Below, one piece after another: positions 1 through 64,000 of a stretch of DNA of 64,000 nucleotides. A program made the position numbers and the translations under genes. Source of the DNA: Takakia lepidozioides (Eukaryota > Plantae > Bryophyta); contig CM060734.1 in assembly GCA_030704615.1 (NCBI GenBank), positions 2,728,001 through 2,792,000 on the forward strand. The letters run 5' to 3'. A model generated the notes under the pieces. That model did no database searches. It was not told where the DNA came from and saw only the letters and a list, made by a program, of their open reading frames with translations. The first letter of the stretch is position 1. Every line of letters starts with the position of its first letter.

Positions 1-1260
1 ATTGCAGAAAGTTGATGACCATTGCTATCTACGAAATGAAAGGAGAAGACACAGATTTGGAGTTGCATATGTGGCGCGAAATTAATGAGCAAATGGCGAG
101 AGCGAAGTTGTCCCCTCCCGATTTTAGGGGCTTCATGGCTGGCAATGCCCAGGCGAACTGGGCTGCAGTGAGAAGGGTATATGGGGACGACCCAAAGACT
201 CCAATGGAAGGTAAGAAGAGATCTTGCGGGTTTCACTTCATGCAGAGTTTGACGCAAAACACGAAAAGGTTCGTGGCGTCACGCCACTGGCAATATCATA
301 TCAGTATGTGCCTTGCATGGAAAAATGCGAATTCCATCGACAAGGCGGAGACCGAGTTTGCAACCATACGCGCCCGGTGGGTGTAAGTCTTCAGGGGCAG
401 TGGATGTGAAAGATCAGCCAGAACTGCAAACATGGCTTGCGTGGTGGCACTATAGATTCCGCCAGTTTGGAGACTACATGAGATAGGTAACACATTTCTG
501 TACTTGACAATTGTTCTGTTTTGTGCTTGGACACTCTCCACAATGAGTGACATTTCTAATTTCCTTCAACAGGACATGAGCTTGGAGGATGACACGGAAT
601 GCCGACGACGAACATGGCCGAATCGGTGCACTCTTCCTAGCGTGCTTCCTCTGCGGCACATCTCGTTGACAAGTTGACAGCAACAACAGAAGATATAGTG
701 AGATCTTACCCTGGAGGAGGCAGACGCTCTAGGATGTGCAGGGTTTCGACTGGTGGAGATGATAGACGTTCCACGAAATCCAATTCCCAGTCGTCATCCT
801 CCTCCCACGAGAAGCTCTTCACCCCGCATACCGGTGGGTGACCTCGCAGCTTGGCCCACCCATTGGTGGGGAAAACTGAAAAGACGGCGGCCACCATCAA
901 AGGCGAACGACACCAGGATGGCCAATACTCTTGCAATGCCCTGCATAGTGCAAGGTTGCAGGGATGTTCCTCACCCTGGGATGGGGCGCATATTTCAGTT
1001 GTCAACAACCGAGTCTGCTGCGCGCAGTGTTGTGTATGCAATCACGGTTTCTCAGTACCCAGCCTGCAACTATGAGGACTTCCTTGTTATGGAATCGAAG
1101 AATGCAGCATACGTCCCCTGCAAACACCTTTATTACATTTTTCTGAAGCGCATGAGTTGCATATCTGCAGTGGACGTCTTCATCCATGCTCCAACACTGA
1201 GCTTCAACGAGCTGCACAAGGCCTACGGCAGGATACAGGTCAGACTGCTTGACATTCCAC
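1..1260 (+). pseudogene. Decayed Mutator/MULE-like transposase with C-terminal SWIM zinc finger
   Basis: ORF 12-386 has MULE-core-like FMAGNAQANWAAVRRVYG...CGFHFMQSL. ORF 753+ has SWIM-like YAITVSQYPACNYEDF...PCKHLYYIF. The two are separated by stops and frameshifts. Confidence 0.65.
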
Positions 1261-2689
1261 ATTCGGGAAGGAGAAAGTGGCAATTATATTACATTCATCT
1301 TCTTGCACCTTATTTTTTTGTGAGGAATTATACACTTGGTGGTGCCGCACCGCCATGGCTTCAGGTGCATTTCGGTGCCGCAATACATGAGAATGTGGTT
1401 TTTGGCCATGAATGGCATGGGCATGTTTTTTTAATTTTGGTTATGTCTATTAATGGATCCGAGGAAAGCATACATTGTGTGGAGATACACGGGCATTGTG
1501 GCCTATTTCAGCGCCGTTATTGGTCTGTATACTGCATAGTGCTTCCTTGTTACTGCTCTTCATTCATTTTGTGGTGATTTCGCAGCCCATCCTGGCGTTT
1601 TCGTCCACCTTTATGAGAAGACTCTGATTTGCTACCAATACATTGACACTGTTCTGCAAATGTGATGCATTTACAAGATTGCAAGTTCTGTGTCCTAGTG
1701 GGAAGGGTCCTACTGCACATTCCAGCATTCACATACTGCACCTTGTGCACACAACAATCCATACGACAAAGGACACGTCCCAGCATACTGGCAGTGAATT
1801 GCAAAAAACCTTAACAGAAGATTATCCAAGCATGTATATTCCCCATATGGCACAGGGAAGCTACTTGATTTCTGAAGCAAAATGTATGTGCCATGAGTGT
1901 CCGCGAGTTGAAACATGTCTATTCTAGCATGCAAGACCTATGGTCCCCTCGCCCAAGAAGAAGGAACTCAAACTGGCATCTCAAGGACCTCCTGAGTGAC
2001 CGGGTGCCGATATTTGAACATAATGTCAGCGGTTTCTGTCGTCCGGTTGAAACTAACGAGGATGTCGTGTTTATCGATAACGCCCCCTTTGTAGAAGGAC
2101 ATTTTCACAGTGGGCCCTGTGTTCCCCTCCTCGAATGTCCCCACTTTCCGAGCCAGTCCGTCCACGCGTGAAGTTTTCACCTATGCACTCATCATACGTC
2201 CACTTGCAACAGTTCCAGCGATACAGCAGCGCTGTGCGTGATCTGTGTTCGGCTCCCAGTCAAGCGGAAAGTCCAGGTCCATGATGCAGAGGAACCACCT
2301 GCTCCCCAGCCGGGGTCCAGGAGAATCGTGCAATCCTGGAAGAAACTCCATTGCTCTCAGCTGGACAAGTCGAGGATCGTCCCTGTAAACACCTAGGAAG
2401 ACAATGATGTCGTCTGCTTTCGGGACAATGAGTCTCGTCTGGCGTCGATACATGTGATTCGGGCACAACATGGCCTCACGACACAGCAAGAACACAGAGC
2501 ATGGAGGAGATGGGCACAGAAGAGAAGAGTGAAGAGCAAAATGAGAGCGAGGCTGGCGGAAGAGGGATATATCATTGCTGCATTGCCAATGTCATATGCG
2601 GCAGAACTTGAATTTCCTCCCACATGTGTGCTTTTATTTGACAAATCCGCACCAGTTTCAGGACAGTTTGCATGTGGCACTTGTCGGCC

Positions 2690-3236
2690 CTATCCTCAAT
2701 TTTGGCGCCGTTATTGGCAAAACTCCATCGCCGTAAGCCGGGTATTTGCTCTCCAGAGCCCGATTTTGGCGCCGTTATTGGATGGACTGTGGAAGCTTCA
2801 GCCGGGAATTTGGTTTCCGGAGCCCAATTTCGGCGCCGTTATTGGTTGCACTCCGGAGGCTTCAGCCGGGTATTTGGTTTCCGGACCCCAATTTCGGCGC
2901 CGTTATCGGTTGCACTCCGGAGGCTTCAGCCAAGTATTTGGATTCCGGACCCCAATTTCGGCGCCGATATTGGCTGCACTCCGGAGGCTTCAGCCGGGTA
3001 TTTGGTTGGCGGAGCCCAATTTCGGCACCGTTATTGGCTTCACTCCCGAGCCTTCAGCCGGCTATTTCTTTTCCTGTGCCCAATTACGGCGCCGTTATAC
3101 CCAACCATCCTGCACTTCTGCAACAGTACTATCCACGGTTATAGGTCGCCATTGCATTTTCGGAGTCTGCAAACCCGGATCCTAATTCCGCTTGCGTCCT
3201 TTCCTCTGGGGTAATTTCGGTGCCGTTATTGGCGCC
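2690..3236. repeat. 64-bp tandem repeat (about 7 good copies plus degenerate copies)
   Basis: The motif ccaatttcggcgccgttattgg recurs at exact 64-bp steps (anchors 2698, 2762, 2826, 2890, 2954, 3018, 3082), with a degenerate copy near 3213. Confidence 0.95.
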
Positions 3237-3529
3237 AGAATTCTGTTTTTCTATGACCTGGCCTGGCGGTCCATGAGCTTGGGCTCCAAGTCATGAGCGG
3301 ATACTGGTACTTATGAGCGGAGTGCTTCCAGCATGAGCGTGGAAATCTTCGAAAACCTTCTATTCTTATACTACTTTCGATTATTTTATCGTTTTGGGCC
3401 CGAAAAAAACCTGCCGAAATTCGTAGTGTGTTACTTGGCGGCTCATGGGTGAGCCATGCGCGCTCATGAGCTCATAGAATAGCAACCCTCGAGGTTGAAG
3501 GGGTAAAGGCCAAGGGTACTGCAGCACTT

Positions 3530-4201
3530 GTGGAAGATGAGGTTGCTCAGGAAGAAGATCTTGTGGGATCATGGCCTGATTGGTTTGTGAAACATCAAAC
3601 TGTAGAGAATCAGGAAGAACAGCAACAGATTTTCCATGAAGACCCACAACAGGCCATGCTCATGAGTTCCATAAGCAGGACTCTCAATCTGTTGGGCACC
3701 TATGTCAAGACTCATGTTTCTTCCACTCAATTGGCAACATTGCGGGAGAAGCTCAAGCAAGAGCTTGAGGCAAGAATTGCCACTGAGTGTGCAAACACGG
3801 ATGTGGAGGCCAACCTCAAGTTGCAGAAAGAGTTGGAGGACACTGAAGCTGCTTTACAGCTTGCGAAGGAAAATTTAATTGAAGCAGGTCTTGAGCAGGA
3901 GAAGTTGCATGAAGTGCATAAGCATCAGCTATACCAAATACACATTCAGCATGAGGGCAAGTTGCATGAAGTGAAGTTGCTTCATATAGAATTGGAAGCA
4001 GTCCATCAGAAAATGATCATACAGTGTACCACACTAACGACTAATCTGGAGATGGCTGCACTGGAAGTCAAGAATCAAGCTAAGAGATGTATAACGGCGG
4101 AGACAGAGTCAATGGAGCAGGGGAAACTCATTGCTGACATGAAGGCTACTATCTGTCACAATGAGGATACCAGAAGCATCACCCCAAACCTCATACAGTG
4201 A
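3530..4201 (+). CDS. Coiled-coil ORF, probably part of the extra 3' ORF region of an LTR retrotransposon
   Basis: 223-aa E/L/Q/K-rich heptad-like ORF next to sequence homologous to the pre-PPT region at 29334-29852. Confidence 0.45.
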   Translation: MEDEVAQEEDLVGSWPDWFVKHQTVENQEEQQQIFHEDPQQAMLMSSISRTLNLLGTYVKTHVSSTQLATLREKLKQELEARIATECANTDVEANLKLQKELEDTEAALQLAKENLIEAGLEQEKLHEVHKHQLYQIHIQHEGKLHEVKLLHIELEAVHQKMIIQCTTLTTNLEMAALEVKNQAKRCITAETESMEQGKLIADMKATICHNEDTRSITPNLIQ

Positions 4202-4873
4202 TTGCTGCAGTGCCATGGTATCAACACTGTCAACCTGGTGTGGTTGTTGTGATGTTGTTGCCACAGTCCCTCCTGATGTTGGCAAGTCCTACACTTCCTA
4301 TGCTGAAGATTGAAAAATCAAATTCCTTGCCTGCAAATAAGTAGCCATGAGCTGTTCCTTAGGAACAAAGGCCCTTTTGTCAATGTTGGAGCTCAAGTCA
4401 TCCACTTGAGTCTACAGCCCTTCTACATCCTCCTGTAACTCAGCTATCCGACTATAGACATTGTCTATAGTGGTTGTGGCAATGTTCTGCACCCGTAGCC
4501 TGAGATCATTCATCTCGTCTTGGGTGAGCTTTATCGGTGCTTTCCCTTCCACTGGCCCTTGTGTTAACCACTATTGCAAAAGATGATTATCCACCAAGTC
4601 CTGTGTAACACCACAGAGATCCTGCTCCTCCTTGAGCCGGTATGCTTCCAACTGCTATTGTAAACTCTCCATGCGCTTTGCATGAGGCTCAACCAGAGCT
4701 GCATAGGCAGCTGACAAATTATTGGCTTCTTTCCAGGCCCTTTCACTCACAGAAAGTTCATTCTCCCGTACTGTGATTGTTTGCTGCAATTCAAAGATGT
4801 ACCTGTCCTTCTGGGCATCGTCCTGGTGGAACTACTGAATACTACTCCTGCTGCACTTGAATACAATTGAGCT

Positions 4874-5152
4874 ATGATTCTACCCTTCAACCAAATCCCC
4901 ATTGTTATGGATTTGGCTTGGAAAGAATTCAGTCCTCCAAAGTCTTTGGCACACTATAACCAGATTATGCGCATTTGGTTGCCAGTGGCAACTCGGACTA
5001 AAGTTCTTCCAACTGACAGACCCGATGAAGATCACCATTTTGCGCGGTACTGGTCTAAAGCAGGAACCATGCTGAAGGAATTAATTGTCTTCCAGATTGT
5101 TCATGGATTCATTTACACCAAGACCAAGGAGGTACCTAGTTTGGTCATGGGT
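4874..5152 (+). pseudogene. Unknown LTR-retrotransposon accessory ORF, interrupted by an LTR insertion at 5153
   Basis: YWSKAGTMLKELIVFQIVHGFIYTKTKEVPSLVMG matches YWHEASTMLKELIAFQVVHGFIYTKTKEVASIVMG at 29334+, with synonymous and conservative changes in this frame. Confidence 0.6.
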
Positions 5153-5878
5153 TGTCGCGGCCCTTTGCCTCGAGGGCAAGGGGGTCGGGACACAAGAGGG
5201 GCTGCCCCTGTGGTGGGGGCAGTGGCAACAATAGGTACGGGGGCTGAAGCACCCTTGAGTGCCCAAGGCACTCAAGGAGGCGAAGACGCTCACTAGGTGG
5301 AGCCCCGCACACCGGGTTGTGGTGGGGGTGGTTCCACGAGGAGTGGTGGTAGCTTAGTGGGTCTTAGTGGGGGTGGCATAGGACTCACCATGGGGCGGAG
5401 ACCTTGTGGTGGGAGTCATGGGGAGTCTTGGGACTCATCACGGTCCATTGGGGTCATGGTGGGTGGGCTAAGACTCACCGCGACGCATCACTGAGAGTCA
5501 AGGGTCTTCGTGGTGGTTTGCCATAAAAAGATGGTGTTGTTTGTGAAACCGCCGCGGACAGTCACAGAAGTATATATAGGGAGTAGTAACCCCGAGAATG
5601 GTGCAAGCCCGTTGGTGACCAAAAACTAGTGAGTAAGCATGCGAGCCGGAAAGCGACCAAGGTGTGGGGAGCTGTTCCGGACTGCCAACAACCAAAGAGA
5701 ATTTTCACTAGGCCCAGAGTGAGCGAGGGTCTTGTGGAGGAGCAAAGGGGGACCGTTATGTCCCGGTGAGCAGCCGAAGCTCCGAGTTGGCCCGACGGCC
5801 AGTTTGGGAGTTAGGCGCGCGCATCGAAGCGAGTAACTATGACGTGAAGGGGAGCTTACCGAAGGGAGGTGCACGACA
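5153..5878 (+). mobile_element. 5' LTR (726 bp) of Ty3/gypsy element 1
   Basis: Starts TGTCG and ends CGACA (terminal inverted repeat), and is directly followed by a PBS. Homology of the host sequence to 29334+ stops at 5152. Confidence 0.85.
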
Positions 5879-5880
5879 CT

Positions 5881-5892
5881 TGGTATCAGAGC
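5881..5892 (+). promoter_or_regulatory. Primer-binding site complementary to initiator tRNA-Met
   Basis: TGGTATCAGAGC lies 2 nt after the LTR end. Confidence 0.92.
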
Positions 5893-5933
5893 TTAGAGTT
5901 CAGTACGCGATTGTCCTTGAGATCGGCCTCATC

Positions 5934-8900
5934 ATGGGGTCGGGCAAGACAAAGCGAAAGCGAAACGGCCCGAAAGATGATGATCCTGGTGAGCCCGGTG
6001 GGGGCAACATGTCACCGAAGCGGCAACTGGAAGAGGCGATTCATGCTTCCGAAAGCGAGGCCGCTCAAGAACGGGAGAAATTTTGGGAGTCAGAGCCCAA
6101 GGACTTCCCAGAGGCTCCGCCAGACCAACAGATGCCTCCCATGCCAGCAGCCTTTTGGGAAGGGTTGTTGGCGCAGTTTGGCGGGATGTTGAAAGACGTG
6201 TTGAGGGCGGCTAATGCCACTTCCACTAAGGCAAAGTTTAAGGTGAAGCCTAAGGAACCTGGCACCTTTGAGGGCGTCCGAAATTGGAAGGCACGCAACA
6301 CCTGGCTCTTGGAGCTAGAGCAGTACTTCCGGACGGCCAAGTTGAGTGACGAGGATCGGGTGGAAGTGGCTCCCACCTATTTGAGGGGCTATGCTCAACA
6401 ATGGTGGCAGAAACGCCTTCATGACCAAGGTCCAAACCCAGAAACCTTGAGCTGGAGTGGGTTCAAGGAACTTATGAAAAGACAGTTTATGCCCCTCAAC
6501 GCGTCCTGGCTTGCCCGAGACAAGATGAGGAATTTGAAGCAAACGGATGACATTCGGGGATATGTTCAGGCTTTCAATGTGTTGTTGCTCAAAGTCACGG
6601 ATATGGCAGAACTAGAAATGGTCCTCAACTTTGTGGCGGGATTGGCCCCATGGGCCAGGCGGAAGTTGGAGGAGAAGCCACCTAAGACTTTGAACGAGGC
6701 AATTGAGGCTGAATGTTTCTTGGATGTCCCTAGGGGCGAAAGACAAGGCTGTACGGAGCTGAACCACAAGAAGACCCGGCGGGAGGGTGACTCCTTCCGA
6801 CCGGAAAAGAAGTGGGATAGGCCACGCGGTGACAATGGCACATGGAAATCAAAGGGAGGGCCTTCACACGTCAAGACGGCACCCGGTGCTCCGAAAGGAA
6901 AATCAGGTGCGGTGGCTTATGGTGGATAGAAGGCGACCTTTGATGGAGTGTGCTTTAATTGCGGGGAGCCCGGGCACATGGCCAAGAAGTGCGCAAAACC
7001 CCGACAATTGAACATGACCCGGGCGACCACGGAGCTATCCGAAGATTCCATCAGCAGCTTGGTGGAAGCGGTGGTTGCCAAGACTTGCAAGGTAGACAAC
7101 TACTCTTGTGAGCTGTATCAGGAGACTAGCCCCTTGCGTAAAAGGAGTCAGTTAATGTTCGTGAGTGGGATAATTTCCGGAACTAACGTGTCGTTGTTGG
7201 TGGACACAGGAGCGTCGCACTCCTTCATGACACCGACAACGGCACGGAAGCTGGGGCTCCCGACAAGTGATGTGGGGGCCTCTATTGAAGTGCGTTCTAC
7301 CAAAGGAGAACCACAACTGGTGATGAGGTTGGCATTTGATGTTCCTCTTCAGCTGGGGAGTTGGGAGGGACGTGAGAACTTCACCATTTGCAAGATCGAT
7401 GGAGTGGATCTCATTTTGGTGATGACTTTTTTGAGCAAATCCGGAGCGGTCATAGATGGCCGCAAGAGAGTAGTCACGCTACCGTGTGGGGATGGTGGCG
7501 AAGTTTTACGGGTGTCGAAAACGCCCAACCGAGTGGGAGGGCGAATAAACCTGCTGACAGAAAAGGAGTGGGTCGTGGAGGAGCCACACGAACCCTAGTT
7601 TTTGTTTTACGTAAGACAAGTGGAAGGAGAAGTCGATAGGGAGCCGAGCCCAGATTGGATCAAGGGGATCCTAGAGAAATACCATGATGTGATGCCGGAG
7701 GATTTACCAAGCGGCTCGCCACCGCGAAGAGGAGTTGATCACAAGATAGAGGTGATACCGGGATCGGAGCCGCCTGCCAAGGCGCCCTACCAGTTGAGCC
7801 ACAAAGAGTTGGTCGAGCTAAAGGCCTAGCTCAAGGATCTAATGTCAAAGGGGTACATCCAGCCGAGTAAGTCACCTTACGGAGCCCCGGTGCTATTCGT
7901 AGACAAGAAGGATGGGATGCTGCGGATGTGTGTCGATTACAGGGCTCTGAATAAGGTGACTATCAAAAACCGATACCCTTTGCCAAGGATTGACGACCTC
8001 TTTGATCGGTTGGCAAGAGCAAAATATTTCAGCCGGATCGATTTGCGCTCAGGTTACCATCAAATCCGAGTGGCGGAAGGAGATGAGGAGAAGACTGCGT
8101 GCACGACAAGATATGGTTCATATGAGTTCTTGGTGATGCCTTTTGGTCTCACCAACGCACCCGCGACCTTTAGCACGCTAATGAACAGCCTTTTCCAGGA
8201 GTGGTTGGATGACTTTGTAATCATGTACATCGACAACATCTTGGTGTACTCGAAAACGAAGGAAGTGCACCTGGAGCACCTCAAAAGGGTGTTCCAGAAA
8301 TTGCGGGAAGGGAAGCTGTATGCCAAAGCTTCAAAGTGCGAATTCGGGGTCACAAAAGTGGAGTTCCTAGGGCATGTGATTACACAGGATGAGATCAAAA
8401 TGGATGACAGAAAGGTGAGGGCGATCTTGGACTGGGAGCCTCCGACTTTGGTCCCGGGAGTGCGATCCTTCCTAGGACTCGCCTCCTATTACCGAAAGTA
8501 TGTGAGAAATTTCGCCAAGACCGCGGGGCCGCTGTCAGACCTTCTGTGTAAGTCCAAGGTATGGGTATGGAATACCTTTTGTGGCCAAGCTTTTGCCGAG
8601 TTGAAGCAGCGGATGGCGCAAGCTCCAGTCCTGAAAATCCCGGAGTTTGCCCGTCCATTTGAGATTCATACAGATGCGCCGAACTTCGCAATTGGGGGTG
8701 TGCTCATGCAGGATGGACGTCCAGCGACTTACGAAAGTAAGAAACTGAATGAAGTGGAGCGACGGTGGCCTACGCACGAGAAAGAAATGAAGGCGGTGGT
8801 ACATTGCCTTGAGCTTTGGCGCCACTATGTTGGTTCCAACCCGGTAAAGGTGTTCACGGACAATGTCACGGTGAAGTATTTGGCCACATAGCCTAAGTTG

Positions 8901-9150
8901 TCCCCAAAACAACTTAGGTGGCAAGACACTTTGGCAGTGTTCGACGTGGATATCCAGTACAAACCGGGACGGGACAACGTGGTGGCCGATGCTTTAAGTA
9001 GAAAGCAACAGCTCATGTTGGTGTACAGGAGCGAGACGGCGCTCCAAAGGAAGATCCGGAAGGCTTACCGCAAAGATGAGATGGCAAAGTCCGTGATGCA
9101 GGACTTGAGGTTGGGGGTTAAATCACAGTTCCACTTGCACAATGGACTGC
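5934..9150 (+). mobile_element. Ty3/gypsy (chromovirus-type, Galadriel-like) gag-PR-RT-RNaseH; degenerate and truncated before integrase
   Basis: Gag (YLRGYAQQWW), zinc knuckle CFNCGEPGHMAKKC, protease [30 protein letters not shown]...YIDNILVYS (YIDD mutated to YIDN), RNase [20 protein letters not shown]. Several in-frame stops. Confidence 0.93.
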
Positions 9151-12100
9151 TGCTTGTAAGGGTGCGGGCGTAAGAGATGATCAGGGGGCTAGAGCCAATC
9201 CCAAAACGGTCATGTGGGAGTTGGGTAAGAACGTTAGGGGTGCTGGTGGGTAGGCCACAAATACGTTTGGTGAGTTGGATAATTTTGGAGTCGAGTAGTT
9301 TGATATCTGGAAAAGAGAAGGGGGCCGCGTGAAAGGAGTATTGGATTTGAGGGTTAAAAACTCTTTGGATGATAGTTAGTTTAGGGCGGATGGAGATCGG
9401 GGCGTTGAGTAGAGCTAAACTCTTGTTGGTTAGTTTGGAAAGGGTGGTGCTCTTTTGTATATGCCAAGTTAGGGATGGAACCAATTGTATGCATAGATAA
9501 GTGTAGGGTTCATCCGGACCTAAGAAGGGGAAAGATTTTTGTTGCAGGTGGAGCATGCAATGGGAAGCTATCGTGGATTTTGTGAGTTTCCTGCCGTGGG
9601 TGGCGGCGGTGACCGCACATTTTTTTAGACTTAGTTCCATACCAGACCATTGATTAAAGCGGTATAATTTGTCAGCCTGTCGGTTGAGGTGCTGAGGCTG
9701 ATGTGCTAGGATAGCGAGGTCGTCAGCATATGCTGCCGCTGAGATTTCAGTAGGGGAGGTTTTATAGTGGTAGCCTAAGTTACCACGGGCAAACCATCGT
9801 AAGAGAGGTTCTAGAAAGATGATGAATAGGTAGGGGCTCAGAGTGTCTCCTTGGATGGTACCGCAAAGGATGGGCATAGGGGGGGTGGTGCCATAGTATG
9901 AACCAGTGTATTCGGTGGTGTTGTTGGTGTAGATGTTCCCGATGAGTTGGATGGCATCTAGTGGGTAGCCCAAGTCCGTCATGATGGCGAGGAGACGTGG
10001 GTGGTCCATGGAGCCAAAGACATTCTTAAAGTCAATGTAGAGGAGGTAGATATCTTGTTTAGTGAGTTTGGTGTCTTCAAGGGCAGATAAGACATATTGG
10101 ATTTGCCTGGTGGTGCTACGCATTGCGCGGAAGCCTTCCTGGGGGTCGCTTAAAATACGATGTTGTTCGCCATAGGAAGATAGCATCGTGGTGAGGGTGC
10201 TAGTGAATAGTTTGTAGATAGTGTTAGCGAGGGCAATGGGTCTGTAATTACCGAGGTCGGTGGGGTCGTCTTTTTTGAATAGTAGAATGGTTCGGCTATG
10301 TTTCCAGGCATGTGGGATACAATGAAGTTGGTAGCAGAGTCGGAAGAATTTGTAGAGTAGAGCATGAAATTGGGGGTCAAGCGACTGTAGGATGGCATTA
10401 GGGATGAGGTCTGGGCCTGGGGCCTTTGCTTTGGGTAGAGCTTTTACACACGAGTCATATAGGCCAATTGTGAAGAGGTCAAGGATGCGGTCTGTGGGGG
10501 ACCCTCGTTTATCCAGGGAAAAGCCGTCAAGATCATGCCATGGGTAATGTTTGACTTTGCACATGCACTTGGGTGTGTGATGGCTAGGATGTAGACAACT
10601 GTCTACAATAGGTGTGTAGGAAGAAGAGGCTTGGTGCCAGATTTCCTTGTTGATGTCTGCAGGTTTGGTGAGTAGGTGCCCCAGTCTGTGTTTGAGGCAA
10701 TCGATAGGTGGGTTAATGGCAGGGTTGAAGATGGCTTTGTGGGCACGTTTTGGGTGGTCATGAAGTAGTTGGCCAAATGAGGCGATAAATTTTTTGTGGT
10801 TGGCGGAGGCTTTCTGTTTGGTGATAAGGTAAGCAGCTCTTTTTGCTTCCTGTCCGAGCTTAGAGAGGGAGGCGATCCATTGAGGGAGAGAGGAGGTGTC
10901 CGCAGGTGGGGACATAATTGGTTGACATATAGGTAGGGTGTTTAAGCATGTGATGCATGGGTCCGTCCTCCAGTTATTGAATAAGGGGGCCGGGGGGGGA
11001 GGTATAATTGCAAGCGCGCGGCGTATGGTGTGGTATATGTTGAGATGTGCTGTCCATTCTCGTTTCTGAGTTCCGGTGAGATATCCTCCGTTTTGTGTTG
11101 ATCGCGTCGTTTGGGGGAGGTCAGGGGGGGCAAAGCATGTGGCTAACACACTCCTAGTCATGTCTTGTAATGTGGATGTGATTGCCGTGTCGGCTTCATT
11201 CCAGTCAGCCTCTGAGGACAGTAGAAAATTGGAGTCAGAGAGTATGGGGGATATTTTGTGGATGAAATAAGAGGAGGCAGAGTGGAAGTGTTGTTGGAAG
11301 GCCTTGATATTAGTTTTAGGTATGGGTGAAAGTATACGGGGCTGGGACGGTGGGGTGTGGACATCTGGAATGGGCCGGAAGGGGACGAGGGAGGGGGGGA
11401 GAGAGACAGAGATCGGGTAGTGATCAGAGTTGCATAAGCTATTAAGGTGAATGTGACTCAAGAGGTAGGGTGGGATAGTATTGCTAGTTTTGAGGTAGAA
11501 CTCGTCCAGTAGGCATAAGGAAGAGTAGTTAAGGCCTCCTTGCCGGGAGTAGTGATGGTCCGCCAGGATGTATCTTAGGTCTAGTTGCTGGGTGAATCGA
11601 GCCCATTTGTGGTCCTCAGAGGATGGTGGTTTGTGGGTACCATTGTGGGAGTGCCCCTGTAGGGCGATGTCTATGTTAAAGTCACCTGCGAGGATGACGT
11701 GGTGGTGTTGGTTATCTGGATGGGTAATTGTTTGGGAGATATTATGTAGTATGTCTGTTATGAGGGGGAGGTCCTCGGGGTGTGAGGGCATGTATAGATG
11801 TATCAAAGTGATAGGGCAGAGTGCTGGGGGGTGTAGCTAGATAATTTGGAGGTGTGACCGAAGGGAGATGGGTACCGTGAGTTTTTGTGGTGGTGCTGGG
11901 AGAGTGGTGTGTGCGTAGAATACCTAGTGCAACGCCTCCCCTGGTGGGTTTGTATGGGGCAAAGCGACGAGATAGGCATTGCTGGGCAGTTAGAGGAGTA
12001 CCATACAATAGGTAATAGTCCGGTAGAAGATTGTTTATGTAGGAGCTGCTAGTATTGTTTGTGTGTAACTTAGTTTATTGGAGGAGAAAAATATGTGGTT

Positions 12101-15100
12101 TAGAGGAGTTGGTGAGGAGAGTGAGAAGACTTTGTATACTCGTAGCGAGGGATCCTACATTCCAAGAAGTAATAGTTAGTACACAGGTGTGGATGTCCGG
12201 GGTGGCAGGGGTCGGGTTGGGAGAGGGTGTGACCAATGACGCTTCCGTGGTTTGGGTTGCTGAGGTCGGGGGATTGTATCCAGGTATCGGACTAACTGCG
12301 GCGAGAGTAGAGTTGAGGATGTCAGTGGAGAGGAAGGGGAATTTGTGGGTGGCCTCAGTAAGGTCGGTATCAGGAGCGGTTATGGTAGCGAGATGGTCGC
12401 CTAGGATTTTATGTATAGCACCTGGTTGGGATTGCAATAGATTGACGGATTCATGGAGTGAGGATAGAAGGTGAGGTTGGGCTAAGTAGTTGTGCGGGTG
12501 CGGTGGCAGCCTTTTTAGTTGTAGGAGGAAGGGGCGTAGTTGGGAGGTGGAGTGGGAGTAGAGGAATCCATTACAGACTTCTGGTAGGGGTGAGATGATG
12601 ATTATAAGGGAGAAGAGAAGATGGAGCTGCGGGAAGGATTTGAGTTTTTGTAGTGCTTTAGAAAGTGCCGGGTAATGGCTAGGGGGGAGCCCGAAGGTGG
12701 TGATGATTTGTGTGGGTGTGTGGGCGGCGGCAGGGTGTGGCAGGAAGAAGGGCGTGAAGTGGTCACCAACGTGTCTATAGTTATGCATGAGCGACAAGGT
12801 ATCCGGTTGGAAGTATAATGAGTATTTGTCTTGCGCGTCGGCGGGGAGATTTTGAATAATGTCGTTAATGGGTGTAGGCCCAGGGTTTGGGTGTATATCA
12901 CCGCAACGGAGTAATGTTAGGTATAGGCATGCATTCATATATGACTGAAGTGACATGGGAGGGTGATGGTAGGAGTGTTTAGATTTGTCAAGATAAATAT
13001 GGTATCGACCATGCGGGCTACGTGTGTGGAGAGGCGGTCGGTCCATGTAGTGCCGTGCCCGGGGGTGGGGGAAGTTGATGGGGGGGGTGGGGAGTGTATG
13101 GGTCATGGATTGCGGGAAGGGGTGAGGGCTGGTGCCGCGCGTGGGGATGAGGCAGCTAGGTGGGCTATAGTGGGGATAATGTGGAGGGGGTGTTGGAGAG
13201 ATATGCAGTGCTTGCAGAGGAGCAGGTTGGCAGTGGGTGGTGAGGTAGGTATTGGGGAGTCGTGATGTTGGTGCCGAGGGTGGGTAATTAGTGTGAGAGC
13301 TATGCTGAGTTATATAGTGAGGGGTGGGATGTGGAGTGGTAATTGAACTGGCATATGATATGCGTAGGGGAATGACAGTTGGCGGGTGATTTTTATAGGG
13401 GTTGGTTTCGTGGAATTGACATAAATAGGCTATGGGCTGATTTTCATTTTTGGGCCCTGATGTGAGAATATAAGTGTGGTAAGCGATGGTTGTGTCAAGA
13501 TCCAATGCATGTAGCAGCCTGAAACATAGATGAGGGAGGCGTGCGAGATCAGCCTTGTGCGGTGTGTGTGTTTGGGTAATAGTAGTGGGAGGAGAGAGTT
13601 TTATAAAACATTGTGGGAAGGTGATGGGGGAATAGTGGGGGGAAGTAGTGTGAGGCAGTGATGTGAGGGTAGTGTGCTGGGTTTGAGTCAGACTTTGATA
13701 GAACCCAGGCGGGTAGATAAATGTGACATAAACAAAGAATGTGAATTGAGTACCACCATCTAGGAGCATCACATTTAATAAGCAAACTACTTGTGAGATC
13801 ATTGGTATAGCGCTGTTGGAAGATGCCAGAGAGTAGACACATGGTGGCCTGGGGAGGTCCGACTGGTGTGGCGCGCTTTGTTGCAGCGTTGTGTTCCTGG
13901 AAAGCATCGGGGTGAGCTGCATTTGAGTATGTGTTCATCAGCTTTGTCAGCATTATGCCGGGGCTTGATGGGATAGCTCTCCAACCTGTAGTTGCGACTG
14001 AAAGAGTAGGGTGAGGTAAGAATGTTAGAGGCCCATTGGGGTTTGAGGATAAGAAACAAATGAATTGAGAGCCACAATCTAGAAGCATCACCTTAGATAA
14101 GCAAGCTAGTAGTGCTGAGCAAACTGGCTGTGTATACACTGGTGGGTAATTTAAATCATGTGATAGATGTTGCACAGTCAGAGTGGGCCTAACCAGCTCA
14201 GGAGTCGAGAGAAGCGAGGTAGGATGTTGTCGGGAGTGTAAATGTGTACTGACAGGAGCACAGTTCGTGCCGAGAGATTGACTGTCCATTGCCAAAGTTT
14301 GCATGCAGGGGGCATAGTAGGATAGATACAAGCAAACTTGCATATGCAGTTCAGGCAGGGGCCGGTTGGAAGTAGGTAAGAAATAGAGTTCCAGTAAGTG
14401 TGCTGACCTGCTGCATGGTGGAGTGCCGGGATGACCAGCCTGATGAGCTACATCAGCTGGGGAACAGTTATTCTGGGGGTTTTGTGAGAGCAGTGCAAAC
14501 TTCCAATAAACCACGTTGGTAGCTTTAAAGCAGGGAGCAACTAGCAGAGTGGGTAGGAGGTTACCTGGAGGTGAGTTAGACGAGGGTAGAAGGGAAGTGG
14601 TGGGTAGGGGCCTGCTGATTGTGTGAAACCGCCATAAGATTGAGGGCTTTGGCGGACTGGCTGGCTGGTTCGGTGCAGCGGCTGATGGATGAAAACAGCC
14701 CCTGACAGTGCCACTGCTTCTGAAGGCCGGCAGATAAAGATGGTGGTTGGTAGTCATACATGGGTAATCATTAACAAGCCCGTGCACCCTTTGCTGTGGC
14801 AGCCAGCTTTGTTGGTCAAATCCTGTGGGCTGTTTGCTGTGGTGGCACAATGGGTTCTCTGTTGTGCGCTCCAGAACATCACATTCATGACGCCCTCTGA
14901 GCTCAGCATTTGCAGCACATGCATCATTGAGCATCTATGCAGATCAGCATAACTTGCCACGGGGGTAGCTGCGCAATTTACACCAGACCATTTGTGGAAA
15001 GAATGGACAGCTAGAGCTACTGTCGTTAACGATGTAGCATTTTGCTAACTAAGTGCTAGAGTAGAATTTTTGTAGTTAGCTATCAGAATCATGGTATCCG

Positions 15101-15500
15101 ACAATCGATCAACAGGATGCAAATGGTGTAGGGTAAAGTTATGCCTCACAGTCTCCAGCACTTTGTTCGATGATGCAGAGGGCACATGGTCAGTAGCCTC
15201 TGAAAAGCTGCAACAGCATGGCAAGGAGTATTGTTGACGGAGAGGCCCTGGTGGCTTGGCTGCAATGGAATATTATTGACATTCATGTTGGGCTCTGTAC
15301 CCAATCCATCTGCCAAGGCATGATAACTAAAGTGTTGAGGAAGAGGGTGACCCCGGGGAAGAGTCGCACGCTGGGATGCCCCGAAGCCGAATGAGGCCAC
15401 TATGGATTGAAAATCTGTAGGCTGGGTATAATGCCAAAAAGGCTTAACCCCCAGCCCCTGGCCTGCGGTGAGTATCCATGGAGCGTCACCAAACTTGGGC
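9150..15500 (-). mobile_element. LINE, 5' portion (long N-terminal region, 2A-like motif, APE endonuclease, RT)
   Basis: APE motifs TSWNVGS, LLQ*TKL, RGGVAL, LAGDFN, SDHYPI. RT motifs KAPGPD, NYRPIAL, QEGFR, LYIDFKNVFGSMDH, QGDTLSPYLF, YADDL. Ends abruptly just after the RT thumb; the 5' boundary is approximate. Confidence 0.92.
12876..12914 (-). other. 2A-like (StopGo) peptide motif LLRCGDIHPNPGP upstream of APE
   Basis: Resembles D[V/I]ExNPGP with H in place of E, in frame with the start of the APE domain. Confidence 0.7.
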
Positions 15501-15529
15501 CCCTGATGGGTATCTGCCTTTGAAGAGCC

Positions 15530-17139
15530 CCCTCAATACTTCAGCAGCTTATGACCTCCCATAACTCCCCGGAGCTTCCTCTCCCCGACTCCACCCCCCC
15601 CCTATCCCCGTTAATTGCCATGAGCAACTTCCCCCCACCCTCTAAACCCCCCTACCCCCCCTTCCCCCTACCTAGCCAACTCCAACCACCCCAAGGCCTT
15701 TGTCATTGAAGCTATTCTCGGCATCAAGACTCAAACCTCCCTCGACGTATACGACGCCACTTGTGTTGACACATATTACCTATGTAAATGGGCGGGTTTC
15801 CCTGTTACTGATAACACCTGGCAGATCAAAGACGACCTCTTTGGAACCCATGAAGATTGCGACCCTACTCACAACCGTAGCCTCCTTATCACCTTCTACA
15901 AAACAACTAACACCAATTACTTAGCGCACACCCACCAACATCATGTTTCTCAAACCCAACCAATCGACGCCCGATACATCCATACCCCCTTGAACGCTCC
16001 ACATATTCATATACACATCTCTGAATGCAACCCCGACAAAGATATTACCCAAATCTCCCCCATTATATGCCCTAGGCGCCTGACTTCCCATATCTACACA
16101 CTTAACGGTCACTTCACCGGCTCTATCTCTAATGTCAGACTCGTCTGGCTTTGGAATAGATATGACGCCTCCTCAACTGACACCATCCTGTTACAACCCC
16201 CAAAACAAGACTTTGCCACTGAGGTCTGCTGGCTTGTTGACCGATACTTACGCGATACCCCCACGAAAAAACCACACACCCCCGATAAACTAGCTCAAGC
16301 ATATACCCATAGCACTATACCCTCTGACATCCTCAAATTCCTCATCTCTACATTCCAGCTTACCCACTCATACTACTCCAGCCCACTTACATGCCCCCCA
16401 GAGCTTTCTTCTTACGCCAGCCCGCACCCCCGAGACTGTGTATTCAGAGCCTTGGGCCCCGCTACCCAACACTCTTGGTCTGGCGGTGGCCTTGCGCACC
16501 ACCTCCCGGGCACCCTCACACTGAGGCTCTCCTATGGCGCGCCTCGCTGCCACTCCTCCCCCTCCGCCTACACTATTCTCATTCTTACACATCAAAGCTC
16601 ACCTGACAACCAACATCCCCTTCTACAAATTCCTCCAGAAGTAATACCGTTAGCCGCTATTGAACCCAACCATCTTGGCTATACACACAACCTACCATTC
16701 CAAAATACCTCCGCCACAAAGAAACTACTCTGACCCTAATTCTGCTTGTTCAGGCTACCTCATGCCCCCCATACCCTCCGACTTCCCCGCTCATCTCAAT
16801 CGTCTACTTTCCGATACCCATAACATGTTACTCACGCCATACTCACCTCCACCCACATGCAACCCCACCGCTAGGCTACCCACTAAGCTAAAAGCATGGA
16901 CCTTAGCCACCCCCCCCCCCCCCCCCCCCCCCCCCCGCCCTAGCCCCACTCATACTATCTCCCACAACGCCCCCCGGTTCACCTTGGGCCCACTTCCCCA
17001 AAATACCCCCCCCCCCTCCACTCACACTACACAGACGGCTCCCAATCTGACTCCTGCGCCGGATACGGAGTCTACTATGCCGCTACTAACAAAGGTACCA
17101 CACATCGTCTCCCAGGCCCCGCGACCATACTCCGCGCGG
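15530..17139 (+). mobile_element. LINE, 3' portion: chromodomain, PCIF1-like methyltransferase fold and N-terminal RNase H
   Basis: Chromodomain at 15699-15839; PCIF1-like region ~16120-16600 in the same frame; RNase H YTDGSQSDSCAGYGVY...TILRA at 17028-17138. Same C/A-rich coding-strand bias as the minus-strand LINE piece. Confidence 0.8.
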
Positions 17140-17806
17140 CACAGCCCGTCACAGCGTACGTAGGGAAAGGTTATCATTGGCAGGGAACGACTGTGTGGGA
17201 ACGACATCTGCAGAGGGAACGTGTTTACTTTTTAGGTGACAGTTAGTTAGTTAGGCAGTTAGAATAGTTTGCAGGTAGATTAAGGAGAGCAGCAACAGGG
17301 AGGGGGACACTTCACGGGGAGCACTTCTTGGTCAGGCATGAGAGGAGATCTGGCGGAGAGCAAGAACGGAAGCAAGGATGGAGAGTACGGTGAAGGAGGA
17401 GAGATGATCAGTAGATGCTTGTTACATGCAAAGCTGTAGTGATACTGTAGAGGAGATTAAAGACACCATAGCTTCGGCCTGATACCTGATAAATCTTAAT
17501 CTGATACTTATTCGATACAATCACACTGTGTAGAGAGACTTGAGTGAAGTTGTGGAATGAATGGATGAGTGAAGGGAACCTGATAGATACAGAAGCAATC
17601 TGATGCTTCAGTATACACAGTAAGGTAATTTGCTAACATGAAGGCAAGAAGAAATACAAACAGGAAGCACAACCATGATTCACTAGCTGTACGTCATGAC
17701 TGATTGTTCTGAGCGGGGGGCTGAGTGCTTAGAGATATCCAACTCTTCTATCTTGGAGTTTCCACCTCGGATAGCGAAGGAATGGGTGAGTAAAAGTCGC
17801 TCGACA
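17140..17806 (+). mobile_element. 5'-truncated 5' LTR of Ty3/gypsy element 2
   Basis: Colinear with ~30480-31174; ends CGACA directly before a PBS. Confidence 0.8.
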
Positions 17807-17808
17807 TT

Positions 17809-17826
17809 TGGCGACCATACTAGGGA
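17809..17826 (+). promoter_or_regulatory. Primer-binding site, tRNA-Arg-like
   Basis: TGGCGACCATACTAGGGA lies 2 nt after the LTR end; TGGCGAC is typical of tRNA-Arg-primed non-chromoviruses. Confidence 0.65.
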
Positions 17827-20800
17827 ACTGGGTCAAGAACAACCAGATGTGACAGACATCTGGTGGGATCATGGTGGATGGAGAATTAAAGAATTTGATG
17901 TGAATCAAATTCCCTGTGGAACTGAGAAAGAAAGGTTGTCCAAGCAATTATTTCAGAGATTCTTGGAATTGCCAGACGGTTGCAAGTAAAACAGTCTTAA
18001 GAGAGTGCATGATGCGGATCTTGACTGGGGTCTGGAGAAAGGAGTGATAAAGATTTATCAAGTGGCCTGTAGAGGGAGAGCAAGTTGGTTACCAACGCTG
18101 GTTTATGTGATAGCGTTGCTATCCAAAAACGAGTGGAGTTTGAGGCTGGGAGGAACGGAAAGTGAATGTTTACACTCATATGCATGAAGAGTTGGTACTG
18201 GTAAAGAATTGGATTACTAAGGATATCCTGTGGATCAAATTGACACCAAGAACAGCTTTTCAGACGTGCTCGCCATATGGTTATATGGTAACAGAGACTT
18301 CTAGTATAGCCAAAGGTGCATTGAAGCTTGAAAGAAACCCAGGCATATATGAGAGATACTACATAAGAGAGTTTTGGTTATTGCCTCATTGAAGATATGA
18401 GAGACATGGGACACGAGTGATGAAAGAGAAGCTAGACTTCATAGATATTCAGCAGAAAGAGAAAGTTATTTGAAAGCTTATTATCCATATCTCTGCGAGA
18501 GAGGAATAGAATAGGAGAATTGTTGGACCTCTCACACCATTAAGATCAAAGAGTACATCACCCATACCGGAGGAACCAGAGTTGGATGCCACTCCTTCTT
18601 ATTCTTTACAAGAAAGATTAAGGGATTTGGTATAGGAAGAAGATCAACCACGAGGGGAGAGATCTGAGGTACATCCCTGGATCAAGGATTTGACAGAAAT
18701 CTTTGATAAGAGTTGGCATGGGACACCAAAGGCAGGAACTCCAGTTTCTGAATTACAAGATAAAGAGGGAGAGGAAGATGTGGCAGAACCAACGGAGAGT
18801 TCAGACTCTCCCACACCACTCCAGTTGAGTTACATGAGTGAGGAAGAAGAAATCCAAGAAAAGAGCTTGGAAGAAGAAAACAGAGAGAAGAATTTGGAAG
18901 ATGAGGAGTATGAAGAAGTAGACCCAACGGTTGAGGGTGAGACTAAAACCAAGACGTCCCAACCCGTTGGACCTGGATCAAGTGGAGCACTTGAATCACA
19001 GGCCAACGAAGGTGTCGGCTTAGGGGGATCAGGCAAGAAGCTTGGATCTGGCTCTAGGGGGACAGGGAGTGTGGGAAGTAGTGCAACTAGAGCTGGGAAT
19101 ACTGTGAGTATAGAAGGGCCAGTAGCAGGGAGTGCTCAGGGGCCAGCACCTGGTGGAAGATCCACCACTACAACAACAGGTCCTCAAGGACCAGCACCAA
19201 CAAGAGGACCACCACCTGTCAGAGGGCAGGGTGTGGGGCCACAGATGGCGGTACCTCCAACACGGGCAAAACCACCTTTTCCAATATATGCAGGGAAAGG
19301 GGATCCTGATGTACACATTAGCCAATTTGAGCACATGTGTATTGTGAACAATGAGAATGGCGATGATGCCAAGATGAGATTGTTTCCTTGTTCACTTATC
19401 AAGAAAGCAAGTGAATGGTATGCAAGATTTCCAGATAATCATTTCCTAACCTGGAATGGCCTTAGTACGGCATTCCGAAACAGGTTCAGGACAAGCAAAA
19501 CTGAGGATGAAGTGTATGGAAGTTTACAATAGTTAAGGCAAAGGAAACATGAAACTGTTGAGGAGTACATGGAAAAGATGGGGTTAATGATGAAAAAGCT
19601 GGCTGCTGTACCAGCGCCAGGGTTACAGAAGACCTGGTTTGTGAGTGGACTAAGACCAGAGTTGCAAAAGAAAGTGGATATGTTACCAATAATACAGTGG
19701 AGGAGGCATTTGAAACAGCAACAGGATTGAGCAATTGGGAATGCTCATAAGAGATAAAAGGGATGATGAGGACTCTGAGGATGAGTCAGATGAGGAAGAA
19801 GAGCAAGAGCTCAAAAGGACGAGTAAGAAGAAGGGAAAGATGAAGAGGGACAACTATGAGAAAAGACTAGAAGAAATCTTGAAGAAGTATGCCACAGAGG
19901 CTGCAACACATTGGAGGAAGGGTGTTTGGTGTGCAAAATGCCAGAATGAAGGCCATACACAGCTGAATGCCACATGAAGAGAAGAACTGTACTATCTGTA
20001 AAATGGATAACCATTCTCTTGAGAATGTTACTACAACAGAGGACAACTGCAAGAGAAGAGAATCTAGGCAAGTGAGGGTGCATCAAGTGCAGCCCCAGCC
20101 AAGAAGAAACAATGAACATGACCACTATGGTAGGCCTGGTGGATATAACAATGGTATGGCAGGGAGAGGTAATCCAAGAGGGAATACCTAAGGAAGGAAA
20201 TCCCAGAGGCAACTATCAGGGTAATCCAAGGGGGAATTACCAGCCAGGGAATCAGGATTATAGAAATAATCCCAGAGCAGACCAAGGGCGAAGACCCAAT
20301 GGTGAAGAACTGTGTTACTATTGTAATCAGGCAGGATATCGTAAGGCAGCCTGTCCATTCTGGATCAGACACCAGAATGAGATGAGAGCTCTTGTGAATG
20401 AGGGCCCGGTGGTGGCAGCTCACATGGTTAGGCCATGTTTTATACCAGAAGTAAGTACGATGATAGTAACCAGAAGCAAAGCTAAACTAATACCTCCAAT
20501 GGATGAGGAAGAAGATGGTTATGAGGATGGCAGTGATGTGCCTAAAGATGATGAGGCTTGGAGAGATGAGAAGGAACTGCACAGGGAAGTGGTTGACACC
20601 ATAAGGGAAAGCAAGAAGAGTACTGATATTCCTATGGTAGATACCTCTGACTCTGATAGAGAAGATGGAGAGAATTCAGATCAAGTGAAGAAGGAAGCTG
20701 CACAAGTGCAGAGTAATGAAGGGATTTTGGCTGAAGTAATATGCCAGACCAAAGCTGAGATTACCATTGGACAGCTATTGGCTGTGGCACCTCATTGTAG

Positions 20801-23800
20801 GCACGGCTGTATCAAGCATTAATCAGATTGCTCATGTGACAGAAAACACAGACTTGAATAGCAAGGTGACAAGTTATAATGTGAGGCCTGAAGGGCGAGA
20901 AACAGTCATGGATTTTGATGATTCTATGCCAGTAATCCAATTGAAAATTGGAAGCACAGACTTGACTGATGTACTGATAGATGGAGGTTCGGGAGTGAAT
21001 ATTATGACAGACCAATTAAGACGGAAACTTGGTCTGAGTAACATGAAACCAGCCCCATTTACAGTAACAATGGCAGATCAAAGGAGTGTACAGCCTTTAG
21101 GCTTGATAAGAGAGTAAAGATACCGATCAGATAAGAGATGATTTTTAAGATCACAGTGACTGTGTTGAAAATGGATGATGTCATGGAAGCTTACTCCTTA
21201 TTGCTGGGGCGACCATGGCTGAAACAGGCCAGGGTATTCCATGACTGGAATTCCCAGTTACTGACTGTGCATGGTGGGAAGCACAAGATACAGGTCACCA
21301 CTAGGAAATCTAGTAGACTACCTGCTACCAGAAGACCTCGTGGAGTCAGAGAGTATGACTGGAGGGGAGGACTCGATGAGGAGCAGGAAGCTACCCTATT
21401 TGCTGCGCACCCAGAGTGGGAGCAGGTTGCAAAAATGCAATTGGGAGGCCTGAGTTGTTTAAAAGGTATCTGCTGTGGTGCAGTGACAACAACACAAATG
21501 AGGGGGAAACAAGTAGTTACCCACCACATTTCTATGAGGAAAGAGAGGGAGAAATGGAAATCCTAGAAGAACCAGCCATTGTGAGTTTAGAGGATGAAGT
21601 AGTGGCTGGATGGACAATCATAGCTGAAGAGCAGGTGAGAGACGTGAATGTGGGAACTGAGGAGGAACCCAGAATGGTGAAGTAGGGGCTGACTTGGAGC
21701 CGAATTATTTTGAGGAGGCTAAGAACCTGTTTATCAAATACAAATATGTATTTGGATGGAGTTATGAGGATCTGAAAAGGATACCCCCTGAGATTTGCCA
21801 GCATAAGATTGAACTGGAACCGGGGTCAGTACCAATCAAACAGGCAAGGTAACAGGATGAATCCCAACTATGCACAGAACGTTGGGGAAGAGATCAAGAA
21901 GTTGGCTGAGGCTAAGTTCATATACCCAATAGAGTATACAACTTGGTTGTCACCCATAGTGATAGTTCCCAAGAAAAATGGCAAACTGAGAGTTTGTGTG
22001 AACTATAAAAAGTTGAATGCTTGTACAAAGAAAGATCCTTTTCCCTTGCCATTCACAGAAGCGATACTGGACACTGTGGCAGGCCATGAGATGTACTCAT
22101 TCATGGATGGCTTCAGTGGGTATAACCAAGTACAAGTGGCAGAAGAAGACCAGGGAAAGACAGCTTTCATCACAGACTGGGGTGCTTATGCATACAAAGT
22201 CATATCTTTTGGACTTTGTAATGCACCAGCAACTTTTCAGAGAGTGATAAGTGAATCCTTCCATGAGTATCTGGATGATTTCATGCAAGTGTTCTTAGAT
22301 GACTTCAGTGTGTACAGCTCTAAGAATGAGCACCTGCAGAAGTTGGAGTTATTGTTGGCCAGATGCAAGATGAGAGGTCTCAGACTGAATCCGGAAAAGT
22401 GTACTTTTTGTGTGAACTCAGGGGTACTACTGGGACACATTGTGTGTAAGAAGGGACTGCTTGTGGATCCCAAAAAGACGGAGGCCATTAAAGCATCACC
22501 ACCACCAGGAAATGTTAAAAGTCTAAGGGATCCTTGGACAAACCAGTTACTACAGAAGATTTGTCAGACAGTATGCACAGATGGCAGCACCTTTGAGCAA
22601 GCTTCTGAAGAAGGATGCAGTGTTTACATGGACAGATGAAATTGTCAACAGGCTTTTGAGGAACTTACATTGTCAGTAACAACTACACATGTGCTGATTA
22701 ACCCTCACTGGCACGTAGTATTTCATGTACACTGTGATGCCTCAGGAGAAGCATTGGGACCTGTGTTAGCCCAAAATATCACAGGAAACATAGATTCACC
22801 TGTGTACTATGCTAGCAGGTTATTGAACAGTGCTGAAAGGAACTATAGCACCACTGAAAGAGAAGCATTGGCAATGATTTATGCAGTCAAGAAATTCAGG
22901 CATACCTATTGGGAATGAAGTTTATATTTTATGTGGATCATCAGGCTTTGATTTATCTGGTGAACAAGCCTTTGATAAGTGGCAGGATAGCAAGATGGTT
23001 AATAATCTTGCACGAGTTTGAATTCGAAGTTGTTTACAAGCCTGGCCGTTTGCATCTTGTGGCAGATCACTTGTCATGCCTATCAACAGGAGAGCCCGCC
23101 ACAGGAGTAGACGATCAACTACCTGATGCGAGTCTATTTGCAGTGGAGGTGCAAGGAAGTGCAAATGATTGGTTAGATTGGCAGTGGTCAATCAGATACT
23201 ACCTTACTCATGGTCAGTGCCCACCCAGTTATGGGAAGGAACAGAGGAAGAGAATAGCTATCAAGGCTTTACCTTACACTATGATAGGTGGCGGATTGTA
23301 TAAGCTAGGACCTGATGGAGTACTTAAACGATGCTTGTACCACCATGAAGTAAATAAAATTTTGGAGGAAGTTCATAAGGGAGTGGCTGGAGGTTATTTT
23401 GGAGAGGAGACTACCAGCAAAAAAAATACTACTTGCAGGTTATTGGTGGCCTACTCTGTTCAAAGATGTGCATAAGTATTGCAAGAGTTGTGATGAGTGT
23501 CAGAGGCTAGGACCTTTGCAAAGATCTGGGAAGATGGCTTTGCATTCGACGATGCCTACTGAACCATTTCATAAATGGGGACTAGACTTTGTTGGACCAA
23601 TAAACCCACCAGCCAGAAATACACAGAACAAGTATATAATCATAGCCACTGATTATACTACAAAGTGGGTGGAAGCTAAAGCTCTGAGGGATAACACAGC
23701 TAAGTCCATAGCAAGGTTCCTGTATGAGAACATACTTACAAGATTTGGCTGTCCCCTGGAATTTATTAGTGACCAGGGAAGTCACTTCATTAACGAAACT

Positions 23801-23861
23801 ATAGAACTATTGACTAAAGAGTTCATGATTGTGCACAGGAAGAATACAACCTATTACCCAC
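17827..23861 (+). mobile_element. Non-chromovirus Ty3/gypsy (Athila/Tat-group-like) gag-PR-RT-RH-INT, degenerate
   Basis: Gag YAGKGDPDVHISQF...ASEWY; zinc knuckles; protease LIDGGSGVNIM; RT WLSPIVIVPKKNG...DGFSGYNQ...FLDDF; RNase H CDAS...YSTTEREAL; integrase CDECQR, WGLDFVGP, SDQGSHF. Cut within the integrase core. Confidence 0.93.
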
Positions 23862-24020
23862 GAGTTGGTCAAGCTGAAGACTCAGCTCAAAGATCTAATA
23901 TCAAAGGGGTACATCCGGCCGAGTAAGTCACCTTATGGAGCCCCGGTGCTATTCGCAGACAAGAAGGATGGGACGCTGCGGATGTGTGTCGATTACAGGG
24001 CTTTGAATAAGGTGACTATC
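23862..24020 (+). mobile_element. 160-bp fragment of the gypsy-1 family RT start
   Basis: Nearly identical to 7806-7964 ([38 protein letters not shown]). Confidence 0.9.
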
Positions 24021-24400
24021 ATTGCCGTTGCACATTCCGCGATTGGGCGATTCTGCGACACCGCGATTGGGACTGCCATGTTGACGAAGTCCATATCTGC
24101 GACGTCTGGGGCGTCGCAGGGTCAGTCTTGGGGGGGAAAAAGTCGCTGTTATACAGTGACGCCGCTGGCATCGCAATAGGAACGACGCCTCGAGCGTCGC
24201 AACCTCGAGCGTCGCAGAACGATCCCTTCGACTGCCATTTTGGCTAAGTCCATATCTGCGTCGCAGCATCAGTCTGGGGGGCAAAAGCGTCGCTGTTATA
24301 CAGCGATGCTGCTTCCGTCGCTTTGAAAACGACGCCTCGGGCATCGCAGTGCGACCCAGGGACTGCCAGTTTGGCCAAGTCATTGCATGCGACGCCCTGG
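24021..24400. repeat. GCGACGCC/GGCGTCGC motif cluster resembling CACTA subterminal repeats
   Basis: Same motif as the cluster preceding the CACTA terminus at 35850-36506. Confidence 0.5.
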
Positions 24401-24680
24401 AAATAATTGGTTTTTTCAATATATGAAGCAAAAGGTTGTTTGTTGTTTGTTTTCAAGGGTTTTTTCAACTCTTCACACATGGTCGCTGGAAATTCGTGAT
24501 GTGAAAAATAGCAAAGTGGGCTTTCCTCAGACATTGATCTGTTATACTTAATAAATTCATAAAAAAAAATTACTTGGTTCTTTCTAGAATATAAGATGAC
24601 TATATAGGATGTGCTCAACGACACAGTCCACACTATGACTGTTCACATATTATATAGTCCAAGAGACTAGGTGTTCACAC

Positions 24681-25371
24681 CAGTGTTGGACTGATATCAC
24701 GAAAATATGATACCAGACTGGTCCTAGTATCACAAGGGCCCACATTTCCCAGTACTGTTATGACCCTGGTATTGGGGTAAGGGGGCCGGGTAGGGTATAT
24801 GAGGGATAAATAACATAAAATTGTGGATGTATATTAGTAGGGTATCAATATTTTTTTTTCCCCATCTCATGTGGGGGGGAATATGAATATGCCCGGTATG
24901 TATATGAAATATTTAGTAGATTCAAGAAAATATTCAAAACCTGAGAAAAGAATTGACCTTTACAATGGATCACAATTACAACACAATGCACATACCAAAT
25001 ACATTGCTCATACACATTGTACATTGCTAAAATATAACATACCGTACATATATTTTTGCACATTGCACATGAGTATAAAAGTAGATGCCATAAATGCCAA
25101 AATGCCCTTGAATTCCCTTGCCCTAACTCCACATATACCTAATGTGCCCTTGGAGGCTCACATAGCAGCAATACTGGTATCAATACCAATCTTGTCCACT
25201 TGCTATACCAGACAGTATGGTATATACCATAGTATAGAGCAAGGTATATTCTTGCCCCTAGTGTGGTATTGCCGGGGATTGGCCCCCTACCTACCACCCG
25301 GGTATGTATTAGCTACCCGGGTTGATATCAGTATTGATACCCGGGTGGACCTATATACCGGTCCAACACTG
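24681..25371. mobile_element. Non-autonomous hAT element (691 bp)
   Basis: 11-bp TIR CAGTGTTGGAC...GTCCAACACTG with a perfect 8-bp TSD GTTCACAC (24673-24680 and 25372-25379). Confidence 0.92.
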
Positions 25372-25979
25372 GTTCACACATGGTCGCTGGAAAATTGTGG
25401 AAAATAGCAAAGTGGGCCTTCTTGGAACAATGAATGGATATATTAATAAAAAAATTCATGAAAAAATCAATTGAATTTTTCAATAGTTGATTTCTTTGTT
25501 TTCAATTTTTTTTTCAACTCTTTACGCATGAAGTCGACTTTCCGAGGACAATGATTGGATATCTGTATAGTAGGGGGGCACCGGCTTCTTCCAATGATTT
25601 TTGGAATTGCAGGGTGGGAGATATGGAATTTCAAGTACTTTTGGTCCCTGCAAATTCCGGGAAAATAGCTTTCCTGCAACAATGAATGGATATATCATGG
25701 AAAAAAATAAATTGGTTTTTCCAATATATGAAGCAAATAGTTTATTCGTTTGTTTTCAAGTGTTTTTTTTTTCAACTCTTCACACATGAAGTGGATTTTC
25801 CTCGGACAATGATTGGATATCTAAATAGATCGGATAATCTTGGGAGTAGGCAGGATCGGTTGATATCATTGTTTACAAGAACGCTTTCTCTTATTTCCGC
25901 CAGGGTATCCTTACAGATGACTTCAGGTGTATTGTTTGGAGATTCGGATGCGTTCCGTGGGGACTCTACAGTCACATTT

Positions 25980-26078
25980 TGTCACGCACCTCACTTCGGT
26001 AAGCTCCCCCCTCAAGTCATAGTTACTCGCTTGATGCGCGCGCCTAACTCCCAACCTGGCCGCGGGCCCAACTTGGAA
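25980..26078 (-). mobile_element. Inverted fragment of the gypsy-1 LTR 3' end
   Basis: Reverse complement of ~5780-5878. Confidence 0.85.
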
Positions 26079-28833
26079 CGAATTTCGATTATTACACTGG
26101 GACGTATCGGAGGGTACATTGAAACACCGGCCCAAGCTTCGAAGCGAACGAAAAATCATTTGGATGGGCAAACCATCCGTTGGCCCGTTGAACGAAATTC
26201 GATTGATCTCATATTACTCTGGGGCGTCTTACATGGCACATTGAACATAGTGGCCAAGTCTCAAAGCCAACCAAAATCATTTCCATGGCCAACCATCCGT
26301 TGAGCCATCGAATGAATTTCGATTGATCTCTGTTTCCTTTCTGCCTCTGCTTTGTATTGCATGTTGTACAACGATAACAAGCGTGAGACCTGCGATTCAC
26401 CTGGGGTTCCGCATCGTCTCTAACTTAACTGTTTCTGATTGCGTGTGATGGGACCAGGCGAGGGTCCTCGCTTAACATGGATTTTAAAGCTTGAAGTTGA
26501 TTGGAATCGAGTTGAAGAAGCGACGCCATCTGTATCTTGGGGGGAGAACGAACGATCCTTTCTTCCTCTTCCTTTGATCTTGATGGCTCTATGTTTAACC
26601 TAGTTGGTGGGACAATCAATCATTAGGGCGACTACTCTCGTTCCACTATGGCATACTGATGTGACGATGGAGCAATGATATGACAAGCTGACGTGCGTGC
26701 CAAATTTTGGGAGCGATCAAAATTCATTTGGACCCAAAACCACAGTTTCTTCCCGTTGCACTCCAAACTTGATTTGTGTTCTACTTCGTGCACTTTAATG
26801 GAGAGTTCTGCAATAGTGAACGAAGAGAACACCCTTTTTTGGGGGCATTTTGATTGGTCCGAATTCCGGGGGGGAGTAGCGGTGGGATGCTGGAAGCCGC
26901 TGAACAAAATTGAGCCGAAAACGAAATCGATACGTGCCAGAAACCCCCAATGAAAGGCAGTGCAAACCTATTTACTGGCTTAAAATAAATTTAAATTCAA
27001 TTAAATTGTGGAATGGCTCGAGGGAGGAGCGCGTCGATTGGGAGGCAATGATTTATTCGTCTGTTGTGTCTCCGCGCATGTTGCGAGCACATGCGGGCAA
27101 AAGAGGGGCTTCAACACACATCCGTTCATGGGTGCAATAGTCGTGCACGCATTGCAGGATTTCTTTTTTCGCATTGAACAAAAACCAGAGACAAGTGAAC
27201 GCTCGTTGGACAATCGAACGCATTTCGATTTTACACCTGGGACGTATCGGAGGGTACATGAACACACCGGCCAAGCTTCGAAGCGAACGAAAAATCATTG
27301 GATGGGCAACCATCCGTTGGCCCGTTGAACGACATTTCGATTGATCTCATATTACTTGGGTCTTACATGGCACATTGAACATAGTGGCCAAGTCTCAAAG
27401 CCAACCAAAATCATTTCCATGGCCAACCATCCGTTGAGCCATCGAATGAATTTCGATTGATCTCTGTTTTCCTTTTCTGCCTCTGCTCTGTATTGCATGT
27501 TGGTACAAACGATAACAAGCGGTGAGACCTGCGATTCACCTGGGGTGTCCGCATCGTCTCTAACTTAACTGTTTCTGATTGCGTGTGATGGGACCAGGCG
27601 AGGGTTCCTCGCTTAACATGGATTGTAAAAGCTTGAAGTTGATTGGAATCGAGTTGAAGAAGCGACGCCATCTGTATCTTTGGGGGAGAACGATCCTTTC
27701 TTCCTCTTCCTTTGATCTGATGGCTCCTATGTTTAACCTAGTATGGTGGACAAATCAATCATTAGGGCGACTATCTCTCGTTTCCCTATGGATATGATTG
27801 TGACGATGGAGCATGATATGACAAACTGACGTGCGTGCCAAATTTGGGACGCGATCAAAATTCATTTGGACCCGAAAACCACAGTTTCTTCCTTTGTTTT
27901 GCACTCCAAACTTGATTTGTGTTCTACTTCGTGCACTCTTAGGAGAGTTTCTGCAATAGTGAACGAAGAGAACACCCTTTTTTGGGGCATTTTGATTGGT
28001 CAGATCCGGGAAGGGAGAAGGGCGGCGGAGTAGCGGTGGTATGATGGAAGCCGCTGAACAAAATTGAGCGAAAACGAAATCGATACGTGCCAGAAAACCC
28101 AATGAAAGGCAGTGCAAACCTATTTACTGGCTTAAATAAATTTAAATTCAATTAAATTGTGGAATGGCTCGAGGGAGGAGCGCGTCGATGGGAGGCAAAT
28201 GATTTATTCGTCTGTTGTGTCTCCGCGCATGTTCGAGCACATGCGGGCAAAAGAGGGGGCTTTCAACCCAATCCGTTCAATGGGTGCAATAGGGTGCACG
28301 CATTGCAGGATTTCTTTTTTCGCATTGAACAAAAACCAGATGACAAGTGAACGCCGTTGGACAATCGAACGAATTTCGATTATTACACTGGGAGTAGCGG
28401 AGAGGGGAGGGTACATGAACACACCGGCCAAGCTTCGAAGCGAACGAAAAATCATTTGGATGGGCAACCATCCGTTGGCCCGTTGAACGAATTTCGATTG
28501 ATCTCATATTATTGGGGCCGGTCTTACATGGCACATTGAACATAGTGGCCAAGTCTCAAAGCCAACCAAAATATTTCCATGGCCAACCATCCGTTGAGCC
28601 ATCGAATGAATTTCGATTGATCTCTGTTCCTTTCTGGCTCTGCTTTGTATTGCATGTTGTACAACGATAACAAGCGTGAGACCTGCGATTCACATGGGGT
28701 TCCGCATCGTCTCTAACTTAACTGTTTCTGATTGCGTTGTGATGGGACCAGGCGAGGGTCCTCGCTTAACATGGATTTTAAAGCTTGAAGTTGATTGGAA
28801 TCGAGTGAAGAAGCGACGCCATCTGTATCTTTG
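26079..28833. repeat. ~1.14-kb tandem repeat (2.4 copies, runs into the gap); partial copy at ~32050-32860
   Basis: Unit starts at ~26079, ~27218 and ~28369; the copies differ mostly by small indels. Confidence 0.92.
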
Positions 28834-29333
28834 NNNNNNNNNNNNNNNNNNNNNNNNNNNNNNNNNNNNNNNNNNNNNNNNNNNNNNNNNNNNNNNNNNN
28901 NNNNNNNNNNNNNNNNNNNNNNNNNNNNNNNNNNNNNNNNNNNNNNNNNNNNNNNNNNNNNNNNNNNNNNNNNNNNNNNNNNNNNNNNNNNNNNNNNNNN
29001 NNNNNNNNNNNNNNNNNNNNNNNNNNNNNNNNNNNNNNNNNNNNNNNNNNNNNNNNNNNNNNNNNNNNNNNNNNNNNNNNNNNNNNNNNNNNNNNNNNNN
29101 NNNNNNNNNNNNNNNNNNNNNNNNNNNNNNNNNNNNNNNNNNNNNNNNNNNNNNNNNNNNNNNNNNNNNNNNNNNNNNNNNNNNNNNNNNNNNNNNNNNN
29201 NNNNNNNNNNNNNNNNNNNNNNNNNNNNNNNNNNNNNNNNNNNNNNNNNNNNNNNNNNNNNNNNNNNNNNNNNNNNNNNNNNNNNNNNNNNNNNNNNNNN
29301 NNNNNNNNNNNNNNNNNNNNNNNNNNNNNNNNN
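28834..29333. other. Assembly gap (500 N)
   Basis: Run of n. Confidence 1.
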
Positions 29334-29852
29334 TACTGGCATGAGGCAAGTACCATGTTGAAGGAATTAATTGCCTTCCAAGTTGTACATGGATTCATTT
29401 ATACCAAGACCAAGGAGGTAGCAAGTATTGTCATGGGCTGTGGGTTATACTACGCTGCTTGTTTTTCTGGTACGTTATCACATTGAGCAGCACAAGATGC
29501 AATCGCGCTTTCTGAGTATTCCAGTGTGGAAATCATTGGGTCTTACTTCAGTGCCACCTCATATGTACCTATATGAGGCAAAGTTATGATGCAAAAGGAT
29601 TCTCAAATTCGTTCATGGTTTCATGCGGCCTGGACAATTTGTCAACAACAGAAATTGGCCCTGACGATATTTTTCTTTAAGGGACATGAGGGATGGAAAT
29701 ACTTGCACAATTCACAAGTCATTGGTACCCCACTCTTCACCAATTTTGCCATTCAGCCTTTACAGCAAGTTTTACAGAAAGTTTTAAAATTTAAACTTCC
29801 AGACATGGTAGGACAACATGTATGCCCAGAGGATTACACAAAAAGTCGATAG
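29334..29852 (+). pseudogene. C-terminal part of the unknown accessory ORF upstream of the PPT and 3' LTR
   Basis: One frame (two internal TGA) continues the 4874-5152 protein to ...CPEDYTKSR*. Confidence 0.6.
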
Positions 29853-30167
29853 TTAAAACACCTGAGAGGCGATGAGGATTCTGGGTACAAATGTTTCTTC
29901 AGCGGACTCTTTTGACAGGGAGAAGACTATGCAATTCAGAGATGGCAGAGAAGAAGTGCACGGGGGGTCTCCTATGCCTGAAAGATTACCTCGATATCAG
30001 CTCCAGAGGGCCTCACCTATCCAGGTAGTGTTCAATCATCTCCGCCAACCAGTGACAGACCTCGGGCTCGTACACAGAGTCCTTCAAGAAAGTCTCAACG
30101 TCAGAAAGGTGCTCGCTCACAAAGGTTTGCTAATCCCAATTAGTAAACCGTGAGGACACGGTTTTTT

Positions 30168-30180
30168 GAGAGAGGAAGGG
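30168..30180 (+). promoter_or_regulatory. Polypurine tract
   Basis: GAGAGAGGAAGGG follows a T-run and directly precedes TGTAA. Confidence 0.75.
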
Positions 30181-31174
30181 TGTAATGTTAGAGGACTGTC
30201 TGGACTTAGACACTTATACGGGATATGTGGGGTGGTACCCTTAATTTTTGCACAGACTGAGACCAATAGGAGCATTAGGGGTGACAGCAGCGCACTTTAG
30301 AGGGGGGTTACACAGCCGTCACCCAACAACAGCTCGTCACAGCCCAACACAGCCCCATCACAGCCAACAAAGCCCGTCACAGTCCGAACAGCCGACACAG
30401 CCAGATACAGCCAACGCAGCTCGTCACAGTCCGACACAGCCAGTCACAGCCAACACAGCCGTCACAGCCAGTCCACAGCTTGACACAGCTGTCACGACCA
30501 TAGGGAACGGATAGCAGGTTAGGGAATGACTGTGGGAAAAAAATCTGCGAATGGAACATGTTAGTACACGGATGACGGTTAGTGAGGGAAACGGTTAGAA
30601 CAACGGGTAGGAAGATAAAGCCAGGAGCGAGGACGGGAGAAGAGCACTTCTTGGGGAATTCTGGGAGAAGGGGGGGGGAGATCACTGGGAGAGGGGACTT
30701 CGGACATCACGGGAGGAAAGGAGGAGGAGAGAGCGCATCTCTGAGCGGAAGGATGGAGAGCACAGAGTAGGAGGAGGGCGATCTGTTGATGCTTAATGAA
30801 TGCAAGCAGTAGAGTTGTAATGTAGAGCAGATTAGAGACTCCATGGCTTCAGCCTGATACTCGATAGATATTAATCTGATACATACTTCATACTCACACT
30901 GTGTAGAGAGATCTGAGTGAAGTTGTGGAATAAATGGATGAGTTGATGGAATCCGATAGATTGCTGAAGCAAACTGATACTTATTACCAACAGTAAGGTA
31001 ACTAGCTAACATGAATGCGGGAAGGAAAACAAATATGAAACACCCCATGAGACACTAGCTGTAGGTCATGACTGATTGTTCTGAGCGGGCGGAGTACTTA
31101 GAGATTTCAACTCTTCTATCTTGGAGTTTCCGCCTCGGATAGCGAAGGGATGGGTGAGTAAAAGCCGCGTGACA
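30181..31174 (+). mobile_element. 3' LTR (994 bp), gypsy-2 family, with internal ~10-bp ACAGCC minisatellite (30310-30497)
   Basis: TG...CA ends, PPT upstream, and homology to 17140-17806 ending at the same CA. Confidence 0.85.
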
Positions 31175-33044
31175 GGGCACAGGTGAGGGCTTCCACTTAA
31201 TATTATGATGTCTAGGTGCTGCTGGATGCCAAGTGGGATTGCAGAGCAGGGGAAGAAATCGTTTGCCAAGCATACTTACTAAAACCCCATGGGTATCATG
31301 GAGGGTTTTCTTAAAAAAGAAAGGAACACTTGGATATCACAGATTTAAATACCTTGCCTTGCGAGATTTGTTTAGACTGGGTGTAGTACACAGCTGCCCC
31401 CACAGGGGAGTGGATATGTCTGGTAAGTTTTCCAGAACACCCCTATACCTTTATTTCTTGCTACAGCTGAAAATCAAAGCTCATGACAAAGCAAGGTAAA
31501 TATAAAGGACTGCAACACATCCTGTGACAGTATATGGTACTGTCAGTACACCCTTCACATCATTCCCAATTTGACCATGTCATTACACCATGTCCAGAGG
31601 GGTATTTCCTTGACCACCCTGGCTGCCTCAAAAACCAGTTACCATTTATATTATTGCCATATTTCAGTGTCAGCCGAAATAGCCACAAGCAGAAACTTCA
31701 CCATACCCTAGCCTAAGCATCTAGCTAACAAAGCTATATGGGTTGGAACATAACAGGGACCTTTTACCAACAGAGGTACCCGAGTAGCTGCAGCAAACAG
31801 TTCCTGACAGCCTCTCGATTTGTTTCCAACTACCATAAGGTAAGCAAAGCAAACTAGGGCCTGGAAAATAGATGTGTGTCTCTCACACAAGCCATCATAA
31901 ACCCGGCTGTCACATCATAGCAGAGGTTTTCCACTGGCTGGGCCGAACTAGCCCATGGTAGAAAGCATTACACTTGTTCTTCAAAAATCAAGGAAGGAAA
32001 GAGGCAGGATCAAGAAAAACCATAGAGTAGTTTAGTTTTTCAACATTTTAGGATATAATGTAGCCATATGCAATGTGCGTGCCAAATTTGGGAGCGATCA
32101 AAATTCATTTACGAATTTCGATTGATCTCATATTACTTTGGGGCCTCTTACATGGCACATTGAACATAGTGGCCAAGTCTCAAAGCGAACCAAAATCATT
32201 TCGATGGCCAACCATCCGTTGAGCCATCGAATGAATTTTTGATTGATCTGATATTAGTCTGGGACCTGTGAGAGGGTGTCTGGAACGTGCTGGCAAAGTT
32301 TGGAAGCTAACAAAAATGATTTGGATGGGCAACCATCCGTTCACCCGTTGAATGTATTTGGTGGAGCAACTATTGCTTTGGGACCTGTTGGACTGTGTTT
32401 CGCGTGCTCACGATTTGTTTTCATTCCGTTTTTGAATGAGGCGTGTAATGTAGCCATATGCAATGTGCGTGCCAAATTTGGGAGCGATCAAAATTTCATT
32501 TGGACCCAAAACCACAGTTTCTTCCCTGTTTTGTTTCTTCCCTGTTTTGCACTCCAAACTTGATTTGTGTTCTACTTCATGCACTCTTTATAGAGAGTTC
32601 TGCAATAGTGAGCGAAAGAGAACACCTTTTTTGGGGGGGCATTTTTGATTGGTCCAAATTTTGGCAGGGGAGTAGCCGTGGGATGCTGGAAGCCGCAGAA
32701 CAAAATTGAGCCAAAAACAAAATCGATACGTGCCAGAAACCCCCACTGAAAGGCAGTGCAAACCTATTTATTGGCTTAAAATAAATTTAAATTCAATTAA
32801 AAATGTGGAATGGCTTGAGGGGGGAGCGCGTCGATGGGGCGGCAAATGATTTATTCAAGTCTTACTACCAGCGTCAGCCCCTGACAGAGGCAGGTTCTGT
32901 CCCTTTTCTTTCCGCTCAAACTAGGCGCGGGGTCAATGGCCACAAGGCTACGGCAAACAACGTCTTATGAGTACAATCTTTTAACTTTTTCTGCACCCTC
33001 TCTCCCTTGTGGTTTGTTACTTTGTGAACAGCAAAAAAAAGAGG

Positions 33045-33046
<2 letters not shown>

Positions 33047-33105
<59 letters not shown>

Positions 33106-33123
33106 GGACAGAGAGAGGGAGAG
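33047..33123. repeat. (GA)n microsatellite
   Basis: Seen directly. Confidence 0.95.
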
Positions 33124-33347
33124 ATCAGGAAACCAAAAAAATAAAAATGGGGGGGGGTGACTGAGCCCATGGTGCTCAGCAGCTGCTGGTGGTGCTCAGT
33201 CACTTCCCCCCCCACCTTTTCTTTTCTTTGTTGCCCCCTCTTGAGACCCCGAGCACTTGCAGCTCTCAGCCCCCGACATGCTTGGTTTTTTCTGTTTTTG
33301 ATCTGGAATGTTCATAATGAGGCCAACTTTGTGGGTTTGCATGACAG

Positions 33348-35585
33348 ATGCTAGCTTATGGGGAAAGAGAAGAAGTCCCCTGCCCCAAAGAAAGGGGCGG
33401 ACAATCCGTTTGCTCTTCCGACACGTGTGACGCGCCAGGGCGTCTCACGACTAACCAACCCCGTCGACAACCGCAGCCGGAGGGCTCGTCTGCCCCCCCA
33501 GGCCAGTACCCCCCCTCTTGTCCACATCTTGGATACGCCAGGGCCGGCTCAGCCAGCTCTCCTATTCGGGAGGTTGTTGCTGAGCCGGATGCTCAGTTGA
33601 GCACACCCCCGGCCACCAAGACGGGTGAAATGTACCTTGGCAAGCACATCACCCGTTCGGGGGCCCGTTATGGGCACCTTTTGGATGTCACCCCCATAGC
33701 GACCCCTTCCTCCGCAGCAAAGGCTGCACTTGCCAAGGCCCAACGTCAGGTTCAAGGGCCTTTGAAAGCCTCCATTGCCATCCCATTGTTGTCGATGAGG
33801 GAGGAGGAGACGAGGAGGGCCAATGATGTGGCCAAGATAGCGAAGCGCCTCGAAGAAGTCAAGCCGGGTGAGGGCTTCTACCCTGATACGCATTGGAGGG
33901 GGGGGAGAGGAGAGAGGAGTATGGGCCGGTTCGGAGTAGCCTAGCCGATCAGCGACACCGCCCCCTAAGCCTGAGCGGTCAGCAAAGAAGGGCCTGGACC
34001 ACGGGGCGCCGCCGCCGGCTATGCTCCACATCTGGAATCTACTTCCAGTGGCGCTCCGGGAGGGGATAAAGCGGGCACATCCGGAAACGGGGACTCCTCC
34101 CACATCGAGTGACACCAGGGGCAAGTTGGACAAGCTTGCAAAGGTACAACTGTCGCACCTTGTTCCATGATTTATCATTTCCTTTGCACGCATGATTTTC
34201 TTTGTTGTTTGTTTCTTTTTTTGAATTTGGAGGGGGTTATTTGTCTTCAGGAGGCAGCAACATGGCTGGCCTCATTGGTGCAGTCCAGTGGGGTTGCCAA
34301 TGAGGGAGAGCACGTGGTGTTCATGAAGGACCCGAACACCAAAGGTAAGAAGAAGAGGCCTCGATCTCCCGAGATCCCTTTTACCATCAATGAAGGGGCT
34401 GCGAGGAGAGGAGAGAGAGAGAAGGGAGAGGGAGAAGGAGAGAGAGGAAGTAGCGGGGAAGGGGAAGGAGATGGTCGTGGAGAAGGGGAAGGAAAAGAAG
34501 TCCTATGGAGAGGAAGGGGTGAGTGTGCATGCGGGGGAGGGCAGTGGGGTAACAAAGGAGCAGGGGAAGGAGGCTACAAAGAAGGGAGAGGGTGGGATGG
34601 CCTTGGCGATACAGGACGTGGAGTTGGCAAAGATCGTGGTGCCACCGGTGGAGGTGAATCGCCATGGTGACCCCTGCGGTGCGATCTGGGAGGCTATGAC
34701 GAAGCCAGCCTTCGAACTCGCATTGAGGTGGTTCTCTTTGCACATCAAGTGGGCTGATCAGCACTTTGGCGTGAAGCGGGCGTATGCCCGTGAGTTAGAC
34801 TGCCGGTTTCTGGGCAATTGGAGTGACACAAGGGTGATGGAGATGGTGGGGCGAAACTTGAAGGATAGGAGGTACCGTACCAGACAGATCATTCGGAGGG
34901 CAATGGAAAAGGGGGCCATACCCAAACCACCTTATGGAATTACACAGGTTGGCAAATCCTGAATCATGTCATCTTCCATTTGTCGCATGTGCATTAATGA
35001 GGTGGATTCGATGCAAATTATGTGTGTAATTCACTAATTGTTGGGGGGGGGGGGGTGCATAGGTATCGTGGGATGCACTCATTGCGGGAGAGACTGATGC
35101 CGCAAACAAGGCCAAATTTGACCGGGCACGTGAAGCAACAACAGTCCACCTTGACAAGCACGAATCCACACACAAGTGGGGCGCCGGCGGATCCAAGGGT
35201 TTTATCTTGCGATTTGTAAGTCATACTTCCCTATGGATTTTGTTATGTCTTCTTTCTGGCTCCATCATCGCGAAGAACTGACTTAAATTTGTGGCATGTG
35301 TAGCAACGCGCGTTTGAGAGGAAGCCATCTTCGGTAGAGTACAACTACGCCAAGGAGCATGGTTGGCAATCCCTCATGAAGAACATGGCCAACACAGAGG
35401 GGATGAGTGCACTACAGGGCACTAGTATGGATGAGGTCGAGGGTCATGCCCAGGGATTGGATGAGAGCTCTGTGGGACTTAGCGGAACACCGCCTAATTT
35501 ACGTACTCTGGCAAAGGGCACGGAGTCATCAGGCTCATCGGATAGCTCTGAGTCCTCCACTGAGGATGAGGATGAGGATGACTAG
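33348..35585 (+). pseudogene. Intron-containing CACTA TnpA-like (Ptta/En/Spm) ORF, degenerate
   Basis: GDPCGAIW...LKDRRYRTR...PPYGITQ / VSWDALI...KAKFDRAR...THKWGAGGSKGF with GT-AG introns, lying inside a CACTA end. An inverted copy of its 5' end is at ~47190-47530. Confidence 0.55.
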
Positions 35586-35849
35586 TCCTAGTCCATGTAG
35601 GTCCTAGGGTCAGTCTACTGAACCCTTGCGAGCTGTTCAGCTCATTTCTTGTAAATATATTTCCATCTTTCCATCTTCCATCTTATTCATGTGTCGCACC
35701 GTCCTCACCCTCGATTCATGCTTGCTCAATTGTATACCTGCTAACTCAGAGAAATGGAACTGTAAGTTCTCCCATCCCCAAATACAAAACCAAGAAAAAA
35801 CAAAAAACCACCCCCAATTCACCCCCAAAATGAACCCCCCAACCCCCCT

Positions 35850-36506
35850 TGCCCTCGCGACTGCAACACGTCGCCAATGGCGACGTGATTTTTGGGCGGG
35901 GGTCGCAAGCAGCGACGGTCGGGCGTCGCAAACCCCATTTGCGGGCGGCAACGCCCGACACCCCCTACGACATGTTTTTTAGTCCGGGGGTCGCAAGCCG
36001 CGACGCCCTAGCGTCGCGGAGACGCCACCCTGCCTGCGCCACGTTTTTTTTTTAATATTAAATTTAAAACAAAAGCGACGCCGGAACGTCGCAACAACCC
36101 ACGCCCGGGCGTGGCGGAGACCGTCTCCTGCTGTTTTGTGCCACGCCCAATAGTCGCTTGGCGTACCACCTGGCTGACTCCCGGGCAGGTTAGAAAAAAA
36201 GGGGGGATGCGACGCCTCGCCGGCGCCCCCACCAACGCCGTCGGCTGGAGGGCCGCGACGGCGAGACGTCGCTCGAAGAGGCTCCTGCCATCGGCGCAGA
36301 CGGCCTGAAAAACCGACGTCCGGCAGTCACGGGAGTTGGGGCGGGGGCTCGCGACCCCCATACGTCGCATTTTGGCAACGCCCTTGCGACTGTAGGGCGA
36401 CGGCCGGGCGTCGCAAATTCTGCGCCTCCCGCGTGCCTGAAAAGGGCGTTTTCCCGACACTGCGGCGTGGCGCGGGCGTCGCAAAGGCCCCCCTTTTCCT
36501 GTAGTG
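35850..36506. mobile_element. CACTA terminus with GCGACGCC subterminal repeats
   Basis: Ends TTTTCCTGTAGTG (reverse complement CACTACAGGAAAA) after a dense direct and inverted motif array. Confidence 0.85.
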
Positions 36507-36529
36507 CACGGTTCACCATACGGTATACG

Positions 36530-37650
36530 GGGTGGTAATGTTGTCCTCCAAATGAATGGTGGTCTAGCCGCAGTGGTGCCCTGAACTCGTATTGCCACTT
36601 GTCTTAGTACATGCCGATTCACCGTGTCGTGATGAATGTAGTATGCACTGGCGGTTTCACGCTCCTCATCTGCGGTTTGGTCTTCCTCATTGGAATATAA
36701 GTCATGTATAAGGGCTCTGTCATGTATCCCTTTGTAGCCTTTCAACTTGTTAATATTAATTCGTCCCACGAATTCTTGTTCCAAGGTATGCAAATCAACA
36801 GTTCCATTGTCATGTACCCTTTTGATTTGAAATGGTCCCATCCATGGCATTTTCAATTTTCCTCCCAGTTTGATCTTCTTGATTTTTGGTAACCATAAAA
36901 CAATTTCCCCGTCCTGGAAAGATTTTTCTTTCCCTTCGGATATTCTTTTTCTTCATTGTTCTTGAATTCGTGTCATGTTATCTGCGGCGTCTACCCGAAC
37001 TTCGTCCAGATGAAATAACTCATATTCCCTGACTCGTAGAGATTCCTCTAAACCCCATCGTTCATGAGTTCCGGTTCGTAGTGTGGGTATCATAGGCACC
37101 AGTAACTTGCTAATAATATCTTCTTTGCTGTCAAGTCCGAACTGAAGTATCCTCCTGCAATTCCTTCGTGTAGCTCTTACATCACTGTTTTGGCTTGTTC
37201 TTTGTTCACACATCTTCTCATTATGGATTCAATTCCTCTTTTGTACAGAATCCCCTTGATTACTGTGTATGGCTTGCTTTTCATTGAAAGCTTCCTCCTG
37301 TCGTCTTTGGTGTAGTCTTCAGGAAATTTCCCTGTGTTCATATAGTATTTGATTGGCCATTGCCAATCGTCTTGATCTTGATTCTGAATGTCTTCAGATT
37401 CTTCCTTGGTAACTGTATAAGCTCCAATACTGATATTGGCCAATTCTTGATTGTTTGTTTTTTCGTTTTCCTTGTCATTTTCTTCTTCTGGATCTGGCTC
37501 TTCCTCAATAATAGGTCCTTCATCAAGAGGTTCATCTTCATCTGATGAGTCCTCAACAGTGTCATCCATGAGCTTAAGAGAATCTAGGAGGTCATATTCT
37601 CCTTGAAACACTCCCAGAGCGTCTAGAGGATCTGTCTCGTCATCTTGTGC
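36530..37650 (-). mobile_element. Ty3/gypsy integrase remnant with the catalytic core deleted
   Basis: WQWPIKYYM...ILYKRG...RRCV...HEGIAGGYF is joined directly to the C-terminal part with the GPF motif (WMGPFQIKRVHDNGTVDL). Confidence 0.85.
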
Positions 37651-38707
37651 TTCTGGTTGAACAACAAACAAAAAGGAGAGGAGGAGAGTGCGGTAATTGT
37701 GTGGAGCAGCAGCACTTGCTGCTCTCAGCCCCCCACATGCATTGTTTTTTTTTTTGGGCTTTACTGGCTATCTCTCTCCCCTCTCTCCCTCTGTCTCCCT
37801 CTCTACTGGGAATTGGCAGTTTGCTATCAGTGTTGACTTCTTGTTTTCTCATCCTCTATCAGGCTTTTTCATCCATATCGGATAAGCCACCAGGATGGAC
37901 ACTGAATTACCTCTAGGATGGTTCTTTTGGCTTTTTCATTCCTCCTTTATTCATCCATATCGGATGAGTCACCATGGAAGAAAAAAATTACCTCTATGGA
38001 GGTTGCCAACAGCATCCTGTTTTTCCATCCGTACCGGTTGAAAAACTACCAGGATGATAATTTTTCATTCCTCTTTTATTGACTTTTTTTATCCATACCG
38101 GATGGTCTGGTGAGGAATGATAAAATTACCTAGATGGAGGTAAGACAGATGATATTCCCTACTTTTTCATCCTGACACAAGTGATCTGTCTATGGATGAT
38201 GTGATTATGGCCTGGAATGATCTTTACTACCCCTAATTATGATTAATTACGGTGGAAACCCTAACCCCTACCCCAAAACCTATTTTTAACCTTGCTGTGG
38301 ATGAAATCCGTCAGGGTATACGGATGCGTCCTACTGTTTTTCATCCACAGATGAATAATCGGGGGACAAAAAACCCTATGTCGTCTCTCCCGCTGTCAGA
38401 AGCATGCGATGTGCTTCTGAGCTCGCGAGGAGAGTGTTATGGCGGACGAGCTTCGGTGGCTGCCCCGTTTGTGGTGTCGTACCCATGCTGGACGAGCGCC
38501 TGGGGGGGCGCGAAGGCAGCGCCTTGTCTCTCCTGCAGCGGGAAACACCGCTATGAATGCAGTGGCATCTTCCCTCCTCTGGCTTTTTTTGTGCTTAGCA
38601 AGGGTGCTTATGATATGAAGTTCTTTCCCTCCTTTCTAGTGCCTTGCGATTGTGCCTGCTTTGCTTCATTGCTTATGTGCTTTGTGGAGGCGGCTTGCTG
38701 CAGGTGG

Positions 38708-38925
38708 TGATGGCGCATAACCCTCTTCCCCAATCGCTTAAGGTGCCTTTGGAGTTTAGGGATTCTCATGTTCTTATCTCTTTTTCTTGCTTTTGAGTTT
38801 CTTAGTTGATATCGATGACAAGTGTGAGGGTCTGTGATTCACCTGGGGTTCCACAATCCTCACTTACCTGTTGGTTTTTGTGGGGGCTTGTGATGGGACC
38901 AAGTGAGGATCCTCACTTACTTTGA
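38708..38925 (+). ncRNA. Candidate structured RNA with H/ACA-like layout; paralogs at 26374, 27512, 28667, 31175 (3' half), 41002, 43229, 48468 and 45895-46115 (minus strand)
   Basis: Stems covary between copies; an ANANNA-like hinge and an ACA/ATA tail are present in some copies only. Confidence 0.4.
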
Positions 38926-41900
38926 AGTTTCTTGAGCATGCAGATTGGGATATGGGCTGAGGAGACTAGGGGTTTGTGCGCTGTGGGGTGGCTGCTGCCT
39001 GTAGCCCCGATTTCAACCCGACTGCCCCTGGCTTGACATGCTACAACCTGCGTTCTGGCCTTTGTTGTTCTGCCGCCGATGCGCAGCTCAGCTTGACTGG
39101 CCTGTTTCCTGAGGCTTGCATACAAACCATACCCTACCTTTTGATCTTGGACAACAAAGCCTGTGGATTATTAAGCTAGCTTGTAAGTTCTTTTGGCCAA
39201 AGAGGATCTGGTTTTTGGTGGTATGTTTTTGGAGGTTTTGGGTATCTATGGACCTGGTGGCCTTGAAGTTTAAGGCGGCAGCCTGGTAGGGTACTGCCCT
39301 GCTCTTTTTCAGGCCTACTTCTGATGTGTACTAGATCGTAGTAAGGTGTCCTTTACATGTCTTAGCATGGAACTTTTGAAGGATGAGGATGGTAAGCTGC
39401 AATGGGATCCTACCTATAGTTTTGGATCTGTCATGACATCAGGCCTATGACCTGCAATCTGGTTTTTTATATACAAAAGAGGCTGGATCTTGGCTGTTCA
39501 TGCTGCTTGTTGGTACAAGTCTTGAACCTGCAATTTGACAGGCTGCATTCACATTCCCTTGATACCTTGTATGATCACATGTCTCGGGGTGAATACAGAT
39601 GATATGGAATCTATTTCATCTTGCTCAAGTTGGACTGCTTGGTGGCATACTGAGATTCTGACAAACTGCAGGCTGGTCCTTATGCCTTGGCTGATGCATG
39701 ACCTACCATAATTAATGGCTGAAATGGTAAGCTGCTGGTATATGTACAAGCTGAACCAAGAGGCCTTGCAGCCTGCACATGGACAACAATATCTTATCTT
39801 GTCCCACACATGAACAAATGATTCATTGGCCAAGATGGCCGGATCTCGGGTGTTCAAGATGCTTGCATCCCCTACATGAACAAACCCCGCCCTCCCACCT
39901 TGTTTTATCATGACTGATTGGGTGATGTCAATTCATGGGAAGCTATGACAAGAATGGAAATGTTAGATGGTGCCCTGTTTTGGGTTGTTTATGTCTTTAA
40001 TTGACAATAACCCTAGTGGGTCTTGTCCATGTCTTGACATGACATGAATATCTTCCCTCTCTTGTTTTTAAAAAAAAATTTTTAAGCAGCACAAAAGAGA
40101 GGGAGAGAGAGAGGGAGAGATCAGGAAACCAAAAAAAAAAAACAAATGTGGGGGGGGGGGGGGTGACTGAGCGGCTGCTGCTGCTGCTGAGTCACTCCCC
40201 CCCCCCCCCCCCACATTTTTTTTTTTCTTTTCTTTGTTGCCCCCCCTCTCCCTCTCTCTCCCTCTCTCTCCCTCTCTCCCTCTCCCTCTATAAATCTTTG
40301 GATTTCATCTGGCCTTAACCTTTTGAGGTTATTTAGTTTTTCATCCATGCCTTTTTCATCCAAATCTGGATGATTTTATTTTATTGGATGATGAAACTTA
40401 ATATACAGAAAGCTAGAGTTACCATCTATTTTTTTCATCTAAATTGGATGATCTACATAAATAATGGTTACCTATTATAAAATCCAAGAGAATAATAAAA
40501 CTACCATCATAAATGATGGCAGTTATTAAACCTAAACCTATACCATAACCCTAAAAGATACATTTCTATGGGATGTCATCCAGTGACAAAATGCCTAACT
40601 TGGTAAAATGTGATATTTCATCCATCCTGGATGAAAAATCGGGAAGTTTTGCCCTAAGCAGGCCGACACATTTCAAGCACTGAACTCGTGCTTCAATGAA
40701 CCTTGATGATGCGCCGTATAAACCTGCTCCCCTACTGCTACATGGTACTCGTGATTGCTGGCTCTTGGGATGCGCAGTGGTGGTTAAATAGATTCTTCTA
40801 TGGCAGACGACAAAGCCGTGATTGCTCTGATCAGGAACTCATGGTTCTTTATTTTGTAGCGGCGCTTTTACTCCTTGTTGGGAAGTACTCTATCCCTATT
40901 TATCTACAGATTACTTGTTGCTCTCTCTTCGTGTATGAGCCACTCTCTAGCTGTGAACGCTTCTACTCTGATTGCGTTCTGTTGGAGACAATCTGTTGAC
41001 GCCATGGCGCAGGGCATACCACAAACACTCAAGGTTTTTTGAGTTTACCATTGCTTGAATTGTGATCTGTACTTGCTTTAGAATTCAACACTGACATGGA
41101 TAGCAACTGTGAAGACCTGCCACTTACCTGCTGCATCCTCACTAACACACATCGCTATGTGGTGGTTTTTGGGACGGGCACAGGTGAGGGTCTTCACTTG
41201 TCTTGATTTCTTGAAGCTTGCAGTTCCTGTTCTTGCAAGTGTGGATAATGCTGCTGCCTAAGCTGCTGATGCCATCTGCTGTTTCAAACTGCCACCATGC
41301 CGCTTCAGACCTGCTCCAAGATTGCTCCAATGAGGATCTGCTTCTCTCCTTACCCCTGTTTACGGTTTTTTACAACCACATTTGCATGTGTAGGAGTTTA
41401 GCTATGAAGGATACAAGGATACAAAATAGCAGTTATTACTTTGACTGCCTTGATACTTGGCTCTGAAATGAGAACTCTTGGTATGACTCTGATGGATCAA
41501 AAGGATAGGCTTTGATAGATAACACACATTCTTCAAGGCCCTCATATCATTTTGGTTTCATGGCTTGATAACAAACTGGGGTTTCTGAGCTGCTCTTTCA
41601 CCTTGGCAGAACTACTTTATGTGGCCTTAAAATACCATTCTAGGCCTATACCTGCTTAAGGGGGCTCTACACTGTTGTTTCTTCTTCCTTTTTAAGAATC
41701 TTGCTTATATCTTGGTTCTAAAACATCATCTTCAAACCAAACCTGCAATCTGGTTTTTGAAATGAGTTTAAAATGGATTCTTGAGATGATGATGTGTACT
41801 ATGGTGCTTTCATGATATGAATGACCTGGAATCCCACCTCCCGCCCTGTTTTTTCAGAGACCCTGAAATGTAATTGGGTATTCAAATGAGATTGTAAACA

Positions 41901-44029
41901 TGAAAGAGAATGATAGATGGTGCCCTGTAAAGGGCTGTTTTGTCTTTCAATGACAATGACCTTAGTGGTCTTGTCCATGTCTTGACATGACATGTATATC
42001 TTCCCTCTCGCTCTCTCTTTTTAACTTTTTTGTCCCCTCCCCCCCTCTCTGGTTTGTTTTGTTTTGTGAGCAGCACAAAAAAGAGGGAAAGAGAGGGAGA
42101 GAGAGGAAGTGGGAGAGAGAGGGAGAGATCAGGAAACCAAAAAAATAAAAAATGGTGGGGGGGTGGGGGGGGTGACTAAGCAGCTGCTGCCGCTGCTCAG
42201 TCAGTCCCCCCCCCACATTGTTTTTTTTTCTTTGTTGCCCCCTCTCTCCCTCTGTCTCCCGCGCGCCCTCCTTGGAATTGGCCGATTTTATCAGTGTTAA
42301 TTTCCTGTTTTTCCATCTACACCGGATGGATTATGATAGGGTGGACACTACCAGGATGGACACTAAATTACCTCTAAGCTGAGTCTATGATTTTTTCATT
42401 CTTCTTTTATTGACTTTCACCCATACCGGACGAGTCACTAGAGAATGAGGAATTACCTCTGTAGGGGTTGACACTGGCATCCTATATATAAATTTTTCCA
42501 TCCATACCGGATGAAAAATACCAGGATATTAATTCGTTTATTCCTCTTTTATGGCTTTTTTCCGTACTGGATGAGACATTTGTTTGGGGATGTTGAATTA
42601 CCTGTTAGGATGTGAAACCGTTGCCTTGGATGTTATGTACTGTTTTTCCATCCTATTGACGAACCTTCTCCAACTGGATGAACTTATTGACTTTTTCATC
42701 TAAACCGGATGAAATATGCAGCCTATGATGGCCCTGGACTGTTGATTAATTACCCTTAATTATGGCTAATTAAGGAGTGAAACCCTAACCCCTACCCTAT
42801 AACCTAATTTTTAAACCTAGCTAACGGATGACATCCGTCGGGTTTCGAAAAAAATGGTGTCGATTACTCATCCTGCACGGATGAAAAATCGGGCATGGCC
42901 CTAGGGTGTCTCTCCCACCGTCAGCAGCACTCCTCGTGCTTCTGAGCTCACGGGATAAGAGTTATGGCGTCTGCGTTTTGCTGCTACCCTGTCTGCTGCT
43001 TCGTGCCTATGCTGGACGAGCTCCTGGGGATGCACAATGGCGGCGTTTTGTCTCTTCTCACTGGCGGGAGACAATGCTGTGAATGCATCGTCTCTTTCCC
43101 TCCTCTGGCTTTTAATTCTTGCAGCGGCGCTTGTGTGGGGAAGTATCTCTCTCTCCCTTCTTAAACCTAGCAAGTGTGCTTGTATGCTTCACTTCTCCTT
43201 TGCTTTGCTGGAGGTGGCTTGCTGGTGGTGATGGCGCACAGTTCTTTTCCCCAATCGCTCAAGGTGCTTTTGGTGATTAGGGTTCCTTTTGCTTTATGTC
43301 TTTCTCTCTTGCTTTTGAGGTTCTTAGTTGACGTCGATGACAAGTGTAGGGGTCTGTGATTCACCTGGGGTTCCACAATCCTCACTAACCTGTTGGTTTT
43401 TGTGGGGGCTTGTGATGGGACCAAGTGAGGATCCCTACTTGCTTTGAATGCTCTTGAGCTTGCAGATAAGGATGTGGGCAAAGGGAACCTAGTGTGTATG
43501 GCGTCTTTACTTGGCTGCTGCCTGCAGCCCCGATTTCGGCCCGCTTGCTCCTGGTTTGGCATGCTGATGCTTACTTTTGACTTATGTTCTGTTGTCTTTG
43601 ATGGAGCACTTTGGCGTGACATGCTTGTCTCTTGAAGCCCAGCATCTGGACCTTACCTTGTCTTGAATCTTTGACAGCATTGCCTGTGGATTATTAAGCT
43701 AGGTAATGTTTTGGCCTTAAAGAGGAGTTATGGTTTATAGGTAAGGCATCAATGATTGTTAGGTTCTAAGGAAGAGGAGGCCCTGTTTTTAAAGATGGCA
43801 GCCTGATAAGGCAATGACAGGCCTCTCTCAAGCCTGAATTTGGTGTGGAATGGAGCATAGTGAGGTTTTATTTGCAAAACCTGGCATACACCTCCTAGAA
43901 AACAGTGTTGGTAAGCTCTACTGGACCTTTACCAGAGATTATTTGCCTTATTTTGCCATCAGACCAGGCACCTGCAATGTATGATTTATTTTTTGGCCAA
44001 GTGAGCTTGGTCTCGGGCACTCTTTGTGT

Positions 44030-44495
44030 GTCCATATCTTGAATTTGTAATATGGCAGGCCTTTCTTCCATGCCAAAATGCCTTACATGATGCATATCTT
44101 GGGGCAATTACACATGGTGTAGAATGAAGTTGCATTCTGTCTTGTCATGCCCAAGAGGGTCACTTGGTTGCATGTTTGGAATCTAATAAACTGCAGGCTG
44201 GTCCATCAAGATGCTTGTGTATACATATCTTGAATCTGTAGTATGGTAGGCTGTTCTTACCCACCCAAGGGGCCTTGCATGATGCATGTCTTGGGGTATT
44301 TACAAATGGCAAAGAGTGAAGCTGCAATATGTTTTGTCATGCCCAAAAAGTTTACTTGGTTGCATGCTTGAAATCTGATTAATTGCAGGCTGGTCCTTCA
44401 AGGTACTTATATGAACATATCCTGAATCTGTAGTAGGACAAGCTGTTCTTACCTACCCAAGGAGCCTTGCATGATGCATGTCTTGGGTTACTTAC
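44030..44495. repeat. ~191-bp tandem repeat (about 2.4 copies)
   Basis: gcctt(a/g)catgatgcat at ~44080, ~44271 and ~44463. Confidence 0.85.
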
Positions 44496-44797
44496 AGGAA
44501 TTTGAACAAGAATAAACCCCGCCCTCCCACCCTGTTTTATCATGAATGATTGGGTGAAATCAATTGGGAAGTCATGACTAGAATGGAAGTGTTAGATGGT
44601 GTCCTGTTTATGGGCTGTTTATGTCTTTAATTGACAATGACCCTAGTAGGGTCTTGTCCATGTCTTGACATGACATGAATATCTTCCCACTCTCTCCCTC
44701 TCTTTTGTCTCTCTCCCTCTCCCTCTCTCTTTTTAACTTTTCTACCCCCTCTCTCCCTTTCTTGTTTTTTTTCTTAAAAAGCAGCACAAAAGAGAGG

Positions 44798-47700
44798 GAG
44801 AGAGAGGGAAGATACTTTTGTCATGTCAAGACAAGGACAAGACCCCTAGGGTCGTTGTCAAGAAGAATAAGAATAATGAGACATATCAGCCACTTTTCAG
44901 TGGCACTATCCATCAATCATCAAGTTGAAAAATCCAGAATTACCTCCATGCACAATAATGTGTTCATGTCATAATCTTCATAACCCAAAGAGTAAGTAAA
45001 AATACTGATTGACCACCAGTCATAATCAGGATATACATTCAGAGGTCCGGGTGGGATGGTGGGCACTTGGCCATATTTGGCCTTAATGTGTTGCAGGTCA
45101 AATGATCACACACATTTATAAGCTGAGTTGATTGATGTCCACAAGCTAGAATCCAAGTGTACTTGCTCAAACCCCATGAGTGTCATGTAGGTTAAAAATC
45201 AGGACTTGGGTACCTCAGATTTAAATAACCTTGCCTGCCAGTATTTGCTTAAACTAGCCTGCAGCACAGCTTGAAAAAAGGCCAAGTGTTGGTGCCTTAT
45301 CATTTCAAATCAACTACAGACTACAGGCTGCATTACAAGGCCATTGTACGGCAAATTGCTATGCTAGTAGCCTATACAAGTGAGGGAACAGCCCTGGTTA
45401 ATTTTCCAGATCACCCCTATATTATCATTCCATGCTGCAGCTGAGAATCAGAGTTCATGACACAGCAAAGCAAGCATATGACACTGCACAAACAGTCCAT
45501 GACAATACAAGATATTGCCTACATACCACATTTACACCACACCACATCTAACCATGTCATTACACCATGCCCAGGGAGTATTTCCACTTAAAACTCCTTG
45601 GCTGCTTCAAAGGCCAGTCACCAAAGGCAAGCAAAGCAAACTAGGGCCCGAAAAACAGACGTGTGTCTCACACAAGCCATCATAAACTCGGCTGTCACAA
45701 CAAAGCAAAGGCCTTCCATTGGCTGGGCCGAAATAGCCCACCCTAAACAACACTAAACTTGTCCTTCATAGATAAAAGAAAGAGGTAGGATCAAGAAAAA
45801 CCATAGAGTAGTTTAGTTTTTCAACATTTTAAGATGAATCCATGGCCAGCAACCCCTGCAACCCACTTGGCATCCAACAGCACCTAGACATCAGCATATT
45901 AAGTGGAAGCCCTCACCTGTGCCCGTCCGAAAAACAACCACAAAGCATTGTGAGTTAGTGAGGATGCACGAGGTGAATGGCAAGCTTCCACACTTGCTAT
46001 CGAGGTCAAATACACTTGAATCTATGTATAGAGAATGCCAAAGAAAGCAGGGAAGCAAGACAAACAGAAAAAGAGAACTTTTTTTTTACTGTTTGGGGGA
46101 TGGTTGCCATCTCTCCACAAACCCAACCGTGCAGGGAGGTCTCCGCCAGCACCACAACATTGGCAGCTCACGGTATCTGCAGCACGAGCACCATCGCCAC
46201 CTCCAAGCCGCCATCACGTGCACTCTCGCAACGCAAAAAGAAAGGGCTTTACCTTGTCCAGCTCGTCATTCATCCCTTTTTAGGATGAAAAACATCCACC
46301 AGACTATATACCCGACGAACGTTGTCCGTTTCCCATTTAGGGAAGATGAAAAACATCGAGTGTTCATCCTCTGCCTTGAACCCGACGGATGTGGTCCGTT
46401 TTTCATCTAGGTTAGATGAAAAACATCGGGGTTTTTTTAATTCATTTATACCTGTCTTGAACCCGACGGACGTACACCGTTTCCCATCCAGTGTGGATGA
46501 AAAAAACATAGGTACTTCATAATCATCCATAGGAATTTAAGTCCCGTCAGATAAAGTCCTTTTTCATCCAGGTTGGATGAAAATGACGGGTATTTTACAA
46601 TCAGTATATTCCGGATTGATATCCGAGTAGGTTAGGATGAAAAAAACTCATAGGTATTAATGAAAAAATGTCTCACCAGGAGAGAAGGATGTATTTTGGA
46701 TGAAAATCATCCGGATTCCCTGCAACCCAATTTTTAATTTTTCAAAGATGGAAGTTGGGACAACAATTCCATAAACCCAGTTTCCAGAAGGAGAGAGAGG
46801 GAGAGAGAGGGAATCCCACCAACCAACCCCTGGTATGGCAGGCCCTTACGGAGTGAGTGTGGTATGCACTCACCCCGTAAGGGAGTGCATACCAGACTCC
46901 TTCTCCAAAAGGATATCCTCTCCCTGCTCATTAGCAAATCCTTCGGAAGGTGTACCATAGAGGATTATCAAGCTATCTCTTATTCAAGCTGGGTAATCAG
47001 AACAAGCATATGAAATCGAGCATATTGTTGGGGTATGTACTAAGCATAGACCCCAAAAAGAACTAGTTATAGAAGAAATCACAGGTGTAAGAAACCATGG
47101 TATTTACTTACTCTGGCTTTTTGTGAACTCCACCATCACAAGCATATCTGCTTTCAAAGAAAAAGACACACCATATTTAGGCTGTCAAAAATCACACCCG
47201 TCTTGGTGGCCGGGGGTGTGCTCAACTGAGCATCCGGCCCAGCAACAACCTCCCGAATAGGAGACGTGGCTGCCTAGCAAATCCAATACGGGGACAAGAG
47301 GGGGGGGGGGGGGGGGGGGGGCTGGCCTCCGGGGGCAGAGGAGCCCTCCGGCTGCGGCTGTCGACGGGGCTGGTTAACCGTGAGACGCTAGCCCACGTCA
47401 CACGTGCCGGAAGAGCAAACGGGTTCTCCGCCCCTTACTTTGGGGCAGGGGACTTCTTCTCTTTCCCCATAAGCCTGGCACCTGTCATGCAAACCCAAAA
47501 GTTGGCCTCACCAGGAAACCATCTCTACATTCCAGATCCAAAAAAAAAAACAAAGCATGTGGGGGGCTGAGAGCAGCAAGTGCTATTGCTCGCAGCTCCG
47601 CCCCACCAGAGAGGGTGCAAGAAAAATAAAAAAAGAAGGTTGGGGGGGGAGTCACTGAGCAGCAGCTGCTCAGTCACTCCCCCCCCCACCTTTCCTGATC

Positions 47701-50700
47701 TCTCCCTCTCTCTCCCTCTCTCTCTCCCTCTGTACATGGATCCTATTGGTAACCTATTCCATAACCAAGAGGGTTTGGTACTAAGGTAATTTTTGATTAA
47801 ACCCTAATTAACTTTCTGCTATCTTCATCCATACCGGATGTAGTTAATAATGGATGAATTCCATTAAATGTTGATTCTGGTTATCATTTTTTACCTGGTT
47901 CCTTTTGATTATTAAGGTCATTTATATCTAACCCTAATGAATGCCAGTTTCTGGTCATCGATTTTTGGATGTCATCCCTGCTGGATGACATGGCTATGAC
48001 AACAGGGGAATATTCACCTTTCATTCCTTGTTTTTCATCCGACATGGATGAAATCGCGATGGTTTTCCATATCTCCTCTCTTGCCATAAAACTTGCACGA
48101 TACTCGTGCGTTTTTTCTTGCGGGAGATGAAGTGATGGTGTCAGAGGGATCTCTTAGCATGAATTTTATGATTTTGATGGCTATGGAGATGCTTCAATGT
48201 TGCTTACAAGTACTCTGGCAAGATTCTAGTCCTTTCTCATCTCCCTTGGGATGCGTAACGGCGGCAGTGCTTCAATTCCCTCAGTATGGTGGCCTATTCC
48301 CTTGGTGGGCAATCTACCTTAGGCTGGGATTGCTTGTCGATCCTCTCTGGATCATTAAGTTTCAGCACCGCTCATAAAAACTTAGGGGGTTTCTTCACCT
48401 GTTAAAATGCGCATAGATTTCAGCAAACCATTGCTTGTTTGTGCTGTTGATTGTCAAGTGCTTGGAGCGACGTCGAGTCCTCTTCCGCAATTGATTAAGG
48501 TTGTGGATAACCCTGCTTGTGTTTAGAATCGATTCTTGCTTTAGAACTCATGTTGTACAGCGTGAGACCCGATTCACCTGGGGTTCCACAATTCTCACTA
48601 ACCTGTTGGTTCTTGTGGGGGCTTGTGATGGGACCAGATGAGGGTCCTCACTTAATGTGATTTTTGAAGCTTGAATCTGATGACAAACCTGCAAGTGAAG
48701 TGACAACGACATCAGCTGATTATCCAGGGAGCTGTCTCATTTTTGCCTCCCTACCTTGACCAATCTGGATATGTTTACAACCTTTATCTCTATGTTGAAG
48801 CAACAAGTTCATTAGTGAGCCTTTTTAGAACACATGGATTCTATTAATGACTCTGGGTTATGATTTCCGCTGCATTGTAATATGGTACTGGAAGTAGGGT
48901 TTCCAGACCAAATATATGCTCTTTTTTCATTTTTAGAGCACGATTTGCTGCTCTGATGTGTATGCTTTCAAGCAACACGGTAGGGGAGAGGTCAGAGCTT
49001 GCATCTGGTTTGTTCTAAGCCCTGTATGCCTTTATGTGCTCAATCTATGGAACCTCTGTGGCTTTCTGAACCCCCTTTGTTTTTTTACCTTGCATACAAT
49101 CTGCTAAGGTAAGTAACCTGCTACCTCTTCATGTTACTCTGTAATTACAGATTGTATACAGTTTTGTTTATGGCTTTTGGGTTACAATAAAAGAACACAT
49201 GACTCACTGTTTCTGCTCTGACATTGAATGATGCCTAGAAGCACAAGAAAAATGGGCTGGTGGGGACCCAGAATTACTCTTCTAAAAGCAAGCTTTGGTT
49301 TTTTGGTTTTTTTTTTTGAGAAAAACATGTACAGGCTTTATAGACTCTTGGTTCCAGAGGGCTGGGTTGGATTGAAGATACCAACTGCTCTGATATCTGG
49401 CAACACGGTCCCTTTTTCAGATGTTATGACTTCAAAACTTGTGTAACATTGGGGTTTGAACATGTATTGGCACTATAGCCTTTCTGAACTTCATTAAAAT
49501 GTCTTGTTTACCTTGCAAACACCTTGATAAGGTGGTAACATATGACCCCAGACTTAAACTAGGTCCTGGTGTTTGAAGAAAAGCCTCTTCTGTTGCTTGA
49601 TGACCAAAGAATGATTAACATCATACTTACCAGCATGGCTCTGGATTCTATGATTACAAAAAAGACAGTTGTTTGTTTGATTTTTCTGGCTATGGCTGGT
49701 TTTGATATGACATGGCTTTGCATTTGTTTTGTTCTAAGGCCCTGTATGCCTTTATGTACTCCTACTATGGAACATCTGTGGCATTCTGAACCCCATCTGT
49801 TTTTTTACCTTGCATACAATCTGCTAAGGTAAGTAACCTGATGTCATCAGGCCGAAACTAGGCTCTGGATATGATTCCTGTTATTCTGTAATTACAGATT
49901 ATATACAGCTTATTTATGGCTTGTGGGTTACAAAAAAAAAGAATACATGACTCACTATTTCTGCTCTGGCATGATTGATGCCAAGACACACAAGAAACAA
50001 GAGCTGGTGGGGACCCAGAATCGAGCTCTTCTAAAAACCCTCCAAGCTTAAGTTGGGTTAGATTAAATGATTTCAGCTGCTCTGGCTTGATAAATATCAG
50101 GCTACATAGTATAATTTTTCCAGATGTTATCGATTCAAAACCTGTGTAACACCAGGGTTTGAACAAGTGTGGGAACTATGGCCTTTCTGAACTTCATTAA
50201 AAGTCTTTTTTGCCTTGCAAACACCTTGTCAAGGTTGTAACATAATGACCCCAGACCTAAACCAGGTCTGGTTGTTTTAAAGAGAAGCCTCTGTTGTTGC
50301 TTGGTAATCAAAGACTGATTAACATCATACTTACAACATGGCTCTGGATTTTATGTTACAAAAAAGACAGCTGTTTGTTTTTGCTAGCTATGGCATATTC
50401 TGATACAGAACACTGCAGTAGAAAGCAGTTTTGGGAAATCAAGCTTACTAAACAATGCAATGAGCTTTGACTCTATGTCATGATTACAAGAAGTTCTAAA
50501 AATATAGCAGATAAGTTCTGGGCTGTTGTTATTAAGAACTGGTTATCTTATCAAGTAACCACATGATTTAATATCCTGGTTGTGTGATTAATGGAAAACT
50601 GCTGGAACTTTGGGTTCCAGATGAGCAGTACCATTGCATGATATAGGTAAACATCTAATTGTTTGCTTAGATGCCACCCATAGCTTATAATTCTAAAACA

Positions 50701-51626
50701 GGCATAAAAACAGGCTGGTAACACTTGTTTAACATACTGTTCCTTAGAATATAAAGCTGGATTATTATGAAGAGGGGGTCTTCTAAGTAATCCCACCCTC
50801 CCTTGGTGACTGGCCTTTGAAGCCGCCAAGGAGTTTAAGTGGAAATACTCCCTGGGCATGGTGTAATGACATGGTTAGATGTGGTGTGGTGTAAATGTGG
50901 TATGTAGGTAATATCTTGTACTATCATGGGCTGTTTGTGCAATGTCATATGCTTGCTTTGTTGTGTCATGAACTCTGATTCTCAGCTGCAGCATGGAATG
51001 ATAATATAGGGGTGATTTGGAAAATTAACCAGGGTTGTTCCCCTCACTTGTATAGGCTACTAGCATAGCGATGTGCCATACCATGGCCTTGTAATGCAGC
51101 CTGTAGTCTGTAGTTGATTTGAAATGATAAGGCACCAACACTTGGCCTTTTTTCAAGCTGTGCTGCAGGCTAGTTTAAACAAATACTGGCAGGCAAGGTT
51201 ATTTAAATCTGAGGTACCCAAGTCCTGATTTTTAACCTACATGACACTCATGGGGTTTGAGCAAGTACACTTGGATTCTAGCTTGTGGACATCAATCAAC
51301 TCAGCTTATAAATGTGTGTGATCATTTGACCTGCAACACATTAAGGCCAAATATGGCCAAGTGCCCACCATCCCACCCAGACCTCTGAATGTATATCCTG
51401 ATTATGACTGGTGGTCAATCAGTATTTTTACTTACTCTTTGGGTTATGAAGATTATGACATGAACACATTATTGTGCATGGAGGTAATTCTGGATTTTCC
51501 AGCTTGATGATTGATGGATAGTGCCACTGAAAAGTGGCTGATATGTCTCATTATTCTTATTCTTCTTGACAATGACCCTAGGGTCTTGTCCTTGTCTTGA
51601 CATGACAAAAGTATCTTCCCTCTCTC
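44798..51626. repeat. ~825-bp near-identical inverted repeat pair (44798-45623 and 50802-51626)
   Basis: Colinear reverse complements with few substitutions; ORFs 44675+ and 51453- share LGSLSRRIRIMRHISHFSVALSINHQ. Confidence 0.92.
49005..50400. repeat. ~720-bp direct duplication
   Basis: tttgttctaag(g)ccctgtatgcc at ~49009 and ~49728, colinear downstream. Confidence 0.88.
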
Positions 51627-51886
51627 ATTGTCCAGTATGCTTAGTGGTTTCTGCATACACTATCCTTTGATTACCATGCTGATTTTCCAGCCTTTGTGTA
51701 GAACCCCACCAAGATCACTCCGGAATGGATTGATGAGCTGCAAACCTTGGGGTACTAGCTCCGGCTGCTTCCTCCAATCCCTGTTATTCAAGTTGTGCAA
51801 CCATGGTTCATACCAGGTATGTTTTTTTCCAGCAGACCAATGGTTTGGGCATGGAGAATAGATAAGCACAGGGCATAACAGACTTA

Positions 51887-52306
51887 TGAATGATGATATT
51901 ATGAGCTAGGCCCTGGTAAGACAGCATACTCGAGTATATGTACACACCTTCTACATGATCCGGTCACTGTACGTTACTCTTACTAACTGTCCCCTGTAGC
52001 CAATGCCTTATATCAATATTTAGTTTGTCTTCGGCTCAAATGCTTTTTGGCTTCTCCTGGATGTGGCTTTGCTCTTAGTAGCACCACACAAACAGACCCC
52101 TGAATGCTGATATCATGAGCTAGGCCCTGGTAAGATAGTATACTGGAGCATATGTACACACCTTCTACATGATCCGGTCACTGTACATCGTTCTTGCTAA
52201 CTGATCCCCTGTAGCCAATGCCTTATGTCAGAATTTAGTTGGTATTCGGCTCACATGCTTTTTGGCTTCTCCTGGATGTGGCTTCGCTCTTTGTAGCACC
52301 ACACAA
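51887..52306. repeat. ~214-bp direct duplication
   Basis: atgagctaggccctggtaaga...agcaccacacaaa occurs twice. Confidence 0.9.
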
Positions 52307-52309
52307 AAA

Positions 52310-52847
52310 TGTCGATTCACAATGGAAAGATTGTGTGAATACTGCTTGGACTGGTAACTGGGAGCTTGAAATACTGATCCCTAAAAGCAGTGCTGAGGTA
52401 CGGCATGCTATGGAGGAAGTTGCAGATGAAGATTGGGATCAATATGGAGTCAATGGTGATTTTCTCGCATCCCTCATTTAAATTGGTGACAATTTCGCAG
52501 TCAACGCAGATGAAGACAATGATGAGGGAGTTGATTTTTATATCATTTGTTGTGTTGCTGCTTTACATGCTGTCAAGAAACCATTCACTGATGCCTGGGG
52601 CACTGCTTTTGTGGAAGGAGACATGGTAATCGCTGGAAAATATTACCAGAAGTGGGGGACAGGGGAAAACACTTATATACTTCTCCAAAATTCTCAAGTG
52701 GTCTTCATGCACTCTGAACACGTGCGAGCCATCAAGTATCCTATGGTACCATGTGATCACAGGGTTGCTGAAAATGAAATGGTTTACAAGCTGCCGGACT
52801 ACGCAGAAGATGGGATAAGGGCTGCAATAGTAGCACTGGATGATTAG
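52310..52847 (+). pseudogene. C-terminal fragment of a probable DNA-transposon ORF
   Basis: Frameshifted coding-like stretch WKDCVN...GDNFAVNA...EGVDFYIICC...WG...GKYYQKWG...HRV. Family recalled from memory only. Confidence 0.4.
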
Positions 52848-55524
52848 GCACACTTCCATGTGTGTGTGCATTTGCATTGCATCCATCTACTCGCACCTAA
52901 AGGGGGGCAAGTACCATGGCCTATCCGAGCAGTAGTCCATGGTACTTGCAGTTTGCCCAGAACTTTCACCCACATGCAACCTGGGCATGCAAGTGGGTTC
53001 AAGCCCCACGTGGGTGTGATGATTATGACTGTATGTCATACATGAAGTGTATTAAAGTCACTGATTAATCTGAGTCTGTGCATTTTTGCAGCAGGAGGTT
53101 CAATCTAGTCAGGCAGCAAAGCAACTTACTTATGATTTGGCTGATGCAGTGCTCAAGACAGAGGTCCTTCGTGTACCAGGTAAGCAAAACCAAACACTGA
53201 GCTAGCTGAGCTACTTATTTTCCCGGCTAGACTGTCTACAAAGTGATTTTCACTGTGACTCTCTTTCAAATGTATCTGATAGCTTAAGAACTCAGGGTCT
53301 CATTGTCACATTGATGAATTGTGAGCCCACTAGTTAGTAGCCTCCTCTGTAAATCCTGGGCTATTTGCTGCAGGGTTGTGGATGGACCCTGAGGCACCAT
53401 TGACCTCAGGAGCATTCAGCCAACATGTGTGGACCAACCATGCTAGAGAGGTAGCATTTCTCATTGCTGATGTGTGCAGCTAGACCTCAGGAGCAGTAGG
53501 CCATGAAACTTGCAGTTTGCCCCGACCCGCATCTTTCACCCACATGCACGCCTGAAGTGGTCGGGCATCACAATGGGTTCAAGCCCCACGTGGGTAGATT
53601 CTCTTCATAGGCTAAGTCAATGGACAGAGACACTGTAGCAAGGTAGTTTGTTGGAAGGGTGGATGTGCAAAGGGATCTGTGCAACTGTAGAGGGGGAGGA
53701 AGGAGTGAGGGATGCACGATTTGTCTCTGGAAACAAAATCTTCGTAGTCGTGCAAGATGCGCATCATTTTTTTCTGCACTCCATATGAATGCAGTGAAAC
53801 ATTGCAAGTGTGAAAGTATGTACACACTGATTTGCTTGGTACGTTTGAGAAAGCTGTTTCCTCACTCTTGCATCTCTTTTTGGTGGGCTGCAGTAATTTG
53901 GGTATGTGTTGCAGCTGTTCACCGCTTCACCAAGCCTTACAAAAGTGACAGTGAATGGATTGAGTCAGATTATGGAATCAAGTGAGAAGTTCAGTGTCAG
54001 GGGATTGATTTGTAGGGAGAAGGAGATGGTGTCGAAGCATGAATCGCCATGAGTTCGGAGACGCTGTGAGGTGAATGGAAAGTAGAGGCAGAATGGAGGG
54101 CAAGCAAGGCTTCACAACGAGCTAGTCTACCCTTAATTGAAGTCAACCCAGCAGATTGATGGAGCTGCATTTTGCCCATGTCATTTGTTTTTTGCATCAA
54201 CATTGTGCTGGGAAACGTGAGCCTTAGATACATCCCGGTCTCCTTCATGCAGACAATCAAGTCTTTCACACCTGCCACTACTGGTGTGCTTGCCTCTCCC
54301 TTTCTATGTTCTTTCTCTCTCTGATTTTACTCTCTTGCATTAAGCAAGAGAGCTTTGTGCAACTTAAATGAGGCATATGAAGCATACCTTTCTCCAGAGT
54401 GATTCTTCAGTCTTTTGTGGAAGTCCAAGAAAGGGGTCCTTCACACACTGGCTGTAATGGCTAACAAGGCCAATTTCTACTGCTTACATTTAGGATTGAA
54501 TAGTCACCGATATTTCTGAGGTTTGTTGTTTATGACAGTAGCAGTCAAAGGTGTACCCAGGCACATCCAACTGCGCATTGCTCGTATTCTGGTAGTGACG
54601 GTGGTCTCATGCCAGGATGGTAATTTCACTGTGTGTATACTGACATACCAGGTCCATCACCAGTCTGGATCAGAGAAACAGAGGCACCTGTACGAGCAAT
54701 TTAGTGGAGATGGCATCTAATTTCGTATGTATGATGGGTGTCGTTGGTTATCTCTTTGGTCGGGGGTGTGGTGATCTAAACAGTGCTATTACAGTGGTGT
54801 AACCTGGCATGACATGGTGCTGGGATCTGTTAGTTAAAGTTGAGGCCCCACTGGCAGCCCAGGTTAGGGGGGTGTGTTTGTAGTTATCTGTACTGTTGAA
54901 ACTTAGCTTGCAGATCCTTATAACAACCACTTCTGTTGTGGTATGCTGTGGACAGAGCTATTTCATGGTTTGCTGTTGGTGAAAAGCTTCTTTATGTGCA
55001 TTTGGATTTCAGGACATGATTTTCACCTTAGGGAATATATCATTGAGCACCTGTGCCACTACTTTTTCGAGTTACTTCGGTTTGTTTATATATGCTCTGT
55101 CTATGTGCATGTGGTACCTGTAGATATCTTTTCAGCAGCCATCCTTCAACAGAGATCATTTTTCAAGTTTAGAGTTTCCTTGTTAGTGACTGGATAGACC
55201 ATGTTGTGAAGGTTTGAATACTACATATGTTTTAGTATGGCTGGGATGAGCTTGGGCTATGAGAGTGAAATTTTATGAGGCACTAGAGCCCTACACCATT
55301 CATTGATTGTGGGCATTTATTTGAAGTGGGGAGAATAAGGAGCTGGTGGCTGAGTGGTGGTGACTGAGATAAACTACTGAACCAGGCATGCCTGGCAGAC
55401 TTGTCCCTAGGCTCTCTCACTCATTATATATTCAACTTTGACAAACCTGCTCTGTGCAAATCATTGAGGACCCACTGTAAAAGTTATGTGAACTCTGAGA
55501 AACCTCTCAGCACCTACACGGTAC

Positions 55525-55969
55525 ACTTCCTACACTCTTCATGTGAAGTGTGCTAAAGTAGCAAAGATGACAAGTTTTTTTTTAAAAAAAAATTAAAAAA
55601 ATCCCATCTTTTGCATGGATGTAGTGTGATGAGTGCTAATGGTTACACAACAAGAATGAGCCCCAAAAATTTAAAATCTAGGAGAAAACCTCATACAATG
55701 GAAAGTTGTGGACATTCATGGAAAGTTGTGACCATTTTTGGGCCACAACTTGCCAGGACTGTCCACAACTTTCCATGAATGTCCACAACTTTCCATTGTA
55801 TGAGGTTTTCTCCTAGATTTTAATTTTTTTGGGGCTCATTCTTGTTGTGTAACCATTAGCACTCATCACACTACATCCCTGCAAAAGATGGGATTTTTTT
55901 AATTTTTGTTTTTTCGGAACTTGTCATCTTTGCTACTTTAGCACACTTTACATGAAGAGTGTAGGAAGT
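55525..55969. repeat. Foldback inverted repeat (arms ~205 bp, spacer ~30 bp)
   Basis: acttcctacactcttcatg...ggaaagttgtg is mirrored by cacaactttcc...catgaagagtgtaggaagt. Confidence 0.95.
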
Positions 55970-56398
55970 TGAAGTAAAACTAAGCTTTGAGTGCCCTCAC
56001 TGTTGACCACATGTGGTTTGTGGTCTATATGATTTTAGTTGAACTTGAAACCTTGCATGCACACTATGCATGTTGTTAGTAAGCTTGGGGACGAAGAACC
56101 TAGTGAAAAAAAAATTGTTTAGATCCCTAAACATAGCACCTAATATACGGTGGTTTTGGATGTTTGTGGACCTTTGTGGAACCTAAATGGACATTTTTGG
56201 ACTTATGTGAACACTTATTCTCAGGATATGCAAAGTTGTGGACTTTGGAGATTTTGGATTGTGTATGGGAAAAGTTTGGAAAACATGAATGCCCACTTTG
56301 GAAAGTTTTGGAAGGTGACGGTAGTGCCCGGGAGCAGCAGGGACAAGGCAGGGTCTAGTGGCCCCACGCAGGGCAAAACCCCATGCCCTACAAAACTT

Positions 56399-56720
56399 TA
56401 AATAAAAAACAGGACCCTTGATTTTTTGAATTAGTTGGTATTGTAGTGGTTAGGGTGCTCTAACGGGGTTGCATAGGGCTGGGGATCGAATCCCCCTGCC
56501 CGCCCTCCCCTTCAACAGTAGAACCTATTTTTTATTTATTTTTAGAATCTCTCTACTTCACTATTAAATAAAAAAGAGGACCCTTTGGTGTTGAAGTAAC
56601 ATTGGTAGTGTAGTGGTTAGTACTCTCTAATGGAGTTGCATAGGGCTGGGGTCTAATCCCCCTCCCGGCCTACCCCCTCAACAGTAGCACTTAGTTTTTT
56701 TTTTTGAATCTGTCTACTTT
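56399..56720 (+). repeat. Two ~167-bp tandem units, each with a tRNA-derived A-box/B-box-like core
   Basis: tggta(t/g)tgtagtggttag ... gggatcgaatccc / gggtctaatccc; no intact cloverleaf. Confidence 0.5.
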
Positions 56721-57224
56721 CTGAATATCGGATATACTAACATTGAATATTGAATATACATTGAACATTGAACATGGAATTTGCAAACGAGATGTTTTAC
56801 TGGGTTGTGCCAAAAGCTTCATATGGATAGCTATAAAGGCTTCTGGATGGCCTGATTATGCAGATCAAGTCAATTTTGCAGCACTTGGGTAGTATTGTCA
56901 CTCCCAGCTGCTGGATTTAGGATCTTAGTAGCCAATTTTTGACCTCTCTTGCATTGCATTTGCGTCGAAAGTACACTCGGGTGATAGAGTCCCTCCTGAG
57001 CCCGGGTCTGTATTTTCCATGAGCAATGAGCAGACGAGCCATGAGCAGAGTTTTCGAACCTACCCCGAAGCAAACCCGAAGCTAGATTCCAGGTTCGGGA
57101 TAGGCTCGAGATACAAGCAAAGCTGATGGACCAAGGTTATATCTCTAAAATTGACTAAATGTATGGTATACAGTATGGTATGTACGGTATGTGACCTATA
57201 CCCGCGCGGGCAAAACGGAAAATG

Positions 57225-57500
57225 GACAGCCGGAAGTCTGTGCCGGTTTTTCAAAAAAAAAAAAAAACTGAAAAAGGCAGCCGGAAGTCTGTGCCGACTT
57301 CTCAAATAAAAACAAAAAAAAAGGAAAATGGGCTAAAAAACGGAAAAAAGGTTAATAAAACAGAAATTGAGCCAAAAAATGGAAAATGGGCAACCGGAAG
57401 TCCGTGCCGACTTCTCCAAAAATGAAAAAAGAAAAAGAAAAACTGAAAATGGACACCCGGAAGTCTGTGCCGACTTCTCAAAAAAAAAAAAAAAAAAACC
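57225..57500. repeat. CCGGAAGTCTGTGCCGACTTCTC motif, 4 copies separated by A-tracts
   Basis: Seen directly; possibly transposon subterminal repeats. Confidence 0.8.
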
Positions 57501-58366
57501 GCACGGTCTTCACATGGTCAGGTTGGACCGCGGTTATAGAAGAAACACCTATTCCCGGGGTTGCTCCAACTCGTCTGCAAGAGCAAAAATGCTCTCTAAG
57601 TCGGCACCGACGCCCAAAATATGGGGAAATCCCGAACCTAGCTTTGCATCCGAACCTAACTTGATTGTTCTAGATGAGGGGAAATCGTGCACTTGTAACA
57701 CTGAAAAACAGGTTCCGATGGTCGGAAACCTGGGAATATTTGCATAAATATGCAAAAAATATTCTTTTTGGGGATTCTTCTCATGCTTTTTTGTGCTCAC
57801 TGCTCGTAGAAAAACTACCCCCCTGAGCCCAAAGGTGTAGCATGAATGAATCATTGTCTTGGATCCAAGTAGTCAATGAATAGGCAATACTCTACTGCAT
57901 GTGACAGGCTTTGGGTATCGTCGCAACAGGGAACAACCATTGTCATGTTTTGCAAAGCTCTTTTTTTGCAACCTTCCATCAAAATGTAGAAATTTTTGTA
58001 GGTCTGCAAACTGAGGCCTAATTGCACTTCCAATCCTTTCTGTTGAGATTATGTCATGCCGCAACAACCTTTTGGAAGGCCTCGATGGCTTGGGCACGTT
58101 TCTTCATGGGCATGTCACCGTTTTATCATTGCTTGCCTTCAAAGTGGGCAAGTGTTTGGCTCAGTCTTACAAATTCCCCAACTTTGGACCACATGCAAGC
58201 CACTTCTGGCTGGGCATCCCAGTGGGTTCGACTCCCTCTTGGTTCTTGGCCTTTTGAAGGCCTCCGAAGGGTAAGTACTTGGTACTGTCTTCTGCCAATG
58301 TGAAATACCAATCTGACAACAGGGCCTTGGTGCACTTCCTGCATACAGGAAAGGGATGGTTCCATT

Positions 58367-58883
58367 CACTAGAAGGAAAATGCGGAATAACCACTGGCCC
58401 TTTAACCACTACTGTCTTTTCCCACTCTATAAACCACTAGTAATAGCTTGCCAGTGGTTAATCCCGATGAAATGCCACGGTGGCATCACAGACAGTGGTT
58501 GGAAGTGGTTTCAACCACTCAATAGTCCACGTGTAATAATTTTTTTTTTTTTTTTTTTATTTTTTATTTGATATATATTTTAGTTAATAAATATTATATT
58601 CCACATGGACGGGTACAGTGGTAGATTGTGAGTGGTTATAGACACCTCAGTGATGGAAAGTGGTTGAAGCCACCTGCTACTCCACGTGTAATAGTTAAAA
58701 TTTTATTTATGATTTATGATTTGGAAATATATTTTAATTAATAAATATAATATTCCACGTGGACGGGGACAGTGCATGTTGATCTCGAGTGGTTAAAGAC
58801 ACCTCATTGATTTGTACCACTTTGACAGTGGTGGAAAGTGGGTGGTGAAAGACACTGTAGTAATTGGAACCACTATTCTAGTG
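58367..58883. mobile_element. Possible small CACTA derivative
   Basis: CACTAGAA...TTCTAGTG ends with many CCACT/AGTGG motifs, but the 3-bp flanks (ATT/GTC) do not match. Confidence 0.45.
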
Positions 58884-58934
58884 GTCGCTCATGAGTGGTT
58901 GTCTACACAGCAGTGTCCATGCCATTGTAGGATG

Positions 58935-61900
58935 ATGCAGGTGTGTACGAGCCTGGCAGCGCTGGATAAGGGTAAGGAAGTCCATGGGGACATTGTCAAA
59001 GCTGGAATTTTACCAGATGTCATTCTGAATAGTACCTTGGTGGACATGTATGATAAATGTGGGTGCATTGAAGCTGCAAAGGGAGTGTTCGACCTAATGG
59101 CTGAACGAAATGTGGTGTCTTGGAGTGCAATGATTGCAAGATATGCACAGCATGGGTGCGGGATGGAGGCTTTGGAGACCTATGAGAAAATGGTGGGAAG
59201 GGGTGAAGCCCAATCACATCACCTTTATTTGTGTCTGCAATGTGTGTGCAAGCCTAGCAGTGCAAGCCTAGCAGCCCTGGAAAAGGGCAGAGAGGTCCAT
59301 GGTGACATCATCAAAGCGGGAATTGAACCAGATATTGTTCTGAACAATACCCTTGTGGACATGTATGCCAATTGTGGCACGCCATGCACCTATTTCCCCT
59401 TTTCCAGAGCTGCAAGGGCAGTGTTCAGATTGACATTGGGTACAATTCCAGCTTTGATGATATCCCCATGAACCTCTTTGCCCTTCTCCAGGGCTACCAG
59501 GCTTGCACAAGCATTACAAATGCACACAAACATGATGTGCTTCCCCCATCATTTATTCATAGGTCTCCAAAGACTCCATCCCACGTCCCTGCTGTGCATA
59601 CCCTGCAAGCATCGCACTCCACGACACCACATCTCGTTCAGCCGTAGTGTCGAACACTCCCTTTGCATCCTGGATGCACCCACATTTTGCAAACATGTCC
59701 ACCAGGGTATTGTTCAGAATGACATCTGGTACAATTCCAGCTCTGAAGATGTCGCCATGGACCTCTTTCCCCTTTTCCAGAGCTGCCAGGGCAGTGTTTA
59801 GAATGACATTTGGTACAATTCCAGCTTTGACGATATCCCCATGCACCTCTTTGCCATTCTCTAGGGCTCCAGGCTTGCACGACGCCACATCCTGTTTAGC
59901 CATAGTGTTGAACACTCCTTTTGCATCCTAGATGCACCCACATTTTGCAAACATGTCCACAAGGGTATTGTTCCGAATGACATCTGGTACAATTCGAGCT
60001 CTGAAGATGTCGCCATGGACCTCTTCCCCCTTTTCCAGAGCTGCCAGGGCAGTGTTCAGAATGACATTTGGTACCATTGCAGCTTTGATGATATCCACAT
60101 GCACCTCTTTGCCCTTCTCTAGGGCTGTCAGGCTTGCACAAACATTGCGAATGCACACAAACATGATGTGCTTCCCCCATCAACTGCTTATAGGTCTCCA
60201 AAGCCTCCATCCCACGTCCCTGCTGTGCATGCAAGCATCGCACTCCACGACGCCACATCTCGTTCAGCCATAGTGTCGAACATTCCCCTTGAATCCTCGA
60301 TGCACCTACATTTTGCATACATGTCCACTAGGGCAGTGTTTAGAATGGCATTTGGTACAATTCCAGCTCTGACGATGTCGCCATGGACATCTGGTACAGC
60401 TTTGAAGATGTCACCATGGACCTCTTTTTCCCCTTTTCTAGGGCTCCCAGGCTTGCACACGCATTGCAAACACAAACAATCGTGATGTGGTTCGGCTTCA
60501 CCCCTTCGTGCATCATTCGCTCGTCCAAAGCATTGTACCACATACATATTTGAATCTGCTGAGATGCTCCTCGGTTTAAAGTCTATAGAGCCTCTTTCAG
60601 TCTGCCTACCTCACAAAGCATCTTCACATGCCCAGAAGAGCCAGAAGAGGCATTATGGACTCCCTCTCTTTATCCTCTTTCAGAAGCCAACGGGCTAACT
60701 TACGGAATTTAGTATGCATCTCAGGGCCGAGCCTCCATCCCGCGCCCAAGTTGGGAATTGTACCAGATGTCATTCTGAACAATACCCTGGTGGACATGTT
60801 TGCAAAATGTGGGTGCATCGAGGATGCAAAGGGAGTGTTCAACACTATGGCTGAACGAGATGTGGTGTCATGGAGTGCGATGCTTGCAGGGTATGCACAG
60901 TAGGGACATGAGATGGAGGCTTTGGAGACCTATAAGCAAATGATGTGCGACGGGGTGAAGCTTGACCACATGTTTGTGTGCGTTTGCAGTGCGTGTGCAA
61001 GCCCGGCAGCCCTGGAAAAGGGCGAAGAGGTGCATGGCGACATTGTTTGAGCTGGAATTGTACCAGATGTGATCCTGAACACTGCCCTGGTGGACATGTA
61101 TGCCAAATGTGGGTGCATGGAGGATGCAAAGGGAGTGTTCGACAATATGGCTGAACGAGATGTGGTGTCGTGGAATGCGATGATCGCAGGATATGCACAG
61201 CATGGTTGTCATAAGGAGGTCGTGCAACTATTTGAAAGAATGCAAAAGAACGGCTTGAAGCCAAGCAATATCACCTTTATATGTGTTCTTTCTGCATGCA
61301 GCCACGCTGGCCTACTGAATGAAGGAAGACGCTACTTTGATTCCCTGAGTCAAGATCATGGTGTCACTCCGACAGTAAAGCACTTTGGCTGCATGGTGGA
61401 CCTTCTTGGACGTGAGGGACAACCGGATGAGGCAGTGGATATGATTAATAAAATGCCCATAAATCCAGGTGTTGTGGTGTGGAAGGCCTTGCTTGGTGCC
61501 TGCAGAATCCATGGCAATGTGGAGATGGCTGAACTTGCAGCAACATCTATCCTCATGTGGGCTGAACAGGATGCCGCGACTTATGTGTTGCTCTCAAACA
61601 TCTATGCTGCAGCTGGCAGGTGGGATGATACTGCAAAGGTGAGAAGAATGATGAAGGTCAAAGGGGTTAGAAACGAGCCAGGTTGCTGCTGCATTGAGGT
61701 TGGCAACAGGGTGCACAGCTTTGTTGTAGATGACAAGTTGCATCCCAGAATTAAGGAAATCCATGTTGAGTTGAGAAGATTGGCTGGGAAGATGAAGGAG
61801 GCGGGGTATGTGCCTGACAGGCGCTTTGTATTGCATGATGTGGGGGAGGAGGAAAATGAATTTTCTCTTTGCCACCACAGTGAGAAGCTGGCCATTAGTT

Positions 61901-61944
61901 TTGGCATATCCACGGGAAATGATAGTGGGGTCTACCCAGCATAG
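58935..61944 (+). pseudogene. PLS-class PPR protein with E domains and a truncated DYW deaminase domain (organellar RNA-editing factor), rearranged
   Basis: P/L/S triplets; E1/E2 (VWKALLGACRIHG, YVLLSNIYAAAG); PG box (PGCCCIEV); HSEKLA but no CxxC or DYW terminus. Stops at 60901 and ~61048; 59380-60510 is inverted. Confidence 0.93.
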
Positions 61945-62869
61945 GTGGGAAGTCAGCCCATAATTGCACTTGACTGAAGGGGTGATATTGGACTGACTTT
62001 GGTGACAGTGGATGGAATCAGAGTGCTGTCCTAATTCTGGGTTTGGGTGGTATGGCTGAACGAGATGTGGTGTCATGTTTGCTGCATTGAATTCTAGGTT
62101 GTCATTATGAGTTGCTAGCAACAAGGCAAGGATGTATGCATGATTTGTGCAGAGGCATGGATAGCTGAAGGAGCAGGGATGGAGTGTGGGTTTTGATTCA
62201 TCCAAGAGGGCCGGATTTCAAGCTTCAGATCACCTATGACTCCCTGTGGATAGCTACAAAAAACCTGCATGGGTAGATGGTCAACTGGAAGCCGCAGCAG
62301 CATTGGCACGATTGATAAAATCAGGCACTGCTCATGAAGGCACCTTCTTCAACACGTTTCACCATGTTTTTCCCTATGATGAGAATCGGCCCTAAATGTT
62401 GAATTTTGCAAATTAGCTGGTTGAGTGAACCTTAAATAGTTTGGAGTGACTTTGACATGATACTGCCAATGTGACAACAAGATTAATATCCAGAAACAGG
62501 TAACAGAGACGAGGAGAAGCTGTGACACAATAGAAACAATATTGCACATGTATGAACTACAAGTCGCAGCCCCCAAGTCAGTGCAACCAGCAGGAGTGCC
62601 TGGTTCCCAACCCACAGTCGCTGTAGTCACTAGTGAGGTAGTGCATTTCAAACCTCCAGTTGTATCTGCCACTTCAACACTCCAGTTGTTGACTCCACTT
62701 GCAAGTCATGAAGGCAACCAGCAGACAACTCATTGCACCACGTGCTGTGACCTCAAGCCTGCACGTCGCGAGACCCGGGAAGCCACGTGTGTCCTTGAAG
62801 GTAACCACGACATACGGTCGCTACTACGAGCCCAGCACTCCGAGACCAGCACTCCGAGACGTAGTTCAC

Positions 62870-63344
62870 AACTTCGCAGTCTGACCATGCAATCGTTGAA
62901 ACGACTTGCTAGTTATTTTTGAACTATTGGTTAGTGCTCGTGTAGTATGAGATCGTAACTATTCAGCAGCGTGAAGCAACGCGGCTACGGCACGTGTCCT
63001 GCCTCCAAGAGAACACGTGGAGTTTTCACACCGAGCCACGCGGCTGTATTCCCGGCGTGCACACAGTGGGGAAGTCGGAACCTCCGGTCAAAAGTCCACC
63101 GTGGTCAAGGTCCAAAATTCAGTCAACGCCGCGCGTGGTGACGCCACATGGCCACACCTTAAGAATTACCCTGCAGTCGGCGTCACGACTGACTGGAACG
63201 ACTCCGACCAGGTAATGACTGGAACGACTGGCTGTTCGATAGGTCTTGTCATTTCGGACTTGTAGTCGCCCAGTCATTTTTTGACTGAAACGACTGGGTT
63301 TCCAGTCGTTCTTTGAGTCGTTATTTCAGCGATTCCTTGTAGTG
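62870..63344. mobile_element. CACTA terminus with ACGACT/AGTCGT subterminal repeats
   Basis: Ends TTCCTTGTAGTG (reverse complement CACTACAAGGAA). Confidence 0.8.
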
Positions 63345-64000
63345 TGTTTTGGAGGGCGGAGATGCTGGCATTATGAATACCTCCTCTCGTGCCAGCAGTG
63401 ATGACAGTGAGTGGGCCAGTGCCCCATCCTTGTCTACGAATGGCAAGTATTAATGGTGCGTATTTTTGACGTTTTTCTAGAATAGCGGCACCAGAGAAGC
63501 AGTCATGACAGTAATTCTATAAAATGTATTGTGATATCTGATGATGGGATAGAGGGGGGGGGGGGGGGGGGGGAGTCAGCGGGTAGGCCATGGACTAGGA
63601 GAATGTCCGGGCATAGTCTAGCGGGGCATGTGCAAGATTTGTGAGGTTGACAGATACATGGAAGGAGCCAAGTCTCGGCCAAGTAAGTACAGTGTGGTCG
63701 GGGGGCTGGCCCTGGTATGTGCCAATGTTGATGAGTGTAAACCATCTGGTTGTACGACGTTGTAAGAGGAGCTTGTGGATGTGCTATACGGTGGTTATGA
63801 CGAGCGATTTACAACCCGTGGATGATAGGGTGCGGACATTCGCTAAGAATATGGGGCTGGCCAGGTGTCACGTTTAGCATGGAGGTGGGAGCAGAGTAGG
63901 CAATGCAGGGATGGATTAGGGTTGGCCAGAAGGTGTGTTTGCGTTGGTGGCCCATGTATTGAGCATATCTAAATTTGAGTGTTTGCAGTATTTGAGCATC

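Follow-up and report, generated by a model that had tools for sequence, protein, structure and literature searches.

PCIF1/CAPAM, the cap-specific adenosine N6-methyltransferase (PDB 6IRV-6IS0; PF12237), acts on the adenosine adjacent to the mRNA cap. Its helical domain and methyltransferase domain together form the m7G-cap pocket, and its WW domain binds the Ser5-phosphorylated CTD of Pol II. LINEs are usually seen as carrying only an endonuclease, a reverse transcriptase (RT) and sometimes an RNase H, and DIRS elements carry a Dam-like methyltransferase domain. Cytosine DNMTs have been acquired by algal and dinoflagellate retroelements, according to what PMC6338049 cites from de Mendoza et al. 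2018. The DNMT- and Dam-bearing retroelements are precedents for the recruitment of methyltransferase domains into retroelement polyproteins. Their domains, however, are C5-cytosine or Dam-type DNA enzymes in LTR-like or DIRS elements, whereas the domain described here is a homologue of an RNA-cap-type adenine methyltransferase and belongs to a LINE.

Two further systems are close to this locus. The Dualen/RandI elements have the same dual-endonuclease layout as the family described here, with APE on the N-terminal side, RT, RNase H and a C-terminal CCHC motif plus restriction-like endonuclease (RLE; layout as summarised in PMC4640811). No mention of a chromodomain/PHD plus PCIF1-like module between the RT and RNase H of Dualen was found in the searchable literature. 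Nor did the literature searched contain a publication that connects Dualen or other non-LTR elements with PCIF1 or with PF12237, an absence there that is not proof of novelty. Drosophila Pcif1 is a precedent of another kind, a catalytically inactive PCIF1 orthologue that is under selection after damage to motif IV (NPPH) in flies without m6Am (PMC9479742). The fly host gene keeps the N of the motif as well as the WW and helical domains, whereas the domain at this locus has the N replaced and resides in a mobile element.

The window analysed here is a stretch of 64,000 nucleotides from Takakia lepidozioides, in which positions 15590-17137 (+ strand) are a dead non-LTR retrotransposon fragment made up of a chromodomain, a domain of ~260 residues and the first ~40 residues of RNase H. 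The earlier note had placed an ORF at 15990-16733 (+) between a chromodomain and the start of an RNase H, and this arrangement was recovered, with the Chromo match at 15699-15848 (+) and an in-frame YTDGS at 17028-17042 that follows after several stops. In translation, the open frame around the ORF begins at ~15590 with a proline-rich linker (15590-15698, +), which lies 5' of the chromodomain and aligns with the linker preceding the chromo-like region of the relatives P0165 and P0007. Repeat depth climbs only from ~15644-15705, and 15400-15573 is apparently single copy; the interval 15590-15698 is the 5' truncation zone of the LINE fragment. The chromodomain itself (PF00385, E 1.9e-5) scores 24.9 bits, slightly below the cut-off of 25.1, and in the closest relative, P0001, it passes the cut-off with 36.6 bits.

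The PCIF1/CAPAM-like domain, a Rossmann methyltransferase fold, occupies 15957-16730 (+) as delimited by Pfam, a family HMM, profile matches and the fold model of P0001. It is followed by a decayed linker (16731-17018, +) that is interrupted by several in-frame stops and includes a long run of C at ~16903-16937; tblastn alignments to P0158 and P0001 pass through these stops. The N-terminal start of RNase H (17019-17137, +) is then cut at 17137/17138. The tblastn alignments to the RNase H-bearing relatives P0025, P0158 and P0062 stop at 17138, and other genomic copies continue beyond 17137 with different, RNase H-like sequence, as seen from loose ends. Within the window, tblastn found neither a downstream continuation of the cut RNase H nor further copies of the PCIF1-like domain; many paralogous copies of the domain exist in the T. 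lepidozioides genome. The fragment has no RT of its own, and its membership in a LINE rests on homology to other copies.

The truncating sequence is a very highly repeated LTR-type retrotransposon inserted at 17138-22639 (+; provisional limits), with gag, aspartic-protease and RT-like ORFs at 18690-22639. Depth rises ~100-fold or more at 17108-17200, and the left neighbour of other copies of this element differs (loose ends). A repeat search for its LTR pair turned up nothing but a tandem array at 26-33 kb, with units of ~1.1 kb. With its broken frame, its stop codons and its cut by the LTR element, the window copy is inert. A search for RNA runs containing the stretch found none.

Homology of the ~260-residue domain to PCIF1 was visible in the window copy itself, where PF12237 was the sole Pfam match besides Chromo (E 1e-3); the decayed sequence reaches 18-19 bits against a gathering cut-off of 31.1 bits. 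Eight homologues at 35-44% identity bear PF12237, three of which exceed the cut-off (P0004, 34.1 bits; P0006, 31.7; P0007, 35.7). Higher or comparable scores were obtained for P0128 (53.7 bits, E 2.4e-14), P0140 (39.7), P0036 (39.6), P0130 (35.9) and P0139 (32.9). All homologues come from JGI/ENA metagenome assemblies. The family HMM scores 276 bits across 15957-16625 of the window.

Searched singly against the PDB, the window ORF gave only a chance match to BCAR1 (phmmer, E 1.3) and the P0139 domain matched nothing; profiles were needed because a single window sequence was too weak. A profile of 68 sequences retrieved 6IRX (E 2.3e-8) and 6IRV (E 2.7e-6) and no other credible match. Human (6IRV) and zebrafish (6IRX) CAPAM align to the domain by HMMER. 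Relatives that are only 35% identical have invariant blocks in common, as for a domain that has been kept. The earlier note had listed six PCIF1 blocks in order. Five of them were recovered in the same order and register by HMMER against 6IRV/6IRX; the first (ISNVRLVWLWNRY) falls outside the sequence alignments and is covered by structural superposition only. The domain is genuinely homologous to the methyltransferase domain of PCIF1/CAPAM, with similarity far above chance.

For the fold we modelled residues 62-346 of the closest relative, P0001, rather than the broken window copy. The AF2 model (pLDDT 85, pTM 0.80) adopts a predicted class I Rossmann methyltransferase fold that is nearest to the CAPAM methyltransferase domain. 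The top six Foldseek matches were all CAPAM (E 6e-9 to 3e-8), with ZCCHC4 next at E 1.6e-3. VIA placed model residues 33-285 on CAPAM 417-665 of 6IRW with a Z of 16.6 over 226 aligned residues, and the next fold scored Z 8.0. The claim of a PCIF1/CAPAM-like fold in a LINE polyprotein, between chromodomain and RNase H, is thus borne out by Pfam, profile, fold prediction and fold search together. The profile and structure comparison named beforehand as its test returned significant PCIF1 matches (PF12237 in relatives, PDB profile 2.3e-8, Foldseek 6e-9, VIA Z 16.6).

Compared with PCIF1/CAPAM, the LINE domain shares a homologous Rossmann domain in which FASPLN/YSSPLT, D..FGS.G, the loop of motif IV and then a helix and a strand occur in the same order. 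The surroundings differ. The structural alignment spans CAPAM 417-665 only, so that most of the cap-specificity helical domain is absent, and no Pfam scan of the window or its relatives matched a WW domain, the place of which is taken by Chromo or PHD. Ahead of the PCIF1-like domain in the window lie the chromodomain and the proline-rich linker. An unrelated substitute for the helical domain may be present in the RT-proximal region. The suggestion of the earlier note that the retrotransposon may modify or bind its own RNA cap or cDNA is a conjecture, made for a domain with little of this cap-specificity region left. PCIF1 is a free-standing nuclear enzyme, whereas the LINE domain is embedded between the RT and RNase H of a polyprotein.

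The domain recurs widely. The family comprises 756 cluster representatives at E<=1e-3, and since single ORFs elsewhere carry the full order APE-RT-PHD/chromo-PCIF1-like-RNase H-RLE, the PCIF1-like domain belongs to the standard set of domains in a Dualen-type LINE family, a class assignment made from domain layout. In P0139, a single ORF of 3459 aa, Pfam finds APE, RVT_1, PHD, PCIF1_WW and RNase_H in succession (Exo_endo_phos 986-1225, RVT_1 1661-1932). P0128 combines RT with PCIF1_WW; P0025, P0130, P0036 and P0020 combine PCIF1_WW with RNase_H; and in L001 the RT is followed by P0007 and then by RNase H. The contiguity of the domain with RT and RNase H, for which the earlier note had asked, is found within one ORF in P0139, P0128, P0130, P0025 and L001. 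Pfam RNase_H itself is present in P0139, P0025, P0062, P0130 and P0036. A chromatin reader stands directly 5' of the PCIF1-like domain, as Chromo in the window, P0001 and the P0007-like form and as PHD in P0139 and P0183.

Aligned across the family, the C-terminal domain has a CCHC-like motif, then RHN, a PD without variation and an E further on. By sequence, the C-terminal domain of P0158 matched nothing in the PDB or Pfam, so a fold search was needed. The model of P0158:500-749 (pLDDT 76) had R2 retrotransposon proteins as its top seven Foldseek matches (E 4.5e-7 to 1.9e-3), with PD-(D/E)xK nucleases next. The comparison with Dualen LINEs suggested earlier was apt, since the family also has this R2-like RLE. 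An ORF of the NPEY type, L004, lies on a 2.9 Mb contig with neither RT nor RNase H found within 8 kb, and is either a relic or a domesticated copy.

Two other parts of the window belong to the same LINE family. A separate 5' portion at 9065-14934 (- strand), identified from ORFs and Pfam, has an N-terminal region with a 2A-like NPGP motif (12876-12914), an APE endonuclease (Exo_endo_phos_2, E 7e-4) and an RT at ~9518-10273 (RVT_1, E 9.4e-30). Its RT is 62% identical to that of L001, in which the PCIF1-like domain and RNase H come after the RT; the minus-strand element ends after the RT and therefore lacks the chromo/PCIF1-like/RNase H part. A third copy, represented by a decayed C-terminal CCHC/restriction-like endonuclease fragment, runs off the window end at 63325-64000 (-; tblastn of P0025, P0062, P0158 and the L001 C-terminus). 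We considered whether the minus-strand element and the plus-strand fragment were a single twin-primed, 5'-inverted insertion and did not adopt this reading, as the two leave a gap of ~180 residues and 15400-15573 is apparently single copy.

The catalytic motif IV differs from that of PCIF1, which has NPPF where the window lineage has H-P-P-x and a sister LINE clade has NPEY. In the window copy the frame is broken across the motif IV zone (16497-16565, +; three-frame translations). The earlier reading of HHLP in the ORF frame stands, but an alternative frame yields H-P-P-G, followed by a family-matching helix, and not HPPP. The frame breaks at more than one place within ~16497-16565. Compared with the family, the peptide from this interval scores z 2.8 in the alternative frame and z -1.0 in the ORF frame. 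Paralogous contigs of the same genome show 1-2 nt indel differences at 16498, 16511, 16521, 16535 and 16548/9.

Across the family, the profile comparison with the PDB lines up 'glaHPtn' with 'SFEANPPF' of CAPAM, and the window lineage has the consensus H-P-(P/H/T)-(D/N/T). Neither this consensus nor the window copy has the catalytic [DN]-P-P-[YFW]. Motif counts were drawn from the best 150 of the 756 matches plus an NPEY-seeded search, so that clade proportions are biased. In this biased sample, position 1 is H in 72 of 130 sequences, N in 28, Y in 11 and F in 7, and position 2 is Pro in 106 of 130. Among the sequences sampled, Y at position 4 is confined to the NPEY and HPPY types, the residue otherwise being D, N or T. 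The intermediate forms AHPPF, AHPEF and HPPY retain an aromatic residue, and in the sister clade ANPEY and FASPLN are invariant.

The SP, D and FG of the cofactor loops are conserved, residues that we take to be cofactor-binding from general knowledge of class I methyltransferases. Within the RD.IFG block, 125 of 143 sequences retain the D, 132 of 138 the F and 118 of 138 the G, again in the biased sample of the best 150 of 756 plus the NPEY-seeded search. Together with the conserved His and Pro at the first two positions of motif IV, these cofactor-loop residues could mean an enzyme that is still active, with non-canonical chemistry or on a different substrate.

The explanation we favour, and hold to be probable, is that the window fragment is a dead, truncated copy of a Dualen-type element (APE plus RLE) whose lineage appears to have kept the domain as a non-classical binding or scaffolding module, with methylation probably performed in the NPEY clade. 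Since motif IV has lost its N and its aromatic residue and drifts at its third and fourth positions, while conservation persists in the cofactor loops and the remainder of the domain, we infer that the domain of the H-P-P-x lineage would no longer be a classical adenine-N6 methyltransferase. It would instead be retained inside the RT-RNase H machine as a binder or scaffold for nucleic acid and/or SAM, perhaps in cooperation with the adjacent chromatin reader. From sequence, a non-catalytic or non-canonical binding module is the most likely state of the domain here, and the caution of the earlier note, that the domain could be inactive or serve for binding, agrees with motif IV having lost its N and its aromatic residue across the family. 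The NPEY-clade domain is probably an active enzyme that still methylates adenine, in the RNA of the element or in cDNA or target DNA.

One alternative is that the H-P-P-x domain has remained catalytic with a non-canonical motif IV and uses SAM to methylate the element's own RNA (at a cap-adjacent or internal A), the cDNA or the target DNA. The motif I-like SP(L), acidic D and FG of the cofactor loops are conserved, as are, in the biased sample, His (72/130) and Pro (106/130) at the first two positions of motif IV; the intermediates AHPPF, AHPEF and HPPY keep their aromatic residue, and the predicted fold is intact in the P0001 model. Wide drift at positions 3 (P/T/H/N) and 4 (D/N/T/Y) is nevertheless unexpected for a catalytic tetrad. 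PCIF1 activity is lost when the N and F are mutated (NPPF to APPA; bioRxiv 10.1101/484931), and NPPH accompanies missing m6Am in the fly (PMC9479742). Also largely absent from the LINE domain is the helical part by which the cap and the target adenosine are positioned (10.64898/2026.10.22.757692), and we consider continued activity in this lineage unlikely.

A rather improbable alternative joins the PCIF1-like domain with the chromodomain or PHD into a single chromatin-targeting unit that picks integration sites, the methyltransferase fold serving only as a protein- or nucleosome-binding surface. The histone-mark reader is always directly upstream, whether as Chromo (the window, P0001, the P0007-like form) or as PHD (P0139, P0183), and PCIF1 offers a parallel in its reader-like WW domain, through which it is brought to Pol II (PMC8287941). 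The reader is swapped between chromo and PHD while the PCIF1-like domain stays, however, suggesting that the two have separable roles. That the resemblance is due to chance, or to one LINE copy having once picked up part of a host PCIF1 gene, could draw on the window copy alone lying below the Pfam gathering cut-off (19 against 31.1 bits) and on its phmmer search of the PDB giving no real match, but is refuted by a family of 756 cluster representatives, many of which share their ORF with RT and/or RNase H, by profile and fold matches specific to CAPAM and by the many paralogous copies in the genome.

Beyond the favoured binding or scaffolding module, a bolder scenario is possible, if doubtful. 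Plant and algal Dualen-type LINEs may have captured the catalytic domain of a cap-adjacent adenosine methyltransferase, with which the NPEY clade would mark its own transcript at the cap-adjacent A, or its cDNA, and so evade decapping or host sensing or permit recognition in cis. The H-P-P-x clade, including its members in this genome, would then be a pseudoenzyme that, while target-primed reverse transcription proceeds, holds the template RNA by its 5' end or cap, or holds a flipped base. If true, these LINEs would provide the first epitranscriptomic writer or reader encoded by a retrotransposon.

For retrotransposons, a domain that stems from the m6Am writer of the cap and is conserved across a whole family would represent a novel type of accessory function, linking mobile elements to RNA-cap or adenine methylation. 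The natural motif IV series from NPEY through HPPF/HPEF to HPPx could show how a methyltransferase changes into a pseudoenzyme. For plant and algal biology, the finding offers a PCIF1-family fold, and modification by LINEs of their own RNA becomes directly testable with recombinant domains.

The resemblance of the window domain to PCIF1 (CAPAM), the cap-adjacent adenosine N6-methyltransferase, is real, and the domain has a CAPAM-type methyltransferase fold. Apart from Chromo, the only Pfam match of the window copy was PF12237 (PCIF1_WW, a model that covers the methyltransferase core, its name notwithstanding), which was sub-threshold (E 1e-3, 19 bits against a cut-off of 31.1). A word-indexed search returned eight relatives at 35-44% identity (E 6e-72 to 2e-26); PF12237 was already annotated in seven of them, and three of the eight passed its curated cut-off on rescan. 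An exhaustive profile search with a nine-sequence domain alignment gave 756 cluster representatives at E<=1e-3 and 330 at E<=1e-10, and longer family members reached 53.7 bits (E 2.4e-14) on PF12237. When a 68-sequence profile was compared with solved structures, zebrafish CAPAM (6IRX, E 2.3e-8) and human PCIF1 (6IRV, E 2.7e-6) were the only credible matches, and these alignments recovered in register five of the six PCIF1 block pairs that the earlier note had listed.

Structure prediction gave the same answer. The AlphaFold2 model of the domain from the closest relative (P0001:62-346; pLDDT 85.4, pTM 0.80) had the six CAPAM entries as its top six Foldseek matches (E 6e-9 to 3e-8, TM 0.52-0.60), followed by ZCCHC4 at E 1.6e-3. 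VIA-align against the CAPAM structure 6IRW gave Z 16.6 over 226 residues (rmsd 4.5), the next fold (KsgA, METTL5) scoring Z 8.0. The aligned CAPAM range, 417-665, comprises the methyltransferase domain and only the final piece of the helical domain. The proposal of a LINE-borne PCIF1/CAPAM-like fold is thus supported by Pfam, profile, Foldseek and VIA-align matches, and its observational basis is confirmed.

In the window the open frame runs on the forward strand from approximately 15590 to a stop at 16731-16733, as judged by translation. Its product starts with a proline-rich linker, continues with a chromodomain (15699-15848, +; Pfam Chromo E 1.9e-5, 24.9 bits, just below the 25.1 cut-off) and ends with the domain of approximately 260 residues. 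The first start codon of the frame is 15990, hence the ORF call from that position. The sequence then decays, acquiring several in-frame stops and a long run of C, and beyond the stops, in the same frame as the ORF, lies the RNase H start YTDGS (17028-17042, +), after which approximately 35 residues match RNase H-bearing relatives as far as 17138. The ORF, the upstream chromodomain and YTDGS at 17028 were therefore all located where the earlier note had placed them. The coding strand of the fragment is markedly G-poor.

Since RT is absent from the fragment, LINE membership was settled via relatives. The homologous protein P0139 is one ORF of 3459 residues spanning all domains from APE to RNase_H (Pfam: APE 986-1225, RVT_1 1661-1932, PHD 2482-2520, PCIF1_WW 2672-2840, RNase_H 2977-3112). 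P0128 combines RT with PCIF1_WW, and PCIF1_WW and RNase_H occur together in P0025, P0130, P0036 and P0020. On contig L001 the order is RT, then P0007 (RT tail, chromo-like region, PCIF1-like domain), then RNase H. Alignment of the region C-terminal to RNase H revealed a CCHC-like motif, RHN, an invariant PD and a later E. The seven best Foldseek matches of its model (pLDDT 76) were R2 retrotransposon proteins (E 4.5e-7 to 1.9e-3), with PD-(D/E)xK nucleases ranking next. Dualen elements are defined by a dual-endonuclease layout, APE plus RLE (PMC4640811), and by this layout the family is a Dualen-type LINE. Within this layout a histone-mark reader precedes the PCIF1-like domain, and both lie between RT and RNase H.

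Several retrotransposons are nested in this region. At 9065-14934 (-), another LINE of the family is represented by its 5' part, with a 2A-like NPGP motif, APE and RT (RVT_1 E 9.4e-30; 62% identical to the L001 RT). The 2A-like ribosome-skipping motif (…GDIHPNPGP) is at 12876-12914 (-), within ORF 12075-13922, in the N-terminal region of this LINE and upstream of APE. This 5' part stands head-to-head with the 3' part (chromo, PCIF1-like, RNase H; 15590-17137, +), as in a twin-primed 5'-inverted insertion; against twin priming, approximately 180 residues are absent between the pieces and 15400-15573 seems single copy in the read data. An RLE-region fragment at 63325-64000 (-) represents a third copy. 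A Ty3/gypsy-like element at 5766-8891 (+), with gag bearing a CCHC knuckle, aspartic protease and RT, ends abruptly at approximately 8900, at the start of the minus-strand LINE. Elsewhere, 26192-32880 (+) holds a tandem or dispersed array of approximately 1.14 kb units (families D1-D5, 2-5 copies, 62-98% identity), and three overlapping ORFs in different frames at 2454-3214 (+) share a repeated peptide theme (…LQPGIWFPEPNFGAVIGCTPEASAGY…), which suggests a tandem DNA repeat of approximately 150-200 bp.

The window fragment is 5'-truncated, frame-broken, stop-ridden and 3'-cut. At motif IV, the equivalent of CAPAM NPPF, the ORF frame reads HHLP and its next 20 residues are unlike the family (z -1.0 against shuffles), whereas in an alternative frame H-P-P-G precedes a helix that resembles the family (z 2.8, reached by 6 of 300 shuffles); the reading frame thus has more than one break within approximately 16497-16565. 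Logan contigs from four DNA runs of one sample contained hundreds of short pieces 90-99% alike, which indicates a multi-copy family. Relative to the window, paralogues carry 1-2 nt indels at 16498, 16511, 16521, 16535 and 16548/9, coinciding with the broken-frame zone. In other genomic copies, RNase H-like sequence continues past 17137; the window changes at 17137/17138 to a repeat more than 100-fold deeper, where an LTR-type element is inserted (gag-protease-RT ORFs 18690-22639, +). Because of the frame breaks, the stops and this cut, the fragment is counted as dead. Where the insert starts, across 17108-17200 (+), the DNA runs show word depth climbing to 5,000-140,000 from values in the tens or hundreds, which ranks this LTR-type sequence with the genome's most abundant repeats; the insert differs from the element at 5766-8891.

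In CAPAM, NPPF (N553-F556) is essential and its change to APPA abolishes activity (bioRxiv 10.1101/484931; PMC8287941), while fly Pcif1 has NPPH, accompanied by absence of m6Am (PMC9479742). Opposite this segment the family profile has 'sgsglaHPtn'. Among 130 family sequences spanning the motif, a biased sample drawn from the best 150 of 756 hits plus one search seeded by an NPEY member, position 1 was H in 72, N in 28, Y in 11 and F in 7; position 2 was P in 106; position 3 was E (30), P (26), T (23) or H (18); and position 4 was Y (35), D (27), N (24) or T (19). An NPEY clade of 27 sequences, including P0128 (with RT) and P0130 (with RNase H), has invariant ANPEY and a FASPLN identical to PCIF1. 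The H-P-x-x clade, the larger of the two in this biased sample, holds all close relatives of the window copy and shows HPPN, HPPD, HPHN, FPTD, YPTE and other forms; a few sequences are intermediate (AHPPF, AHPEF, HPPY). Both clades conserve the motif I S-P and the D..FG loop (D 125/143, F 132/138, G 118/138), and several blocks are invariant among relatives just 35% identical. In class I methyltransferases these two loops hold the cofactor. A lone NPEY-type PCIF1-like ORF on another contig (L004 7959-8660, +; ENA ERZ25071669, 2.96 Mb), with no RT or RNase H detected within 8 kb either side, represents a LINE relic or else a domesticated copy.

Strict cap-specific recognition as in CAPAM appears doubtful, since most of the helical domain, which confers cap specificity (10.64898/2026.10.22.757692), is missing from the LINE domain, as is the WW domain. 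Judged by its sequence, the H-P-P-x domain probably does not work as a classical adenine-N6 methyltransferase, because motif IV has lost its N and its aromatic residue and varies at positions 3-4. Retention of this domain among deeply diverged relatives, cofactor loops included, makes a binding or scaffolding role (for nucleic acid and/or SAM) the most likely one, which it would play within the reverse-transcription machine. The NPEY clade is probably still enzymatic. With its loops intact and motif IV altered, the H-P-P-x domain could also be an active non-canonical enzyme, which we consider unlikely; slightly less likely still is that it forms a chromatin-targeting unit with the histone-mark reader it sits behind, a reading that overlaps with the binding or scaffolding role. 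Chance resemblance or a one-off capture of PCIF1 is excluded by the 756 representatives, the RT/RNase H context and the CAPAM-specific profile and fold matches.

The LINE domain descends from the PCIF1 methyltransferase domain, and its working is likened to that of PCIF1. The methyltransferase domains are homologous, but that of the LINE is embedded between RT and RNase H, and it is no PCIF1 orthologue because the WW domain, most of the helical domain and NPPF were each looked for and not found. Retroelements are known to carry cytosine DNMTs and, in DIRS, a Dam-like domain; we know of no cap-type adenine methyltransferase in a LINE among such precedents, whereas the present domain is a homologue of that type. 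Full-text literature searches found no description of a PCIF1-LINE fusion. The window itself holds a dead copy of the family.
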